Source: an uncultured Acidobacteriota bacterium (GTDB taxonomy: Bacteria; Acidobacteriota; Terriglobia; UBA7540). Taken from it: DNA of 64,000 nucleotides. The notes under the pieces are model-generated. The model saw nothing but the letters and a program-made list of their open reading frames with translations, ran no database searches and was not told where the DNA came from. This document shows positions 1 to 64,000 of this stretch, piece by piece. The DNA is taken from the NCBI GenBank assembly GCA_963804995.1, contig CAWDSK010000005.1, positions 320,001 through 384,000 on the forward strand. Direction: 5' to 3'. The position numbers were made by a program, and so were the translations under genes. Each line of letters begins with the position of its first letter. Within the stretch, counting starts at the first letter, position 1.

Positions 1-46
1 GAAAGCTGATAGCTGAAAGCTGGGAGCTTGGAGCTGCGAGTTAAAA

Positions 47-877
47 ATGGAACAAGGTAATAACAGCGTACTCAATCTACTTCTGGGGCTAAGTGCTGAT
101 CCCCAACGCGCGAACTCAGCGCTCAATCTCTTTGCAGCCGCCACAGCCGGTTTGGAAAAAAGCACCAAGGCAACGAGTGAGCACACGGTGGAACTCGTGA
201 AGGCCAACAAGGCCGAGCAAGACGCCATCGCGGCCTTTTCCCACCTGCACCAGCAGAGCCAAATGGCGGTGGTGCCGATTCGGCAGATGCATGAAGCCTT
301 CCGAAGGCTCGCGCCGGAAATTACTAATTCCACGGACCAGACCGAGCAAAACACCAATGCCGTCCAGCGTGCGGCGCTTGCCCTGCGCACGCAGACCGCC
401 GCGGGCGCAGAACTGGCCAGCAGTGGGCTGGCGGGATTAATCGCTGGCCGCAAGGCCCAGGCGGGCATGGAAGCCGTCTGGGAAACTGCACGGGGCATCG
501 CTCTGCTCGCGGAGGGAACCTGGCCGCCCAACCCTGCCGCCATCATGGCCGCGGGCCTGCACTTTGAAGCCGCAGCGCAATACGCGCTCCTGGCCGGAAC
601 CGGCAGCCACCGTCACAGCGTGGCGTCGGGGGGAGGCGGGGGGGGGTACGAGCACGGGCCTGCCTACGCCGGCGGCACATCCCCTTACGGGTCACCCGCA
701 CAAACCTTGGCCCAGGGCGCGGCCGTGCATTCACCGGCCGCCGGCAGCGGAGTGGTCATCATCCGCGGCACGCAGGCTTTCGAGGATTTCGTGGCGGGCG
801 CGGTTAATGGAGCCGTCTCGCGGGGTGTCACGGTGACCGCAACGACGTTGCAGAGAGGCAGCCCGGTAGGACATTGA
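47..877 (+). CDS. Short tape-measure-like / minor tail protein
   Basis: 276-aa Ala-rich helical ORF with a Gly-rich C-terminal part. An in-frame stop at 14-16 shows it is not a truncated longer ORF. It precedes Dit-like and tail-tip genes. Confidence 0.55.
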   Translation: MEQGNNSVLNLLLGLSADPQRANSALNLFAAATAGLEKSTKATSEHTVELVKANKAEQDAIAAFSHLHQQSQMAVVPIRQMHEAFRRLAPEITNSTDQTEQNTNAVQRAALALRTQTAAGAELASSGLAGLIAGRKAQAGMEAVWETARGIALLAEGTWPPNPAAIMAAGLHFEAAAQYALLAGTGSHRHSVASGGGGGGYEHGPAYAGGTSPYGSPAQTLAQGAAVHSPAAGSGVVIIRGTQAFEDFVAGAVNGAVSRGVTVTATTLQRGSPVGH

Positions 878-962
878 ATTGACGATTGAATGATTGACAT
901 TGGGGCGATTGAAACCGGCCACCGTTAATCTTCAATCGAGAATTGTCAATCGGCAATCAACA

Positions 963-1346
963 ATGGCTAACCCAGCAATCGTCTATCCCGTCTCCGGTGG
1001 TACAGCGACGCTCAATTTTCTGCGCCCGCCACGCCACGTACCGGCTTACTCACAAGCGGCCCTCCGTCACGACAATGTCGCCTCGAGCGGCGTGCGCGAA
1101 TCGATATTGGAACGCATCGACAATTATCTCGACCTCGATCTGGAGTGGGTCGGCCTGGGCGCCGACGCGCAGGCGTGGGCGCAGTTCATGGCCTATGCAC
1201 TTCAAGGCGGAGCCTTTGCCTATTATCCAGATAGTTCACAACTGGCCTTCACGAATTACTGGCTGGAAGACACCAACTGGACGGCGGCCTATAAGGCGCC
1301 GGGACAGTATACGTTTCACCTGAAGTTTCGACAGGTAATCACATGA
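963..1346 (+). CDS. Distal tail (Dit)-like phage protein
   Basis: MANPAIVYP... ~127 aa, beta-rich (FAYYPD, YTFHLKFRQV). Position directly after the TMP-like gene. Confidence 0.5.
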   Translation: MANPAIVYPVSGGTATLNFLRPPRHVPAYSQAALRHDNVASSGVRESILERIDNYLDLDLEWVGLGADAQAWAQFMAYALQGGAFAYYPDSSQLAFTNYWLEDTNWTAAYKAPGQYTFHLKFRQVIT

Positions 1347-1438
1347 ATCGGGTCACCGGGCCATCGGATCATCGGGTCATTGAACGCCAAACCCCGGGAC
1401 GATCCGATGAGCCGATGAACCGATGAACGGATAAACCG

Positions 1439-1621
1439 ATGATCTCAGGAAACCAGACCTGGCAACAGGGTTTGAATTCGCTGCAAAAGCAAGCGCTCTA
1501 CGTGCTGCAGATCCCGCAGTTCGGGATCGTCCTCGCCAGCTTCACACAAGCGCAAATCCAATCGCTCACCCAGTCCGGCTGGGGTGTGGGGCGCTGGGGG
1601 ATCAACGGCTGGGGAACATAG
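1439..1621 (+). CDS. Small phage-tail-associated protein, possibly the detached N-terminus of the hub protein
   Basis: 60-aa ORF ending in GWGVGRWGINGWG, co-oriented inside the tail operon. Confidence 0.5.
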   Translation: MISGNQTWQQGLNSLQKQALYVLQIPQFGIVLASFTQAQIQSLTQSGWGVGRWGINGWGT

Positions 1622-1767
1622 CGGATCAGGTGATCGCGTGATCCGATGGTCGGGTGAAAAAGGCTTGGGATGATCGGGTTTTCCGCTGCTCACCCGATCT
1701 CCCGATCACCTGATTCGAGAAGAACAGTTTCAGCCATCAAGTCTGTTGGAAGGAAGTTAAACGGGAA

Positions 1768-4700
1768 ATGCCAACCGTCTCCTCATATTGGCCGGGAAAT
1801 TACTGGCAAGCAATGAATCAGTCACTTGCCTGGCTCTATGGCCGTCAGTCAGGCCCCGCCGGTGACTGGCTGGCCAACGCCCTGTTCACGGCGGGCGCGA
1901 CCAGCACGCTAGAGACGCAGCAGCCTGCCTCCGGGCTCGTCGAATGCGGCCTCACCTCGTTGGTCAATTTCCTCACCGGTTTGACGGCGAGTGGCGCGCA
2001 AGAGGCCCCCCTAGCGATGACGCAGATCGAATCCATTGTCGCCACCCTCCCCCCAGGTCTCTTGCCCGACAACCAGCTTGGCCCGGACGGCTACCCGGTC
2101 AATGAATCCGGGGTAGCACTCGCGTGGGGCAATCTGCTAGTGAACGGTTACACGGTCAGTTCCGCAATGCAGCAGTCGATCAACACGCTACTCTATAGTG
2201 CCAATGCCACTCAGATCACTCCCGGCCCGCCCCAAACACCTGGGGTCATCGCCAAGTGGACGGCCAACAGCTACTATCCGTTCGGCACGCTCATTGTCGA
2301 CAGCAACGATAATACCCAGATCGCTCTTTACAACGGTGTGACAGTCAACACTAGCGCCGCACCCAATTGGCCGATGCAGCCCGGCGCTCTTACGGCTGAC
2401 AACACACAGGTCTGGAAGCTCATCGCGCTTGGGTACCAGAACATCGGCTGGGTGGCGACAGGCTATGTTTTCAATCTCCTTCAAGCTCTCGGTTCCTACC
2501 GCGTTGACGTATTCGTATATGGCGACGTGTGGTATTACCAAGGGAGCTCCAGCCTCCAAACCACCGCCCCGGGCGGTAATGCCATTCCCAACGCCGGTAC
2601 TTGGAGCCTGGGGAGCGTCCATCCGGGGCAACTGCTGGCGGTGCTCTATCCCACTAGTGTTTCACGGCCTGCCACGGGCTGGTATGGCTCGACAATTCCT
2701 GGCGGCTGGGTGGCACATACGAACACGGGAGTTGCGGAGACGCCCGGCCCCAACCAACTGGGAGGCAAGCTCCTCGGCTACAAGGCACAAATTTACGTTA
2801 AGACTGATATCGAATACCTGCAGGAAGACAATATCCCCATCGTCGTACAAAGTGACGGCTTTCACGCCCGCGTCGGGTTGAGTGTGGTTCCTTCCAGCGG
2901 TACGCCTGCGGTCCACATTCTTTTTGACGACCCCGTGGCCGGCTGGACCGAGGTATACGATTCCCTCCAGTCCGAACTCGTCTACCAGGACTTGCCGCGC
3001 TCTTACGACATACCGACCAGTGATCCTCTCTTTGTCGCCAATCCAGGCGCGACGAATCTCCCCGCCCTCCAGAATCGCAGCTACATCTATGATTGCGCCC
3101 TGGCCCTGATTGCTTACAGCTCGGCGGGGAATTTTGCGGCGGCAGAAAAAGTCATCAAGCAGTTGAACGCTTTTCTTGCCACGTCAGGATATCTGGCCTC
3201 GATGGTGCTTGAGAACGCCGAAGACGGATCGACAGCGCGGTGGTCGAAGAGTGGCAGCGGAGCGACGGTCACGAACGTCGCGGCCAGCGCCGTGTCGCCG
3301 CAGGAGCCGCCCTACGGCACGGGAAATATTTTGGATTTTCATGCCGGCTCGGCCAATGCCATTTTTACCTTTACCGGTAGCGGCTTCCCTGACACGACGG
3401 ACACTCACCTCAGTTTTGAGCACATGGAAGCCGCCGCGGTGGGTCTCCTTTTCGACATCAGCATTGCGACGGCACTGGGCCTCGTGACCGACATTCAAGT
3501 CACGAGCGCCCCAGCGGGTCCGGCCACTCTCGCGGGCAGAGTGATCACCATACCCATCGGTCCGGGGTCCAGTACCTGGCGCACCACGTTGGTTGATCTT
3601 CCGGCGCTCCTTTCTTCGCTCACGTCCGACACGCTCGTGAAGGTCACCGGCTTCAAGCTCACCCTCACCGCGGCGAATACCGATCTTTACTTTGATAACT
3701 TCAGTGTAGGAACCCCACAGCCCGCCAACTCCCTGAGCTTCAGTTACGACACTTACAACGGCCAGGTGGATCAGCCTTACATCCGCGCGGGGGCGATGGC
3801 CTGGGTGGTTTACGCCTACTGCATCTACATGCAGACCAGCCAGGACTACAGCTCCTGGCTGCAGTTGCAGGGCATGATCGACTTCCTGCTGAGCCTGCAA
3901 TCGAGCGCCAGCGACCTTACGAATGGCCTCTTCTACGAGGGCTATGGCGAGTACGTCGACCCAGGCTACCAGTTTGTCCCCGGGCTGACCGAGACAGTTG
4001 CGACCGAGCACCAGGTGGACTTGTGGTTTGCTTTTATGCGCGCCGCCGGCGTGCTGAGCAACGCCGCAGTGCAACTTCTGAAGACCGGCCAAATCACCAA
4101 TACGCAAGCCACGTCGATCACTTCAACTGTGGCCACTATCGAGACGGCTGCCAGCACGATCTGGACGAACTTGCTCGCGAACCTTTACATCGCACCCTCC
4201 GGCTCTGTGCCCGGCCACTTCGCCCAGGGCGCGAGCGCCCCTGTTCCCTGGACCCTGCGCCGAGCGGCCGGGTTGACGGCCTGGTACGAGGCGGACGCCA
4301 TTGCGGGGCTGACGGATGGACAACCGCTCACTCTGTGGGCAGACCAAAGTGGCAACGGCAACAGCCTCACAGCATCGGGAAGCCTCGCGCCGACCTATCA
4401 AACTGACGCCTTGAATGGTCTCCCTGTAGTGAGCTTCAACGGCTCAAACTCCATGCAATCGGCCGTCTTGGCGTTAAATCAGCCCACCACGGTTTTCATC
4501 GTCGGCAACTCGGCTGTCGACTCCATTCTCATAGACGGGCTCTCGCAGCCGTTTAGCATGAGCATGTTCGGAAACGGTGGGCTTACGAACCTTGCGCTTT
4601 CTGCGGGAGCAGGTGTGACCCTCCAGCAGAATGTCGCCAGCCTCAGCAATTATGCGGTGATGGGAGGGATTTTCAACGGCGCATCCAGCCTCAATAGTTA

Positions 4701-6939
4701 CAACGGTACGGTGGTGACAGGGAATGCGGGAGATAGAAACGCCTCAGGGTTGGTGGTCGGGTCCTCTCCAGGGCCCCTGTATGAGCTGACCGGCTCCATT
4801 GCTGAAGTGCTGGTTTTCAATTCCGTGCTCACCACCACAGAGCGTCAACAAGTTGAGGGTTACCTGGCCTGGAAGTGGGGCTTGCAGGCGAACCTGCCCT
4901 CCGGCCATCCCTACAAAAGCGCCGCGCCAGGCGGTTCCCGTGACACCAGCGAAGCCCTGGACGCTTCTGGCCACTGGGCGGCGCTGCTGGCCCACGCCAA
5001 CGGCCGCGATGACATTGCGCTTCAGTGCGCCGAGTTTGCCTACCAAAACTTCCTGCTGACTAACCAGACCATCGCCAAGTCGAACGCCGCGAACAGCTAC
5101 AACGAAACCTACCAGCTCGCGACGCCCTTTGCAGGTATGAAGCCCTACAACGATTCGCCCGGCGGCTATGCGGGTTCGCCCGCGTCCGTCTGGCAGGAAG
5201 GCACCTGGGGCATGATCCTGGTGCTCCTCGATCTCTACAACGTTCCGGGCCTCGCCAGCTTCTTCACAGGACTCGGGACCACGATTGACGCGGTCTTGAC
5301 GCAACTGATCCAAGGGCAAGCTACCATCCTGCCCGCCACGGGCAACGGCTCGTTGCTGGCCTATTCACTCGCCGCGCGCAGCCTACCCTATGAGTTCGAA
5401 GTGTGGCCGGCGCTTGCCCCCACAGCTTGGATGTGGCTGGTGGCCACGAATCCCAGTGTCTTACTTACTGTGGCCGGCCAGCCACAACTACTGCCTTATA
5501 TGTACATTCCCTCGGGAGCGGAACAATCCATCGATGACAAGAATGGCTCGAGCTCGGTGGGGCAGATGGAAATTCGCTGCATCGATCCGGGCGGATTGCT
5601 CCACACCCTGGCGGCGCAAGAAGAACTAATTGGCCAAATTGCTACTTTCAGCATGGGTTTTCCCGGCAATGCGCTGGGCGATTTCGTTCCGCTACATGTC
5701 CTGCAAATTTCCGAAATTGGGTTCGACGCTGATGGCCGCGTGATCATCAAGGCGAGCGATGTGAAACGTTTCGCGCAGGGTGCCTTTGTGTGGGCTAACG
5801 GGGGCCCCGAGGAATGGCTGCCGGGGCAGAAAAATACGTGGCAGCCCGGCGGCGCCCAGTGGCTGGCGAATGCGTTCCCGGTATCGAACGACAATCCCCG
5901 TTGGGTAAGTGGCAACCCGCTGGACATCTTCCTGGCCGCAATGCAAAACGAATTGGGCGTGGGCCAGGATCAGGCGCTGAGCGCGGTGGTGCAAGTGGGC
6001 GGTGCGGGCGAACTGGTGGCTGCGGTGAATCCATTTTGGGCCAAGTACCTGCCCGCTTCGACACTTTCGACGGAGGGCAATCAGTCCACGCTGATTAATC
6101 CGAATTTCTTTCTCGATGTTCCTAGCATTACGGCCCTGCGCGACAACATGTTCTCCGGCGACTGGTTTGAATTCAAAATCACCTCAACACAGCAAGCTCG
6201 CAGTTGGCTGGAAGATCAGATCCTGAAGCCGCTCGGCCTGGTCATGGTGGTGACAGCGAACGGCCAACTTACGCTCAAGCCCTTGAAGAATCCGGTCAAC
6301 CAAAGCCCGGTGTTTGCTTTCACGCAGCGCAACATCCAAGGAATCCCGCAGGTTTCACTTGCGCCGATTATTAATGCCCTGGCCTACCGGCTCAACGTGG
6401 ACGAGACCATGACCAATACCAGCGCGCGTACCTATAACACCACCGTTACCATGCTCCAGCAGGATAGCTATAACCTCTTCCGCTATCTTTACAACCAGCA
6501 GGTCGAGGCCACAGGCCTGCGCACCGCCCGCGGGGGCTTCTTGCGCGCCTTTCTGTTGGGTGACCAACTGTTCCGGCGCTACGGCTTCGCAACACCTGTT
6601 TATCAAATTGCGACGCACCTTGCGGCACTCCGGCCCGAGTTGAAGGACTGGGTTTCCCTTACGCATCCCTTGGTGCCCGATTACATCGGCGGCGGGCGCG
6701 GTGTGCTGAATGTACCGTGTGAAATTATTGGCCGGTCACCAGACTACGCGAACGGGCAGGTGCGGTTCACGCTCCTCAACATGCGGCGGGCTAACACCAC
6801 TACGCCTTATGAGATCGCGTCTGGATCAAGTGGGATGCCGCCTTACTCCCAAGCGACGGAAGAGCAGCAGCAGACTTTCTTCTTTATCTCACCCTCTTCG
6901 GGCGGGGTGGCAACACAGGAGTTGGGCACGATCTTTTGA
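1768..6939 (+). CDS. Giant mosaic tail-tip protein: (alpha/alpha)-barrel glycosidase-like domain with inserted CBM-like and LamG-like domains, plus a C-terminal tail hub-like region
   Basis: 1723 aa. Motifs YIYDCALAL, GAMAW, TEHQVD, ALDASGHW, VWQEGT. LamG-like block WYEADA...WADQSGNGN...GSIAEVLVF...VEGYLAWKWG at ~4240-4935. Hub-like C-terminus from ~5490. Confidence 0.6.
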   Translation: MPTVSSYWPGNYWQAMNQSLAWLYGRQSGPAGDWLANALFTAGATSTLETQQPASGLVECGLTSLVNFLTGLTASGAQEAPLAMTQIESIVATLPPGLLPDNQLGPDGYPVNESGVALAWGNLLVNGYTVSSAMQQSINTLLYSANATQITPGPPQTPGVIAKWTANSYYPFGTLIVDSNDNTQIALYNGVTVNTSAAPNWPMQPGALTADNTQVWKLIALGYQNIGWVATGYVFNLLQALGSYRVDVFVYGDVWYYQGSSSLQTTAPGGNAIPNAGTWSLGSVHPGQLLAVLYPTSVSRPATGWYGSTIPGGWVAHTNTGVAETPGPNQLGGKLLGYKAQIYVKTDIEYLQEDNIPIVVQSDGFHARVGLSVVPSSGTPAVHILFDDPVAGWTEVYDSLQSELVYQDLPRSYDIPTSDPLFVANPGATNLPALQNRSYIYDCALALIAYSSAGNFAAAEKVIKQLNAFLATSGYLASMVLENAEDGSTARWSKSGSGATVTNVAASAVSPQEPPYGTGNILDFHAGSANAIFTFTGSGFPDTTDTHLSFEHMEAAAVGLLFDISIATALGLVTDIQVTSAPAGPATLAGRVITIPIGPGSSTWRTTLVDLPALLSSLTSDTLVKVTGFKLTLTAANTDLYFDNFSVGTPQPANSLSFSYDTYNGQVDQPYIRAGAMAWVVYAYCIYMQTSQDYSSWLQLQGMIDFLLSLQSSASDLTNGLFYEGYGEYVDPGYQFVPGLTETVATEHQVDLWFAFMRAAGVLSNAAVQLLKTGQITNTQATSITSTVATIETAASTIWTNLLANLYIAPSGSVPGHFAQGASAPVPWTLRRAAGLTAWYEADAIAGLTDGQPLTLWADQSGNGNSLTASGSLAPTYQTDALNGLPVVSFNGSNSMQSAVLALNQPTTVFIVGNSAVDSILIDGLSQPFSMSMFGNGGLTNLALSAGAGVTLQQNVASLSNYAVMGGIFNGASSLNSYNGTVVTGNAGDRNASGLVVGSSPGPLYELTGSIAEVLVFNSVLTTTERQQVEGYLAWKWGLQANLPSGHPYKSAAPGGSRDTSEALDASGHWAALLAHANGRDDIALQCAEFAYQNFLLTNQTIAKSNAANSYNETYQLATPFAGMKPYNDSPGGYAGSPASVWQEGTWGMILVLLDLYNVPGLASFFTGLGTTIDAVLTQLIQGQATILPATGNGSLLAYSLAARSLPYEFEVWPALAPTAWMWLVATNPSVLLTVAGQPQLLPYMYIPSGAEQSIDDKNGSSSVGQMEIRCIDPGGLLHTLAAQEELIGQIATFSMGFPGNALGDFVPLHVLQISEIGFDADGRVIIKASDVKRFAQGAFVWANGGPEEWLPGQKNTWQPGGAQWLANAFPVSNDNPRWVSGNPLDIFLAAMQNELGVGQDQALSAVVQVGGAGELVAAVNPFWAKYLPASTLSTEGNQSTLINPNFFLDVPSITALRDNMFSGDWFEFKITSTQQARSWLEDQILKPLGLVMVVTANGQLTLKPLKNPVNQSPVFAFTQRNIQGIPQVSLAPIINALAYRLNVDETMTNTSARTYNTTVTMLQQDSYNLFRYLYNQQVEATGLRTARGGFLRAFLLGDQLFRRYGFATPVYQIATHLAALRPELKDWVSLTHPLVPDYIGGGRGVLNVPCEIIGRSPDYANGQVRFTLLNMRRANTTTPYEIASGSSGMPPYSQATEEQQQTFFFISPSSGGVATQELGTIF

Positions 6940-7011
6940 GAACAGTCGACAGTTGAAGGTTGAACGGGAGCAATCGTGGCCTTTTAACTTTCAACCTCCA
7001 ACGAGGCCCCC

Positions 7012-7509
7012 ATGTCCCAAATGTTGATGTCCGGAATTCCGGGTTTCTTTGATCTGGCTGACAGCACGATCGCTGGAGGCCAGCCGCTAACCGACTACGC
7101 GCTTGCCAAGATCAGCCACAACGCGAAATTTGGCGCCGTGCGCTGCGAGATCATCTCGATGGGCTTCTACGGACCCGGCGATACTGTGCAACCACCGGTT
7201 TCTCCGGTGGACGGCTATGATTACAGCTATCAGGAATGCCTTTTCATTCCCATTCATTTTTCCTCGCGCTCCCCAGCGGCAGGTTACGTGCCGGGGCAGG
7301 CCTCGCCGCCAGGACTCGCCAACAACGACCCGGGGCAGGGCAATCTCATCGTCTGTCCGTACCAACTTGATGTGAACGATGCGAATGGAAAGGTTTTGAT
7401 GCAGACCTACTGGTCGACGAGCGGGGCGGAAAACCAGGGAACCGTGAAAGTCATGGCCATTTGCCAGAGGCTAAGCGTGAATCTACCCGCGGGAGTGTCA
7501 GGTGATTAA
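7012..7509 (+). CDS. Hypothetical phage tail-associated protein
   Basis: 165-aa ORF with a GAGG RBS, co-oriented in the tail operon. Confidence 0.55.
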   Translation: MSQMLMSGIPGFFDLADSTIAGGQPLTDYALAKISHNAKFGAVRCEIISMGFYGPGDTVQPPVSPVDGYDYSYQECLFIPIHFSSRSPAAGYVPGQASPPGLANNDPGQGNLIVCPYQLDVNDANGKVLMQTYWSTSGAENQGTVKVMAICQRLSVNLPAGVSGD

Positions 7510-7607
7510 TTTCTCAGTTTACTCCGCTCGCGAGGAGCGGGGCTGGCTCATCGCTTCATTAATTGACTTCGGACTCCGGACCCGGACTCCGGACTCGGGG
7601 TGTCGCT

Positions 7608-8264
7608 ATGGCAATAACACGCACTGTGCTGCCTCGCAAAGGTCTTGTCCAGCCGCAGCACGGGATCACTCAATACGAGTCGGATATGGACGCGAACATG
7701 GCGGTGATCGATGCCAATGTCGCCTTCATGAGCGACCTGTCATCTGTCGTTGACACCTTGGTCGGTGACCTAGGATTGAACGGTCTGGTCACAGGCTTTC
7801 AGCTAACTACTTCCAACACGCTTAATCCCGGCCTGACCAACGGCGTCCTCTATGCGAACGGCTCGCGCTACGCGCCCTCTGAAGCTAGTGCAGGTTTGGC
7901 ACCTGCGAGCGCGACCTCCTATCTGTTCTACCAGGAGGAGAGCTGGCCCAACAGCTACTATTATCGACCGGTTCTAGCCTCCCTTAATCCCGGGGACGCC
8001 TTCATTGGTATCGTGGTTACAAACACTACCCAAGTCGTGAGTGTGACAACGGCGTCGAGCCTTTTCAGCCAAATCCCCGTGTCGGCCGCGGCCCCCGGCA
8101 ATTTCAGCGTGCCACACTTGCTGGGACGTACTCCCGTCGGAGCGCACATACGCATGACGAGCCCTGGTGCAATCTGGTGGCAGTCGCCAGTGGACACGGA
8201 CGGCGTAAACCTCTATCTGGTCGCTTCGGATGCCGGGGTGACCGCGAAGGTGCAGGTATGGTGA
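7608..8264 (+). CDS. Hypothetical phage tail/fibre-associated protein
   Basis: MAITRTVLPRKGL... Its beta-rich region (TSYLFYQ..FIGIVVTN..VSVT) resembles the N-terminal domain of the next gene (TNYVYLN..IAIVGTN..TSIT). Confidence 0.55.
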   Translation: MAITRTVLPRKGLVQPQHGITQYESDMDANMAVIDANVAFMSDLSSVVDTLVGDLGLNGLVTGFQLTTSNTLNPGLTNGVLYANGSRYAPSEASAGLAPASATSYLFYQEESWPNSYYYRPVLASLNPGDAFIGIVVTNTTQVVSVTTASSLFSQIPVSAAAPGNFSVPHLLGRTPVGAHIRMTSPGAIWWQSPVDTDGVNLYLVASDAGVTAKVQVW

Positions 8265-11200
8265 AAAAACAGCAATCAGCAGTCAGCCGTCAGTGTTCAG
8301 TGAAAAAGTATCTGAACATCCTGGGCTTTATCCTATCTGTTACGTTTGGGATACCGTCTGTTGCTCTTCCGCAGCAGCCGCAGACGCAGACTGATCCGAT
8401 CTATGCCGTTAATGCCAAGTACGTGCAAGGGGTCGGGCCCGGGTACTGGCCGACGGCCGGATCAAATCTCACGTTGAACCTCACATCCGGGACGGCCGTC
8501 TGTGGCAACACAGTTCAGACGTATGCCGGTGGCACGCTCACCTTGGCGGCCAATGCCACGAATTACGTGTATCTCAACACTGCGCAGAGCTGCATTCCTG
8601 CCTCCAACACGACCGGCTTCAATTCCACGACGATCCCCATCGCTATAGTCGGGACCAACACCAACTCCATCACCTCGATCACGGACGTCAGAACCATGTT
8701 CGTTTCAGGCGCTACCGGGACCCTCACCAGTGTCGCAATGACGGGCGACGGGGTGATTTACAACACGGCGGTTCCGGGCTCGCCGATCACTACGAGTGGA
8801 ACGCTCGCGCCTCAGCTTCTATCCCAGACTGCCAACACCCTGCTGGCCGGACCAGGCTCGGGGGTTGCCGCTCTGCCGACTTTCCGCACTTTGGTGTCTG
8901 CCGACCTGCCCACCATCGCCATCTCCGGAGGTGGCACCGGCCAGACCACTGCAGCGGCTGCGTTCAATGCCCTTTCGCCCCTTACCACGGAAGGTGACCT
9001 AAACTATTACCACACCGGCGCAAACATCCGCTTGGGTATAGGCGGTAGCGGCCAATGTCTGACCTCCAATGGCACGGATCCTGCTTGGGGTTCATGCGGT
9101 GGCGGGGGGGCTTGGAGCGCGATCGGCAATCCCACTGCCAATCTCACTCTCTCGATGTCCACTTACACAACGACATACAACCACACGTCGGCAGCGAACT
9201 GGACCTGGGCGAACACGACCGCAGCAACTTCCGGCACAGCTCAGTCCAGCCCCATTTTCAATCTTTCTGGCACCTATTGGACAGGTGCTGCCTCCGGCGC
9301 GGATAGCTGGTCGCTTCAAGACCTCATAGCCAGCGGCACCAACGGAAACTCGATACTGACTTTAGCCCATGCTGGGTCGACCACCGGGATAGTTTCAGTC
9401 AGTGTTCCAAACCTGATCAATACGAGCACCACCCAATATGGGGTGGAGTACGGCGGTGGAGCGTCGGCCGTCATCAGATCGACAGCGGCAGGAGGTAGTG
9501 GAGTTCCTTTGCTGGGCCAGGGGGCAAGTGCGGCTCCGATTTTCGGTGCCCTGAATCTTGCGGGCGGCTCATCTATCGTTACCGGAACTCTTCCCTTTGG
9601 GTATGGCGGGACAAACTCCACTTCGTTTACGCAGTATGGCGTAGTGGTGGCCGGTGCGAGTTCCTTGAGCACAGTCGGCCCAAACGCCTCAAGCGGATTG
9701 CCGTTGCTTTCACAGGGTGCCTCTGCGAACCCGGCCTTTGCTGTGTTGGGTATCGTCGGCGGTGGCACCGGCCAAACCACTGCCACCGCTGGCTTCAACG
9801 CCTTGTCCCCTCTCACTACTGAGGGTGACCTGCTTTACTACCATACTTCAGCGAACGCCCGCCTGGCCCGGGGCACGAATGGCCAATGTTTGACTTCGAA
9901 CGGTACGGATCCTGTTTGGGGCTCCTGTAGCACTGGAAGCGGAACCGTAACCAGCGTGGCTCTCGCGATGCCTTCGATCTTCTCCGTCTCCGGTTCACCG
10001 GTGATAAACTCCGGCACGCTGACGGCGAGCTTGACGAGTCAGACTCAAAACCTGGTTTTTGCGAGCCCGAGTGGAAGTTCGGGCAACCCGAGCTTTCGAT
10101 CCCTCGTAGGAGCTGACCTGCCCGCTCCGACATCATCCACCTTAGGCGGAGTCAAATCCCTCACTTGTTCGGCCAGCCAGTTTGTTAATCAGATTTCCAC
10201 CGCAGGCGCACCAGTATGCGCTACCCCCAGCGGTGGTGGTTCGGGCCTGGGCAACGGGGGAACCGTCATCGACGCCAGCTTGCAAGCAGGGTCAGACTTT
10301 GGAGCTAAGGTCAACGCAGCCCTTGCCCTATTGCCAGCGACGGGAGGGGTAGTGGACGCACGGGGTCTGGTGGGAACTCAATCATCCTCTTCAAGTATCA
10401 CCATTCCGCGAGCGGTCACTGTGCTTCTAGCCTGCGGGCTAAACGTAACCTTCACTGTGGCCCCTATGTTCACAGTTTATGGCAATCTGGTTGGGTGTGG
10501 CGGCCATATGGCTGGCCCGCAGACTTCGCTCAGCTTGAGCGGAACCACCGGAGGCAGCGCGATCGTTGGGGGAAGTGTGACCGGTGTCGCCATCTACGGG
10601 GTCTCAACTTCTGACGGGTCAATTGGCTTTGACTGGAGCAGCGGACCCTCAACCTCACAGTTGACAAATAGCTCAGCCTCAAACTTTCAGTATGACTACA
10701 AGATTGGTGGCGGAGGTTCGGAGTCATCCTACAATCACTTGGAAGATGACGCTGCCTACGGGGCTGGAACATATGGGTTTTGGGTCACGGGGAACGCGGC
10801 TTTCAATGAACTTGAACATCTGAATTGCGCGGGCCTGCAAACCTGCTACGAGTTTGATGCGCAGGTAGGTACGGCGGTCAACCTGAGTGCGGAGAGCTTC
10901 ACTGTCGATGCGTTTGCCTTCAATAATTCTGGGAGTCAAGTTTTTGGGGCCTACATCGAAAACGGTCCAGTGCCCGTCCATTACAAGGGGGGCTATAACA
11001 ATATTGTTATGGGTGGCACTGCCAGAATCGTCGGGTCGGGAGTAGTCTACGACGCAGGCGTAGACCAAATATCCAATTACCTCCAGGGCGTGGATTTCGG
11101 TGGAGGTCCGGCATACATGGGCTACTGGGCCATGACTTACCCTCTCTTTAACTTCCCCGCCCTGAATGACCCATTCACGACTGAATTGGACCCTAGCGTG

Positions 11201-13120
11201 TCTTGGGGCGGTACTTGGCAGGCACTCCAGTATAGCCCGAAGGGAAGTCACGGCCCCACGCAGGGCTACTCGGGTTATGCGCCCATCGGTCTAGGCGGCA
11301 TCGAGAATCGCGGCGGCATTACCACTTGGGGCAGCCTTGTGGTTAATGGCCTTCCCAGCGGATCAAACATTCCAGCGCCCACCATGGCGTGCACGGGAAG
11401 CGGTACAGGAACCACGTATACGGCGTCTCTGGTAATTAGCGACTGGAACGGCAATAAGACAACGCCCAGCACTGCCGCCACAATCAAGTGTCCCAATCCG
11501 CCATCTGGGACGTACCCGATTACTGTCACCCCCGTAACATCTTGGTATGGTAGTCCGGCAAATGGCGTCAAGTCCTACGACTACCTTTGGGGCGACACCG
11601 CGCACAGCTTCGCGCTTGCAACCCTTGGGACTCAGAGTTACACAGGTGGAAGCCTTGGTGCCTACACCGCAGCCGCGCGCAACGCAACGGGGGATGGCTA
11701 CGTTAACGGGTGGCTTGGGGTGGGCACCTCCACGCCAGGACGAGCCTTGGAGTTAAGTTTCAATGCCATCTCCTTGGGAGATCAGGGATTTAGGTTATCC
11801 TACAGCCCCTCCCCGACTAGTTATTACGGTGAGATGGTCCAACACTATAACGGCTCCGGAAACGGGTTTAACTACAACTTCAACCTGCATGATGCCGATA
11901 CCGCATACTCGGGAACTCCATTTTCGATCTCTTCGCACGGCCAGGTTGGAATTGGAACGGCCAACCCCGGACAACAGCTTGATGTTGCGGGCGGTTACGT
12001 CCGCTCCGACACGGGTTTTTGCATCACGTCGAACTGTGTGACCTCGCTGTGGTCAAATCCCATGACCACCCTGGGTGACATTGTTTACGCTGGTGCGGGC
12101 GGAGCCGGCACGCGGCTGGCGGGCAACACTTCCGCAACGACGTATTTCCTCGGTCAGACCGGGACTGGCAGCGCCTCCGCAGCCCCCATATGGTTGCAGC
12201 TCAACTTTGGGAACATCTCGGGCACTGTCCAGCCCGGGCAGCTTTTGACACCCGTGAACGCGCAGGCGGGCACGAGCTACACAATTGCCATAAGTGACCA
12301 GAACAATCTCGTCACCTTCAACAACAGTTCCAGTGTTGCCCTAACCCTGCCACAGCCTGGAGGCTCCTTTCCGGCGGGTTTCGCGATCGAGATTGAAAAT
12401 CTTGGAGCGGGTGTCGTGACTGTGACACCGACTGCGAGTACCTTGAATGGGCAAACCAGCCTGACCTTTGTGCAGAATCAGGGCGCTACGCTCGTCAGCG
12501 ACGGCACAAATTGGAAGGCCAACCTCGGGTACGGAATTCAAGGGGCAACGAACTTGCTTACCCAGTACGCCGTTCCCTTTGTGACCTCCCAGGGCACGAT
12601 CAATCAGATCAGCAACAACACCACCACTACCCCCATGTATCTAAAGATGACCGGCACTGGTGTAACAGGACAGCTTCCCGCCTGGGGAACACTTACTACT
12701 GGAGATTTGCCGTCGCACTTGGCCACCCTCTTGACTCTGTGGTGCTACAGCGCCTTGAGCGCAACCTCCGGGACATACTATTTCGGTGGCTTCGGGGGGG
12801 TGCAGACAGCTTGTAATTCGCTTACTACCACCCTGACGGGCGGGATGCCGGTTGGCGTGGGCGGCACAATCAAGAACCTCCGTTGCGCCGCGGGAGCAGC
12901 AGGGCACGCTGCGGGAAGCGGAGTAATCAAAATCTACGACGGCGGATCCGCCAAAAGCCCCACCTGCACGATCGGTACAGGGACAACGTGTAGTGACACA
13001 TCTAATTCCTTCACCTATGCTGCTGGTGATCTGATTCAATTCTCTGTGGCGAGTGGGGGCGCCGGCGAAACTTTGGCCAACGTCTCCTGTTCGGCTGAAG
13101 TTTGGGTCAGTGCTAACTGA
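8258..13120 (+). CDS. Tail fibre/adhesin-like protein with beta-helix region and apparent Sec signal peptide
   Basis: ~1620 aa, Gly/Ser/Thr rich. GGTGQTTA and PTFRxLVxADLP fibre repeats, GIGTANPGQQLDV motif, central beta-helix-like segment. The N-terminus KKYLNILGFILSVTFGIPSVALP is signal-like (alternative GTG start at 8300). Confidence 0.65.
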   Translation: MVKKQQSAVSRQCSVKKYLNILGFILSVTFGIPSVALPQQPQTQTDPIYAVNAKYVQGVGPGYWPTAGSNLTLNLTSGTAVCGNTVQTYAGGTLTLAANATNYVYLNTAQSCIPASNTTGFNSTTIPIAIVGTNTNSITSITDVRTMFVSGATGTLTSVAMTGDGVIYNTAVPGSPITTSGTLAPQLLSQTANTLLAGPGSGVAALPTFRTLVSADLPTIAISGGGTGQTTAAAAFNALSPLTTEGDLNYYHTGANIRLGIGGSGQCLTSNGTDPAWGSCGGGGAWSAIGNPTANLTLSMSTYTTTYNHTSAANWTWANTTAATSGTAQSSPIFNLSGTYWTGAASGADSWSLQDLIASGTNGNSILTLAHAGSTTGIVSVSVPNLINTSTTQYGVEYGGGASAVIRSTAAGGSGVPLLGQGASAAPIFGALNLAGGSSIVTGTLPFGYGGTNSTSFTQYGVVVAGASSLSTVGPNASSGLPLLSQGASANPAFAVLGIVGGGTGQTTATAGFNALSPLTTEGDLLYYHTSANARLARGTNGQCLTSNGTDPVWGSCSTGSGTVTSVALAMPSIFSVSGSPVINSGTLTASLTSQTQNLVFASPSGSSGNPSFRSLVGADLPAPTSSTLGGVKSLTCSASQFVNQISTAGAPVCATPSGGGSGLGNGGTVIDASLQAGSDFGAKVNAALALLPATGGVVDARGLVGTQSSSSSITIPRAVTVLLACGLNVTFTVAPMFTVYGNLVGCGGHMAGPQTSLSLSGTTGGSAIVGGSVTGVAIYGVSTSDGSIGFDWSSGPSTSQLTNSSASNFQYDYKIGGGGSESSYNHLEDDAAYGAGTYGFWVTGNAAFNELEHLNCAGLQTCYEFDAQVGTAVNLSAESFTVDAFAFNNSGSQVFGAYIENGPVPVHYKGGYNNIVMGGTARIVGSGVVYDAGVDQISNYLQGVDFGGGPAYMGYWAMTYPLFNFPALNDPFTTELDPSVSWGGTWQALQYSPKGSHGPTQGYSGYAPIGLGGIENRGGITTWGSLVVNGLPSGSNIPAPTMACTGSGTGTTYTASLVISDWNGNKTTPSTAATIKCPNPPSGTYPITVTPVTSWYGSPANGVKSYDYLWGDTAHSFALATLGTQSYTGGSLGAYTAAARNATGDGYVNGWLGVGTSTPGRALELSFNAISLGDQGFRLSYSPSPTSYYGEMVQHYNGSGNGFNYNFNLHDADTAYSGTPFSISSHGQVGIGTANPGQQLDVAGGYVRSDTGFCITSNCVTSLWSNPMTTLGDIVYAGAGGAGTRLAGNTSATTYFLGQTGTGSASAAPIWLQLNFGNISGTVQPGQLLTPVNAQAGTSYTIAISDQNNLVTFNNSSSVALTLPQPGGSFPAGFAIEIENLGAGVVTVTPTASTLNGQTSLTFVQNQGATLVSDGTNWKANLGYGIQGATNLLTQYAVPFVTSQGTINQISNNTTTTPMYLKMTGTGVTGQLPAWGTLTTGDLPSHLATLLTLWCYSALSATSGTYYFGGFGGVQTACNSLTTTLTGGMPVGVGGTIKNLRCAAGAAGHAAGSGVIKIYDGGSAKSPTCTIGTGTTCSDTSNSFTYAAGDLIQFSVASGGAGETLANVSCSAEVWVSAN

Positions 13121-13328
13121 ATAGCTGGCGGGCGAGAGGAAGAGGACCCCCTTCACGACTTCACGGGGAGTGTCGGATGCGTATGACGGCATCACACATA
13201 GCCGTTGGGGTTGCCCTCTGGCTCGCCCCGCCGATTATCGCGCTTGAAGATGGATGTTGCATCGCCCCCACCCCTGTCGCACCTGACCCTCCTGCGCAAT
13301 CTGTCTCGGCTATACCATTAGATCATCG

Positions 13329-14666
13329 CTAAAGGCCTGCGGGATTATCCAACCAATAGATTGTTAATCCAGATAACAACTTAGGGTAGAAGTCGGTGGA
13401 TTTCTGTGGCAGGGGGCGGTCAGCCAATGCGTTGTCGCGCACCGCTTCCACCGGTGTAGGGTTAAGCAGGAATGCTACCTGGCCTCGGCCTTTTTCCACC
13501 TGTTCTGCCGCCAGAGGCAATTCACGGTAATACGACAAGTTTCTTTCCTCGCGTACGGCCAGTTGATCGATGCCAAGTAGCCGCTCGAGTACTAGGCGGT
13601 GCAGCAGGACCACGTCGAGTCGGCGCAGTGTTGGGGAGAGGTCCGAAAGCGCCCTGTCAAGATCGAATTCGCCGCGGAGACGCAGCAGTGCTAGTTTACC
13701 CGGCCCCGCATAGGCGGCGAGGGTCGGCCGCTCGAGGCCTGCCTCTCGGAGGCGCCGGAGGATTCGCCCTTCCCAACCGCTCGCCGGGGGTCGCACGCCT
13801 ACTTCTTCCCAATCGAACATAGCACGGGCATCGGAGGAGAATTTCGCCCAGTCGAAACCCGCAAGGTTGTGCACCAAGCGATGCGTGGGGAGGATGGTAA
13901 GGCCGTCTGTCTCCATGCGGATAAGAGTCACCATCAGGAATTCAGCGCGGTCGTCTAAGCGGTCGAGCGCACGGCAATGGTCGCGATAGGCGAGTGCCGT
14001 CTCGTAGCGATGGTGGCCGTCTGCGATGACGAGTTGCTTGTCCTTCATCGCTCCCACTACTTCCGCGAGGATCTTGGGGTCGCCGACGCGCCACACAGAA
14101 TGACGTGTGCCGTACTCATCAATGACCCGTTCCCATGGTTGGGACGAGGTGTGCAGGGCCAGCAGGTTTTCCACCTCGCCAGATGGGTCGCTATAGAGCA
14201 TGAATATTTGTCCGAAGTGCGCGCGAGTGGCCTTCAACAATTCCAGGCGATCGGCCTTGGGGCCTGAGAGCGTCTCCTCGTGCCGGTGCACAACCCGCGC
14301 TGCATAGTCTTCGAGGCGCAGCAGGGCAACGAAGCCGCGCCGTTGCTTTCGCATTCCGGGCTGGCCCGGCAGCTCATATTCCTGGTAATAAGGATAGATC
14401 GCCGGTTCGGCCTCGCCGGTGACCACGTCTTTCGCTATCCACTCGTGAAAATCGCGCGCTGCGCCCGCGTAGACCTTGTCCGCAGAGCCATCCTCCGGTT
14501 CCGTACGCCGGCGAATGATGCGCGCCAGATTGTGGGGGCTCATCTCGTAATAGCGCGACTGCATTTCTGCTGAAATCTTATCGTAGGGTTGCGTTACTAC
14601 GGCCGCGAGGGCAACGTTTTTACCCGGGTTATAATGGAACGCACGGAATGGGTGAATATCAGCCAT
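13329..14666 (-). CDS. DUF1015 family protein
   Basis: MADIHPFRAFHY, VTQPYDKIS, HEETLSGPKADRLEL, IADGHHRYETA, PQKSTDFYPKLLSGL. Confidence 0.9.
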   Translation of the reverse strand: MADIHPFRAFHYNPGKNVALAAVVTQPYDKISAEMQSRYYEMSPHNLARIIRRRTEPEDGSADKVYAGAARDFHEWIAKDVVTGEAEPAIYPYYQEYELPGQPGMRKQRRGFVALLRLEDYAARVVHRHEETLSGPKADRLELLKATRAHFGQIFMLYSDPSGEVENLLALHTSSQPWERVIDEYGTRHSVWRVGDPKILAEVVGAMKDKQLVIADGHHRYETALAYRDHCRALDRLDDRAEFLMVTLIRMETDGLTILPTHRLVHNLAGFDWAKFSSDARAMFDWEEVGVRPPASGWEGRILRRLREAGLERPTLAAYAGPGKLALLRLRGEFDLDRALSDLSPTLRRLDVVLLHRLVLERLLGIDQLAVREERNLSYYRELPLAAEQVEKGRGQVAFLLNPTPVEAVRDNALADRPLPQKSTDFYPKLLSGLTIYWLDNPAGL

Positions 14667-15025
14667 GAGTATCTCATCCAATCGAATGGGAGTTGAATTC
14701 CTAAAACTATCATACCGCTCGCGATGCGTTGAGGCTTGTCGCAAAAGGGCGCACACAGAATGGAGACAGTCGGCGAGTCTGAGGGGCTTGTGGACGAATC
14801 TCATGCGCTGTCGACCGGATCGGCCACAACTAGGACAAGCCTCAGGTGAGATCTTTACTGCAAAACCAAACCTTGCCACACTCGGAACGGATGACACCCT
14901 TGGTAGGTTCTCAAGCAAACTGCTAGAATGGCAGGTTCTTGAATACTGGTGTAGCTTCTCCGGGTGGCCTTACACGCACCTGAGGCCGCGCTGAATACAG
15001 GCTCTCGTCCGAAAGGCCCGCGCCC

Positions 15026-16042
15026 ATGGCTGAACTCCGCTTGGATTCCTTCACTCGCCGCTGGGTGGTCACCGGCAAGCGCCCGGTGATGCCGGATGTG
15101 CAGGACGCCAGCGGCTTGTGTCCCTTCTGCCCGGGCAACGAGCATCTGACCCCCCGGCCAATACGGGAGGTCCGGGGTGCAAGTGGCGCTTGGACGGCAC
15201 GCGTCTTTCACGATCGCGCCCCACTCTTCCTGGTGGAAGGTGGCGCCGATCGCCGTGCTGAGGGAATGTTTGACCGTATGAACAGCCTTGGCGCGCATGA
15301 AATCGTGGTGGAAACTCCCCGCCACGGTGAGACGCTGGCGCAAAGTCCGGAGGCTCAGATTACCCGCGTGTTGGAACTTTTCCGTGACCGTATCCTGGAC
15401 CTGAAGCAAGACCATCGCCTCCGTTATGTCTCACTTTTCAAGGATCAGCGTGCGCCGTCGGAAACGTTACATGGTCACAGCTACTCCCAGGTTGTTGCAA
15501 CTCCCGTGCTGCCGCAACTCCTGGAAATTGAATTCCGCTGGAGCCGTGCGCATTTCCTGAAGCGTGACCGCTGCCTTTACTGTGACGCCTTGCAGCAGGA
15601 TCTGCGGGAGGAGAAACGCGTCGTAGATCAGACTGCGGATTTCGTAGCGGTCTGCCCCTTTGCTTCGCGCTCGCCCTATGAGCTGTGGGTGCTGCCGATG
15701 CGCCATTCGTCCTCATTCGAAACCGATCTGGCGGAACCAGGGCGGACCGCTTCGCTTGCGCCCTTTCTCAAGTCCTGCCTTCAGAGGATGGAAAAGGTGT
15801 CGGAGACTCTCCACATGGTCGTGCATACTGAACCCAACTTGCAGGCTTGGAAGCACACCCAAGACTGGTGGACAACCCTGCGCGATGATTATCATTGGCA
15901 CATCGAGATTCAACCGGATGTTGAGGGGCAGCGCCGTTTTCTGGGCCCCGGAGGTTTCCACTTTAATCCCATCCCGGCTGAGCAGGCCGCGCTGGTGCTG
16001 CGCGCCCTGGAGCCTGGAGCTCAACCGCCACCTTCAGCGTGA
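15026..16042 (+). CDS. GalT-like (HIT-fold) protein with degenerate catalytic motif
   Basis: ELRLD..RRWV, CPFCPGNE, GAHEIVVETPRH, CLYCD, YHWHIEI. The HxHxQ motif reads HSYSQ. Confidence 0.85.
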   Translation: MAELRLDSFTRRWVVTGKRPVMPDVQDASGLCPFCPGNEHLTPRPIREVRGASGAWTARVFHDRAPLFLVEGGADRRAEGMFDRMNSLGAHEIVVETPRHGETLAQSPEAQITRVLELFRDRILDLKQDHRLRYVSLFKDQRAPSETLHGHSYSQVVATPVLPQLLEIEFRWSRAHFLKRDRCLYCDALQQDLREEKRVVDQTADFVAVCPFASRSPYELWVLPMRHSSSFETDLAEPGRTASLAPFLKSCLQRMEKVSETLHMVVHTEPNLQAWKHTQDWWTTLRDDYHWHIEIQPDVEGQRRFLGPGGFHFNPIPAEQAALVLRALEPGAQPPPSA

Positions 16043-16056
16043 GGACGTAACAGCCT

Positions 16057-16728
16057 GTGACCGTAACTTGGAGTCAAATTCGGCTGATTGTGTTTGACCT
16101 TGACGGCACCTTGGTGGACAGCAAGCAGGACCTGGCATTGAGTGTGAACGCCATGCGGTGCGAATTGGGCCTTGCCCCCCTGCCGCTTGATCTAGTTGCC
16201 TCATACGTGGGCCACGGGGTTGCAGTGTTGGTGCGCCGCGCCCTGGGGGACCTTGCCACAGAGAAGAATATTGAGAAGGGTATAGCATTTTTCCTGAACT
16301 ACTACCGGGATCACATGCTCGACCATACAGCGCCCTACCCGGGGGTTCCGGAGGCGCTCGAAAGGCTGCGACCCCACAAGCTTGCGGTGCTGACTAATAA
16401 ACCGGTCAACTTCAGTCGGGAGATGTTGACGCGGTTGGGGTTCGCCCCATACTTTACGTATGTTTACGGGGGCAATAGTTTTCCGCTTAAGAAACCTGAT
16501 CCCATGGGCTTAAATAAGTTGATGGCAGATCTCGAAATCCCGGCCACCCAGACCCTTATGGTTGGAGATTCTGACACAGATGTTCTCACAGGGCGGAACG
16601 CGGGCGTGTGGACTTGCGGAGTCTCCTACGGATTTGGAGCGCATACGCTGAAGGATGCGCCACCAGATATCGTTCTCGATGATTTGCGAGATTTGCCTCC
16701 GTTGTTGGATGGTCAACCCCAAGCGTGA
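16057..16728 (+). CDS. HAD-family hydrolase (phosphoglycolate phosphatase-like)
   Basis: FDLDGTLVDS, LTNKP, KKPDP, MVGDSDTD motifs. Confidence 0.9.
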   Translation: MTVTWSQIRLIVFDLDGTLVDSKQDLALSVNAMRCELGLAPLPLDLVASYVGHGVAVLVRRALGDLATEKNIEKGIAFFLNYYRDHMLDHTAPYPGVPEALERLRPHKLAVLTNKPVNFSREMLTRLGFAPYFTYVYGGNSFPLKKPDPMGLNKLMADLEIPATQTLMVGDSDTDVLTGRNAGVWTCGVSYGFGAHTLKDAPPDIVLDDLRDLPPLLDGQPQA

Positions 16729-16837
16729 AACTGGAGGGTGAGGTTTCGGCGGGGCGCGTCAAGGTGTTCTGTAGCTTCTAGTACCCCCTCCAACTTGTCA
16801 TGGGACTCTCGCATCCAAACGAAGACGGAATTAGTTT

Positions 16838-17941
16838 ATGACATATCCCTCGGATGCAAAGCTGTCCACATCGTCTCGTGGCCGGCTAGAAACGACTCGG
16901 CTGGCGTTCAAGTGCGCCGGCATGCTCTGCTTACTGGTGAGCCTGTGTATGTTTGCGGGCACTTCCGGTTTTTCTCAGCACCCCCCTTCGGAACCACAGA
17001 AGGAAAGTGCCCCATCTCCCGCCAATCCACCGGCTTCGCCTGATCAGGAAGAACCTCTTCCGGGTGATTGGGGTCCGGAGTTGCTATACGGCATGTTGAG
17101 TTCGCCCAATGAGGAAGCTCAGTATGCCCTCCTGCGTGCCACCTTCGCGGCGGGGCCGGCCATCATTCCGCAACTTGTCGCGGCGCTCAAGGACGATCGC
17201 ACTGCAGAATTCGCGGCCCAGTCTTTGGCTTTCATCGGCGGGAAGCAGGCTTTGGATAGCCTTTGGAAATTGCTCTCCGACCCTCGCGACCTCAATCTGC
17301 GGCGCTTCACTTACGGAGCGCTCGCGGAATATGATTCGCCCCAGGCCACGGATGTTCTCTTCGACGTCATCAACAAATCTGATGATGAGCCGGACCGCAC
17401 GGTGACGGAAACCGCGGTCATTGCGCTTACAGCTCGCACCGACGCCAAACTGCTTCCCCGCTTACGCGAGGCGGAAAGCAAACTGCAAGACGTGGTCATT
17501 CGCGACGATCTGGACAATGCCCGTGCGGTACTTGAGGCCCGTGCCAAATACCTGGCATCACCTCAAGGGAAGGGAGTGGGTGGTTCGGTAGAGTCCGCTG
17601 TCCGGGCATACTTCATGCCGGCGCTTGAGCTGCCGACACCCCCGGAGACGGCGCCGATCCCCGCCGCCAATAAGGCCCCAGCGAAGCCCACGCCTCCACC
17701 CGCCCATCCGCCTTTCAAGTCCCTGGTTTCGGTAGAAGTCCGCGACGTCACGCTCTCGCCTGATAAAAGCCGCGCCCTCACCCGCGTGGTGTTCGAAGAT
17801 CCCACTGCGATGGCCTTCTACGATATCGTCTTACAAAGGCACGACGGTAACTGGACAATCGCCAGCGTTTGGCTGGGCCCTGAGGTCGAGAGACCCCAGC
17901 CGGCTGCCATACCTCCCGCAACTGGGTCCAAACCCCATTAA
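16838..17941 (+). CDS. Exported HEAT-repeat protein
   Basis: Hydrophobic signal-like segment, HEAT-like helices (AIIPQLVAALKD..AAQSLAFIG), Pro-rich linker. Confidence 0.65.
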   Translation: MTYPSDAKLSTSSRGRLETTRLAFKCAGMLCLLVSLCMFAGTSGFSQHPPSEPQKESAPSPANPPASPDQEEPLPGDWGPELLYGMLSSPNEEAQYALLRATFAAGPAIIPQLVAALKDDRTAEFAAQSLAFIGGKQALDSLWKLLSDPRDLNLRRFTYGALAEYDSPQATDVLFDVINKSDDEPDRTVTETAVIALTARTDAKLLPRLREAESKLQDVVIRDDLDNARAVLEARAKYLASPQGKGVGGSVESAVRAYFMPALELPTPPETAPIPAANKAPAKPTPPPAHPPFKSLVSVEVRDVTLSPDKSRALTRVVFEDPTAMAFYDIVLQRHDGNWTIASVWLGPEVERPQPAAIPPATGSKPH

Positions 17942-18037
17942 CACGGTGCCCAACCCCAATTGGTTTTTGCGGGACTCGAAACCATAGCGAAGGGAAGGAT
18001 TGCCACGCCCGTGCCCTTACCCCATAATCGGAATTTC

Positions 18038-19952
18038 ATGAAGCACATCATTGTTGGAACCGCAGGTCACATCGATCATGGCAAATCGGCGCTGGTCCTG
18101 GCGCTCACGGGCACGGACCCTGATCGCTGGGAGGAAGAGAAGCGGCGCGGTATCACGATCGATCTGGGTTTCGCCCACCTGGACCTGGACAAGGATTTGC
18201 GCGTCGGGTTCATCGACGTTCCCGGCCACGAGCGCTTTGTGCGCAACATGCTGGCGGGAGTGGGCGGCATCGATATCGTCCTGATGGTCGTGGCCGCTGA
18301 TGAGTCGATCAAACCTCAAACGCGGGAGCACTTCGACATCTGCAAGCTGCTGGGCATTCGCAAGGGTCTGGTGGTGATCACCAAGGCGGACCTGGTGGAT
18401 CAGGACATGGCGGACCTGGTTCGTTTGGAGGTGCAGGAGTTTGTCGCGGGCTCATTTCTAGAAGGCGCGCCAATTCTTGCCGTGAGTGCGCGTACAGGCG
18501 AGGGGTTGGAAGAGCTGAAGAGTGAGATTCGCCGGCTGAGCCTGGAGCTGCCTCCCCGGCCGGTTGATCTTCCCTTTCGACTTCCCATCGACCGCTCTTT
18601 CGTCATCAAGGGATTTGGAGCGGTTGTGACCGGGACGCTCATCGCCGGCACAGTTGAGAAGGAAGCTGAGGTTGAGATCTTCCCCTTGGGCCGGCGCGTG
18701 CGCGTGCGCGGAATCGAGGTATACGATGCGCCCACCGACTGCGCCAGGGCAGGCCAGCGCACCGCTCTCAACCTGGCCGCTATCGAGGCCAAGCAGATCA
18801 CGCGGGGCATGGTGCTGGCGGCGCCGGGATTGTTTCAGCCCACCACGCGCCTGGATTGCACCCTCAGCATGCTGCCCCGGGCTCGGCCACTCAAGAACCA
18901 CACGCAGGTGCATTTCCATTGCGGAACCGCGGAGATGCTGGCTCGGGTCGTGCTTACTCGAGGGCAAAGAACTGCAGCCCGGCGTCACGGGTTTTGTGCA
19001 GTTGCAGTTGGCGGAGCATGGCTTGTTCGTTCCGGGTGACCGCTTCATTGTCCGGCAGTTTTCGCCCGTCACCACCATTGGCGGCGGCAGCGTGCTCGAC
19101 AATCAGCCGCTCAAGCATCCCGCCGGTGACGCGGCCACACTCGAAGCCCTGCGGGTGTTGGAATGCGGGGAACCGGATGCCCGGCTGGAGCTCCTTGCGC
19201 AGCAGGCCGGGGAAGCCTCGCTGGCCGCGCTTGCCGCCCGCACGGGCTGGAAACCTGCTGACGTTCTCCGCGTTGCAAAATCCCTCGAAACCAGGAAATG
19301 CCTCGTGCTTCTCGGACAACCACCCCATCTGGTGGTTCATAAGAAACACTTCGACCAACTTGCCAAGCTCGCTGTAGAGCAGCTCGGAAAATTTCATGCC
19401 GCGAACCCGCTGGTGGCTGGGTTACAGAAAGAGGAGCTTCGCGCCAAACTGGTCCCTGCCGGCAAATCGGTTCCCGTGCCTTCACCGATGTTGCTCAATG
19501 GATTGCTGCAATCCCTGGCCGCGCAGGGCAGGGTTGACGTACAGGGCGAAACGGTTCGCCTGGGTGGGCGGCAGGTTCAGCTATCACCGGAGGAGATCGC
19601 CGCGCGCGACGCCATCACGGCGGCTTTCGAAAAGGCAGGCTTGGCCGTGCCCAGCGCCGGAGAAGTCCTGGCGGGTTTGCGCATCGACCGGACGCGCGCC
19701 GAGAAGCTGCTGAGAATCCTGCTCAAGGAAAACGCCCTGCACAGAATTACGGAGGACTTGATCTTCCATCCGGCGGCCCTCCGAGACCTTCGCCAAATCC
19801 TAGCCCGTCGCAAGACGCAGAATGCCCGCCTGAGCGTTACGGATTTCAAACAACTGACGGGGTTGACTCGGAAGTACGCCATCCCCCTGCTCGAATACCT
19901 CGATCGCGAGCGTGTGACTCGGCGCGAGGGCGACGAGCGTGTCATCCTCTAA
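18038..19952 (+). CDS. selB: Selenocysteine-specific elongation factor SelB, frameshifted at ~18956
   Basis: [24 protein letters not shown] and DVPGHERF in the first frame. The second frame continues [10 protein letters not shown]...TIGGG...[15 protein letters not shown] (winged-helix C-terminus). One extra base in GTGCTTACTCGAG. Confidence 0.92.
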
Positions 19953-19978
19953 GGAGCGCAGGTCTTCGAACCCCCGGA

Positions 19979-20569
19979 TCAAGTTTTGACTTGGGTAGCC
20001 TGTTTTGAGACCGCCTTCAGAAGATCGTTCAGAAGTGAGAGGGGAAGCCCCACGACATTGAAATAGCAACCGGAGATACGCGTCACAAACCGCGAAGCCA
20101 ATCCCTGAATGGCATACGCGCCGGCCTTGTCGAAAGGCTCCGGGCTGGCCACGTAGCTGCGAATCTCGTCGTCGCTAAGGTCGTTGAAAGTTACATAGGT
20201 GATTTCGTGATTGAGTGCCTCGATCGAATCGGGTGCCCGGACCAGGCAGATTCCCGTGATCACCGCGTGCGTCTGGCCGGAAAGCAGGCGGAGCATGCGG
20301 GTGGCGTCGTAGGGCCCGTTGGGTTTTCCCAGGATCAAGCCGTGGATCGTCACGACAGTATCCGCTCCCAACACCAGGCTGCCGGGCGGTGAAATCGCGG
20401 CCACGCGCAGGGCTTTGGCGCTGGCAGCGCGACGGGCGAACTGCTCGGGTGATTCGCCGGACTGGGGGGCACCCTCCTCCACCCCGCTGGGACAAACCTC
20501 GAAATCAAAACCGGCGCTGCGCAGCAGCTCCTTGCGGCGGGGTGAGCCGGAGGCGAGAATCAACCTCAT
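19979..20569 (-). CDS. maf: Maf-family nucleotide pyrophosphatase
   Basis: LILASGSPRRKELL, LGADTVV, GKP, DKAGAYAIQG, NVVGLP. Confidence 0.93.
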   Translation of the reverse strand: MRLILASGSPRRKELLRSAGFDFEVCPSGVEEGAPQSGESPEQFARRAASAKALRVAAISPPGSLVLGADTVVTIHGLILGKPNGPYDATRMLRLLSGQTHAVITGICLVRAPDSIEALNHEITYVTFNDLSDDEIRSYVASPEPFDKAGAYAIQGLASRFVTRISGCYFNVVGLPLSLLNDLLKAVSKQATQVKT

Positions 20570-20689
20570 GGGTGTGGCATTATAGAAGAGTAATCGCTTC
20601 CTCTCAAGCAAAAGTGGCGGGCTTAAGCTTGCCGCCGTCCGCGCCTCTCTACTATAATAAGAAGGTTTCGGCCGAATACAGGAGCAATT

Positions 20690-22621
20690 ATGTATCGATT
20701 CTTCCGCAGGAACCGTGAGGCAGTTAAGAAATACCTCCTCATCTTTTTCCTGAGCATCGTGTCTATCGGCATGGTGATTACGCTGGCGCCCCTTCCTTCC
20801 ATGGACAGCGCCCGCAACGATTCCACCGTGCTGGCTTCGATCAATGGTTCCAATATCACCACCCAGGAACTTTCCCAATCGATTCGCACCCGGTTCCAAA
20901 ATTCGCCCATGGGCTTCGACTCGCGGATGGTGCCGATCGTAGCTGGCAGCGTCCTTGACGATATGGTGATCCAGCAGGCGCTGGTTGCGCAGGCCAAGAA
21001 AATGGGGCTGGAAGTTTCCGACCAGGAGCTTCTCCAGACTTTGCAGCGTATCCCGTGGCTTTATCCGGGAGGCAATTTTGTAGGTGTGGATCGCGCCACG
21101 GATATTGTGCAGCAGCAGGCCGGCATGGCGCTCCCCCAGTTTGAGCAAATGCTCCGCCAAAGCCTGCTGGTCGAGAAGATCCGCAGCGTGGTAACGGATG
21201 GCGTTCAGACCACGCCCGACGAGCTCCTGGCGGAGTTCCGGCATCGCAACGCCAAGGCCAAGATTGATTACGTGCTCTTTGACCCCAGCAAGTTCATCAA
21301 GGATGTCAAAGTGACCCCGGAGGCGCTTGAGGGGTACTTCAAGAAAGATCCTTCGCGTTACAAACTCCCCGAGCAGCGCCAGGTGCGCTACGTGTTGATC
21401 GATCCCGATCAGGTGCGCGCGCAAGTGAAGATCGACGAGCCTGAATTGCGTCAGTATTATGCTCAGCACCTTTCTGATTACCGGGTGCCTGACCGCGTCA
21501 AGGTGGCCCACATCCTCTTCAAGACTACCCAGAAGACCCCCGCGGAAGTCACGACTATTGAGAAGACTGCTGCCGATGTCCTGAATCAGATCCGCGCGGG
21601 CGGCAACTTTGGAGAACTAGCCAAGAAGTACTCCGAGGACTCGACCGCCCAGCAGGGAGGGGAACTCGGCTGGATCGTGCGCGGTCAGACGGTGAAGGAG
21701 TTCGAAAGCACGGCTTATTCCTTGAAGCCCGGTGAGGTCAGCGGGCTCGTCAAGACTGTTTATGGAATACATATTCTCAAACTTGAAGATAAGCAAATCG
21801 CTCATCTGCAATCGTTCGACGAGGTCAAGGATTCCATTCGCACCGAGCTCGAAAAGCAACGCGTGGCGGACGCGCAGGAGAAATTGGCCCACGAGCTTCA
21901 AACCCAGCTCAAGGCAAATCCTGAGCAGTTTGAGGCCGCCGTCCGCAAACTGGGGCTGGAGCCCAAGGAATCGCCGCTCTTCAAATACGGCCAGGCTGTG
22001 CCCGACATGGGCAATGCCGACGCCTTTGAAAACCTCTCTTTTCAGCTTCGGGAGGGGGAGGTCGGCACACCGATTGCCGTTCCCAAAGGTGAAGCGATCA
22101 TCCAGTTAAGCAAGATTGTGCCTGAGCACGTTCCCACCCTGGAGGAAGTAGGCGCGCGTGTGGAGGAGGACTTCCGCCACGACCAATCAATTGCTAGCGC
22201 CTCGGACAAGGCCAAGCAGCTTGCCCAGCAGGCAAAAACTGGGGACTTTGACAAGCTGGCGAAGGCTGCCGGGTTGACTCCCAAAGAGAGTAAGGACTTC
22301 TCCGCGTCGGATTACGTGGAAGGCGTGGGAAATGGCAGCCAGCTCGCGGCCGCTTTCACATTGAACCCTGGACAAACCAGCGACGTGGTTTCCGTCGGTA
22401 CCAATAACGTGGTGTTCAAGGTTGTCGCCCACTCTCCCGCCAACGAGGCGGACTTCGCCGCGCAGAGCGATCAGATTCGCGAAGAATTGCTCGATCAGAA
22501 ACGCAACTTGGAGTTCGAGATCTTCCGCCAAAATTTAAAGCAGCAACTCCAGCGCACGGGCGAACTTAAAATTTATGAGGCGTCCATGAAGCAGTTCCTC
22601 GCTGCTTATCAAACGAAGTAG
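20690..22621 (+). CDS. PpiD/SurA-like peptidyl-prolyl isomerase
   Basis: N-terminal TM anchor, SurA_N-like region, parvulin motif AHILFK...FGELAKKYSED...GGELGW...FES. Confidence 0.9.
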   Translation: MYRFFRRNREAVKKYLLIFFLSIVSIGMVITLAPLPSMDSARNDSTVLASINGSNITTQELSQSIRTRFQNSPMGFDSRMVPIVAGSVLDDMVIQQALVAQAKKMGLEVSDQELLQTLQRIPWLYPGGNFVGVDRATDIVQQQAGMALPQFEQMLRQSLLVEKIRSVVTDGVQTTPDELLAEFRHRNAKAKIDYVLFDPSKFIKDVKVTPEALEGYFKKDPSRYKLPEQRQVRYVLIDPDQVRAQVKIDEPELRQYYAQHLSDYRVPDRVKVAHILFKTTQKTPAEVTTIEKTAADVLNQIRAGGNFGELAKKYSEDSTAQQGGELGWIVRGQTVKEFESTAYSLKPGEVSGLVKTVYGIHILKLEDKQIAHLQSFDEVKDSIRTELEKQRVADAQEKLAHELQTQLKANPEQFEAAVRKLGLEPKESPLFKYGQAVPDMGNADAFENLSFQLREGEVGTPIAVPKGEAIIQLSKIVPEHVPTLEEVGARVEEDFRHDQSIASASDKAKQLAQQAKTGDFDKLAKAAGLTPKESKDFSASDYVEGVGNGSQLAAAFTLNPGQTSDVVSVGTNNVVFKVVAHSPANEADFAAQSDQIREELLDQKRNLEFEIFRQNLKQQLQRTGELKIYEASMKQFLAAYQTK

Positions 22622-23368
22622 ATCCCCCGGCCACGCTCGGCTCCCCTTATCCCCCACAGGACCGAGTGGTCACTCCATGCCGCCGATTAAACATAGCAGA
22701 AATCAGCCACCCCTGCGACCGGGGCAGGCGGCAGTGCGGCAGTTTGATTTGCAGGGTCCTCATCGGGCCGGGCAGGGAAAGCGCTGAGAGCTTACATATG
22801 TAGCCTATAGATGGGGGCGCCGGGGTTCCCGGTTCGGACCTGGGTTCGTGGTCGCCCCAGCGGCATTCTCTTTATAGCGATCGTCGGACGGTCCCTCTGC
22901 ACCAGGGAATTCTCATGGGTCACGAAGCGGTGGTTCTGGGCTTTTCGGCCCTCATCAACTGGACACATTGTCATCCTGTTTTACCATTTTTCATATCGTT
23001 GCTAACCATATTTGTTTTCAATAACCTCTCAGCTTTGGCAAACAGAAATCGCGAGTTGACGCGCTTTGTTTTCAACATGTTCTCAGCTTTGGGCGTTTTG
23101 GGCATCCTGCGACACATTGTCGGCTAAGAATGGATAGCTCGAAAGGTCTGTTTTCAGTCTCACTTTTCAGTCCTCCCTGTGCCGCGACTCAAGCCGGGCC
23201 CTTTGGACCGTTGAGGCAGTCTAGATTATACGACTTTGTAACGCTCAATGTAAAGCCTAATCTTTCCTGGGGCTGAGTTCGAGGGACGTAGGGCGCCCAA
23301 CCTCGCCGGGAACATTGCCATTTGAAATCACGCGCCCTTGCGGCGAGCGATGCGACTACCGGACAGGC

Positions 23369-23772
23369 GGTAGTGACTCATTTTGAAGTGCCACGGCCGA
23401 CCTGCCCCGATGCATCGGGGTCCTGGCCGTGACCGGGCACGGGGGGGAGAAGGTGTGAAAAAATCCCCGCATAACTTTCACCGCAGAGGCGCGAAGGCGC
23501 AGAGAAAAGGACCTTTATTTTCATTCCTCTGCGCCTCAGCGTCTGCGCTATGAAAATGAATGTGGCAAAGGCACCTTGGAGTGCGGCGGCTCGCCGCCGC
23601 CTTGAATTTACGCCGAGGACGATGACGAAGGCGGCGTCGAGCCGCCGCACTCCAAGGTGCTTCGCACATTTTCATGTACAGTGGCGAGCCGAAGTCTCAT
23701 GGGAATCTGCGGTGAAAATTGCATTTTTTCACAGCTTCGGATGCCCGTGGCACGTCAAAATGCGTCACTACC
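23369..23772. mobile_element. Non-autonomous MITE with IS1-like ends and nested palindromes
   Basis: 28-bp imperfect terminal inverted repeats GGTAGTGACTCATTTTGAAGTGCCACGG / CCGTGGCACGTCAAAATGCGTCACTACC. 8-bp direct repeat GGACAGGC at 23361-23368 and 23773-23780. No transposase. Confidence 0.8.
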
Positions 23773-23840
23773 GGACAGGCGGCTTCCTACCCATCTCGCC
23801 CCGCGTTGTTATAGAATGCGCCTTTACCCAAGTCCGGGAT

Positions 23841-24608
23841 GTGAACCCAGTGGCTCCCTCGCTCGACCCGCAACCCGCCGCCAGTCGCAGTCATGCTTCG
23901 GAGAGAATCGACGAACCCCAGTGCGCGTTGGTACCGGCCGGTGAATTCCTGATGGGCTGCAACGAGGGTCGCGATGAAGAGCGGCCCGTGCATCGTGTGT
24001 GGATTGCGGCATTTGAGATGGCGGTCTATCAGGTGCGCAATCGTGACTTTGCCGCATTCATGCAAGCCACCGGTCATCCCGCCCCGCCCAACTGGGGTCA
24101 GCACGATTTCGCTGATCCAAACTTTCCTGTGGTTTCCGTGAGTTGGGTCGAAGCGCAAAAGTATTGCGACTGGCTGAGTGGCGTGACGGGCCACCGTTAT
24201 CGCCTGCCGACCGAAGCAGAATGGGAGCGTGCCGCGCGCGGAGGGGAGGAGGGCCAGCTCTATCCCTGGGGCGACGAGCCTCCGCAATCGCGAGCGGAAT
24301 ATCAGAAGCGTTGGGGCGGGGAAGTGTGCGGGCCGCTCGCGGTGGGCCAGGGACAAGCGAACGCGTACGGGATTTACGATTTGTGCGAAAACGTGCATGA
24401 GTGGTGCGCGGATTGGTATCAGGCGGATTACTACGCACACTCACCGGAACAACAACCCCGCGGGCCCGAGGCGGGCGAGCGGCGGGCCTCGCGAGGCGGT
24501 TCCTGGCGGCACCACATCAAGGTCAGCCGTTTGGCCGCACGTTCCAGCATCCCCCCGGCATTCCAGTACGCGGATTACGGTTTTCGCGTGGTCCGTGAGA
24601 TCGTTTAG
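23841..24608 (+). CDS. Formylglycine-generating enzyme (FGE-sulfatase) domain protein
   Basis: VPAGEFLMG, PVVSVSW, YRLPTEAEWERAARGG, NVHEW, RGGSW, YGFRV. Start position is uncertain. Confidence 0.88.
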   Translation: MNPVAPSLDPQPAASRSHASERIDEPQCALVPAGEFLMGCNEGRDEERPVHRVWIAAFEMAVYQVRNRDFAAFMQATGHPAPPNWGQHDFADPNFPVVSVSWVEAQKYCDWLSGVTGHRYRLPTEAEWERAARGGEEGQLYPWGDEPPQSRAEYQKRWGGEVCGPLAVGQGQANAYGIYDLCENVHEWCADWYQADYYAHSPEQQPRGPEAGERRASRGGSWRHHIKVSRLAARSSIPPAFQYADYGFRVVREIV

Positions 24609-24634
24609 AAAAGGTTCGCCCCTGGAGGACCAGC

Positions 24635-25642
24635 ATGCCTGAGTTGCGCCACAACGTCCTGACTCGCGAGTGGGTGATCATTGCCACCGAGCGCGCCAAA
24701 CGTCCGGAGGAATTTGCCAAGAAGAATAGCGAGAAGAAGGTCGTTCCGGCCTACGTCGCCACCTGTCCATTCTGTCCAGGGAACGAAAAGCTGACGCCGC
24801 CGGAAACTTACGTGGTTCCCGGCGACTCGGGCTGGCGGGTGCGCGTCACACCCAACAAGTTCGCGGCGCTATCGTACCAGGGCGAACGCCGCCGCTCGAT
24901 TCAGGGCATCCGGCGGACCGTGACGGGCGTGGGCATTCATGAAGTCATTGTGGACTCGCCCGACCACAGCAAAACGACCGCGCTGATGGAGGACGCACAG
25001 GTTGAGATTATCATTGAGACCTATCTCAACCGCTTTAACTTCGCCTCGCGCGACCCCCGCATCGAGCAGGTGACGTTGTTCAAGAATCAGGGGGAGTCTG
25101 CCGGGACCTCGCTTGAGCACACGCACTCCCAGATGATTGCCGCTCCCGTCATCACCGCGCAGCTTCGCGACCGCTTCATCAACGCGCTCCAGCATTTCGA
25201 TGAGTTCGGCGAGTGCATCTACTGCCACGTGCTCGAGCAGGAGCTCCAGGACGGCGCGCGCATCGTGTACGAGTCCGAACACTTTGTGGCCTTCGTGCAG
25301 TTCGCGGCGCTCACCCCATTTTCCATGCTCATCATGCCACGCCGGCACATGGCGTGCTTTTCGGAGATCAAAGACGCGGAGGCGGTCGACCTGGCGCACA
25401 ACCTGCGCCGCACCCTCGCCAAGCTCTATCACGGGCTCGACGATCCGGATTACAACTACACCATCCGCACCGCCCCCTCGGAATACGTGGGGGTGAGGTA
25501 CACCCACTGGTACTTGAGCATCATTCCGCGCCTGACCCGCATGGCGGGCTTCGAACTCGGCTCCGGCATGTTCATCAACGTGTCTCTGCCGGAAGAAAAC
25601 GCCAGCTTCCTGCGCGGTATCAATGTAAAGGAGGAAGTATGA
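24635..25642 (+). CDS. galT: Galactose-1-phosphate uridylyltransferase
   Basis: CPFCPGNE, PNKFAAL, KNQGESAGTSLEHTHSQ (intact HxHxQ), AGFELGSG. Confidence 0.92.
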   Translation: MPELRHNVLTREWVIIATERAKRPEEFAKKNSEKKVVPAYVATCPFCPGNEKLTPPETYVVPGDSGWRVRVTPNKFAALSYQGERRRSIQGIRRTVTGVGIHEVIVDSPDHSKTTALMEDAQVEIIIETYLNRFNFASRDPRIEQVTLFKNQGESAGTSLEHTHSQMIAAPVITAQLRDRFINALQHFDEFGECIYCHVLEQELQDGARIVYESEHFVAFVQFAALTPFSMLIMPRRHMACFSEIKDAEAVDLAHNLRRTLAKLYHGLDDPDYNYTIRTAPSEYVGVRYTHWYLSIIPRLTRMAGFELGSGMFINVSLPEENASFLRGINVKEEV

Positions 25643-26613
25643 TTCGCCGTGAGTTTCTGACTCGGTTCGCTACGGCCGCCGCGGCCGCTCGCCTGTTGCC
25701 GGGAGACGGCACGCTGGCTTTTGCCCAGCAGAAGGGGGGCACACCCGCCCATCCTGTGCATCAGCATCCCCACCCCCCGAGTCCGCCGAGCAAGCTCGAT
25801 CGAATTTCAATTTCCACCTGGAGTCTTCATAACTATTTCCAGACTACCCGCGACAAAGAGTTTAACCTGCCTGGTTCTATGCTGGCCTTGCTCGATTTCC
25901 CGGAAATGATTGTCGACAAGTACAAGGTCCACCATTTCGAATTCTGCGCCCCGCACCTGGCGTCGATTGAACCATCCTACCTGCAGGAACTCAAGAGCCG
26001 TCTGGTGCGCGCGCACTCCCAGCTTGTCAACATTCCGGTCGATATCCCGGAATTGGAGATCGAAGGCGGGCTCTCCGATCCCGACAAGAAAGTTCGCGAC
26101 ACAGGGGTGAATGCTTGTAAGAAGTGGATCGACATCGCCGCCACGCTGGGCTCGAAGTCCGTGCGCTGCGATCCGGGGAAAATGAATCCCGAAGACCTCG
26201 AACCGACGGCGCAGTCCTACCGGGCGCTCGCGGCTTACGGGAAGACGAAGGGAATCCACGTAATCGTCGAAAACCACGGCGGCGTGGGTTCGGAGCACCC
26301 TGAGGAACTCGTCAAACTCTTCAAATTGGTGGGAGCGAATTTCGGAGCGCTGCCGGACTTCGGGAATTTTCCCGATGAGGATACCCGCGAGAAGGGGTTG
26401 CCCCTTCTCTTCCCCTACGCGCCGGTGGTCTGTCACGCCAAAGGGCTCGACATTGGCGAGGATGGCGTTGAGAAACAGTACGATTTTCCGAAGGCCATTG
26501 CCGCCTCGAAGAAAGCGGGCTTCAAGGGGATCTACTCAATTGAATACGAAGGGCCCGGCGATCCTTACGTGGGCGTCCAGAGGACCTTGGATGAGTTGCT
26601 GAAGTATTTGTGA
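25639..26613 (+). CDS. Tat-exported sugar phosphate isomerase/epimerase (xylose isomerase-like TIM barrel)
   Basis: MIRREFL twin-arginine signal, VENHGG, LPDFGNF, CHAK, SIEYEG. Confidence 0.85.
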   Translation: MIRREFLTRFATAAAAARLLPGDGTLAFAQQKGGTPAHPVHQHPHPPSPPSKLDRISISTWSLHNYFQTTRDKEFNLPGSMLALLDFPEMIVDKYKVHHFEFCAPHLASIEPSYLQELKSRLVRAHSQLVNIPVDIPELEIEGGLSDPDKKVRDTGVNACKKWIDIAATLGSKSVRCDPGKMNPEDLEPTAQSYRALAAYGKTKGIHVIVENHGGVGSEHPEELVKLFKLVGANFGALPDFGNFPDEDTREKGLPLLFPYAPVVCHAKGLDIGEDGVEKQYDFPKAIAASKKAGFKGIYSIEYEGPGDPYVGVQRTLDELLKYL

Positions 26614-26670
26614 CGGCGGCGTGAAGGTTTCGTCTGGGGGGTGGCGATGTGTATCGCCACACTATGCTCA

Positions 26671-27519
26671 TCACTTGATGAAATACATTGTGAAGTAGCT
26701 GGTCACGTTGGGCTGGTGGAGGTTCCCCGTCAGCCGGGCGGAGTTTGTGTGTTCACTGATTTGGACTCTGACATGCCCCTGATCTCCGAGAGCTGCTAAG
26801 AGGAGCCACAATCCCTTCCGGCAATCAACTTGAAGCTCCCCCACCTTATTGGCATCCAGAGCAGAAATCGCCTGCTGTGAGCGTTCATCTCTTGAATCCG
26901 CGATGGCGGCCGTGGAATCATGTGAGAAATCCATACTTAGCAAAACGAGCACATTCGGGTTGGCTAGATATCCCGCCAGCAACGCCCGTAATTGCTTCAG
27001 TGGCTTTTCTTGTGCATTGATATCCACCAGGATGGGAACGACCCGGCTGTGTGGGAAGTAATACTTCAAAAACGGAACGAGCACTCCCACGGAATGCTCT
27101 CCCGTGAAAGCCTCCGGGTCTTCCGGCTGTCCCGTCGCGGCTTTTAGCTGCTGCACCATGCCTCGGTTGGTTTCCACGACCCCGAAAGGAGTCTTCCAAA
27201 GCAGGGAAGAGAGACTGATGTTGGCCGAACCATGATGAAAGTGATTGGGGCCGATCAGGATGATGGTTTCCGGGGAGGACTCGGCGCGCAGGGTTTCAAA
27301 GAACCTCACCATCAATCCGCTGGCGAGAAAATGATGGGTCACAATGCCGGCACGAATCCTCTCGCCCGGCGCAAGCTTGAGCGGAATGGCGGGGCTCGCT
27401 TGCTTTATGGCTTCGAGATAAGGCTGGGGATTATCGCTCCACCAGGAGTAGTGGCAGACACGCACCGACGCAGGCGTGGTGAGCAGAAAACAGAACGCTG
27501 CGACTTGCCACCGCCGCAT
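26671..27519 (-). CDS. Memo-like (AmmeMemoRadiSam protein B) protein with signal peptide
   Basis: GIVTHH, LIGPNH, GEHSV, SMDFSH, TSYF motifs. Start overlaps the stop of the DUF3160 gene. Confidence 0.85.
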   Translation of the reverse strand: MRRWQVAAFCFLLTTPASVRVCHYSWWSDNPQPYLEAIKQASPAIPLKLAPGERIRAGIVTHHFLASGLMVRFFETLRAESSPETIILIGPNHFHHGSANISLSSLLWKTPFGVVETNRGMVQQLKAATGQPEDPEAFTGEHSVGVLVPFLKYYFPHSRVVPILVDINAQEKPLKQLRALLAGYLANPNVLVLLSMDFSHDSTAAIADSRDERSQQAISALDANKVGELQVDCRKGLWLLLAALGDQGHVRVQISEHTNSARLTGNLHQPNVTSYFTMYFIK

Positions 27520-30290
27520 CAAGACCTTCCGCCAGCAGTCTTCAGGAAATTGGAATACCAACTTGGCGGCGTGATGCCTTGCTGCTTCCTGGTCTGCTCA
27601 TCGCCGCCATAAATGATTTTCTTCCACTCCGCATCACTCCAGCGCCGGGTGGAACTGAATTCGAACCATGAATAAACAAAACCCACGGTAAGCCGCGTTC
27701 CGCCGGAAGCATCCTTGACCACCACGATGATCCTTTGGGGCGTGCCAATGCCCTCCTCCAGAACCTGGCCGCTTACGGCATCCGTAGCGACATCAGCGAT
27801 CAAAGCCATTTGCAGGAGGGATTGATCCTTGATGATGTCCGCGCCTCGAGGCAGCAACAGCGAACTGTCAAAACTGTTGGGCAGCTTTCTGATCCAGTCA
27901 TAGTTTTCGCGGCTGAGGGGGGCGCCGGAAACTTCCTGTTGCGCAATCTCTTCCGCTCGATGCGCGAGCCCTCTAAACAGTGTGAATTTATCCGCATATT
28001 CATCCGTGATAAAACCTGAACCCTTCAGCGACGCCAGCATCTGGTCAATTGATGCGGTCAGTTGATGGAAGAAGGCTGGATTGGGTTCGACGTATCCTTT
28101 GGGTTCCGGCGGGATGTAGGGAGGAATCTCAAATTCTCCACCTCCACCCATCTCTGCGGCGGACTGCTCGGCATAAAGGATGGTGTCGTGCTTGAGTTCT
28201 GTCCAGGCAGAGGCCGCGGTGTTCAGACTCTTGTCCTGCCAGGGATCTCCCAACGCAAACTTTTGCTTGCTGGAGGTGGGCTGAAAGAGGGTCTTGAGGC
28301 TGTACAAGCACTGGTCGTAAAAAGTTGAGCGCTTGGCCATCTGCTCTTCGGTAGCCCCCTTGAGCTTGGCAACTTGACTGTCATAGTTGGGCCATTTGTG
28401 TTCTTTTTGCGTCTTCTGCTGCAATTCCGTGGCAGCCTTTGAGCCAAGCAGCATCATCACGTCAAGCGCTGAGGGAAGATTGCGCGGATTCCGGTCGTCA
28501 CCCACGCTGGGAGAAGTCAGTTGATTCAGGATGAAAGCATCGAGCACATAGCGCTGGCCCATGAACTTCAATCCCGCCGTCTCGTGAAGGCGCTGCTCCT
28601 GGGTTAAGCCGGTTCCAGTTTGCACCGAAACAATCTGTGGTGCGGGGAGGTCGCTCCAAGCCGTGCGTTGGAAGGCCGCGAGGTTGTCGTCCGGATTCGC
28701 GCTGAGCTCGTGAAAAGCGGGGGCCTCCGTGCCGAAGACTTTGCGATTGACAGAGCGGTACCCGGCGAGCGTGTATTTATCCTGGCGGCCAATGAGATAC
28801 GTGACCAACGCGTCCAGGCTGTCGAACCGGCTTCCCTCGTGTGCTCCTTCCACTAAGTGCGGTAGTAAAATTGCAGCCAGCGTTTGGGTCTTGTCGGAGA
28901 GGAGAAAATTGTGGCGGCCGTACCACATCATGCCGCGAAAATATCTTTGTAACGCCTGGTTCTTCGCGTAATGCCCGCGGACCTTGTATTGCGTGAAGTC
29001 TTCTTTGCCGGGCCCCAGGAAGTTTTGGGTCGAGGGCAACTCGCCTCCCCCCGCGTTGATGCGCTCAAGCAATGCCGCAGCTTGCGGGCGAATGGCCGTA
29101 GGAACTGCGAACGAAGGGTCAAACAGTTTGGCCGCCACTGAAAAATAGACCAGATCACAAAGCAATGCCTCACGAAGAGCGGGCACAGACGGAGGCGCAG
29201 CCTGGAGCTCTTCTTCCGCAGTCTTGGCGAGCGCTTTGGATAGGCTCGAAACTGCCGGCAGGAACTTCTTTTCTTCGATGTCCTGGAGCATGCGATCAAA
29301 AATCAAATGATAACAGTGCAGAAAAAGATCCGAGGTCACGAAGAGTTGACCGCCACTGATGGGAACCATTGGTACGCTTCTGCCATGTCATCAAGTGTCA
29401 GGGACTTCTCCGGAGGCACAGGCTCGATGTAAAACCCGTTCTGGGATAGGCGTTGCCGGTCGACTTCCGAAAACTTCAAATCCGATTTGCGAATCCGCCT
29501 GGAGATCTCTTCCACCGTAACTTCCGACTGATTGACGGAGGCGAAGCTCAAGGGCTTCAAATCACTTCCCTGAATGAAGCCATAGCGCGGCGTCTCTGGA
29601 GCGTTGAAGCGCCCTTTGATCCAACTCTGCCCTTGGAAGTTGAGTTGGCCAACAGTTTCCACTACCTCTCCCTGCAAGATCGTCAGGACCGGCGGGCTGG
29701 CGGGGTCGGGAACCACATGTACTGAAGCGGCTTCCCCTACCGCCATGTAGCGATCGCTTTCGGCAGGGTCGAGCGGCGGCTCCAGCCACAACTTGCGGGC
29801 ATCCATGTAGCCTTTAACTTCCTTGTCATGGAAGTTGGCGCGGACGGCGATGCTGGCGGGCCGTGCCGGGTCGTATTTCCCCAACACGTTTTCACCGAAG
29901 TAAACACGCGGAAGCATGTAATCCACGCCCCGTTCCTGAAGAACACTATACGACAGGCTCTCCTCGGGAAGCTTGGCAGCGGGCGTGCTTCTCAGAAAGT
30001 CCACCTGGTATGTGACTACGTATGTTCGGTCGTGGCCCGCCGATTCTGGCGTTCCTCCGGGCGCGAGTGTGCCCAAGAAGTTGGCCACCTTATTGGGTAT
30101 CTCCTCGGGGTCCACCTCTTTGACGGTTTGCGGCGCGACTATCGGACTGATTGCTGTCCGCGCAGAGGATCGATTCGAAATGCGGGGTGCTAGTGGTTTT
30201 CGGTTTCCGCGTTGTGATATAGACCGTGCCGGAAATCACCAAGACGAGGAGAAACCCCGTCAGGATATAAATTAATTTGCCTTGTTTCAT
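27519..30290 (-). CDS. DUF3160 domain protein with N-terminal anchor and SH3-like region, split by two frameshifts (~29365, ~30200)
   Basis: FVTSDLFLH, EDFTQYKVRGHY, YFRGMMWYGR, WTELKHDTILYAEQS, GYVEPNP, IADVATD. Three overlapping ORFs read as one protein. Confidence 0.85.
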
Positions 30291-30359
30291 CGCGCTGCGC
30301 TCCTCGGTCCGAGGATGAAAATCAGGATGGGAATACGCTTGTCAATTCGTTCGACCTTC

Positions 30360-30433
30360 TGGTAGCGGGGGGAGGATCGAACTCCCGACCTAGGGATTAT
30401 GAGACCCTCGCTCTACCACTGAGCTACCCCGCC
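30360..30433 (-). tRNA. tRNA with CAT anticodon, probably elongator tRNA-Met
   Basis: Reverse complement GGCGGGGTAGCTCAGTGGTAGAGCGAGGGTCTCATAATCCCTAGGTCGGGAGTTCGATCCTCCCCCCGCTACCA. D and T loops, CCA end. The C-run looks one base short. Confidence 0.93.
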
Positions 30434-30547
30434 ACGGTTTTGCGAGTCAAACCCGCGCGCGACACCACTATAAATCATACTAGGGTATCCGGGCGCAAGA
30501 GGTCAAGAAAGGCGGTGGGGGTTCAATTTGATGTTATTGCGGCGAGT

Positions 30548-31540
30548 TTATCTCGTTAATAGGCGGCGCTTGGTGAGCGAGAGCAAAAGCTCAGCGAGGT
30601 GGCGCGAGTCGTGCCGCGCGACGCGATCTTCGTTGAGGAGTTCCGCGCACAGGGGTTTGACGCCCAGTTTGCGCACTTCGTCCAAGTCAAGCCGCACAGG
30701 TTCCGAGCGTTCGGCAGCGTAACGCTTCAGCACCGCGCGTGAAAGCGGCTGGGTGTTGAGAACAATGTGGTCAAAAATTTTATGCCCCGCGTGCTCAATC
30801 AGCGCGCGCACATGGTCGGCGGCAGAGTAGCCCCGCGATTCCCCCGGCTGCGTCATCAGATTGCAGACCAGCACCTTCACGGCCCGCGCCCGAGAGATTT
30901 CTTCGCGGATGCCGTGCACGAGCAGGTTGGGAACGAGCGAGGTATAAAGCGAGCCGGGGCCGAGCGTGATGAGGTCAGCCTCGCGAATCGCCGTCAGCGT
31001 TTCCGGCAGTGGCCGGCAGCGGCTGGGGACAATCTGCAATCGCCGGATGGGAACCCGCGTTTTGTTGATGCTGTGCTCGCCGCGAAGGACCACGCCATCC
31101 ACGCGCTCGGCCTTCAGGTGCACGTCGGAGAGCGTGGCGGGAAAAATTTCGCCGCGAATAGCCAGGACTTCGCTTGAGACGCGCACCGCTTTGGCGAAAT
31201 CATGAGTCAAGTGCGTGAGCGCCGCCAGAAAGAGGTTGCCCAGGCTGTGACCGCGCAGGCCGTGGCCGCTGGCGAAGCGGTAGTTGAAGAGTTTGGTGAG
31301 GAGTTGTTCGTCTTCGGCCAGCGCCACCATGCAGTTGCGGATGTCCCCGGGTGGCAGAATGCGGAAATCGCGGCGCAGGCGCCCGGAGCTTCCGCCCTCG
31401 TCGGTGACCGTAACGATGGCGGTGAGGCGAGCAATCTCCGGCCGAAACTGGGCGGGGCGCGCGGGCTCAACGACGTGGTGTTTGAGTCCTCGCAGGACCG
31501 TCGAAAGGCCCGTACCTCCGCCGATGGCGACGACTTTCAT
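30548..31540 (-). CDS. yvcK: YvcK/CofD-family gluconeogenesis factor (UDP-GlcNAc binding)
   Basis: VVAIGGGTGLS, TDEGGSSGRLR, PPGDIRNC, GHSLGNLFL, GPGSLYTS, NLMTQPGE. Confidence 0.92.
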   Translation of the reverse strand: MKVVAIGGGTGLSTVLRGLKHHVVEPARPAQFRPEIARLTAIVTVTDEGGSSGRLRRDFRILPPGDIRNCMVALAEDEQLLTKLFNYRFASGHGLRGHSLGNLFLAALTHLTHDFAKAVRVSSEVLAIRGEIFPATLSDVHLKAERVDGVVLRGEHSINKTRVPIRRLQIVPSRCRPLPETLTAIREADLITLGPGSLYTSLVPNLLVHGIREEISRARAVKVLVCNLMTQPGESRGYSAADHVRALIEHAGHKIFDHIVLNTQPLSRAVLKRYAAERSEPVRLDLDEVRKLGVKPLCAELLNEDRVARHDSRHLAELLLSLTKRRLLTR

Positions 31541-31672
31541 TGTGGGCTGCAACCTTTCAGGGTACCGGCAACCTGCCGAGACGTGAGGGGGGCCTGTCCG
31601 TGGCGAATCATGGCCAGAAGTGCCATGCACCTCCTTGGGGATAGTTCGGCGTGGCGGGGTTCAGCAGGAGGC

Positions 31673-32326
31673 CTAAGCGCCTGCCGCATAGATCAGACGC
31701 CGGAAGCGGGGATCAGCGGCCAGCCCGTGGAGGTCCTCATCACGACGCGCATGGAAGCGGTTTTCAGGACGCAGCGTGATGGCAGCTTCAAGGTGCTCGA
31801 TGGCAACGTCCACATTGCCCAGCAGCGCCTGCACGGCCGCCAAAGCGTAACGGATGTAGTCCTGGTTGGACTTAAGCTTGTCGGCCTTGCTCAGTTGCTC
31901 GATGGCAAGTTCCAGCTTGCGTTCGTTCAAAGAGGCAATGCCCAGCGTGTAGTAGTCTTCCGCCGACTTGGCCGGCACCGCACGGCCCGTTCTATGCCGG
32001 CACAGATGCAAGTGGACTCGCGCCCGTTCAGCCACCTCGCGCGTATCGCTTTTTACCAGCTTTTCGAAAATCTCTGCCGCCTTGCGATAATTGTGTTTTT
32101 GAAACGCCCGCACGGCGAGTTCGAAATTCTTAATCAGTGCTATGTATTGGGTGTCGATATGCCGCTTCTCTGGATTGACGGGGCGCAGGCGTTTGCTCCG
32201 AGCCTTGGCCCTGGAAATAGAGGTTGTCCGGGCGGGTGCGCGGTCACGTGATCTGGCCCCGGGGCGGGACGCGCTCCGGGATTGCACGCGAGTTATTCGG
32301 GATGTCGACTTCCGCGAAGTTGCCAA
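31673..32326 (-). CDS. Tetratricopeptide repeat protein with basic N-terminal tail
   Basis: TPR-like helices (YYTLGIASLN..AIEQL; AIEHLEAAITLRPENR..ARRDEDL). TTG start after a GAGGG RBS. Confidence 0.8.
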   Translation of the reverse strand: MATSRKSTSRITRVQSRSASRPGARSRDRAPARTTSISRAKARSKRLRPVNPEKRHIDTQYIALIKNFELAVRAFQKHNYRKAAEIFEKLVKSDTREVAERARVHLHLCRHRTGRAVPAKSAEDYYTLGIASLNERKLELAIEQLSKADKLKSNQDYIRYALAAVQALLGNVDVAIEHLEAAITLRPENRFHARRDEDLHGLAADPRFRRLIYAAGA

Positions 32327-32643
32327 GGTGTCCCTCTCTTTTGTTAAGCTACCTCTTTTCAATAACTTAGGCAATTTGTGGGGGTGCCCAGGAAAGCCAC
32401 CATCCAAACTGTCTAAGGTATGTATAACAAATATTGGTAGTTGGAGTCAAATCGTCATTTTCGTCCGGGAATTCACCAGGTTTGTGGCCATCTTCCCAGT
32501 GGTTTTCTTTGGGAGTCGAAGTCCTGATGGAATAACGCCATTTTGTTCGTCTATGAAAAATAGAAATCCATATTAAAGGTGACTCGGACCTCCGCGAATC
32601 GGTCCTCTATTGGTAACAAATGGGGACTATGGCCGCAGCAACC

Positions 32644-32793
32644 GTAGCGCGGTCCCCCGTTTTTTGGGGCCCGCGGTTCTTCATATGAAAAATCCGCAAA
32701 TCTAGGCCATGGGCGGCCGCTTCTTCGCCAGGATAAGTTCGCTCAAATGGCAAAGGAAGAACCGCGGACCTCAACAGCGGAGGTCCGCGCGAC
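32644..32793. repeat. GTAG REP-doublet (REPIN-like) element, copy 1
   Basis: GTAGCGCGGTCCCC-loop-GGGGCCCGCGG ... CGCGGACCTC-loop-GAGGTCCGCGCGAC. Similar to five other copies. Confidence 0.9.
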
Positions 32794-32799
32794 TCTCGC

Positions 32800-33360
32800 T
32801 CATTTCCGATTGGCTTTGCGTAGGGCGTCTATAAAATCTGGCGAGAATCCCCTCTTGGCAAGAATTGAGAGGATAAAGTCGCTCTTGCCTTCTATGTAGC
32901 TCGCAATGTCATGGGGGAACTCTCGGGCCAGCTTCGTTTTGAGGGCAGAGTATGTTGCAACATCTGACGGGTGGGCGCGCAGGTGGTCACGCAGCGCCAA
33001 GTGGTTGCGCAGCGCGAGACTTTCAGTCGGGCAAACGTAAAGATGGTGCGCCGGACTCCCGGGCGGATTGTCAAACGCTTCCCGGTCTTGAACCCCCAAA
33101 TCTCCGACGTGCGTATATCCGAGCTTCGCCAAGCGCGTCACGGCGAGCGGAATTTCCTGCCGCGAAGGGACGACGATGTCGATGTCGATGACGGGTTTGG
33201 CCGCCAGGCCCGGGACGGAGGTGCTTCCTACGTGCTCAATCCCCATGGCGAAATCACTGACACTCGGCCAGATACGTTCGCGCAGCCCGACAAAGAGATC
33301 CGGCCACTCTGGATCGTAGTCCACCACCTGAATGGTGCGAAGGGAGGTCGGCTGTTGCAC
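32800..33360 (-). CDS. GrpB family nucleotidyltransferase-fold protein
   Basis: YDPEWP, IEHVGSTSVPGLAAKPVIDIDI, HHLYV, RDHLR, YIEGKSDFI. Confidence 0.9.
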   Translation of the reverse strand: MQQPTSLRTIQVVDYDPEWPDLFVGLRERIWPSVSDFAMGIEHVGSTSVPGLAAKPVIDIDIVVPSRQEIPLAVTRLAKLGYTHVGDLGVQDREAFDNPPGSPAHHLYVCPTESLALRNHLALRDHLRAHPSDVATYSALKTKLAREFPHDIASYIEGKSDFILSILAKRGFSPDFIDALRKANRK

Positions 33361-33420
33361 GTCCTGAGGTTACCCCGGCGACGCAAGCTTGGTCAACCTG
33401 CGGTAGTGGGTCATTTTGCT

Positions 33421-33486
33421 GTAGAGGCGATCTCTGATCGACGAATTCACTGATTCTAAAAACCGGCGGTCGGAGACCGCTGCTAC
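33421..33486. repeat. Second GTAG REP-pair type
   Basis: GTAGAGGCGATCTCTGATCGACG ... CGGCGGTCGGAGACCGCTGCTAC, two hairpins in inverted arrangement. Confidence 0.6.
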
Positions 33487-33683
33487 AACAATCCAAATTG
33501 ACCCACTACCCAACCTGCAGTGTAGCACGCGTAGCGCGGTCCCCGTATTTGGGATCCGCGGTGCTTCATATGAAAGATCCACAAATCCTAAACCCGGGCG
33601 GCCACCCCACGCTGGTTTCTTCGCCACGGTACCTTCGCTCAGGGGGCGCACGAAGAACCGCGGACCTCAACGGCGGAGGTCCG

Positions 33684-35596
33684 GTGCGCCGGGATAAACC
33701 GGCAGAAAGCAGAGAATGAAAATTTCTCACGAGGAAGGAGCAGCGATCCACTCGGCCCCGAGTTTTGCGCTGGGCGTCGTGAGGCGCACGGTGAAGCGTA
33801 AACAGGGGAATAGGTGGGCTGGGTATTGAGCTTCGAAAATGTCCAATCAGGACGCCGACGTTTTCAGACTAAACGGAAGGCAACATGAGGCCGGGACGCC
33901 AACGCGAGTTCCGGCACAGTCCTGCGTAGTCGTAGACCCCAGACACGCCTAGACACTTTCTGCACGAGAACCGGGAGACCTCGGAGGCGCCGGCCGCCGT
34001 AGATCGTGGCCGGACGGCGGGAAAAGGCGATGGCCGTACAGCCCGCCTGCACGCTTTCGAGGAGTCGGACAGCGGAACAGTACCGATGAATCATTTGAAC
34101 AAAGACGGGAAGCCGTTGGCGGAGAATGAGGAGGGAAGGCCGCTGATCAAGGAGAACACCCGTTGGCCTAACACGCACCCGACACAGAGCGGGGCACGCG
34201 TGTCCCAGGGACTCGCGGGTGTGCGGAAAGCCGCGAAGGAACACAGGGAGATGAAGTTCACGGCCTTGCTCCACCACTTAACGGTCGATCTGCTGCGGGA
34301 AAGCTTTTACGCCTTGAAGCGAAAAGCTGCACCGGGAGTAGACGGCATGACGTGGCAGGAGTATGAAAGCGGGCTGGAAGGTCGACTCGTCGATCTGCAC
34401 AGCCGGGTCCACCGCGGAGCATTCCGAGCGAAGCCCTCGCGAAGGGCGTATATCCCGAAAGGCGACGGGCGGCAACGTCCGTTGGGGGTTGCGGCACTGG
34501 AGGACAAGATCGTCCAACAGGCCGTGGTCACCATCCTCAAGGCGATTTACGAGGAAGACTTTCTGGGCTTCTCGTATGGCTTTCGACCGGGATGCAGCCA
34601 GCATCAAGCGCTGGACGCGCTCTCGTACGCGCTCACGGTGAAGCACGTGAACTACGTTCTTGACGCGGACATTCGTGGATTTTTCGATTCGATATCCCAC
34701 GAATGGATGCTCAAGTTCGTGCAGCATCGCGTCGCCGACCCCCGGATTCTCCGGCTCATCCAGAAATGGCTGAAAGCCGGGGTGAGGGAGGAAGGCGAAT
34801 GGTCGGAGACGGAGATGGGTACGCCACAAGGGGCGGTGGTCTCGCCCCTGCTGGCGAATATCTATCTGCACTACGTCTTTGACCTGTGGGTGCAGGCGTG
34901 GCGCAAGAAGCACGCCCGGGGAGACGTGGTCGTGGTGCGGTATGCCGACGATACGGTCCTTGGATTCCAATCGCAGACGGAAGCCGACCGCTTTCTGGAG
35001 GATTTCCGGGAGCGGGTGGGGAAGTTTGGATTGGAACTGCATCCTGACAAAACGCGCCGGATCGAGTTCGGGCCGTTTGCCGAACTTTACCGGAAACGGA
35101 GAGGAGAAGGTAAGCCGGAGACGTTCGACTTTCTGGGCTTCACGCATATCAGCGGGAAGAACCGGAGGGGGCAATTTACCGTGAAGCGGAAGACGATCAG
35201 CAAGCGCCTGCGGGGGAAGTTGCAGGAACTCAAGCAACAACTCCGGCAGCGTCGGCACGATCCCATCGCGGATACGGGTAAATGGCTCCGGTCGGTCGTG
35301 CAAGGCTACTTCAACTATCACGCGGTACCGGGAAACCTCGACCGCCTGCGAATCTTTCGGGAACGGTTGACCCGACTGTGGCGAACACAACTGCGTCAAC
35401 GCAGTCAACGCCACCGCCTCAACTGGGACCGACTGGGGAAGCTTGCGGCCTGCTGGTTGCCTGCTCCGCACGTTGTGCATCCTTGGCCATCCCAACGGTT
35501 CGCCGCCACACATCCGAGATAAGAGCCGTATGCGCTAACCAGCGCACGTACGGATCCGTGCGGGGGGTACCGGGTAACCGGTATCCCTACCGCAAC
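33684..35596 (+). mobile_element. Group II intron (IIB-like, apparently full length)
   Basis: 5' GTGCG boundary. Domain V GAGCCGTATGCG..CGCACGTACGGATC at ~35523-35555, domain VI and AAC 3' end. RT ORF inside. Confidence 0.95.
34086..35522 (+). CDS. ltrA: Group II intron reverse transcriptase/maturase without En domain
   Basis: AAPGVDG, RPLGV, FSYGFRPG, DADIRGFFD, GTPQGAVVSPLLANIYLH, RYADD, FDFLGF, domain X GYFNYH. Start position is uncertain. Confidence 0.95.
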   Translation: MNHLNKDGKPLAENEEGRPLIKENTRWPNTHPTQSGARVSQGLAGVRKAAKEHREMKFTALLHHLTVDLLRESFYALKRKAAPGVDGMTWQEYESGLEGRLVDLHSRVHRGAFRAKPSRRAYIPKGDGRQRPLGVAALEDKIVQQAVVTILKAIYEEDFLGFSYGFRPGCSQHQALDALSYALTVKHVNYVLDADIRGFFDSISHEWMLKFVQHRVADPRILRLIQKWLKAGVREEGEWSETEMGTPQGAVVSPLLANIYLHYVFDLWVQAWRKKHARGDVVVVRYADDTVLGFQSQTEADRFLEDFRERVGKFGLELHPDKTRRIEFGPFAELYRKRRGEGKPETFDFLGFTHISGKNRRGQFTVKRKTISKRLRGKLQELKQQLRQRRHDPIADTGKWLRSVVQGYFNYHAVPGNLDRLRIFRERLTRLWRTQLRQRSQRHRLNWDRLGKLAACWLPAPHVVHPWPSQRFAATHPR

Positions 35597-35607
35597 CGCT
35601 ACCTTGG

Positions 35608-35787
35608 CTGGTCGTGCGGGAAGGATTGTGCGCGCTCATTAATCGGCGCGCCAATATGAAGGTGGTCGCCGATGTGGAAGGGACTGTCAAAGTTCACGTG
35701 AATCATATTCTGGACAAGTTGGGAGTCAACGGGCGTACCGCGGCCATTGTCGCAGCATTAGAACGTGCCCTCCTGCATCTCCGGTAA
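35608..35787 (+). pseudogene. NarL/LuxR response regulator remnant with internal deletion
   Basis: Receiver start LVVREGLCALINRRANMKVVA is fused in frame to the HTH end EGTVKVHVNHILDKLGVNGRTAAI. Confidence 0.75.
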
Positions 35788-35997
35788 ACGGGGTGTGCCC
35801 CTAGGTTTCCAACCGCCGCGGTTCGGAACCAGAAGTTGAGGGAGAGTGAGGGGGCGGCACCCTATGTCGAAGGTTATAGTGCCTTTATATCCTTGGGGCT
35901 AGTTCTCCATAGGTCTTCAGTCCAATTGATTATTACCTGCCTGTCGGCAAACAATAGGCACAATTGATATGCATTTCATATTGTTTAGGAGTTACCT

Positions 35998-36381
35998 ATG
36001 CGCCTTTCTACCTCTTGCCGAAGAGTCTTTTCTTCCGAGGACAAAAACGCTATCCGGAACGTCTTCACGTACCTGCGTTACGACCCGAACGACTCCATCG
36101 TGTCCGGACGAAACACCAAGGAACTCGGTGATATCCCTCACGACAGCTTCGACCGCGTGCTCTTCAATCTCTTCTGTGACGTTGAGCCCCCCAAACCCGG
36201 GTCCTCCAAAGTGACACAACTCCAGGGTATCTTGGTCGGGAGGGTCCTGGTTGTGGCAGGGGAAGTGCCCGACATCGACACACTTAATAATATCGAGCGA
36301 CGCTCTCAATCGCGACCATCACCCTTGGGTGTGGTCAGGGGGTTCTATGAGCGCCTATGTGCTTTCCCTTATAGCGGGTAG
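35998..36381 (+). CDS. Hypothetical protein, possibly a degenerate receiver-like domain
   Basis: 127-aa ORF with an AGGAG RBS. Segments SFDRVLFNL and RVLVVAGEV. Confidence 0.45.
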   Translation: MRLSTSCRRVFSSEDKNAIRNVFTYLRYDPNDSIVSGRNTKELGDIPHDSFDRVLFNLFCDVEPPKPGSSKVTQLQGILVGRVLVVAGEVPDIDTLNNIERRSQSRPSPLGVVRGFYERLCAFPYSG

Positions 36382-36455
36382 CCTGTCCTTTGGAAAACCC
36401 GCAAATCTCAAGTACCGGGGAACGTCAGCGGGCACGAAGAGTCGCGACCAGGTTC

Positions 36456-36606
36456 GTAGCGCGGTCCCCCGTTTTTTGATGGTCCGCGGCCCTTCAATTC
36501 AAAAATCCACAAATCCTAATTACGTGCGGCGGTTTCTTCGCCACAATACGTTCGCTCACGGGGCGCACGAAGAACCCCGGACCTCAACGGCGGAGGTCCG
36601 CGCTAC
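36456..36606. repeat. REPIN-like copy 3
   Basis: GTAGCGCGGTCCCC...GGACCTCAACGGCGGAGGTCCGCGCTAC. Confidence 0.9.
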
Positions 36607-36634
36607 ACTTCTTTCCGATTACGTGGCGGATTAA

Positions 36635-38341
36635 TCAGCGGGAACTAGGGTGACCCGCACCCGCTCCAGCGGGTGCAGCAGCCGGTGCGCCGTAAGAACG
36701 CGCCCCACAGCGCGTAGGGTTGCGCAGAAAATCTTCCAGCCAATCTGCGGAAACCACGCTGCCTTCCCAGGTCAGGTCGCGCGCTATAAATCCCTCTACT
36801 CCCTTATTGGGATGGCAACTGAAGCAACGCATATCGTTGATATTCTGGCTGGCGCGCCCCAGGGGTTTGGCGAGTGGTGCGGAAACGAAACGAAAAGCCG
36901 CAGGCTGCGTCTGCGCGCGGTCAGTAAGCGCCAGCAGCGCAGTCGCGAGCGCATCGATCTGCTCGTCTGTAACCTTGAAGCGTGGCATCTTGAGGGTAGG
37001 CGCGAAGGCGCGCGGGTTGCGAATCTTGTCGGCAATATAATTCGGCAGGGTGTGAGGCACGCCGGGGGCAAAAGCAATCTGGATTAGCGGCCTGCTGCCC
37101 ACGCGGCTCAGTTCCGGCGCAAACCCTTCCGGCTTCTTGATGCCGTTAATTTCGTGGCAGGAGGCGCATCCACGTTCCATTACCAATATTCGTCCATGGG
37201 CGATCTGGCTCGGGGTGGCTTCGGGGAGACGCACTTTGACTGGGAAATTGGGGTCGGTCCTGGATTCCAGGTATGCCTTCAAGTAGGCAATCTGCTCCGC
37301 CTTGAAACGGTAGTGCGGCATGGTGGTGGCAGGATTGTAAGCCGTGGGATCGCTCACCCACGATTCAATCCAGGACGCCTTGGCTTTTGAGCCGATGTGG
37401 GTCACGTCAGGCCCCATGTTGCGCCGCGCCAACTGGCCGGTAACGCTTTGGATGGTGTTGCGCAGGGCATGGCAGGATGCGCAAAACGCTTCACCATAAA
37501 TTTTTGCGCCCTCTTCGATCGCTTCCGGCCCTTGAACTTTTGGCACTCCCGGGGGATTCGCCAGGGGCGTGCTCTGTGCGATCAGGAAAGCCGAAAGGTC
37601 CAGCGCATCCGCATCGCTGAGCAGAAGATTGGGCATGGTGGCGGTATCGGAATAAGCCTGCGGATTTTTGATCCAGGCGTAGATCCATTCCCGCGTGGTC
37701 TTGTCGGCAACGTGCAGGAGCGGGGGAGGACTATCGGTTCCGGCCAGCGTGGTGCCGTCCGGCTGCTTCACCACGTGGCAATGCACACAGCCATTCTGGG
37801 CCAGCAGCAGTCGCCCCAGGTTCAATCGAGGCGTACCGGGCAAGGCTGCGAGGTGACACTGGCCGCAGGAGGCTTCCAGATACTTCGCGGGGAGTAGCGG
37901 CTGGTCCCATCCAGGCGTTCTGCCATGCGCAGCATCGACTGTGGTGGCGCTACCTTGTCCGCGGTGGCAAGCGACACAACCGAATTCCGTGAGCGTGTGG
38001 GGAATCGGCGGGTGGGGCCGAAAGGGCTCAGCCGAGGCATTTGCCAGGCTGGTTTCCTGAAGCGCCACATGGCAGGTGGTGCAGCGGTCAACAACGTCCT
38101 GCTCCGGCAACCAGATTTGCTGGAGTCCCTTTTGGAAATGCTTCTGCAACTCTGCTGAATCGGGGCGTCCTCGCACCAGGCGCAGGTATTGGTCTTGATA
38201 AACCCGCCAGGGGCTGAAGAGGTCTTTGACAGCGCCCACGGCAAAAGCCACTAGAAGCAGGAGGCTGACGGAACCAAAGGCGCGCGCGCTGTCGCCGAAG
38301 AATAAACGCCCAAGCGCACTGAGTTGTTGCCGGATTTTCAC
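36635..38341 (-). CDS. Membrane-anchored multiheme cytochrome c (7 CxxCH)
   Basis: CTTCH, CVACH, CGQCH, CVHCH, CASCH twice, CFSCH. The C-terminus looks truncated or frameshifted. Confidence 0.9.
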   Translation of the reverse strand: MKIRQQLSALGRLFFGDSARAFGSVSLLLLVAFAVGAVKDLFSPWRVYQDQYLRLVRGRPDSAELQKHFQKGLQQIWLPEQDVVDRCTTCHVALQETSLANASAEPFRPHPPIPHTLTEFGCVACHRGQGSATTVDAAHGRTPGWDQPLLPAKYLEASCGQCHLAALPGTPRLNLGRLLLAQNGCVHCHVVKQPDGTTLAGTDSPPPLLHVADKTTREWIYAWIKNPQAYSDTATMPNLLLSDADALDLSAFLIAQSTPLANPPGVPKVQGPEAIEEGAKIYGEAFCASCHALRNTIQSVTGQLARRNMGPDVTHIGSKAKASWIESWVSDPTAYNPATTMPHYRFKAEQIAYLKAYLESRTDPNFPVKVRLPEATPSQIAHGRILVMERGCASCHEINGIKKPEGFAPELSRVGSRPLIQIAFAPGVPHTLPNYIADKIRNPRAFAPTLKMPRFKVTDEQIDALATALLALTDRAQTQPAAFRFVSAPLAKPLGRASQNINDMRCFSCHPNKGVEGFIARDLTWEGSVVSADWLEDFLRNPTRCGARSYGAPAAAPAGAGAGHPSSR

Positions 38342-39040
38342 TCAACTCCTCCAGGGCCAGACCCAGGACCAGTCCGGGCCACGGAAAAATGTGCCGATGG
38401 CAGTGAGCACCGCAAGTTGCACCAGAAACCACGTCATGATCCAGAACGATAGCGGTTTCGAAGCGAGCCACCGCTCGAAGCCCGATGCAGGGGACTCCAC
38501 CGAACCCGCCGCATGGAGCATGAAGCCCGCAATCACCAGGGTCGGCACCAGCACGGGAAAGGCTTGGAACACCAAAAGAAGCACGGAGAGCACTACAAGT
38601 ACCCCTCCCAGAATGCGCACACGCCGAGCCTTATCGCGCGCCCAAAGGCCTTCACCGCGAAGATTGACAGCGAAGTAGGGAAGGACGATCAAGGCTACGA
38701 TCACCAGACCGGGGATGAGTACGCCAGCGACCACGGGAGGGAAATAATGCAGAAGTTCCTGCAAACCCAGGAAGTACCAGGGAGCTTTCGCGGGGTTCGG
38801 AGTGTGCAAGGGGTCGGCGAGCTGCTCGAGCGGCGCGTTCCAGAGGAGCGAAATCGCGACTAGAACGATGACCAGGATTTCGATCGCCACGCTGAGGCGA
38901 AAAAACGCCTCGGGATAAGTCATCATTTCCGGTTCGGCTTCCGTCTTGACGGCGGTCGAGGTGCGCGGCGTGAGGAAGACCACCCGCATCGGGGCTTTAC
39001 GTGCGTCGGAATCGATCTCAGCCTTGAACTGCTTGCTCAT
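38342..39040 (-). CDS. Cytochrome b6 subunit IV-like protein
   Basis: [23 protein letters not shown] (PEWY-equivalent) and TM helices. Confidence 0.9.
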
Positions 39041-39753
39041 TCTGGATCGCTCCTCTCCAGGTACAACCCGCCGTCTTTGCGAATCCGCCAGAAATGAATG
39101 GCGATGAAGACTACCGCCGCCAAGGGCAGGATGAAGCAATGCAGGACGTAAAACCGCAGCAGGGCATTGGAGTTCACCACGTTTCCGCCCAACAGCAGAA
39201 ATCGGAGCTTGCTGCCGACCAGCGGAACGGATGAGGCTAGGCTGGTCCCTACCGTCACGGCCCAGAAGGCCAATTGATCCCAGGGCAGCAGGTATCCCGT
39301 GTAGCTGAGCAGCAGGGTGGTGACCAGGAGCATGACACCAACCACCCAATTGAATTCGCGAGGGGGCCGATAAGCGCCGCGATAGAAAACCTTCGCCATG
39401 TGGGCAAACACCAGGAAAACCATGGCGTGCGCTGACCAGCGGTGCAGATTGCGCAGAAACATTCCCGCGGCGACGACGAACTCAATATCCTTCATGTCGG
39501 CGTAAGCCTGCGGGACCGAGGGGTGGTAATAGAGCATCAACGGGATTCCGGTGATTACCAGAACCAGGAAGGTCCCGAAGGTGAGCGCGCCCAGATACCA
39601 CGTAACGCCGAAATCCAGCGCGCGCCGCCGCACCTTGGTGGAAAACAGGTGAAGGAAAACGTTTTGCTGGATCACCAGCGCGCTGTGGAGATCGCCGGGG
39701 CCGCTACCACTGCGGAAGATTGAACGCCCAAACCTGGTTTCGCGCAGATTCAT
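39037..39753 (-). CDS. Cytochrome b6 (split cytochrome b N-terminal part)
   Basis: [43 protein letters not shown]. Confidence 0.93.
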
Positions 39754-39815
39754 AAAATTAGTACCGCGTCTTCTTGGTCACCTTGTCAGCACCACCCCTT
39801 TATTTCTTGCTCAAC

Positions 39816-39966
39816 ACCACCCCGTCGCCCGGCCCCGATAATCAATTTGGAAAAAACGCGCTATCGGGGCTCGGCGCGCCACCCCTCCTCATCTGAGGAG
39901 GGGAGTTCCGTAAAGGCTCCCCTCCTGATTTAGGAGGGGTGGCGCTCAGAGCGCCGGGGTGGTTAC
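39816..39966. repeat. CCCCTCCT/AGGAGGGG double-hairpin repeat, copy 1
   Basis: CACCCCTCCTCATCTGAGGAGGGG..CCCCTCCTGATTTAGGAGGGGTGGCGC..GCGCCGGGGTGGTTAC. Second copy at ~62557. Confidence 0.85.
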
Positions 39967-40070
39967 CGGTGGCTCCTTAAGCGCCGAGGTGGTTATGCCC
40001 TTCGGCGCCTGCGCCTATCCCGACTTTGCCGGGACTCGCAAAAGGCGCTCGCTGCTTTCCACTTTCCATC

Positions 40071-40556
40071 TCAGACCTTCACGTACCGTTTTCCCGATAG
40101 GAGGATGGAGCGGTCAACCATCAGATCGCCCTGGTCGCTTAGCCACATCTGAAGCCACGGCAAGGGCGCCGCCGCTGGGCCCGCGATCTTGGTTCCCTCA
40201 CGCGTAAACTGGCTGCCATGGCACGGGCAGGCGATGACTCCGAGTTCGGGCTTCCAGACGGTCACACAGGCCAGGTGACTGCACACCGCCCTGACCGCAA
40301 AGAGGCCTTCCTTTTCGTGCACCACATAGATGGCGGCTGCCGGGTCAAACGTCACCGAATCCGCGGGGTAATGGTCGGGCTTGCCGGCGTTCACGATGGG
40401 TGACGGCTCGTAGAGTACGCTCGGTGAAAGAAACTTGTAGGCGAGCACCGCCGTGCCCAGGCTCGAGACCGCGACGGACGTCAGGCCGACTCGGATGAAA
40501 AATTGGCGGCGTCCTATTTCAGTCTGTGACTCGGGCTTCTTTTCATCTTCGAACAT
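40071..40556 (-). CDS. Rieske iron-sulfur protein
   Basis: Tat signal GRRQFF, CSHLAC and CPCHGSQF motifs. Confidence 0.93.
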   Translation of the reverse strand: MFEDEKKPESQTEIGRRQFFIRVGLTSVAVSSLGTAVLAYKFLSPSVLYEPSPIVNAGKPDHYPADSVTFDPAAAIYVVHEKEGLFAVRAVCSHLACVTVWKPELGVIACPCHGSQFTREGTKIAGPAAAPLPWLQMWLSDQGDLMVDRSILLSGKRYVKV

Positions 40557-40562
40557 AGAACC

Positions 40563-42518
40563 TCATGTCGCTCTATTCGAGCCGGCGGACGTGACATCCA
40601 GGGCTTGGACCGGAATCAATCCGGTGGGATTTACCGACCGCAACTCGTAGGCTTCCATGGTGATGGTTTTCACCGGGCAGCGCTCCGCGCAGAGGCCACA
40701 GCGGATGCAGCGGGTTTCGTCCTTGAGCATGATGGAGCCCGCGATGACTCCCAATTCCTCCGCGGCCACGTCGTTCAATTCGACTCCCAGCAGATGCCGA
40801 TTGTTCTGGAGAGCTTCGACCGTGCCCGCGGGGAATTCGACTCGGTCGAGTGAGACGAGTTGCAGGCAATCCTCCGGGCAAACATCCACGCAACCGCCGC
40901 ACAGCGTGCAGCGCGACCCATCGACTCCGTTGCCATCGAAGACCGTGTTAATCCAACAGCGCAGGCAGCGGCTGGCTTCGGCGCGCGCGGTGCGCTCGTC
41001 ATAACCGATTTCAATTTCCGCCGTGCCCTTGCGCTCGGCCGGGGGGAGCATGGGAACGGGCTGGCGCGGGATGTTCATGAAACCCGGCGGCATCTTGTGG
41101 CGCTTCACGGTTTCGACTTCGATCTGCGGCTCCGCGTGGCGGCGCCCGGTCAGGTATTCGTCGATGGCGATGGCCGCGCGCTTGCCGTCTCCAATGCCGT
41201 CGATGAGAAGCCGCGGGCCGAAGGCGCAGTCACCACCCGCAAAAACCCCGGGCGCGGTCGTCATCAGGGTTTCAGGGTTCACTACGATCACACCGCGCGC
41301 GGAAATCTCCACACCATCTTCAGGGCGCAGAAAATCAAGCTGGGGCGTTTGGCCGATGGCGAGGATTACCGTGTCGCATTCGAGCTGATTCTCACTGCCC
41401 TCGTAAAAGGTGGGATTGAAGCGGCCGTGGTTGGTCAAAAACGCGCTGGGTTCCGGAGCGTCTCCAGACCCAAAACCTTGCCGTCTCGTCCCAGAATGCG
41501 CTTGGGGCCAAGGCCGGGAAGAATCGCGATGCCCTGCGCCTCGGCCACCTCGATCTCCTCGGCGGAGGCAGGCATTTCGTCCCTTTGCTCCAGGCAGACA
41601 ATGCGAACCTGCGGCCTGCTGGCGGGGGGGAGCAGAGGCGGAATTGCTGGACATTGTGACCGCTGTCGCGACGTTTTCGCCAGGGCCTGCGACCTGGGAC
41701 ATGTCCCAGTTGTTGCGCTCCCAGGCCCGTAGCGACCGTAGTCCCACGTCAAATGCCGTATCGCCCCCGCCAATCACAATGACATTCTTGCCGATCGGAA
41801 AATGGCACCCGGCGTTAACCTTGCGGAGGAACTCGATGCCGATATGCACCCCTTGTAAATCTACGCCAGGAATCGATAACCCATTGCCACGCTGCGCACC
41901 AACACTGATCAGGACTGCATCAAAACCCTGGCGGCGCAAATCGTTCACACTGAAATCACGCCCGGCAGCCTGATTGAGTCGCAGGGTGATGTCGCCCGTG
42001 GCCAGAATTTCCCGCACCTGCGCTTCAACCACATTTCGCGGGTGACGAAATTCCGGAACGCCCTGTTGAAGCATTCCTCCCACCTCGGAGGTGGCTTCGA
42101 AAATCGTCACCGAATAACCCATGAGTGCTAGGTCGTGCGCAGCGGAAAGGCCCGCTGGTCCGCCACCAATGACGGCAACCTTGTGCGGCAATTTCCGACT
42201 GGGCGCGCGATTGACTTCGATGGGATGCGGCGATTCCGGCCCGTACCGTTCCGTCAGAAAACGCTTGAGAGCGCGAATGGCGATGGGCTTGTCAATCTCC
42301 CCGCGACGGCAAGCGGTTTCGCAAGGGTGGGCGCAGACTCGGCCGCAACTGCTCGCCAAGGGATTGGGATTACGAGCGAAAAAGTAGGCTTCCTCGAAAC
42401 GGCCCTCGGAGATCAGCGCGACGTAGCGGCCGGCATTCGTGTGCGCAGGACAGGCCATCATGCATGGGAAATTGGTGTTCAGCCAGTCGCGGTCGACAAG
42501 TTTCAGTCCTGCGCCCAT
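40563..42518 (-). CDS. GltD-like FAD/NAD(P) oxidoreductase with Fe-S clusters and C-terminal 2x[4Fe-4S] ferredoxin; internal compensating frameshifts
   Basis: CMMACP, CGRVCAHPCETAC, GGGPAG, GGGDTA, CTLCGGCVDVCP, CIRCGLCAERCP. The segment VCLEQRDEMPASAEEIEVAEAQGI lies in another frame (41435-41773). Confidence 0.88.
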   Translation of the reverse strand: MGAGLKLVDRDWLNTNFPCMMACPAHTNAGRYVALISEGRFEEAYFFARNPNPLASSCGRVCAHPCETACRRGEIDKPIAIRALKRFLTERYGPESPHPIEVNRAPSRKLPHKVAVIGGGPAGLSAAHDLALMGYSVTIFEATSEVGGMLQQGVPEFRHPRNVVEAQVREILATGDITLRLNQAAGRDFSVNDLRRQGFDAVLISVGAQRGNGLSIPGVDLQGVHIGIEFLRKVNAGCHFPIGKNVIVIGGGDTAFDVGLRSLRAWERNNWDMSQVAGPGENVATAVTMSSNSASAPPRQQAAGSHCLPGAKGRNACLRRGDRGGRGAGHRDSSRPWPQAHSGTRRQGFGSGDAPEPSAFLTNHGRFNPTFYEGSENQLECDTVILAIGQTPQLDFLRPEDGVEISARGVIVVNPETLMTTAPGVFAGGDCAFGPRLLIDGIGDGKRAAIAIDEYLTGRRHAEPQIEVETVKRHKMPPGFMNIPRQPVPMLPPAERKGTAEIEIGYDERTARAEASRCLRCWINTVFDGNGVDGSRCTLCGGCVDVCPEDCLQLVSLDRVEFPAGTVEALQNNRHLLGVELNDVAAEELGVIAGSIMLKDETRCIRCGLCAERCPVKTITMEAYELRSVNPTGLIPVQALDVTSAGSNRAT

Positions 42519-42811
42519 ATTTGCGACTCTGGGGTGTGACATTCCAAGGCTACTATCGGCGTAATTCCAAGGCTTTAATCGCTGGTTCCGCAAGCCACTC
42601 GGACTTCGATCGGCACTCCGCCCACCCCCGAGATGGCAAGTACCGTGCCGAGAGGGATTTCCGTATAACATTAGGGTTGACGCCATGACATCAATAAGTT
42701 ACGGGAGTAGGGGGCTTTCAAGAGAAGCAAAAGTTTGAGGAAATCTACCGCGGCCTGTGTCAATTCGCACACTTCTGAAGCAAACAAAGGGCGTTTTCTC
42801 TTCTGTAACCC

Positions 42812-43057
42812 ATGCCAGAAAGTCGCAAGCACGACATCGCTTGCCGCCAGATCGACATTGGCAACGCCGTCACCGAAATGATCGAGCGGATGGCCGCCGG
42901 AGTGCCGCAGGCGGACGGAACAATCATGGTCGAGCCTCGCAAGGATGTGCGGCATGTGACCGAGGCGGTCTTGTATATGGCAAGCCTACCGCTGGATGCC
43001 AATGCGCTGTTCATGACTGTGATGGCTACCACGATGCCTTTTGTTGGGCGCGGGTGA
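42812..43057 (+). pseudogene. C-terminal fragment of an SDR oxidoreductase
   Basis: IACRQIDIGNA..AVLYMASLPLDAN..MATTMPFVGRG. No Rossmann N-terminus upstream. Confidence 0.75.
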
Positions 43058-43540
43058 AGGGAAGGTTTTGTGGGAGGATGGGGCTAGGGAAACTGTGGCG
43101 ATGAGTGGTGTCGAAGCAAGCGCAGCGCGGCCGAGCCGGAAATGAAAACTGATGGGCAAAATGTGTGAGGTTGGGAATTATGGTGGGACAACGCCCTCTA
43201 CGGCCCTCGGAGAGCAACATCTGGGACAATCTCACGCCGACAAAAAGTCGGGGTTTGCAAGGCTAAATTAGGAGAATCCGCGATGTCGAGCCCAGCCTGC
43301 TAGCCTTACGTCAAACCGGATGTGCAGATTTCCTCCCTCCGATTCATACGCCAATTCCGGCCGCGTGGCAGAGGCAAGAGCCGGTAGCAAAGCGCGGCGG
43401 AGCTGCAACCAAGCGAAAGCAGTCGTCGCCAGCTCCCTCTCAAACTGTTGCCGTTCCCAGCAAGGGAAATTCATTGGATATCCCGGCGTTAGAGGTTACG
43501 ATTCAGCGGATAGGAATAGGGAATTTGTGGAGGATGAAGC

Positions 43541-45487
43541 ATGAAGGCGAGGTCTAGCGAATCCCGGGCCCCAGCAAAATCTAAAAAGCGCGAGGGGCAG
43601 ATCGGAAACCTGACGAATGACCGCACACTGGGCATGAACGCGCGGATCTGCCGCCGCGATTTCCTGAACTCGGCGCTACTCGCTTCGGGAAGTGTGTTGC
43701 TCGAATCGCTGACCCCGCTCGAGCTCCTGGCGCAGCAGCCGGGCTGGGGAGGGTACACCGGAGAAGGCGATTACGCGGGTGCCAACGGGAACACGGAAGA
43801 GGTGATGCTGGCGGCGCATGCGGTGCGGGACGGGGTTTTCGATTCTCCTTCGACGGCGGTGGTGGACACGGGCGAGGTGTTTGACCTGGTGGTGGTGGGC
43901 GGTGGAATCAGCGGCCTGGCCTCGGCGTTGTACTTTAAGGACCAGGCGCAGCCCAAGCAGACCTGTCTGGTGCTCGAAAACCACCCCATTTTCGGCGGCC
44001 AGGCGCGGCGGAACGAATTCGTCGTGGATGGTCAGCGGCTGATTGCGCCGCAAGGGTCGAACTTTTTCTGGATGCCTCAACCGAAGCAGATCGAAGAGTT
44101 CTACACGCGCGTGGGTGTAGATCCGAGCCAGTTCAAATACCAGGAGTGGGGCGGTCCTCCACCGGCGATGCCGCTCAGCCACACCGGTTACTACTTCGCC
44201 CGCAATTTGCCGTCGCCCCCCAACTTCGGTTTTTACTTCGGTCCCAAGTTCGGCCAGCGGCCGGGAAAGTGGATTGTTGATCCCTGGAACAATTTGGACC
44301 AACTTCCCTTGTCGGCTGAAATGCGGTCTGATTTCGCCAAATACATCAAGGCGGTGATTGAGTACCACAATTCACCCCGGCATGATAGCACGGCGGAGTT
44401 GCGCCACTTTGACACCCTCACGGCTGAGGATGTGCTCATGGAGCGTCACGGCATCAGCCGCGAATTTCTCCGTTTGTTTCTCGCTCCCCATTCGGCGGCC
44501 GCCATTGGTTTAGGACCTGATGCCGTCACGGGTTTTCATTACGCGCTGTATGGTGCGGGCGATCGCCAGACGCGCCTTAGTTTTCCCGGTGGGAATACGG
44601 GTTTCACGCGGCACATTGTCAAGACACTCCTGCCGGAATCGATTCCCGGACCGCGCACGCTGGAAGCGGTTTGCCGCAATCGCGTGAACTTTGCTGCGCT
44701 GGATCGCTCTGCCAATCAGGTTCGCATCCGCTTGAAGTCGACAGCCGTCGCCGTCGAGCACGAAGGCGAGCCCCAGAAGTCCTCCTTGGTTCGCGTCACC
44801 TATATTCGCGACGGCAAAGTTTATCGCCTGAAGGCCCGCGCCGTGGTGATGGCGGGTGGCGGCTGGATTACCAAACACGTGGTGCGCGACCTGCCGGCCA
44901 CCCATCGTGAGGCCTATAACCAATTCAACTACTCGGCGAGCGTGGTGGCCAACGTGGCGGTGCGCAACTGGCGTTTCCTTCACAAACTGGGGCTTTCCGG
45001 CGGGCGCTGGTTCGAAGGTTTCGGCTTCTGGACGGAAGTGCGAACTATCGCCACCTTTGGCTCCGATAAGCCAACGATCGGGCCGGACTCTCCCACCGTC
45101 TTGTCGGTGATTGTGCCCTTCCATTATCCGGGCTTGCCGCTCGCCGAGCAGTGCAGCAAAGGCCGCGCGGAGCTGCTCTCCACGTCGTTTCGCGATTTCG
45201 AGCGGAATATTCGCGAACAATTTACGGAGATGTTTTCGATGTCCGGATTCGACGCGCGGCGGGATATTGCGGGGATTATCCTGAACCGGTGGGGGCACCA
45301 CTTCATAGTCCCCCAACCGGGGTTTATCTACGGAAAAGAGGGGAAACCCGCTCCCTCCGACATCCTGCGCAACGCGCCTTTTGGCAGGATTGCTTTTGCC
45401 AACACGGACCTGACGGGAGACAGTGGTCACGATCGGGCCATCATGGAGGGCCAGCGCGCCGTGAAGCAGCTTCTGTCTGCTTTGTAG
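43541..45487 (+). CDS. Tat-exported FAD-dependent oxidoreductase (spermidine dehydrogenase SpdH-like), paralogue 1
   Basis: LGMNARICRRDFLN, VVGGGISGL, LENHPIFGGQARRNEF, FPGGNTG, NRWGH, GRIAFANTD. Confidence 0.8.
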   Translation: MKARSSESRAPAKSKKREGQIGNLTNDRTLGMNARICRRDFLNSALLASGSVLLESLTPLELLAQQPGWGGYTGEGDYAGANGNTEEVMLAAHAVRDGVFDSPSTAVVDTGEVFDLVVVGGGISGLASALYFKDQAQPKQTCLVLENHPIFGGQARRNEFVVDGQRLIAPQGSNFFWMPQPKQIEEFYTRVGVDPSQFKYQEWGGPPPAMPLSHTGYYFARNLPSPPNFGFYFGPKFGQRPGKWIVDPWNNLDQLPLSAEMRSDFAKYIKAVIEYHNSPRHDSTAELRHFDTLTAEDVLMERHGISREFLRLFLAPHSAAAIGLGPDAVTGFHYALYGAGDRQTRLSFPGGNTGFTRHIVKTLLPESIPGPRTLEAVCRNRVNFAALDRSANQVRIRLKSTAVAVEHEGEPQKSSLVRVTYIRDGKVYRLKARAVVMAGGGWITKHVVRDLPATHREAYNQFNYSASVVANVAVRNWRFLHKLGLSGGRWFEGFGFWTEVRTIATFGSDKPTIGPDSPTVLSVIVPFHYPGLPLAEQCSKGRAELLSTSFRDFERNIREQFTEMFSMSGFDARRDIAGIILNRWGHHFIVPQPGFIYGKEGKPAPSDILRNAPFGRIAFANTDLTGDSGHDRAIMEGQRAVKQLLSAL

Positions 45488-45629
45488 CGCGGACCTCCGC
45501 CGTTGAGGTCCGCGGTTCTTCGTGCGCCATTTGAGCGAATGTACCGGGGCAAAGAGGCCGCCTGGGTTTAGGCTTTGTGGATTTTTCAAATGAAGAGCCG
45601 CGGACCCCAAAACCGGGGGACCGCGCTAC
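45484..45629. repeat. REPIN-like copy 4 (opposite orientation); its GTAG supplies the upstream stop codon
   Basis: GTAGCGCGGACCTCCGCCGTTGAGGTCCGCG...GGACCCCAAAACCGGGGGACCGCGCTAC. Confidence 0.9.
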
Positions 45630-45687
45630 GAAACAGATTGCTACGCCGGTTTACAGCACCTGCGATTTCGGAATTTGGCGAGGGTGC

Positions 45688-45716
45688 TTGACAGGCCCGC
45701 ATAAAACATGTAATTA
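45688..45716 (+). promoter_or_regulatory. Sigma70-like promoter of the Phd antitoxin
   Basis: TTGACA-17 bp-TAATTA. Confidence 0.55.
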
Positions 45717-45751
45717 TCTGCTTAAAGCATGTTGTAGCGTGGAGGCAGAGT

Positions 45752-46040
45752 ATGATCGACCTTCGGGATGTTCGTTCGGTGACAGAGTTTCAGCGCAATC
45801 TCAAGGGGTACGTCGGGCGGCTTAAAGCGAAGAAGACCCCCCTGGTTCTAACGGTCAATGGCCGGGCTGAACTCATCGTCCAGGATGCCCGCAGCTATCA
45901 GGGGTTGCTCGACCGGCTCGAAGCGTGCCGAGAGGGTAGCCGCGATACGTCAAGGGATGGAAGAGTTCGAACGCGGTGAAGGAATACCCCTCCCAGAGGC
46001 GGAGCGACGGCTCCGGAAGCGACATGGCTTTTCGCGTTGA
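45752..46040 (+). CDS. Phd/YefM antitoxin, frameshift at ~45925
   Basis: SVTEFQRN..PLVLTVNGRAELIVQDA, continuing in another frame as AIRQGMEEFERGEG. Confidence 0.85.
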
Positions 46041-46080
46041 GATTTCACCCGCCGTTGACAGCGATGCCTTGGTGTCTTAA
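46024..46080 (+). pseudogene. 5' stub of a ParE/RelE toxin
   Basis: MAFRVEISP overlaps the antitoxin end, then the sequence switches abruptly to a promoter. Confidence 0.6.
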
Positions 46081-46083
46081 GAT
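46055..46083 (+). promoter_or_regulatory. Sigma70 promoter, probably giving a leaderless mRNA for 46090
   Basis: TTGACA-17 bp-TAAGAT, 6 nt before the GTG start. Confidence 0.7.
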
Positions 46084-46089
46084 GATCAC

Positions 46090-46311
46090 GTGAATTCAAC
46101 AATTGCCGCACCGGTTGATTGGATAGAGGCTGTTGGAAATCTGCGTTTTCCGTCGAAGACGGACCATCGTCTTCAGGAACTAATGGACCGCAACAACGAA
46201 GGGCTTTTGCAGGAATCTGAAAGGGAAGAGCTGGAGGCATTGGTTGAATTGAGCGAGCGACTGTCGCTCGTCCGCGGCGAGGCATTGCAGATTCTCGGCA
46301 AGCAGCCATAA
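46090..46311 (+). CDS. Small antitoxin-like protein of the type paired with HNH nucleases
   Basis: RLQELMDRNNEGLL..EREELEALVEL. Its stop overlaps the start of the HNH remnant. Confidence 0.7.
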   Translation: MNSTIAAPVDWIEAVGNLRFPSKTDHRLQELMDRNNEGLLQESEREELEALVELSERLSLVRGEALQILGKQP

Positions 46312-46518
46312 TGAGCGTCCCGGAAGAACTGTCGCGCACAGTTCGGGCACGCACTGGCGGGCGGTGCCAATACTGCCTGATGCACGAGAGCCTCCAGGGC
46401 GCCACCTTCCACGTTGAACACATAATCCCACATAAAGGTGCTAAACCTGAATCACTCCCGCCGCCAGCGCATCCGCGAAGTTGAGGAAGCGTTTGGTCTC
46501 TATCCGCCAGCGCTTTGA
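46311..46518 (+). pseudogene. HNH endonuclease with internal deletion
   Basis: RTGGRCQYC..FHVEHIIP joins out of frame to the C-terminus LNLNHSRRQRIREVEEAFGLYPP. The catalytic N/CxxC region is missing. Confidence 0.75.
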
Positions 46519-46629
46519 GGGTTCTTCCTGCACCACTTAAGCGAATGCCTCCGCGAGCTGGTAGTGGGGTCAAGGGCGCCTCGCGCCGCGGCGCGTTCAT
46601 CGTAGACCCTCGACGCCGCCTCTGCCTTC

Positions 46630-46696
46630 CCCCTGACAATCTGTCCTCTTGACAATCTAGAGGAAGGGAGTACTCTCATCTCGATTCCCTAGAGGA
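46630..46696 (+). promoter_or_regulatory. PadR promoter with putative operator repeats
   Basis: TGACAATCT twice. The inverted repeat CCTCT-N9-AGAGG overlaps TTGACA. Related CTCGATTCCCTAGAG site at the RBS. Confidence 0.55.
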
Positions 46697-46703
46697 GAGA
46701 TCC

Positions 46704-47039
46704 ATGACCGCGAGAGCCGCCGACCTGGTCCAGGGCACCCTGGACATGCTCATTCTGAAAACCCTGCAGCTCGAGCCCCGGCATGGCTACGGCATCGCCC
46801 TGCGCATCGAGCAGATCAGCAAGGGAGTGTTTCGTGTCAATCCGGGGTCGTTGTTTCCGGCCTTCCGGCGCCTGGAGCGGGAGGGATGGATCAAGCCGGG
46901 GTGGCGGCCGACGGAGAACAATCGGCGGGCCAAGTACTACCAGCTCACGGAGCGCGGCCGCAAGCAACTGAAAGCCGAGACCGAGGAGTGGGGAAGACAG
47001 CTCGCGGCTATTACAAGAATCATGGAGATTGTCGATTGA
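46704..47039 (+). CDS. PadR family transcriptional regulator (acidobacterial type)
   Basis: QGTLDMLILKTL, HGYGIA, GSLFPA, ENNRRAKYYQLT. Confidence 0.95.
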   Translation: MTARAADLVQGTLDMLILKTLQLEPRHGYGIALRIEQISKGVFRVNPGSLFPAFRRLEREGWIKPGWRPTENNRRAKYYQLTERGRKQLKAETEEWGRQLAAITRIMEIVD

Positions 47040-47153
47040 GGATGGCCGATGGTCGATTGATGATTGCCGATTGTCGATTGAACGGCCACCGCGACTCGTG
47101 CCGTTATTGAATCGACAATCGACAATCGAAAATCGGCAATGAGGTGACCCTTC

Positions 47154-49901
47154 ATGCCACTCCTGGGAAAGTTCATCGGCGGCTTGCGGGCGCTGTTCCA
47201 TAAGCAAGAAGTGGAACAGGAGATGGACGAGGAACTGCGCGGTTTTCTGGACGCCGCGGCTAAAGAGAAAATGCGCTCGGGGATGAGCCAGGAAGAAGCG
47301 CGGCGCGCCGCGCGCGTGGAGATGGGCAGCCTGGACGCGGTGAAAGAAGAAATCCGCAGCAGCGGGTGGGAAGCGACACTGGAAAAGCTCCTACAGGACC
47401 TTCGCTTCGGCTTTCGCGTTCTGCGGAAGAATCCCGGTTTTACTGCAGTGGTGGTCATCACCCTGGCCCTCGGGATCGGTGCGAACACAGCGATTTTCAC
47501 GCTGATTGACGCCCTCATGTTCAAGTCCTTACCGGTTGACACGCCCAAGCAGCTTGTCCTCTACAGTGACGGCGGCACTCGCGGTTTCGTAGGTATTGGT
47601 CAAGGTCATTACGACATCTTCTCTTATCCTCTCTACGAACACCTGCGCGACAACGGTGCACCCTTTGAAGGGGTCGCCGCATTCCGAACTGTGTTGGACC
47701 GACTTGACTTCCGTGTGCAAGGCCTAGGAGAGAACGAGCCGGCACAGTTGGCATGGGGAAGGTTGGTTTCAGGAAACTACTTCTCTGTCCTAGGCGTTCG
47801 GGCCGTGCTTGGACGAGTGCTGACTCCGGAGGATGATCGGCCCGAGGCGGCTCCCACCGCGGTCATCAGCTACTCCTATTGGACGCGCCGATTCAATAAT
47901 GACCGGTCAGTTATCGGCGGAGTGCTCAATGTGAACGGCATCTTGCTGACCCTGGCCGGTGTGACGCCGCCCGAGTTTTTCGGAGAAAGTGTTGAAAGCC
48001 CCCTGGCAGATTTTTGGCTTCCCGTGACCCTGCAGCCCCGATTGATGCCGGACCGGGGATCACTCTTGAAAGACTCTGAAGTCAACTGGCTCAATCTCGT
48101 CGCCCGGCTCAAACCAGGGGTCAACATGCAGCAGGCACAGGCCAGCGTTGATGTTGTCTTTCGCCAGTTCCTGACGGAGCGAGCAGGTCCTCGTCCTTCA
48201 GCCGAAGAGGGACGCAGGATTCATGGCTCCTACATCAAACTGAATCCCGGCGTCAGCGGAGTTTCGGAGTTACGCTTCCTCTACTCGCGCCCGCTTCACA
48301 TCCTGATGGCCGTCGTGGCGCTCGTGCTGTTGATTGCCTGCGCCAACGTTGCCAATATCCTGCTTTCTCGCGGCGCGGCCAGGCGGAGGGAAATCTCCAT
48401 GCGGCTGGCCGTGGGGGCGAGCCGAAACCGCTTGCTGCGGCAGTTGCTTACTGAGAGCGTCCTGCTGGGATTGTTGGGAGGCACTGTGGGGGTGCTCTTT
48501 TCAACCTGGGGCGTAATGGTACTTCTTAAGATGGTGGAAGGCGGAACCGGCAGCATTCCGCTTGACCTCACTCCAGACCCGAGGGTTTTAGGCTTCACTT
48601 TCGCTGTTTCCCTGTTTACAGGGATCCTTTTCGGGCTCGTCCCTGCCTACCGGGCTACACGTGTGGATCTGGCTAATTTTTTGAGGAGTGGAACGTCGGG
48701 GGCATCTCCCAGATCACAGTGGAATCTGTCAAAGTCGCTGGTGGTTTCTCAGGTGGCATTGTCGTTGCTATTGCTAGTGTGCGCAGGATTATTGCTCAGG
48801 ACGTTGCGGAACTTGGCGATGCAGAATTTTGGCTTTAACCAGGAGCACGTGCTGGAGGTAGGGATTGATCCCCGCATCGCCGGCTACAAGCAGGATCAGC
48901 TCAACCCCTTATACCAAGCGCTCCTGGCCCGGATGGATACCCTACCGGGTGTGCGAGTGGCGAGTCTGTCACTTTACAGTCCCATGAGCAGCGACAACTG
49001 GTCCGGGCAGATCTCCGTTCAGGGCTACTTCCCTCCACACAATGAAGGCGCGGACTGCCAATGGGTTTGGGTAGGGCCGAACTATGCGGAGACTGAAGGG
49101 ATGACGTTGATGTTGGGTCGTGACATCGGCCCGGGCGACGCGAAAGGCGCGCCGAAGGTCGCGGTGGTTAACGAGAGCTTCGCCCAGCATTACCTGGCCA
49201 ACCAAACCCCCATTGGCCACAGATTTTCAATGGATGTTCCCGCCAAGGCCTTCGAGATCGAAATCGTGGGCGTAGTCAAGAATTTCAAGTTCAATGACCC
49301 CCGGCAGGACTATTGGCCAGTCGCCTTCTTGCCGTTGGCGCAGGCAGAGGGTCCAGCTTCCTATGCCGCTTATTTAGAGATTCGCACGACAGCCGACTCG
49401 ACAAGCACCGCAGGGTCGGTGCGCCGCGTCATTCAAGACGTGGACAAGAACTTGCCTGTGACGAGCATCCACACTCTGAGCGAACAGGTGAAAGATCGTC
49501 TCAATAAAGAGTACTTGATTGCGAGGCTTTCAAGTTTATTCGGCATCCTTGCGCTTGTGCTGGCCTGCGTGGGGCTCTACGGCGTCCAGGCTTACGGGGT
49601 AGCTCGACGAACCAACGAAATCGGCATCCGGATGGCTCTGGGGGCTCATCGTAGGCGGGTGCTCTGGATGGTCCTTCGCGAGTCGCTGGCGCTGGTTGGT
49701 ATCGGAGTGGCGATTGGTCTGCCGATGGCTTTCGCTGCGACGCGACTTATTTCGAGCCAGCTTTACGGGGTGAATCCTACAGACCCATCAACGATGACGG
49801 CTGCGACAGTATTGCTCGCAGCCATAGCCGTCTTCGCGGGCTATATCCCCGCCCGCCGGGCGACGAAGGTCGATCCCATGGTGGCGCTGAGGTATGAGTA
49901 A
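47154..49901 (+). CDS. ADOP-type duplicated orphan ABC permease (2x MacB_PCD/FtsX)
   Basis: EMDEEL prefix, LALGIGANTAIF, LLIACANVAN, EIGIRMALGA, PARRATKVDPMVALRYE. Confidence 0.93.
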   Translation: MPLLGKFIGGLRALFHKQEVEQEMDEELRGFLDAAAKEKMRSGMSQEEARRAARVEMGSLDAVKEEIRSSGWEATLEKLLQDLRFGFRVLRKNPGFTAVVVITLALGIGANTAIFTLIDALMFKSLPVDTPKQLVLYSDGGTRGFVGIGQGHYDIFSYPLYEHLRDNGAPFEGVAAFRTVLDRLDFRVQGLGENEPAQLAWGRLVSGNYFSVLGVRAVLGRVLTPEDDRPEAAPTAVISYSYWTRRFNNDRSVIGGVLNVNGILLTLAGVTPPEFFGESVESPLADFWLPVTLQPRLMPDRGSLLKDSEVNWLNLVARLKPGVNMQQAQASVDVVFRQFLTERAGPRPSAEEGRRIHGSYIKLNPGVSGVSELRFLYSRPLHILMAVVALVLLIACANVANILLSRGAARRREISMRLAVGASRNRLLRQLLTESVLLGLLGGTVGVLFSTWGVMVLLKMVEGGTGSIPLDLTPDPRVLGFTFAVSLFTGILFGLVPAYRATRVDLANFLRSGTSGASPRSQWNLSKSLVVSQVALSLLLLVCAGLLLRTLRNLAMQNFGFNQEHVLEVGIDPRIAGYKQDQLNPLYQALLARMDTLPGVRVASLSLYSPMSSDNWSGQISVQGYFPPHNEGADCQWVWVGPNYAETEGMTLMLGRDIGPGDAKGAPKVAVVNESFAQHYLANQTPIGHRFSMDVPAKAFEIEIVGVVKNFKFNDPRQDYWPVAFLPLAQAEGPASYAAYLEIRTTADSTSTAGSVRRVIQDVDKNLPVTSIHTLSEQVKDRLNKEYLIARLSSLFGILALVLACVGLYGVQAYGVARRTNEIGIRMALGAHRRRVLWMVLRESLALVGIGVAIGLPMAFAATRLISSQLYGVNPTDPSTMTAATVLLAAIAVFAGYIPARRATKVDPMVALRYE

Positions 49902-49984
49902 CTGTCGATTGAACGGCAGCCGCGACTCGTGCCGTTTTTCAATCGGCAATCGACAATCGAAAATCGGCAATGAGGAGACCCTTC

Positions 49985-52764
49985 ATGCCACTCCTGGGAA
50001 AGTTCATCGCCGGCTTGCGCGCGCTGTTCCATAAGCAAGAAGTGGAACAGGAGATGGACGAAGAGTTGCGCGGTTTTCTGGACGACGCGGCTAAAGAGAA
50101 AATGCGCTCGGGAATGAGCCAGGCCGATGCCCGGCGCGCCGCGCGCGTGGAAATGGGCAGCCTGGACGCAGTGAAGGAAGAAATCCGCAGCAGCGGGTGG
50201 GAAGCCATCGTCGAAACATTCTGGCAAGATCTTCGCTATAGCCTCTGCCAACTCAAGCGAAATCGCGGTTTCACGGCTGCGGTGGTCCTCACCATGGCTC
50301 TCTGTATCGGCGCGAACACCGCTGTTTTCACTTTGGTCAATGCCGTGATGTTTAAACTGCTGCCGGTGCGAGATCCCCAACAACTTGTCCTGCTGTGTTG
50401 GTGGAACCCGAGCAGGTCTTTTGACATTAACAATAGCGGGTTTGGCATGTTAGATGCCCAGGGGCGTCAGGTAGGCGTGTCGTTTGCCTTTCCTCTCATC
50501 GAACAGCTCCGTGCGCAAAAGCAAGCATTCTCCAACGTGTTCGGATTCGTGCCGCTTGGATGGACCAGCGAAAGTCTTAATGTAAGCGTTGACGGCCAGG
50601 CAAGCATGGCGGACGGAGCCATGGTCACGGGCGATTATTTTTCGGGTTTGGGGGTCTTGCCGGTATTGGGCCGCATGATTACCGATACAGACCTGAAAGA
50701 AAGCGCCCCACGAGCGGCTGTAATCAGCTACAGCTATTGGACGCGACGATTCGGGCGTAATCCTTCGGCAGTTGGGAAGGCGGTCTTCATCAACTCCGTC
50801 GCATTCACGGTGGTAGGCGTTGCGCCACCTGAATTCTTTGGCGTCCAACCCGGGCACGCACCCGACATTTGGGTTCCGATGGTACAGGAGGCGGGGATTG
50901 GCCCTTGGGGGTTGGCGCCCCCCACGAGTCGCAAAATGTGGACGACGCCGGACTGGTGGTGGGTGATGGTCCTGGCGCGTCTCCAGCCCGGAGTCACCGA
51001 ACAGCAAGCGCTCAGTGCAGCTCAGGTGCCGTTTCTCCAAAGTGCCGCGTCCGTCGCGAAGACGCCTTTCAAACCCAACGAAGCGCCCCAGGTTGAATTC
51101 CTACCCGTAAGTCGGGGCCTTGATACGTTACGCTGGGAGTACTCCAAGCCCCTGCTGGTCCTGATGACCGTCGTCAGCCTTGTTCTCCTGATTGCGTGCG
51201 CGAACATCGCCACGCTGCTGCTCGCCCGCGCGGCGGCCCGCCACCGGGAGATTGGAGTTCGACTAACCCTTGGCGCCTCACGCTTCCGGCTAATTCGACA
51301 ACTCCTCACGGAGAGCCTCCTGCTTTCAGTGATCGGAGGCGCGGCAGGATTCCTTCTTGCCTACTGGGGGAGTCGTGCGCTTCTGCTCATGATGTCGGGG
51401 GGCACGCTGACGGCAGGGGCTCGAAGATACGCCCGGACCTGGCGGTGCTCGGCTTCTCGGCGGGGGTCTCAGTATTCACGGGAATTCTGTTCGGTCTTGC
51501 ACCGGCCATGCGCGCCACCCGGATTGATGTGGCGTCCAGCTTGAAAGAAACTGCCGGCGCCATTGCGGGGGTAGGAAGTCGTCTGCGGGGAGGAAAGGCA
51601 CTGGTGGTTCTTCAGGTGGGGCTCAGCCTCTTACTCCTCGTCGGGGCCGGGTTGTTTGTGCGAACCCTCACCAACCTGGAAAATCAGGATCTCGGCTTCA
51701 ATCCCCAAAACCTGCTCGTCTTCACTCTCGATCCCACAAAAAGCGGCTATGAGGGCCAACGAGCGGTGGATCTCTTTGCCAATGTGCGTGACCGTTTACG
51801 GTACCTGCCGGGAGTCCAAGCGGTCACACTTTCTGAATCGGGCCTCCTTACCGGTTGGGGGAGTGACTGGCCAATCTCCCCTGAGGGCTACCAGCCTAAG
51901 CCGGGTCAGGGAAGAAACATCGAAGCCCAATACGTCGGTGCGGATTTCTGCCGGACGATGGATGTCAAGCTCGTGCTAGGCCGGAGCATCGATGATCGCG
52001 ACACCGCGAACTCTCCAAAGGTTGCCCTCGTAAACGAAAACCTTGCGCACTTCTATTTTGGCGACTCGAATCCTGTCGGCAGACGTTTCAGCGAGGGTGA
52101 AACTTATGATCCGAAGAAGGCCATGGAGATTGTCGGTGTGGTTCGGAATTTCAAGTACCGGAGCCTTAGAAGCACTGATTCCCGGACCGCGTATCTTCCC
52201 TACACGCAGCAGGAGGGAGGGGCGGGCGCCATGCATTTTGAAGTTCGCAGCGTGGGGGATCCCCTGGCCTTAACCTCCGCGGTGCGAGGCGCCATCCGCG
52301 GAATCGATTCAAGTTTGGCGTTGGCCGATGTGAAGACGCAAACTCAAATGATGGCGGAAGCTTTAACGCAGGAGCGGCTGCTCGCGAAACTCTGCTCCTT
52401 CTTCGGCGTTCTCGCCCTGGCCCTGGCGACCATTGGCCTCTATGGATTGACGGCCTATTCCGTGGCGCGAAGAACTCATGAAATCGGTATTCGCATGGCT
52501 TTGGGCGCGCACCGGAGACAAATACTCCTGATGGTCTTGCGGCAGTCGGTGGTGCTGGTGGCCGCGGGCACGGTGGTCGGCCTGCTTGCAGCCGTGGCCT
52601 CGACGCGGCTGATCCGGAGTGAACTCTACGGGCTGAAGCCCACCGATCCGCTCACTCTGGCCTTGGCAGCCCTGTTCATGCTTGCCGTGGGAGCCGTCGC
52701 TGCCTACCTTCCCGCCCGCCGGGCGACGAAAGTCGATCCCATGGTGGCGTTGCGGTACGAATGA
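49985..52764 (+). CDS. ADOP-type permease, second copy, frameshift at ~51420
   Basis: Same motifs, split between ORFs 49970-51544 and 51196-52764. Confidence 0.9.
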
Positions 52765-52882
52765 TTGGCCGCAGAGTGCGGACGCGCAGCGTCTTGGACT
52801 GCGGTAGCAGCAGCTACCGCCTTTCCAATTCTCGATCTCATATCCTTCCCGCACGGGTCCCCGCTGCCAAGGCGGTAACTGC

Positions 52883-53028
52883 GTAGCGCGGACCTCCGCC
52901 GTTGAGGTCCGCGGTTCTTTGTGCGCCCATTGAGCGAATGTATCGTGGAGAAGCCGCCGCCTGGGTTTAGGCTTTGTAGATTTTTCAGATGAAGAGCCGC
53001 GGACCCCAAAACCGGGGGACCGCGCTAC
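52883..53028. repeat. REPIN-like copy 5, embedded among other REP-like hairpins (52795-53098)
   Basis: Near-identical to 45484-45629. Flanked by TGGACTGCGGTAGCAGCAGCTACCGC and CAGGTCCGACCTAC motifs. Confidence 0.9.
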
Positions 53029-53200
53029 GAAACAGGTCCGCGGTTTGTTCCCCATCGATAGCAAAAACCCACGAACCTGAAGGACAGGTCCGACCTACTC
53101 GCCGCGTGGGATTCTTGTTGCGTTCTTACTATCCTATGCTAGCTTTCGGTGTTGCTTTCCACTCAGCCGGCTGATGGCCCGTGTGAACAAGGGAGGAGCA

Positions 53201-55123
53201 ATGAGAAGAAAGACCACGCCTAAAAGAAAGGCTGCGGCCGAGACCGCTGACCGCACCCTGGGAATGAATGCGCGAATCTGCCGCCGCGATTTTCTGAACT
53301 CTACCCTACTGGCCTCCGGAAGTGTGTTGCTGAAGTCGCTGACTCCCCGAGAGCTTCTGGCGCAGCAGCCGGGCTGGGGAGGGTATACGGGAGAAGGCGA
53401 TTACGCGGGCGCCAACGGACAAACGGAAGAAGTGATGCTGGCCGCGCATGCCGTGCGCGATGGGGTGTTTGACTCTCCCCCGACAACCGTGGCCGACACG
53501 GGCGAGGTCTTCGACTTGGTGATCGTGGGGGGAGGGATCAGCGGTCTGGCTTGCGCGCTGTTCTTTAAAGACCAGGCCTCGTCCCAGCAGACGTGTCTGG
53601 TGCTCGAAAACCATCCCATCTTCGGGGGCCAGGCGCGGCGCAACGAATTTGTTGTGGATGGTCACCGGCTGATGGCGCCGCAAGGCTCGAACATGTGCGG
53701 GGGCCCGGGACCCGGGCTGGTGGGAGAATTGTACACGCGCATTGGTGCGTTTACCGATGAGTTCAAATACCAGGAGTGGGGCGGACCTCCTCCGGCGATG
53801 CCCTTGGGCCGGACCAGTTATGACCACTTCCGGAAGTTTCCTTCGGTCCCGAGTTTCGGCTTCTGGTTTGGGCCGAAGTTTGGCCAGAATCCGGGAAAGT
53901 GGGTCGTTGATCCCTGGAATAATCTGGATCAACTTCCGTTGTCGCAGGAATTGCGGTCCGATTTCGCCAAATTTCTGAAGCTGGTCAACGAGTGGAACCA
54001 ATCAACCCACCACGCAACGGAAGAGGAGTTGCGCCGCTTCGATAACGCCACGATTGAGTCGATCGCGACCGAGCGCTACGGCCTGAGCCGCGAGTTTTGC
54101 CGCCTCTTTATGGGTTCCAATATCGCGGCCGGCTATGGGGTTGGACCCGATACCCTGACGGGTTACTGGTACCCGCTGATATTTGGCCTTGGCCCCGACA
54201 CCACGCCGGGGCGTAGTTTCCCCGGCGGCAACACGGGTGTGGCGCGGCATATCGTGAAGACCCTCATCCCGGATGTGATCCCCGGCCCGCGTACCCTCGA
54301 GGCGGTTTGCCGGAATCGCATCAACTTTGCCACCTTGGATCGCCCGGCCAATCAGGTGCGCATCCGCCTGCACTCGACGGTCGTGCGGGTGGAGCATGAA
54401 GGGGAGTCGGAGAAAGCTTCCTACGTCCGCGTGACGTACGCGCGCGACGGCAAGATCTACCGTCTGAAGGCCCGCACGGTGATTATGGCGGGAGGCGGCT
54501 GGATCACCAAGCATGTGGTGCGGGACCTGCCGGCTACGCATCGCGAGGCTTATGACCAATTTAATTATAATGCGACCTTGGTGGCTAACGTGGCCGTGCG
54601 CAACTGGCGCTTTCTCCACAAACTGGGCCTTTCCGGCGGACGCTGGTTTGATGGCTTCGGCTATTGGACGGAAGTGCGAGCCATCGCCACGATTGGCGGC
54701 GAATCGCCCACCATCGGACCGGACTCTCCCACTGTCCTCTCCCTCATCGTGCCGTTTTTTTATCCGGGCTTGCCACTGGCCGAACAGTGCAGCAAAGGTC
54801 GCGCGGAGTTGCTATCCACGTCGTTTCGCGATTTCGAGCGGAAGATCCGCGAGCAGTTTACCGATATGTTCGCGAGTTCCGGATTTGACGCGCGGCGGGA
54901 CATTACCGGAATCATCTTGAACCGTTGGGGGCATCATTATGTTGTGGCCCAACCCGGATTTACCTGGGGAGAAGACGGCAAACCCGCGCCGCGTGAAATC
55001 CTGCGCCGCGCCCCGTTCGGCAGGATTGCATTTGCCAACACGGACCTGGCAGCAGTCTCGGGTCACGTACAGGCGATAGGGGAGTCGCATCGTGCCACGA
55101 TGCAGATCCTGGCCCTCTTGTAG
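53201..55123 (+). CDS. Tat-exported FAD-dependent oxidoreductase (SpdH-like), paralogue 2
   Basis: Colinear and highly similar to 43541-45487. GGAGG RBS. Confidence 0.8.
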   Translation: MRRKTTPKRKAAAETADRTLGMNARICRRDFLNSTLLASGSVLLKSLTPRELLAQQPGWGGYTGEGDYAGANGQTEEVMLAAHAVRDGVFDSPPTTVADTGEVFDLVIVGGGISGLACALFFKDQASSQQTCLVLENHPIFGGQARRNEFVVDGHRLMAPQGSNMCGGPGPGLVGELYTRIGAFTDEFKYQEWGGPPPAMPLGRTSYDHFRKFPSVPSFGFWFGPKFGQNPGKWVVDPWNNLDQLPLSQELRSDFAKFLKLVNEWNQSTHHATEEELRRFDNATIESIATERYGLSREFCRLFMGSNIAAGYGVGPDTLTGYWYPLIFGLGPDTTPGRSFPGGNTGVARHIVKTLIPDVIPGPRTLEAVCRNRINFATLDRPANQVRIRLHSTVVRVEHEGESEKASYVRVTYARDGKIYRLKARTVIMAGGGWITKHVVRDLPATHREAYDQFNYNATLVANVAVRNWRFLHKLGLSGGRWFDGFGYWTEVRAIATIGGESPTIGPDSPTVLSLIVPFFYPGLPLAEQCSKGRAELLSTSFRDFERKIREQFTDMFASSGFDARRDITGIILNRWGHHYVVAQPGFTWGEDGKPAPREILRRAPFGRIAFANTDLAAVSGHVQAIGESHRATMQILALL

Positions 55124-55241
55124 CCGGCACATTCCTGGGCTTGGGCTTTTGCCCCTCTTAGCGTATGCTTGCCCGCCAGGTCAGTGGACCGGCAGGCGTA
55201 AAGCCTCAGCGATATAATAAAAGGAGGTTGAGCCCAACCTT

Positions 55242-56273
55242 ATGGGAAGCCTTCATCGCCGGACGTTCCTTGGCATCTTGGGGGCGAGCGTGCTTGATGC
55301 CGCACTTCCCGCCCTTGCCCAACCTCTGTCCCCCCAGCCTACCGCGAAACCTCTGCGCGGCATCTTTGCAATCGCCCAAACGCCCTTCACCAATTCCAAT
55401 CAACTCGACCTCAACGTGCTGGCTCGCGAGGTGGAGTTCATTGACCGGGGAGGCGTTCACGGTTTTGTATGGCCTCAGTTGGCAAGCGAGTATTCAACTC
55501 TCAGTAAGTCCGAGAGATTGGCAGGGGCGGAGGCGATAGTAGCGACAGGCAAACGGCTGCGGCCGGCGATGGTGATCGGGGTGCAAGCGCCGGAAGTTCG
55601 AACCGCGGTGGAGTATGCGCGGCACGCTGAGAAACTCGGCGCGGACGCGATCATTTCGCTTCCTCCTGACCATGCGGACAATGACGATGCGTTGCTCGCA
55701 TACTACAAAGAAGTGGGTGCAGCGACCGGACTTCCCCTGTTCGCGCAAACCATCGGCGACATGAGTGTGGCGCTCATCGTCCGCATGTTCAAGGAAGTCC
55801 CCACCCTGCGTTACGTCAAGGATGAAGCAGGGGGATCTCCGCTGGGGCGCATCGGCCCGCTGCGCGAGCAAACGTCAGACCAGCTCAAGGTGTTCACGGG
55901 CAATCACGGCCGAACCCTGATCGACGAGATGCAACGGGGCTCCTCAGGGAGCATGCCCGCCGCATCCCTTGCCGACATCTATGCAGGAGTGTGGGACGCC
56001 TGGCATTCCGGCCGGCGCCAGGAAGCCTTAGAACTCTTCCAAAAGGCAATGCTCTTTATCCCGGAGGTAGAGGCTTACGGCGTCGCGTCGTTGAAGTACC
56101 TGCTTTATTTGCGCGGAATCTTCACAACTTATGTGGCGCGTGAGAAGGATAGTAGCGCTCCGCTCGACGATTCCGCTAAGAAGACCCTGCGTGACCTGGC
56201 GAGGTTCGCCAACCCGTACTTCAAGTGTTGCGCCGTCGCCTCAGAACGGAACAAGGAAGGTTTACATGATTGA
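55242..56273 (+). CDS. Tat-exported DHDPS/class I aldolase family protein
   Basis: HRRTFL signal, QTPF, QLASEY, AEKLGADA, YVKDE catalytic Lys. Confidence 0.85.
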   Translation: MGSLHRRTFLGILGASVLDAALPALAQPLSPQPTAKPLRGIFAIAQTPFTNSNQLDLNVLAREVEFIDRGGVHGFVWPQLASEYSTLSKSERLAGAEAIVATGKRLRPAMVIGVQAPEVRTAVEYARHAEKLGADAIISLPPDHADNDDALLAYYKEVGAATGLPLFAQTIGDMSVALIVRMFKEVPTLRYVKDEAGGSPLGRIGPLREQTSDQLKVFTGNHGRTLIDEMQRGSSGSMPAASLADIYAGVWDAWHSGRRQEALELFQKAMLFIPEVEAYGVASLKYLLYLRGIFTTYVAREKDSSAPLDDSAKKTLRDLARFANPYFKCCAVASERNKEGLHD

Positions 56274-57447
56274 ATCAAATGTTTCACGCCGCGCCTTCCT
56301 GGGGGGTACCGCGCTGGCTTCCGTCCTCTCCGCCGCAGCGGGAATCAAGCCCGCCGATCTCCCCAACCTGACCATTAAGGAAGTTAGAGCGCATATCACG
56401 GGTGCAGACGGCGACGGCTTGGCGTGCGTTGTGACCGAGAGCGGGATCGAAGGGAATTACACCCTCAGCCGCCGCTACTGGCATCCGGACTGGAATAACG
56501 AGGGGTGGGTTGAATACGCCAAGCGCGTGCTGGTGGGGAAAAGCGCCCTCGACCGTGGCAGCCTGACCTCCCAGTGGGACCCGGTCGCACGCCGCCGGGG
56601 GCAAAGTTCCTACGCCGCGGCCATTGACAATTGCCTGTGGGACATTGCCGGCAAGGCGGTGGGCCTCCCGGTTTATCAGATTCTCGGCGCCTACCGCCAC
56701 CGAGTGCTTGCCTACGCCAGCTCTCAGCACTTGAAAACGGTGGACGAGTTTGTGGAATCGGTTCAGAAATGCAAGGCGGAGGGCTTCAAGGCCTACAAGA
56801 TACACCCTCCGGAATTGCCTCCCAACGGGGGCAGCGATTACAAGCTGGACATGGAGGTATGTAAGGCTGTGCGCCAGGCCGCGGGAGACGCCTACATCCT
56901 CTTGATGGATCCGGTGGGAAACTATAGCCGGCGCGAGGCCCTGGCCGTCGGGCGCTTGCTCGACGAATTGCATTTCGTTGCCTTCGAAGACCCCCTGCCC
57001 ACCAAGGATATTGAAGGGCTGGCAGAACTGGCGCGCGCCTTGGATGTGCCGCTGCACATCGGCGAGTTCATTTTTTCCATTTACGACTATGCCGAATATA
57101 TCCGCCGGGGGGCGGTTGACGTTGTCCGGTTTCTGGTTGATAACGTGGGGGGCATTACCGGTGGTATGAAGATCGCGCACCTGGCGGAATGTTTTGGCAT
57201 GGAATGCGCGCCTCACAATTGGGGCGATACTCTGGAGCAGGCCGTGCACTTCCACTGCGAACTCGCCATGCCCAACAACCTCTTTTACGAAATGACTGTC
57301 CCGCAGGGTATTTTCGATCCCCCATATATCAAAGACCCTGTCCGCGTCTCTCCGGACGGTTACGTTTACGCCCCCACCAAGGCCGGACTAGGGTACGAGA
57401 TCGACCGCAACGCGCTCGATAAGATGACCCAGCGCGTCGAAAGGTGA
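56266..57447 (+). CDS. Tat-exported mandelate racemase/muconate lactonising enzyme family protein
   Basis: SRRAFL signal, AIDNCLWDIAGK, KAYKIH, LMD, FEDP, GE, GGITG, PH. Confidence 0.88.
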   Translation: MIESNVSRRAFLGGTALASVLSAAAGIKPADLPNLTIKEVRAHITGADGDGLACVVTESGIEGNYTLSRRYWHPDWNNEGWVEYAKRVLVGKSALDRGSLTSQWDPVARRRGQSSYAAAIDNCLWDIAGKAVGLPVYQILGAYRHRVLAYASSQHLKTVDEFVESVQKCKAEGFKAYKIHPPELPPNGGSDYKLDMEVCKAVRQAAGDAYILLMDPVGNYSRREALAVGRLLDELHFVAFEDPLPTKDIEGLAELARALDVPLHIGEFIFSIYDYAEYIRRGAVDVVRFLVDNVGGITGGMKIAHLAECFGMECAPHNWGDTLEQAVHFHCELAMPNNLFYEMTVPQGIFDPPYIKDPVRVSPDGYVYAPTKAGLGYEIDRNALDKMTQRVER

Positions 57448-57547
57448 CGGAAATGGAAGATAGCGCACCTGCCAGCCCGCCTGTAGCCGCGCCCTCCAGG
57501 GCTTGGTTTTTGGCTCTCCAGCAAGTGTCGCGCCCCGATGCATCGGG

Positions 57548-57668
57548 GCGGTTCTTCCTGTGCCATTTGAGCGAAGGTGTCGTGGCGAAGGAGCCGCCGC
57601 CCGGGTTTGAGATTTGTGGATTTTTCAGATGAAGAGCCGCGGACCCCAAAGACGGGAGACCACGCTAC
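57548..57668. repeat. REPIN-like copy 6 (one hairpin lost)
   Basis: GCGGTTCTT..TTTGTGGATTTTTCAGATGAAGAGCCGCGGACCCC..ACCACGCTAC. Confidence 0.85.
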
Positions 57669-57727
57669 GAAACAGATCTACGCTTCTTCGTGCACCGTGG
57701 GAGCAAGCGTAGCGCAGGCCTTCGACA

Positions 57728-59281
57728 TTACGGCGTGGGCATATTACCGATCGTACCGGCCAACGGTTTCCAAATGCACGTGGTAATCGAAATGCCGGGT
57801 AAGCTGAGCGGAAGGGTTCGGCCTCCGTAGTCCACACGCACCTGGACATCGGTGGGCCGTGTATTCAACAATTGGACCACCCAATACCATCCACCCTCCG
57901 CTTCGGGAGAGAGAAAAGCCAGTACTTGAATCCCCGGGTAAGCACCATTCATATTGGCCCGCACCGCACCGGGCCGCACGAACTTGCTGAAATGCGCCAG
58001 ATAGTAATAGAGCCCGGTGTAATACACTTTCTTGGTCTGGCGGTTCACGACCACAACGGGCTGTTGCGCGTTTGGGTCGGGATCAAGGTGGACGGGTGAC
58101 ACCACCCAGGGCCCTCCCTGTTGGTCGAGGATCATATTCCAGTAGACCCAGGCGGAGGCCCCTGCCTGGATGTCGGAGAAAATCATGCTCCCCCAAAACG
58201 TTCCATCCGCGAAGGCGTACTGTGGCAAAGGTCTCGTCTGCTGCGCCGCGGCATCGTTGACGAAACACACTTCCGTCATCCACAGGGGCAGGTCGGGATA
58301 GGCTTGGCGGAGGCGCGCGATTTTATCGAATTCGCTTCGTTGCTGCAAATAATCATAGCCATGATAGGGGAGTGCCTTCACATATTGCCGGGCGTCAGGA
58401 TCATCCAGAACGGCCGGATAGTATTGGGAGGCTTGCGAGCGGGTTGGGGCCTCACCGAGCATGATCTGGCTCTTCACCCCGGCCTTTTCGAGAAGCGGGC
58501 CAACATGGTTCTTGAGCAGCTCACGTATCTCGGCGTATGAAATCGCGGTATATCCCCCGTAATCAATCCGTGGCTCGTTAAACAAACTCAGGTAGTCAAT
58601 TAACACGCCCTGCTTTTGGTATTCCTGGAGGTAGCGCAAGTAATAGTGGGCGAGGGCGTCATAATATTTCGGGTCGACGTCCTGATGCTTCTCCACATCC
58701 CTCAGCATCCAGTCCGGAGGATAATCCATCGGCGCTTGCAGCACGAATTTCCCATACTGGCGCGCGCGCTTGATGTAGGTGATGACGCCGTTCGGTCCCA
58801 GGTCCCGCTGAATTGAAAAATGCTTCATCTCCACGTCGCCCGGGGTGTCGTCGTAGGTGTAATACGGTCCCGCCGACATGAAATCCGTTCCCGCTATCGG
58901 AGTCTTCATCGCGGAAAAGCCTGCTCCTTTGACCGGATCAAAGAGCGAGCGAAGAACGGCCTCCTGATCGGCGGGGGGAAGATCCCTCAGGCAAATCATT
59001 CCGGCTTCCAGAAACGAGGCCCCGAATCCCTCCATCCTCTGGAGCATCACCCCCGTTTCGATGTTGTAAGCCGGCACGCTGCTGGTCCCTTGGGGTTGGA
59101 AATGAACCGCGGGCTTCAGGGTCAAGCGGTCTCCGGCTTGGGACGATACCACCACCTTTACTTCCTGTCCGAGCGCTGATCCCCAGCACCGGCTCGCCAG
59201 GAAAATGCCCAGCAGGCAGGTGCGGGCCCAACGGTTCACGCGAGGGAATGCAAATTCACGAGCAGGTGAATTCAGTGTCAC
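57728..59281 (-). CDS. Glycoside hydrolase family 30
   Basis: GFGASF, GTDF, PPDWM, LFNEP (acid/base), WMTEVC (nucleophile), WNMILD, HFSKFVRPGA. Confidence 0.9.
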   Translation of the reverse strand: MTLNSPAREFAFPRVNRWARTCLLGIFLASRCWGSALGQEVKVVVSSQAGDRLTLKPAVHFQPQGTSSVPAYNIETGVMLQRMEGFGASFLEAGMICLRDLPPADQEAVLRSLFDPVKGAGFSAMKTPIAGTDFMSAGPYYTYDDTPGDVEMKHFSIQRDLGPNGVITYIKRARQYGKFVLQAPMDYPPDWMLRDVEKHQDVDPKYYDALAHYYLRYLQEYQKQGVLIDYLSLFNEPRIDYGGYTAISYAEIRELLKNHVGPLLEKAGVKSQIMLGEAPTRSQASQYYPAVLDDPDARQYVKALPYHGYDYLQQRSEFDKIARLRQAYPDLPLWMTEVCFVNDAAAQQTRPLPQYAFADGTFWGSMIFSDIQAGASAWVYWNMILDQQGGPWVVSPVHLDPDPNAQQPVVVVNRQTKKVYYTGLYYYLAHFSKFVRPGAVRANMNGAYPGIQVLAFLSPEAEGGWYWVVQLLNTRPTDVQVRVDYGGRTLPLSLPGISITTCIWKPLAGTIGNMPTP

Positions 59282-59310
59282 ATCGTTCTCCTTTGCATAA
59301 ACACAGCCAC

Positions 59311-60657
59311 TTAACGTTGGTACTCGTAGGCGCCAATATCATATCTGGCCCCTTGCGGGCGGGGCACTCCGAGAAAATCCGTTTTCACTTCTTTTAGCTC
59401 AACTCCGCTATCCACCAGGGGCGAAGTTGGGCGCAGCCGGAGGTCCTTGCCTGCGACATCCACGAATTGGGGGTCGATACCCCACAGATCGTGCGGATAG
59501 GGGGCTTGGCTGCCCGCCTTGCCGGGAGGCCGGCCATCGCTCATGGATTGCAGGTTGTATCCTACGGCCCATCCCTCCTGGGTGCCCGATCGCGTGGCCA
59601 GATAACTTTGGCGATGGTTCCCCACATCGTAAAAGGCATTATTCTCGACGGTCGCGTAAGCCACTCCCGTCAGCAAAACCGCGGGAGCGTTGATCCGGTA
59701 GAAGGTATTGTTTAACACTTGCACGTAAGTGATGCGGTCCTTCTCGGTAGTGTCAACATTAATCCCCGCCCCCAGGTCCACGAAGATGTTATTTCGATAC
59801 AACAGGTGGCTAACCTCTCCGGAGGAATTCTCGACCATCGCTGCCTGTCCGGCCGGGCTGCTGGGATTGAGATCACAGCGGTTTTGCTCAAAGGTCATAT
59901 TGATTGCCGGCCCCCAGGTTTGAAAGCAATCAATATGCGGATCAAGGTTACCCAGATCAGAAAGCAGGATGTCATGGATGCGGTTGCCGCGAAAAATATG
60001 GCCCGTACCGAAAAAGCGCATGCCGTCTGCGTCCGCCCCATCCCACGCCGGCCCGCCAGGAGGATATTGGATCGTATGACTGACGTCGTTGTCCTCGATC
60101 AGGTTCCCCCTGCCCTCAACGTGGATGCCGGAATTCTGGGCCCCATAGATCCGATTCCCTTTTATCACGTTGTCGGCAAGCTGAGGGGAATTGGCGTCGC
60201 CTTCGCCCGCCAACATGATCCCTTCGTGGTAAAGATCGTGGAGATAGTTGTTCAGGATTTCATTGTGCTGGCCGTGCAAGTACACTCCATAGCTTTCCCG
60301 CGACAGAGTGATGCGGTTGGTGACCTCGAACCCCATCACCCGGATATAGTCAGCCACGATCGTGAACCCTTGGGTCAGGGCCCTGCCGTGGGCCTCAAAA
60401 GTGATCGGGCGCTGGAGAGCGCCGGAGCGCGTTACCTTGATGCGCTCCGCATAATCCCCTTCGGCAACCAAAACTGTATCCCCCGGCTGGGCAGCGTCGG
60501 CTGCCTTTTGGATGGTTCGCCAGGGAGCGTCGGCAGTTCCGCCATGAGTGTTGTCCCCTCTTTGGGCGTCAACATAAAACGTCCGCGCCGACCCCGTAGC
60601 TACGAACAGGGCGAGCCCCGCCACGAACATCAATCCCTTGATAGCCTCTTTACGCAT
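59311..60657 (-). CDS. Secreted right-handed beta-helix protein (DUF1565-type start)
   Basis: Signal peptide, FYVD..GT..PWRTIQKAA..PGDTVLV, Asn-rich coils, C-terminal DIGAYE. Confidence 0.85.
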   Translation of the reverse strand: MRKEAIKGLMFVAGLALFVATGSARTFYVDAQRGDNTHGGTADAPWRTIQKAADAAQPGDTVLVAEGDYAERIKVTRSGALQRPITFEAHGRALTQGFTIVADYIRVMGFEVTNRITLSRESYGVYLHGQHNEILNNYLHDLYHEGIMLAGEGDANSPQLADNVIKGNRIYGAQNSGIHVEGRGNLIEDNDVSHTIQYPPGGPAWDGADADGMRFFGTGHIFRGNRIHDILLSDLGNLDPHIDCFQTWGPAINMTFEQNRCDLNPSSPAGQAAMVENSSGEVSHLLYRNNIFVDLGAGINVDTTEKDRITYVQVLNNTFYRINAPAVLLTGVAYATVENNAFYDVGNHRQSYLATRSGTQEGWAVGYNLQSMSDGRPPGKAGSQAPYPHDLWGIDPQFVDVAGKDLRLRPTSPLVDSGVELKEVKTDFLGVPRPQGARYDIGAYEYQR

Positions 60658-60817
60658 GCGCGTTGACCTCTGGCATCCGAGTAAATTCAAATTAACTCCT
60701 CCCTCGCCGATTGGGGGCCGGAGGTGAGGGGGTTCTAGTGTCCAGCGGATAGCCACCGCCAGCAGAGGCTTTTGACTTTTGCCCTCTGCTTTTTGATTCC
60801 AGCTTTCCCACGCCGCG

Positions 60818-62402
60818 CTACGCCGTCTTCTGCCATTCGGCCAGCAGCGCTGACAAGCGGCGATAGCTTTCCTTCGGCGTCCCGTCCGCGCTTATGAGCC
60901 CCCCGTTGGGGATGAACGCCGGATCCGCGAAATCCCAGGTCGAGATCGCCTGCACCCACGGCTTGCTGTAGGCGATGGTGTAGACTTGCTCGAACCAATC
61001 GGCTTGCGAAGTCTCCGCAAAATCTTCGCCGTGCCATACGAACTTCGCGCCACCCGGGCCACCGCCCCACCACTCGCTCTTGCCTACACCTTGGGAAGAG
61101 GAGGAGATTCCCAATTCCGTCAAGTGGATGGGCTTCCCAAAGGTCCCGAACAATTCCAAGATTGCGTTCGAACTCCACCATGTCGCGGCCCGAATGATAG
61201 TACTGGAGCCCAATGGTCTCGTACTCGGCCCCGGCATCCTTAAGCATCGTGAGGTAGTCATACACGCACTGCTGCCACGGCGCGGGCTTGCGTGCCCATG
61301 TAGTAGTCGCTCCAGGTTCCGGTGTTGTTCACCACTCGGTAGCAGGTGGGATCGGTTTCGCGCGCGGCCTTCAAGCCGAGAGGGTCAGCTCCACGTTCTG
61401 CTGGCGCGTAAAGCCCGTCATATCGGTGCCAGTCTCAGGCTGAACGTGGGCTTCATTGATCACGTCCCACACATGCAAGCGGCTGCGGAAGCGGCTGATG
61501 GCTTCGCGCACGTGGGACAGGCAGAGCGCCCGGGTCTCAGCAAAGGGCAGGTTCTTAAGCCATGCCGGGGTAGCCTCCGCCACCAGGAAGATCAGCGGAT
61601 GCCCCTTGACCATGATGGAAGTATTTTCGAGAGCCCCGAGAATCGCTTCCGGCTGCGAATAGTCAGGCTGCCCTTTCTGGCGCTCCAACATGCCGCGGTA
61701 AAAGGGGATGGTCCCATAATTGAGGAGCTGGGTGTAATAATCCCGGTACCAATCCGGGCCCGTGGCAAACCCGAAGGCGTTCGAGCCAAACAGGAATCCG
61801 GGACGGGGCGGCTGCTTGGCGATTCGGTACTTGGCGCGTTCGAACACCAGCGCTTCGCCCGCCCACAGCGACTCGCGCAACGACTCCATCGTAGCCCGCG
61901 CGCAGGCGGCCCGGTCGCGTCGCGCATCGTCGGCCTTATGCAAAAACTCCACGGCGGCCGTGATCCGGCCTTCCGTGGCGGAGGGAATAACCACGCCCAG
62001 CTTCCGGCAGTCCTCAGCCAGATTCCGTACCGTGGCCAGGCGATCCGCGGCGAATTCATAGTTCAATAGCAGGTCGCCACTCTTCGCGAGAGAAGCACGT
62101 GTGTATCCGGCGCCGCGGTTGTCGGCGTAAAGAAAAACGTGACCGAACCCCGGAACCCGCAAGGGGACGGCGATACGGAAGGGCTTGGCAGGTGGCTCGA
62201 AAGTGACCTGGCCCGGCGCGAATTCCGGCTCTATGGTAAAAGGGCGGAGCAGCAGATCGCAGGTGTGAAATCGCGCCATTGCCTCAGTCGGAACCGGTTC
62301 GCCGCGCTCATCCAGAAGGGTGCAAGGCGCGGGCCGTGTCGCACGAGGAATGGGCATCACGGCAACTGCGCTCATCGCGGTGATCCACTCGCGTCTGGTC
62401 AT
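60818..62402 (-). CDS. GH10-like glycoside hydrolase with Tat signal, several frameshifts (~61150-61380)
   Basis: MTRREWI, FLFGSN, VKGHPL, WDVINEA. Later frames give IGLQ, PIHLTELG, NGGL..DGTPKESY. Confidence 0.8.
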
Positions 62403-62556
62403 GATGAATTCCCCCTTGTCGGTTGTTTCAAAACCGTGCTTTGCCGAAACACATCTACCTTAAAGGAATTGATTTGTCCAAGGTAATCTCGGACGGGGCG
62501 GATGAATTGGGATTGGGGCTGGCGCTTATCAGCGCACTCCTTTGTTCCCTTGTCAG

Positions 62557-62666
62557 CACCACCCCGTCGCTTGGCGCGACACCCCTCCTCATCTGAGGAG
62601 GGGTGTTCCGAGACAACTCCCCTCCTGATTCAGGAGGGGTGGCGCGCCGAGCGCCGGGGTGGTTAC
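62557..62666. repeat. CCCCTCCT/AGGAGGGG double-hairpin repeat, copy 2
   Basis: Matches 39816-39966. Confidence 0.85.
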
Positions 62667-62782
62667 GGTGGCGCCTTGGGGGCCCGGATGGTTATCCGCG
62701 GCGGGGCTGGCGCGAGGCGTAAATTTTTGGACGCTCTTGATTTTCTGGGGAAATTCGTTGCAAAATATAGCGCAATCAGAGA

Positions 62783-63445
62783 ATGGCGAACAGAGTACCT
62801 AGGCGAACATTTCGCTTAAATACGAAGACTCCCCTCACCAGAGTCAGCGAAGGGAAAAGTGTAGCGTCGTACCGGCGTAAGGAAGCGATCTTTGCGCAAG
62901 GTGATCCGGCGGACGCGGTGTTCTACGTTCAGACTGGACGGGTGAAGCTGACGGTAGTTTCCAAACAGGGAAAGGAAGCGATCGTAGCGCTTCTCGGTCC
63001 TGATGAGTTCTTCGGTGAAGGGTGCCTGGCTGGGCAGCACTTGCGCATGTCAACCGCCACGGCGATTGAAGACGCAACGATTCTTCGTCTCGACAAGAAA
63101 GTTATGGTGCGGCTGCTGCACACCGACGCAAAATTCTCGGAGATGTTCACAACCTACCTCCTCTCCCGCAACATCCGGTTTGAAGAGGATTTGGTCGATC
63201 AACTGTTCAACTCCAGTGAGAAGCGGTTGGCTCGAATTCTGCTTCTACTCGCACACTTTGGCAAGGAAGGCAAGCGCGAGCCAGTGATTCCGAAAATCAG
63301 TCAGGAAACACTGGCGGGAATGATCGGGACAACCCGGTCGCGAGTCAGCCATTTCATGAACAAGTTCCGCAAGCTTGGATTCATCGATTACAACGGCGGC
63401 ATGCGGGTTCACAGCTCACTCCTCAACATAGTCCTCTATGACTAA
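62783..63445 (+). CDS. Crp/Fnr family transcriptional regulator
   Basis: IFAQGD, FFGEGCL, SSEKRLARILL, SQETLAGMIGTTRSRVS HTH. Confidence 0.95.
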   Translation: MANRVPRRTFRLNTKTPLTRVSEGKSVASYRRKEAIFAQGDPADAVFYVQTGRVKLTVVSKQGKEAIVALLGPDEFFGEGCLAGQHLRMSTATAIEDATILRLDKKVMVRLLHTDAKFSEMFTTYLLSRNIRFEEDLVDQLFNSSEKRLARILLLLAHFGKEGKREPVIPKISQETLAGMIGTTRSRVSHFMNKFRKLGFIDYNGGMRVHSSLLNIVLYD

Positions 63446-63710
63446 AGTTCGCCCCTCGCGAAGATCTTGGGCCAACCCAGGCCCCAGTTGAGTCCCACCG
63501 ATTATTTGAAATGTGAGCAATATTGACCAGATTTCAATTTCTGAGAGCATTAGTCTGCGATGGGGCAGGATCGCGGCAAATCGCCGAATTCCTAAAGGAT
63601 CATTCAAGCGGCGAGATGGCCAGGCCGAGTGCAGTGTGCGCTATAGTCGACCTCAACGGCTTCCGCCGGTCCGCCCCATTTTATGAATCCGCGCACCGAG
63701 GCAAAACGCC

Positions 63711-64000
63711 GTGAATATTCTTCTCTACAATCCGGACAATGAAATCACCAATAATTTCATGCCGCACCTTTGGATGTTCCTACTGAAATCGCTCACGCCC
63801 TCGGAGCACAAGGTGTTTCTCATTGACGGCAATGCACGGCGTTTGACCAGCGAGCAGCTTGTCGAATACGTCCGCAAGAATCACATCGGTCTGGTGGGCA
63901 TTGGCGCCATGACGCGCATGATCCGGAAGGCATACCATATGGCGGATGCTGTGCGGGCGGCGGGTGTTCCGGTGGTGATGGGCGGCCCGCATGTCACCGA
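63711..64000 (+). CDS. B12-binding radical SAM protein, N-terminal part (runs off the window)
   Basis: Manual translation VNILLYNPDN..MPHLWMFLLKSLTP..LVGIGAMT..AYHMADAVRAAGVPVVMGGPHVT fits a cobalamin-binding domain. Confidence 0.8.
   Translation, partial: MNILLYNPDNEITNNFMPHLWMFLLKSLTPSEHKVFLIDGNARRLTSEQLVEYVRKNHIGLVGIGAMTRMIRKAYHMADAVRAAGVPVVMGGPHVT

Follow-up and report, generated by a model that had tools for sequence, protein, structure and literature searches.

The tail operon at the start of this 64,000-nt stretch of acidobacterial DNA (the window) raises the question of whether it belongs to a prophage or to a particle that the host has made its own. We find that it is neither part of a headless tailocin nor a homolog of RcGTA. 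It is probably the 3' half of a late operon that descends from a Mu-like transposable siphophage and was domesticated, so that one Terriglobia family now keeps it as a GTA-like particle. Domestication is well supported, because of gene content, family-wide and mostly single-copy presence, adjacency to dtd, dN/dS, an rpoB-like tree and comparison with prophages; the GTA function, for its part, we consider probable. A sequence-only reading of the window had proposed a host-retained, non-autonomous, short-tailed particle locus, and gene content, prevalence, synteny, purifying selection and tree agreement bear this out.

Layout of the operon and its products

The late operon spans 32 kb of the source genome (G000:C5 301168-333120). 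Its 5' half, upstream of the window (G000:C5 301168-319894, that is L001:1168-19894), carries a regulator, lysis genes and Mu-type terminase, portal, protease and capsid genes; its 3' half, within the window, carries a short tape measure (276 aa), Dit, a giant protein combining a glycan barrel with a hub, and the fibres. The halves meet in a repeat-rich spacer (1-46). Upstream, the order is: an HTH regulator; a glucosaminidase endolysin (PF01832); peptidase-like and holin-like ORFs; three Mu gp27-like (TerS) paralogs; TerL, with an in-frame TGA; a Mu-type portal, with a frameshift; a Mu-like protease/scaffold; a decoration-like ORF; the major capsid protein; head-tail joining and terminator-like ORFs; the tail tube; and overlapping tail chaperone frames. 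The joining, terminator and chaperone labels come from position and size, without a family match, and no canonical slippery heptamer was found at the chaperone overlap in 16 copies from the window's genus. The best matches of the head genes are Portal_Mu (PF06074) and Mu-like_Pro (PF10123), and the capsid is lambda-E-like (PDB 3bjq match).

The earlier reading was partly confirmed: the tail operon, the short tape measure and the right boundary stood, and the terminase, portal and capsid it had suggested seeking upstream are present as a full head module. Its statement that lysis genes are absent is contradicted by the endolysin and holin-like ORFs at the operon's 5' end, outside the window, and its statement that all ORFs are intact is true of the window only, because of the stop in TerL and the frameshift in the portal upstream. 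This stop is unique to the source genome among 78 TerL matches; the broken terminase and portal represent error or decay, and small samples of three DNA read sets bridged neither the stop nor the frameshift.

Seven stop-free ORFs lie on one strand of the window between 47 and 13120; they comprise the co-oriented set that had been described and a conserved 60-aa ORF that the earlier inventory had missed. None of these tail proteins has a Pfam match. The tape measure protein (276 aa, 47-877, plus strand; dN/dS 0.19) is recognized from its alignment and lengths and from a weak match to PHROG 167 (E=0.053). It aligns with ~40 aa at the N-terminus and ~200 aa at the C-terminus of the tape measures of phages and mini-transposons, which are 520-740 aa long, and its centre is deleted; long and short forms were not clearly told apart by hydropathy. 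Short and complete, as had been claimed, it measures 255-295 aa and is whole in 13 of the 16 genus loci with a match (two are split and one is cut by a contig end). The operon copies L202 and L204 are without it, as is that of G029, where a supposed loss was rejected since the gene is present but unlinked.

The Dit-like protein (127 aa, 963-1346, plus strand; dN/dS 0.09) is placed by position and by a cluster-level Atlas lead, scored at 0.96, that points to DUF6711 and to PF05939 Phage_min_tail, the latter in 18% of a cluster. The 60-aa ORF (1439-1621, plus strand; dN/dS 0.10) keeps its length and place in 18 related loci and is probably a tail-tip subunit. Beyond the giant gene, and likewise on the plus strand, lie a 165-aa protein (7012-7509) without a family match, whose dN/dS of 0.046 is the lowest of the locus and whose position suggests a probable baseplate or fibre adaptor; a 218-aa protein (7608-8264; dN/dS 0.09), found at the same place across genera and probably involved in fibre attachment; and a variable tail fibre or spike of 1619 aa (8261-13120; PHROG 21978 match). 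Relatives of the fibre span about 630 to 2500 aa and vary in number; its dN/dS of 0.47 comes from poorly alignable columns, and a PDB sequence search gave no solved-structure match for residues 1-1199.

The giant tail-tip protein (1723 aa, 1768-6939, plus strand) has two parts. In the first (1768-5478), residues 1-409 precede a predicted (alpha/alpha)6 barrel of the AGE-epimerase/GH76 type, into which a carbohydrate-binding jelly roll with CBM matches is inserted. The modelled protein is the ortholog from G015, which is 78% identical; pLDDT is 51 for the whole model and mostly 70-95 in residues 440-860, and a VIA structure comparison of the barrel gave Z 21.0 and rmsd 3.7 (302 aligned). This part has invariant acidic/His residues, and a LamG-like insertion (residues ~823-1054) missing from most relatives. 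The second part (5479-6939) is modelled (pLDDT 85, pTM 0.86) as a gp27-like baseplate hub with the fold of T5 pb3, Mu gp44 and Tal; Foldseek E-values against T5 pb3, MuSo2 and Mu gp44 range from 1e-11 to 1e-8, and the hub profile had no match among PDB sequences. Hub homologs of 440-480 aa also exist as stand-alone proteins. Compared with the RcGTA megatron, the giant protein has no Pfam match, and its best folds beyond residue 409 are alpha/alpha barrels and gp27-like hubs.

As had been read, no integrase or att-like repeat was found at the right end, and host DNA resumes at 13329 with a DUF1015 gene (13329-14918, minus strand), the right boundary in the source genome. DUF1015 and a nitrilase were rejected as conserved flanks, DUF1015 not being the neighbour in relatives. 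The gap repeats are host repeats, as proposed: four of nine tested motifs have 60-85 copies genome-wide, an enrichment biased by the choice of motifs from the locus itself. A 24-bp palindrome upstream of the operon was considered as an operator and rejected, being a genome-wide repeat.

Inheritance in the family and Mu-like ancestry

The family retains the genes for lysis, head and non-contractile tail as one set in single copy, under purifying selection and with mostly vertical inheritance. Dit occurs in 111 of 133 genomes of the family (a single match in 103), and TerL, with its catalytic motifs kept, in 70 of 86 (one match in 63); the N-terminal domain of the giant protein is found in 71 of 79 family genomes versus 0 of 322 genomes from other families of the class. 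The synteny anticipated earlier applies to most copies of other genera, where dtd adjoins the locus in 15 of 17 examined copies, as well as in G031 and G036, and the site is fixed across eight genera; it does not extend throughout the window's genus, where position differs among copies (flanks of most of these are known to about 4 kb). The dN/dS values are below 1, as anticipated, at 0.05-0.2: the capsid has 0.055 versus 0.056 for rpoB, TerL 0.15 and the portal 0.12-0.17; the duplicated TerS-like genes evolve fast. Synonymous divergence of the locus resembles that of rpoB. The expected congruence with the host tree largely holds: the locus tree recovers 9 of 12 supported rpoB splits over 22 taxa (random maximum 2), and at the family level 10 of 14-15 supported rpoB splits are shared. 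It breaks down in the deep branches, which disagree, and in gene exchange with live prophages, whose capsid and portal group among the resident ones from their own host genus. The capsid of a phage-type IMG/VR contig reaches 92% identity. From this closeness to live prophages and to the phage-type contig, the heads may be phage-sized and able to contain the whole 32-kb locus.

These findings can be set against the GTA viriform definition of Kogay et al. (2022): the virion proteins are Caudoviricete-derived; the locus is fully endogenized, with parts that are unlinked yet kept (the tape measure in G029, regulators in G000), multi-locus arrangement being frequent under that definition; and it has mostly co-diversified with its hosts, allowing for the differing deep branches and the modules swapped with prophages. 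The definition further asks for a head too small for its own genes, filled mostly with random host DNA, and for delivery of DNA to other cells, to which the satellites described below and ComEC would point only indirectly.

Three complete Mu-like prophages of the family (G149:C43, G085:C57 and G103:C40) carry transposase and MuB, and serve as the putative ancestral state. Gene order and homology are shared with the resident locus from the repressor/endolysin through the head to the hub; the Mu-like siphophages differ in having transposase and MuB, a portal of 880-1260 aa, a tape measure of 610-740 aa and a hub protein free of the barrel. Comparison of the two indicates that the resident locus lost the A/B genes, the C-terminal extension of the portal and half of the tape measure, and that its hub gained a barrel of predicted glycan activity. 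No transposase, MuB, integrase or replication gene was found in the 32-kb operon, no transposase or MuB between the flanking host genes of the complete copies examined, and no integrase in or near these; tblastn gave no match to transposase A or MuB in the source genome. A PF09299 search, run without a positive control, had no match anywhere, and a MuB search of three IMG/VR sequences was empty, which is uninformative for fragments. The earlier expectation that such genes and a repressor would be missing failed in one respect: a repressor/Ner-like pair is kept in part of the genus.

If the locus is a GTA, it would be induced in some cells; with no replicated phage genome at its disposal, the Mu-type terminase would there fill heads with host DNA, and the producing cell would lyse. 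Variable fibres and carbohydrate modules would bind and open the surface glycan of the recipient; a short tail, of some 50 nm if it resembles that of RcGTA, would bring DNA to the periplasm, from where competence proteins could take it up (ComEC is present in the source genome).

Mini-transposons as candidate satellites

Mu-like transposons of 7.6-10 kb are present in 28 of 133 family genomes, in multiple copies with differing flanks at many insertion sites. They possess an rve transposase, an AAA_22 ATPase (MuB-like) and terminal inverted repeats, and their cargo comprises a scaffold end, capsid and long tape measure genes without terminase or portal. Eight of nine satellite tape measure ends are closer to the resident locus than to sampled phages and one is closer to phage; scaffold fragments did not separate resident from phage within the genus. 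In 11 satellite-bearing genomes the sole PF03237 match is the resident TerL. The elements appear to hijack particles of the domesticated locus. We tentatively propose a Mu-derived, family-wide GTA parasitised by mini-transposons that would replicate by transposition and borrow terminase, portal and tail from the resident machinery; by swapping in a scaffold, a capsid and a full-length tape measure of their own, the last fitting the tail tip of the host genus at its C-terminus, they would turn a periplasm-delivery particle into an infectious vehicle.

If true, this would be a class of satellites whose helper is a host-domesticated viriform rather than a phage. PICI, cf-PICI, P4 and PLE have an integrase and integrate at att sites. 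The mini-transposons have instead a DDE transposase, a MuB-like ATPase and terminal inverted repeats, and their apparent helper is a domesticated locus. They resemble P4-like elements, PICI, cf-PICI, PLE and PICMI, as far as these are described in PMC11389934, in being small, with few virion genes and a need for a helper in packaging. A literature search covering few subscription papers and no supplements returned no paper on the locus or on GTA satellites, and a single-protein query found no satellite marker in IMG/VR. The satellites offer a natural test of two questions: whether GTAs are open to exploitation by selfish elements, and what role tape measure length has in DNA delivery.

Known particles and rival explanations

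Established GTAs derive from few lineages, and the head module of RcGTA comprises an HK97-type portal and protease. The likeness to RcGTA that had been noted stands as an analogy: RcGTA and CcGTA (Rhodogtaviriformidae) are described as vertically kept head-tail operons without replication genes and with a large multi-domain tail-tip protein, and RcGTA as having a tape measure of about 216 residues, a 49-nm tail and some unlinked genes (PMC7296036, PMC9662315, each in part). It fails as homology: here terminase, portal and protease are Mu-type and the capsid lambda-E-like; the giant protein ends in the whole gp27-like hub, which follows the (alpha/alpha)6 barrel; the interval between Dit and the giant gene holds the 60-aa ORF in place of separate hub and tail-peptidase genes; and lysis genes head the operon. 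By sequence, the locus would be an independent domestication, and a near-universal GTA candidate of different viral ancestry in an abundant soil/peat family. Since living relatives of the ancestor occur in the same genomes, the steps of domestication (transposase loss, tape measure shortening, a new tail-tip domain) can be followed directly.

F-type tailocins (F pyocins, monocins) are also non-contractile tails retained by a host, equipped with lysis genes and variable fibres; they are headless, whereas capsid, portal and terminase are here conserved under purifying selection, and the tailocin option of the sequence-only reading falls. In such non-contractile tailocins the tape measure is likely the membrane-piercing part, and the tail of PBSX is contractile. 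The main rival of the GTA reading, which we judge unlikely, is a PBSX-like killer: a bacteriocin against related strains, with fast-changing fibres setting its targets and host DNA packaged as a by-product. PBSX of Bacillus subtilis, as described in part in PMC7667829, is a defective but conserved prophage that has genes for head, tail and lysis, packages only host DNA, in random 13-kb fragments, and acts as a bacteriocin. The genomic signs of the locus fit such a killer as well, with fibres strongly varying in length and number and a repressor pair kept in part of the genus. However, Pfam, PHROG and gene order revealed no sheath gene, the origin is Mu-like, the tape measure is shortened rather than lengthened, and a particle lethal to its recipient, we infer, would be of no use to satellites.

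Selfish persistence is a more doubtful account: the locus would supply the structural genes of a Mu-like system split in two, or would be a grounded prophage that recombination keeps renewing, and it would be kept because transposable partners spread along with it, without gain to the host. The multi-copy satellites with differing flanks, the module exchange with prophages and the relocation in the window's genus fit this; yet most locus-bearing genomes, including the source genome, have no detected satellite, the single satellite end word searched, allowing up to two mismatches, is missing from resident loci, and the site is fixed across eight genera. Comparably improbable, if anything slightly more so, is an anti-phage decoy, in which incoming Mu-like phages switch on the operon, and the short tape measure and near-identical head proteins flood assembly, so that virions are defective and lysis comes early. 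Consistent with it are the duplicated, fast-evolving TerS-like genes and the close homology that links the locus to co-circulating phages, and assembly-interference defences are known (PMC10884400, PMC11364771, each in part); but one or two genes would do, against about 30 under selection, and the tail-tip barrel that is kept here is missing from sampled prophages. An ordinary active or recently decayed prophage, suggested by the phage-like operon, the kept repressor and the two broken genes, is largely refuted: none of the complete copies examined has a transposase, MuB or integrase within it or close by, and presence is single-copy and family-wide with rpoB-like synonymous divergence.

Returning to the domesticated GTA-like locus, resident copies account for eight of nine Dit matches in IMG/VR 'viral' contigs, and catalogues of soil viruses may therefore be counting such copies as phages.

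Architecture and condition of the resident operon

The resident locus, a ~32-kb Mu-like operon, is very probably domesticated. It begins at C5:301168 (C5 being the contig of the source genome, G000), 19 kb upstream of the window (C5:320001-384000), and ends with seven plus-strand ORFs, all without internal stops, at window 47-13120; its left-hand neighbour is a host gene labeled nitrilase-like from its sequence, and the first host gene on the right is DUF1015 at window 13329. The upstream half comprises: an HTH regulator as the first gene, from C5:301168; a glucosaminidase endolysin (PF01832), a peptidase-like ORF and two holin-like ORFs; three paralogous small TerS-like genes (L001:5824-7049, on the G000 stretch with this half), the longest of which matches Mu gp27 clusters; the terminase large subunit (TerL); a Portal_Mu portal; a Mu-like protease; the capsid protein (PHROG 1005; PDB 3bjq); and, after it, tail genes. 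The endolysin and holin-like ORFs at the 5' end contradict the sequence-only reading that the locus lacks lysis genes. The upstream inspection that it called for finds a head module with terminase, portal and capsid, likewise at odds with its picture of the locus; as for integrase and replication genes, the closest tyrosine recombinase in G000 lies ~190 kb from the operon, and two Mu-like transposase queries and two MuB queries return no tblastn match in this 92% complete genome, which has one PF03237 terminase.

Immediately 5' of the endolysin gene is a GC-rich hairpin (L001:1617-1655; C5 ~301617-301655), present once in G000 and at 92-97% identity in 10 other genomes of the genus (11 matches), where it is non-coding and its flanks have diverged; it possibly serves the long operon as an attenuator or a site of antitermination. 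A match to Rfam Acido-Lenti-1 (L001:7291-7335) separates the TerS-like genes from TerL. The TerS-like (Mu gp27-like) paralogs, two to three in tandem and variable in number, evolve fast, and this variation could stem from looser packaging specificity or from conflict with satellites. Palindromic and heptamer repeats of the host occur throughout the locus, including inside the genes for peptidase, endolysin, portal and protease; those in the terminase loop (L001:8220-8330) are in frame and at the same spot in every species, with a different sequence each time.

The G000 TerL has an in-frame TGA within a repeat-filled hypervariable loop, a stretch without stops in 9/9 relatives, and is the sole stop-bearing sequence among 78 matches; the G000 portal is frameshifted, while that gene is whole in 17/18 genus loci. 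Assembly error is plausible for both defects because 3/39 tested host genes are also split in G000, as is selB, which is split or apparently frameshifted at window 17960-19952; recent decay is the alternative. The ATP synthase gamma gene is apparently frameshifted too (C5 282750-283603) and, with selB, is a sign of indel errors in the assembly. Elsewhere in the window, the start of an ORF at 34086-35522 looks like that of a group II intron reverse transcriptase.

Probable Mu-like ancestry, distribution and inheritance

Second copies in three genomes of the family (G149:C43, G085:C57, G103:C40) are Mu-like prophages with a transposase upstream, and with MuB identified in two of the three. They have a portal of 882-1257 aa, a tape measure protein (TMP) of 612-738 aa and a hub protein without a barrel; in resident copies the portal is 438-617 aa and the TMP 240-344 aa. 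Upstream of the operon, at a distance of 3-6 kb, G015 and G026 have a repressor, followed in G015 by Ner-like, receiver-like and zinc-finger genes, with no A/B genes between in the stretch read there. This cassette, which adjoins the operon in G015, is at C5:132544-136172 in G000, 165 kb away. G029 has lost the TMP from the operon and keeps it on another contig; the chaperone-Dit (distal tail) gap is similarly too small for a TMP in loci L202 and L204. We infer that a Mu-like siphophage lost its capacity for transposition, became fixed in the ancestor of the family and has been refreshed through recombination with phages related to it, an exchange most apparent in the window's genus.

A capsid match is found in 23/28 other genus genomes (one of the 23 solely as a satellite copy), mostly 91-96% identical, versus 62-78% for DUF1015. 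The Dit profile is found in 111/133 family genomes (67/73 high-quality; 27/30 genera), as a single match in 103 of the 111, and in 0/4 genomes of the order's other family; the barrel-bearing N-part of the giant tail-tip protein in 71/79 family genomes and 0/322 searched class genomes outside the family; and TerL in 70/86 family genomes, with one match in 63, these family tallies taking in up to eight unpublished genomes (G066, G137-G143). All of the best 80 capsid loci in the genome collection come under the titles Acidobacteriota or Terriglobia. A syntenic position was one of the tests set by the sequence-only reading: 15 of 17 resident copies from other genera begin directly after dtd (of the other two, one has just the downstream flank in common and the second is truncated by its contig end), and the dtd site is also that of G031 and G036; within the window's genus, however, the insertion site varies, and G000's dtd site is empty. 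Eight of nine IMG/VR contigs with this Dit (L320-L327) show the resident architecture of short TMP and giant hub, two of them running into host genes at the end; they are probably resident loci catalogued as viruses.

In line with the test set by the sequence-only reading, dN/dS is below 1 for the locus genes measured, as the query-anchored median of non-independent pairs within the genus (NG86; dS near 1): the 165-aa gene is at 0.046 and the capsid (0.055) is comparable to rpoB (0.056), followed by Dit (0.09), the giant (0.13), the portal (0.12-0.17), TerL (0.15-0.16), TMP (0.19), the TerS-like genes (0.3-0.5) and the fibre (0.47). The congruence with the host tree for which that reading also asked largely holds. 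The locus tree recovers 9/12 supported rpoB splits, against at most 2 for label shuffles (22/29 genomes with enough coverage), with a patristic rho of 0.87 within the genus. Cross-genus trees (28-33 taxa, including 12 from the genus; G032 and G033 omitted) have 7-10 of 12-15 rpoB splits in common, depending on module: genera cohere, but deep branches disagree with rpoB, and prophage capsid and portal genes group inside the resident copies of their own host genus. Inheritance is for the most part vertical, accompanied by module exchange.

Satellite elements

Following up a second clade of capsids (80-84% identical), we arrived at satellite elements of 7.6-10 kb with inverted repeats at both ends. 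These display the gene order: DDE transposase, MuB-like ATPase, HTH regulators, scaffold C-terminal end and a conserved 280-400-aa gene, and then variable cargo, drawn in differing combinations from capsid, decoration, chaperone and a long TMP; terminase, portal and tube are absent from the satellites examined. The marker gene is present in 28/133 family genomes and absent from G000. One satellite right end is joined to four different host flanks in G013, and one to two in G018. In 20 satellite-bearing genomes, PF03237, a model that misses some resident copies and was the only one counted, gives one match in 15, none in 3 and more in 2; 11 of the 15 single matches map to the resident locus by coordinates (one genome unpublished).

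Satellite TMPs were recovered from 9/15 loci tried. In 8/9 the last 170 residues are closer to a resident TMP than to any of 5 phage TMPs, and these eight, of which two are copies of one element and one has its best match in another genus, bear the genus-specific terminal motif; the G018 satellite TMP is closer to a phage TMP than to residents. Scaffold fragments track host lineage and do not separate resident from phage within the window's genus. A satellite using a helper with a normal TMP would presumably need no TMP of its own, and one using a short-tailed helper would need one; this reading draws on a small sample of five phage TMPs. The satellites associated with the resident locus may form a class of a new kind.

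The putative particle and its possible function

The window's 276-aa TMP aligns to both ends of phage and satellite TMPs of 520-570 aa but lacks their central part, and is complete at 255-295 aa in 13/16 genus loci. Position and an Atlas lead mark the 127-aa gene as Dit-like. The giant (1723 aa) ends in 486 residues that are modeled (pLDDT 85) as a hub of gp27 type, with matches to T5 pb3 and Mu gp44. The N-part, modeled via the G015 ortholog at a low overall pLDDT of 51, is predicted to contain an (alpha/alpha)6 barrel that is interrupted by a carbohydrate-binding module and resembles folds of the AGE epimerase and GH76 types (Z up to 21.0, at rmsd 3.7 over 302 residues); among 120 homologs, several of its acidic and His positions are almost invariant. 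Such a fold likeness alone is no proof of activity. The proposed likeness to the RcGTA 'megatron' survives as analogy only: as described in PMC7296036, the megatron differs in domain order and acts with a separate hub and peptidase.

We judge the locus to be an independent and apparently new form of GTA/PBSX-type element, and on balance lean towards a GTA-like particle. The genomic evidence bears out three of the six criteria that PMC9662315 sets for a GTA. In RcGTA a TMP of ~216 residues goes with a 49-nm tail, delivery to the periplasm and uptake by way of competence (PMC7296036); by analogy with these lengths the tail here would be ~50 nm. ComEC is present in G000. The closeness of the capsid to those of phages would allow a head big enough for the whole locus. 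A PBSX-like killer particle is less likely; PBSX shows that such a genomic picture can also denote a killer (PMC7667829). Selfish persistence is distinctly improbable, decoy defence marginally more so, and an ordinary prophage highly improbable.

For this GTA-like locus, a literature search of incomplete coverage returned no description of it, of an Acidobacteriota GTA or of GTA satellites; an Acidobacteria genomics paper covers prophages only (PMC5900883), and a hitcher review lacks the terms 'gene transfer agent' and 'transposable phage' (PMC11389934).

A 481-residue stretch at C5 428591-430033, ~95 kb downstream and outside the window, is 72% identical to the middle of the fibre protein. 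In loci L040 (G026), L127 (G022) and L227-L228 (G095), extra fibre-like genes, possibly for head fibres, are inserted either between the portal and protease genes or ahead of the one for the tail tube.

Follow-up and report, generated by a model that had tools for sequence, protein, structure and literature searches.

A probable class E group II intron that appears to home to RAYT-associated REP hairpins in an Acidobacteriota genome

The window, a 64,000-nt stretch of one contig from an uncultured Acidobacteriota bacterium, carries a group II intron inserted into a REP doublet (Table 1). A GrpB-family gene (PF04229, 32800-33360, minus strand) lies between two REP doublets and is divergent from the intron. 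Right after the 3′ exon stands a 43-aa LuxR/GerE helix-turn-helix fragment (PF00196, 35656-35787, plus strand), probably a gene remnant. Other palindromic repeat families occur in the window at 39869-39966 and 62569-62666 (CCCCTCCTCATCTGAGGAGGGG) and at 23551-23680 (GCGGCGGCTCGCCGCCGC type).

Table 1. Parts of the intron and of its REP target in window coordinates; a slash within a sequence marks the insertion point
Feature	Position	Strand	Basis
Second empty doublet, degenerate end (CGCGAC)	32644-32796	+	alignment
REP doublet (REPIN-like), part forming the 5′ exon	33531-33683	+	alignment with four intact window copies
Left REP: hairpin with GTAG; the site on its CTAC strand (GGACCR/CGCYA type) is unused	33531-33561	+	sequence
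Targeted hairpin, 5′ arm; EBS1 look-alike able to pair with IBS1	33659-33668	+	folds
Candidate IBS2 (-13 to -9), within the loop of the REP hairpin	33671-33675	+	register covaries over 50 intron types; putative
IBS1 (GGTCCG here, GGTCTG in most copies), hairpin 3′ arm	33678-33683	+	copy alignment
Group II intron, 1,913 nt; starts GTGCG (33684), ends AAC (35596)	33684-35596	+	ends set by 39 complete or almost complete copies
Domain I, Rfam RF02005 group-II-D1D4-6	33719-33939	+	170 bits
Candidate EBS2 (UGUCC)	33840-33844	+	putative
Candidate delta-prime A33858 and delta U33864	33858-33864	+	fold; putative
EBS1 (CAGACU)	33865-33870	+	site occupancy and compensatory change in relatives
Candidate EBS3 G, facing +1 C	33876	+	position after Id3 stem; +1 C in 37/37 copies
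RT/maturase ORF, 478 aa, YADD at 34941-34952	34086-35522	+	TIGR04416, Pfam
Domains V-VI, with A35589 as candidate branch	35523-35596	+	RF00029 and fold
3′ exon CGCTAC: final 2 bp of stem plus complement of the REP GTAG foot	35597-35602	+	CGCYA in 37/37 copies
Intact empty doublet, same family	36456-36606	+	alignment

The element has the GUGYG...AY ends, the domain I and the domains V-VI of a group II intron, the last with a marginal RF00029 score (39.2 bits, 0.8 bit below the cut-off of 40). Its YADD-bearing RT/maturase sits inside domain IV and scores 342 bits against TIGR04416 (cut-off 300). The Pfam search found RVT_1 and a weak GIIM match only, with no D/En endonuclease domain, in agreement with the original prediction of an IIB-like, En-less intron.

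On plasmid pRmeGR4b, the intron protein has 57% identity to a disrupted RT and 35% to a second RT. According to section 5 of PMC5894124, this plasmid contains one RmInt1 copy as well as S.me.I4, a class E intron that is disrupted. We take the disrupted RT to be that of S.me.I4 and the second that of RmInt1, matching them by the paper's description, as the record names neither. A quick protein tree with long branches also joins our protein to the S.me.I4 region (SH-aLRT 93). Since identities and tree agree, the phylogenetic check proposed with the original prediction makes class E (IIB-like, En-less) the most likely assignment, with a single reference that sits on a long branch and was identified from that description. 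As for the class E features given in PMC3753933 and PMC3552965, the domain V loop folds here as 4 nt, the criterion being 5 nt, and CGC in the Id terminal loop is an alpha-prime candidate, with GCG in the Ib loop as a possible partner and little covariation. The 6-nt EBS1, the EBS2 register, the junction inside a stem and the lack of a terminator call do not correspond to class C (IIC).

In silico removal of the intron gave GGAGGTCCG/CGCTAC, the end of the intact doublets at 36456-36606, 45484-45631 (minus) and 52883-53030 (minus), so that the expected restoration of the repeat was borne out. The insertion point itself had been placed at the 3′ base of the REP hairpin, which is incorrect: it lies 2 bp within a 10-bp stem, formed by CGCGGACCTC (33659-33668) and GAGGTCCG/CG, on the CTAC-ending strand. 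No T-run follows this hairpin and no terminator was called at the junction.

With a strict pattern, we counted 370 REP hairpins with a four-base foot in the host genome (315 GTAG, 47 CTGG and 8 other) and 104 inverted doublets. The GTAG and CTGG types have a common stem core, which is the part read by the intron. Foot and hairpin, more than 100 extragenic copies and inverted doublets are all features of GTAG-family REPs and REPINs. Two of the 14 Y1-transposase matches in the genome are flanked by REPs left and right when the intron is taken out; the NF047646 scan covered these two, and both passed (117 and 112 bits, cut-off 80). For each of these two REP-associated tyrosine transposases (RAYTs), an intron copy is located within a flanking REP. 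Judged by sequence, a target that flanks two RAYTs fits the GTAG-REP/RAYT definition as given in PMC3733652.

The 7.55-Mb genome contains 40 matches to the intron at an identity of at least 99.7%, of which 39 are full-length or close to it, although four touch contig ends and could be counted twice; these copies make up about 1% of the genome. The ends of four assembly contigs lie in or beside intron copies (C2 start, C6 end, C7 start and C9 end). All 37 copies with both flanks have the junction RGTCYG/CGCYA in 37 distinct flank pairs, which excludes a chance insertion, and identity among copies ends at the intron boundaries. The original prediction would have fallen had other copies occurred in unrelated sequence; there were none among the 37 with readable flanks. 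The 37 copies of equal length differ by a mean of 3.4 bases, which indicates a recent burst. The site in the window is atypical among them: at position -2 it has C, as in 4/37 copies (5/6 pairs with EBS1), and T is found in the other 33/37 (6/6 pairs).

In total, the genome offers approximately 290 candidate sites, 37 of which are filled. As predicted, the EBS1 loop is located before GGAAGGCAAC and pairs at 5/6 positions with GGTCCG; in the fold CAGACT (33865-33870) lies within a 7-nt loop on the stem that precedes this sequence, and a U stands directly 5′ of EBS1 in 50/50 intron types compared. Among sites in leading orientation on contigs with an assigned polarity, fully pairing ones (T at -2) were filled in 27/62 cases and those with C at -2 in 3/59 (p=5e-7). 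A sister intron in the genome G307, 90% identical and with the EBS1 CGGACU, has C at -2 in 6/6 sites, and relatives with CAGACC or CAGACU have T. In G419 and G307, ORF-less elements some 650 nt long that carry CGGA.. likewise sit at GGTCCG, and CAGAC. elements at RGTCTG. This compensatory change between EBS1 and the -2 base in relatives identifies EBS1. The G307 sister intron has an EBS1 mismatch in 5/6 of its sites, mostly GGGCCG, yet it has left 41 exact GGTCCGCGCTA matches unfilled; GGGCCGCGCTA sites are few (9). One metagenome element with CAGACU was found at -2 C.

The remaining contacts are less firmly placed. The linker at 33840-33844 pairs with exon positions -9 to -12 at 2.12 of 4 positions, against 1.46 when shuffled, over 50 intron types that are related to one another and in a register that was chosen by eye, the offset -10 also scoring. 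This pairing places the candidate IBS2 in the loop of the REP. In the host genome, occupancy did not depend significantly on the quality of IBS2 (19/37 vs 8/25, p=0.19). As regards the candidate EBS3, some relatives with the same G carry a different +1 base.

Insertion also followed the direction of replication. On contigs with an assigned polarity, 31/32 copies point along the replication direction, a count that leaves out C1, C7 and C9 (8 copies) and uses a polarity assigned after the copies had been seen, from dnaA on C2, rplB on C6 and a weak third-position skew. On C2, the copies flip at dnaA (2/2 minus to the left, 3/3 plus to the right). The plain 100-kb GC skew was too weak (30/40 copies) and was replaced by the third-position skew and marker genes. 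Because contig polarity was set after the copies had been seen, the windowed skew is the fairer test: 34/40 copies lie with the fork, and 29/70 sites are filled in this orientation vs 4/95 in the other (p=3e-9). The direction of the upstream gene had no effect on occupancy (17/43 vs 9/24). Judging from these positions, the orientation of the copies is a lagging-template bias as in the En-less RmInt1 and RmInt2 (described in PMC4615759); a moderate bias of this kind is also reported genome-wide for class E (PMC8919778).

Could the copies have reached REPs without homing to them? Duplication or gene conversion of a single intron-REP composite would suit REP doublets that form tandem arrays, and two pairs of copies do adjoin (C6 end and C7). 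The 37 distinct flank pairs, however, already refute such passive spread for most copies, and copy identity that stops at the intron ends, the use of two REP families, the strand bias and the dependence of occupancy on EBS1 all speak against it; we regard it as extremely improbable. The intron might instead have inserted widely, with selection keeping only the insertions in REPs. Crude ORF calls contain 11/40 junctions, and only two of these ORFs score like genes (0.33 and 0.27), with one borderline (0.07) and the rest not gene-like. Junctions are thus mostly outside credible genes, as selection would leave them, and the suggestion that REPs serve as a safe harbour is mostly supported by these calls; the renewable supply that was suggested along with it would presuppose new REPs from an active RAYT. 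Yet equally harmless sites are empty. None of the 114 sites on the mirror side of the palindrome, which have the same IBS1 with another 3′ exon and loop, was filled, nor was any of the 67 GGACCR/CGCYA-type sites at the other doublet end, and only 1/76 of the sites facing against the fork was. Given also a base-exact junction and young copies, selection of this kind is a very unlikely source of the pattern.

Two further explanations assign a direct role to the REP or its transposase. The RNP may need the folded REP, with EBS2 entering the loop and EBS1 invading the stem, comparable to the hairpin requirement of class C. In favour of this, 27/64 sites with a hairpin are occupied vs 0/14 without it (p=0.002), the loop is precisely where the candidate IBS2 falls, and replication forks present the target as a single strand, in which hairpins can form. 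Since the 14 empty sites that have no hairpin also lack the distal sequence, the effects of the two cannot be separated. Hairpin energy, on the other hand, shows no trend with occupancy among REPs (p=0.17), one of three copies in the genome G070 occupies an arm-less site with a matching IBS1 and C at -10, 11/38 metagenome exons have no arm, relatives at 81-85% identity use non-hairpin repeats, and EBS1 has its full 6 nt, unlike in IIC. We therefore give structure-directed insertion little credence. The analogy with the hairpin targeting of class C, drawn in the original prediction, is weak because our data fit sequence-specific homing.

The other explanation concerns priming: the 3′-OH primer that the En-less protein cannot make would come from a nick by the RAYT, 5′ of the GTAG foot. 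According to PMC8266576, TnpA-REP cleaves single-stranded DNA at CT, 5′ or 3′ of the REP, leaving a 3′-OH. Here a 5′ cut would hit the bottom strand within the 3′ exon, and insertions are confined to the foot side of the palindrome (mirror sites 0/114). The matching dinucleotide, however, is not enriched at occupied sites (4/27 vs 3/35 at +7 to +12; 13/27 vs 14/35 at +7 to +26), the fork bias already explains priming, and relatives outside REPs share the protein layout. A contribution of the RAYT to priming is hardly credible.

The closest relatives of the intron are from Acidobacteriota, with a 93% relative in a genome of the same genus (G307). The 5′ end of the intron was matched in 15/29 genomes of the genus. 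Among the flanks examined there, which comprised 30 loci and 20 regions out of about 70 matches, REP-inserted relatives were found in G307, G070, G422 and G419 and, outside the genus set, in G002 (Candidatus Angelobacter). Besides the copy at the arm-less site, G070 has one with a non-REP 3′ flank. Across the class, the junction pattern occurred in 3/401 genomes, all of this genus. In metagenomes, the REP 5′ arm, which was outside the search pattern, accompanied 27/38 distinct exons vs a background of 9.9%, after 5 of 43 loci had been dropped as too short or duplicate. A plasmid search gave relatives of at most 61%. Other targets predominate among relatives at 73-85% identity, which makes homing to REPs a local specialisation. 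Two label changes are needed on the RNA tree, which is compatible with a single origin of REP homing; the quick protein tree does not decide between one origin and several.

Several other introns were seen in the survey. Siblings at 81-85% protein identity (L017, L025, L032, L097-L106 and L174) occupy a second, non-hairpin repeat of the ATGTTGATGAAAACAAAG type, with EBS1 loops that match. This repeat has about 130 copies in the host genome, and intron 5′ remnants lie in it there at C2:652257, C6:158096, C7:25744 and C1:206552. A large group at 73-78% (many of L019-L093) sits at AAATCGCCATTACA/CTCAT and another group at GATGTTA/CGCCAAC; these sites resemble opposite strands of one element end or recombination site. 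In the host, a diverged intron 5′ part (69%) with EBS1 CAGAGC lies at GCTCTG (C1:441118 and C4:131579, both minus). Its site belongs to another REP family (GCTGGCGCAGAGC...GCTCTGC, 74 pattern matches), and this lineage is possibly aimed at REPs independently. Within the genus there are ORF-less introns some 650 nt long (L159/L189, L145/L188, L182 and L173-L178), some of them inside REPs and some in tandem, and several elements begin with GAAAGCG or GUAAGCG instead of GUGCG. Another group II intron, with 34% protein identity, is present at C1:97964, C1:289876 and C3:1126646, with a shared target ending in CAATTCTCA or CATTTCTCA.

The REP 5′ arm mimics EBS1, and for this reason the exon hairpin of the precursor (-12 to -14 kcal/mol) should outcompete EBS1-IBS1 pairing (bare duplex -6.3 or -3.1 kcal/mol). 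Splicing may rely on the protein, on an EBS2 toehold or on a transcript that begins inside the REP. A scan of window positions 33300-34200 gave no sigma-70 promoter. In four public runs, an exon-exon joint across the intron was not found, the contigs there being mixed relatives only.

As far as genome comparison can establish them, a fixed junction, dependence on EBS1-IBS1 pairing, exclusive use of the foot side, fork orientation and a recent burst characterise this intron. It is very probably a class E-type (IIB-like, En-less) intron that homes, RmInt1-like and primed at the fork, to the conserved end, on the foot side, of REP hairpins associated with RAYTs. By analogy with RmInt1, the RNP formed after splicing would reverse-splice into the single-stranded template of the lagging strand. 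Positions -6 to -1 in the 3′ arm would pair with EBS1, the loop positions -13 to -9 with EBS2, and +1 with EBS3, and the protein might read the distal bases, CGCYA and probably AA at -15/-14 and C at -10. The nascent lagging strand would then prime cDNA synthesis. The palindrome accompanies the target and is probably not itself recognised. Insertion parts the GTAG foot from the hairpin by 1.9 kb; as both GTAG and the palindrome are important for TnpA-REP (PMC8266576), the REP is presumably lost as a RAYT substrate.

Homing of this kind would make the REP an abundant, mostly harmless landing site and offers a route to about 40 intron copies at little apparent cost. Class E mobility has received little work in the literature examined, and this genome can serve as a natural homing assay for its rules of EBS1 match, foot side and fork direction. 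It also lets one test directly whether introns hold REPIN populations in check, as RmInt1 does with its IS. A bolder proposal, which we think unlikely, is that REP homing constitutes a fourth target mode. In it, an Acidobacteriota class E lineage would read the folded REP through an EBS2 toehold in the loop, strand invasion by EBS1 and protein-foot contact, would retune EBS1 to RAYT-propagated variants and would be accompanied by ORF-less passengers. Introns and REPINs would then be a co-evolving pair of parasite on parasite, with every insertion destroying a RAYT substrate and splicing throttled by the EBS1-mimicking arm of the REP.

Bacterial group II target specificities listed in the 2015 review PMC4424553 are homing sites, terminators and attC. 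In open-access full text we found no group II intron with a REP homing site, a search to which subscription papers and supplements could add one; PMC1525189 (Table 1) does place a Pseudomonas putida group II intron near REPs in 2/9 cases. Thus a known element with known chemistry apparently uses a target class undescribed in this literature.

The closest parallel is with RmInt1 and RmInt2 of Sinorhizobium meliloti (class D, En-less), which also combine sequence-specific homing, a multi-copy non-essential target and a lagging-template bias; RmInt2 homes to IS inverted repeats and tolerates EBS2 mismatch, according to PMC4615759 and PMC5894124. In contrast to these, our intron targets a 30-nt REP with hundreds of copies rather than an IS and has about 40 copies instead of 7-10, and its protein is just 35% identical to the RmInt1-type RT on pRmeGR4b. 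With class E (S.me.I4, Cl.be.I2) it shares 57% identity to the RT taken as that of S.me.I4, the absence of En and a dominant EBS1 with a weak EBS2, as in the IIE splicing described in PMC3753933, but a REP target is not given for class E in the literature examined. Class C introns are likewise En-less, multi-copy, associated with intergenic hairpins and fork-primed (PMC4424553). They differ in a short EBS1 without EBS2 (PMC3753933) and in insertion after the hairpin, whereas here EBS1 has 6 nt and the junction is inside the stem of a hairpin that lacks a T-run. Insertion at one REP position in each copy is also known from REP-targeting IS (IS621, ISPpu9/10, ISPa11, IS1397 and ISRm22), as compiled in PMC1525189. 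Unlike those DNA transposases or recombinases, the element studied here is a ribozyme with an RT, whose own RNA loops target the site and which splicing would remove.
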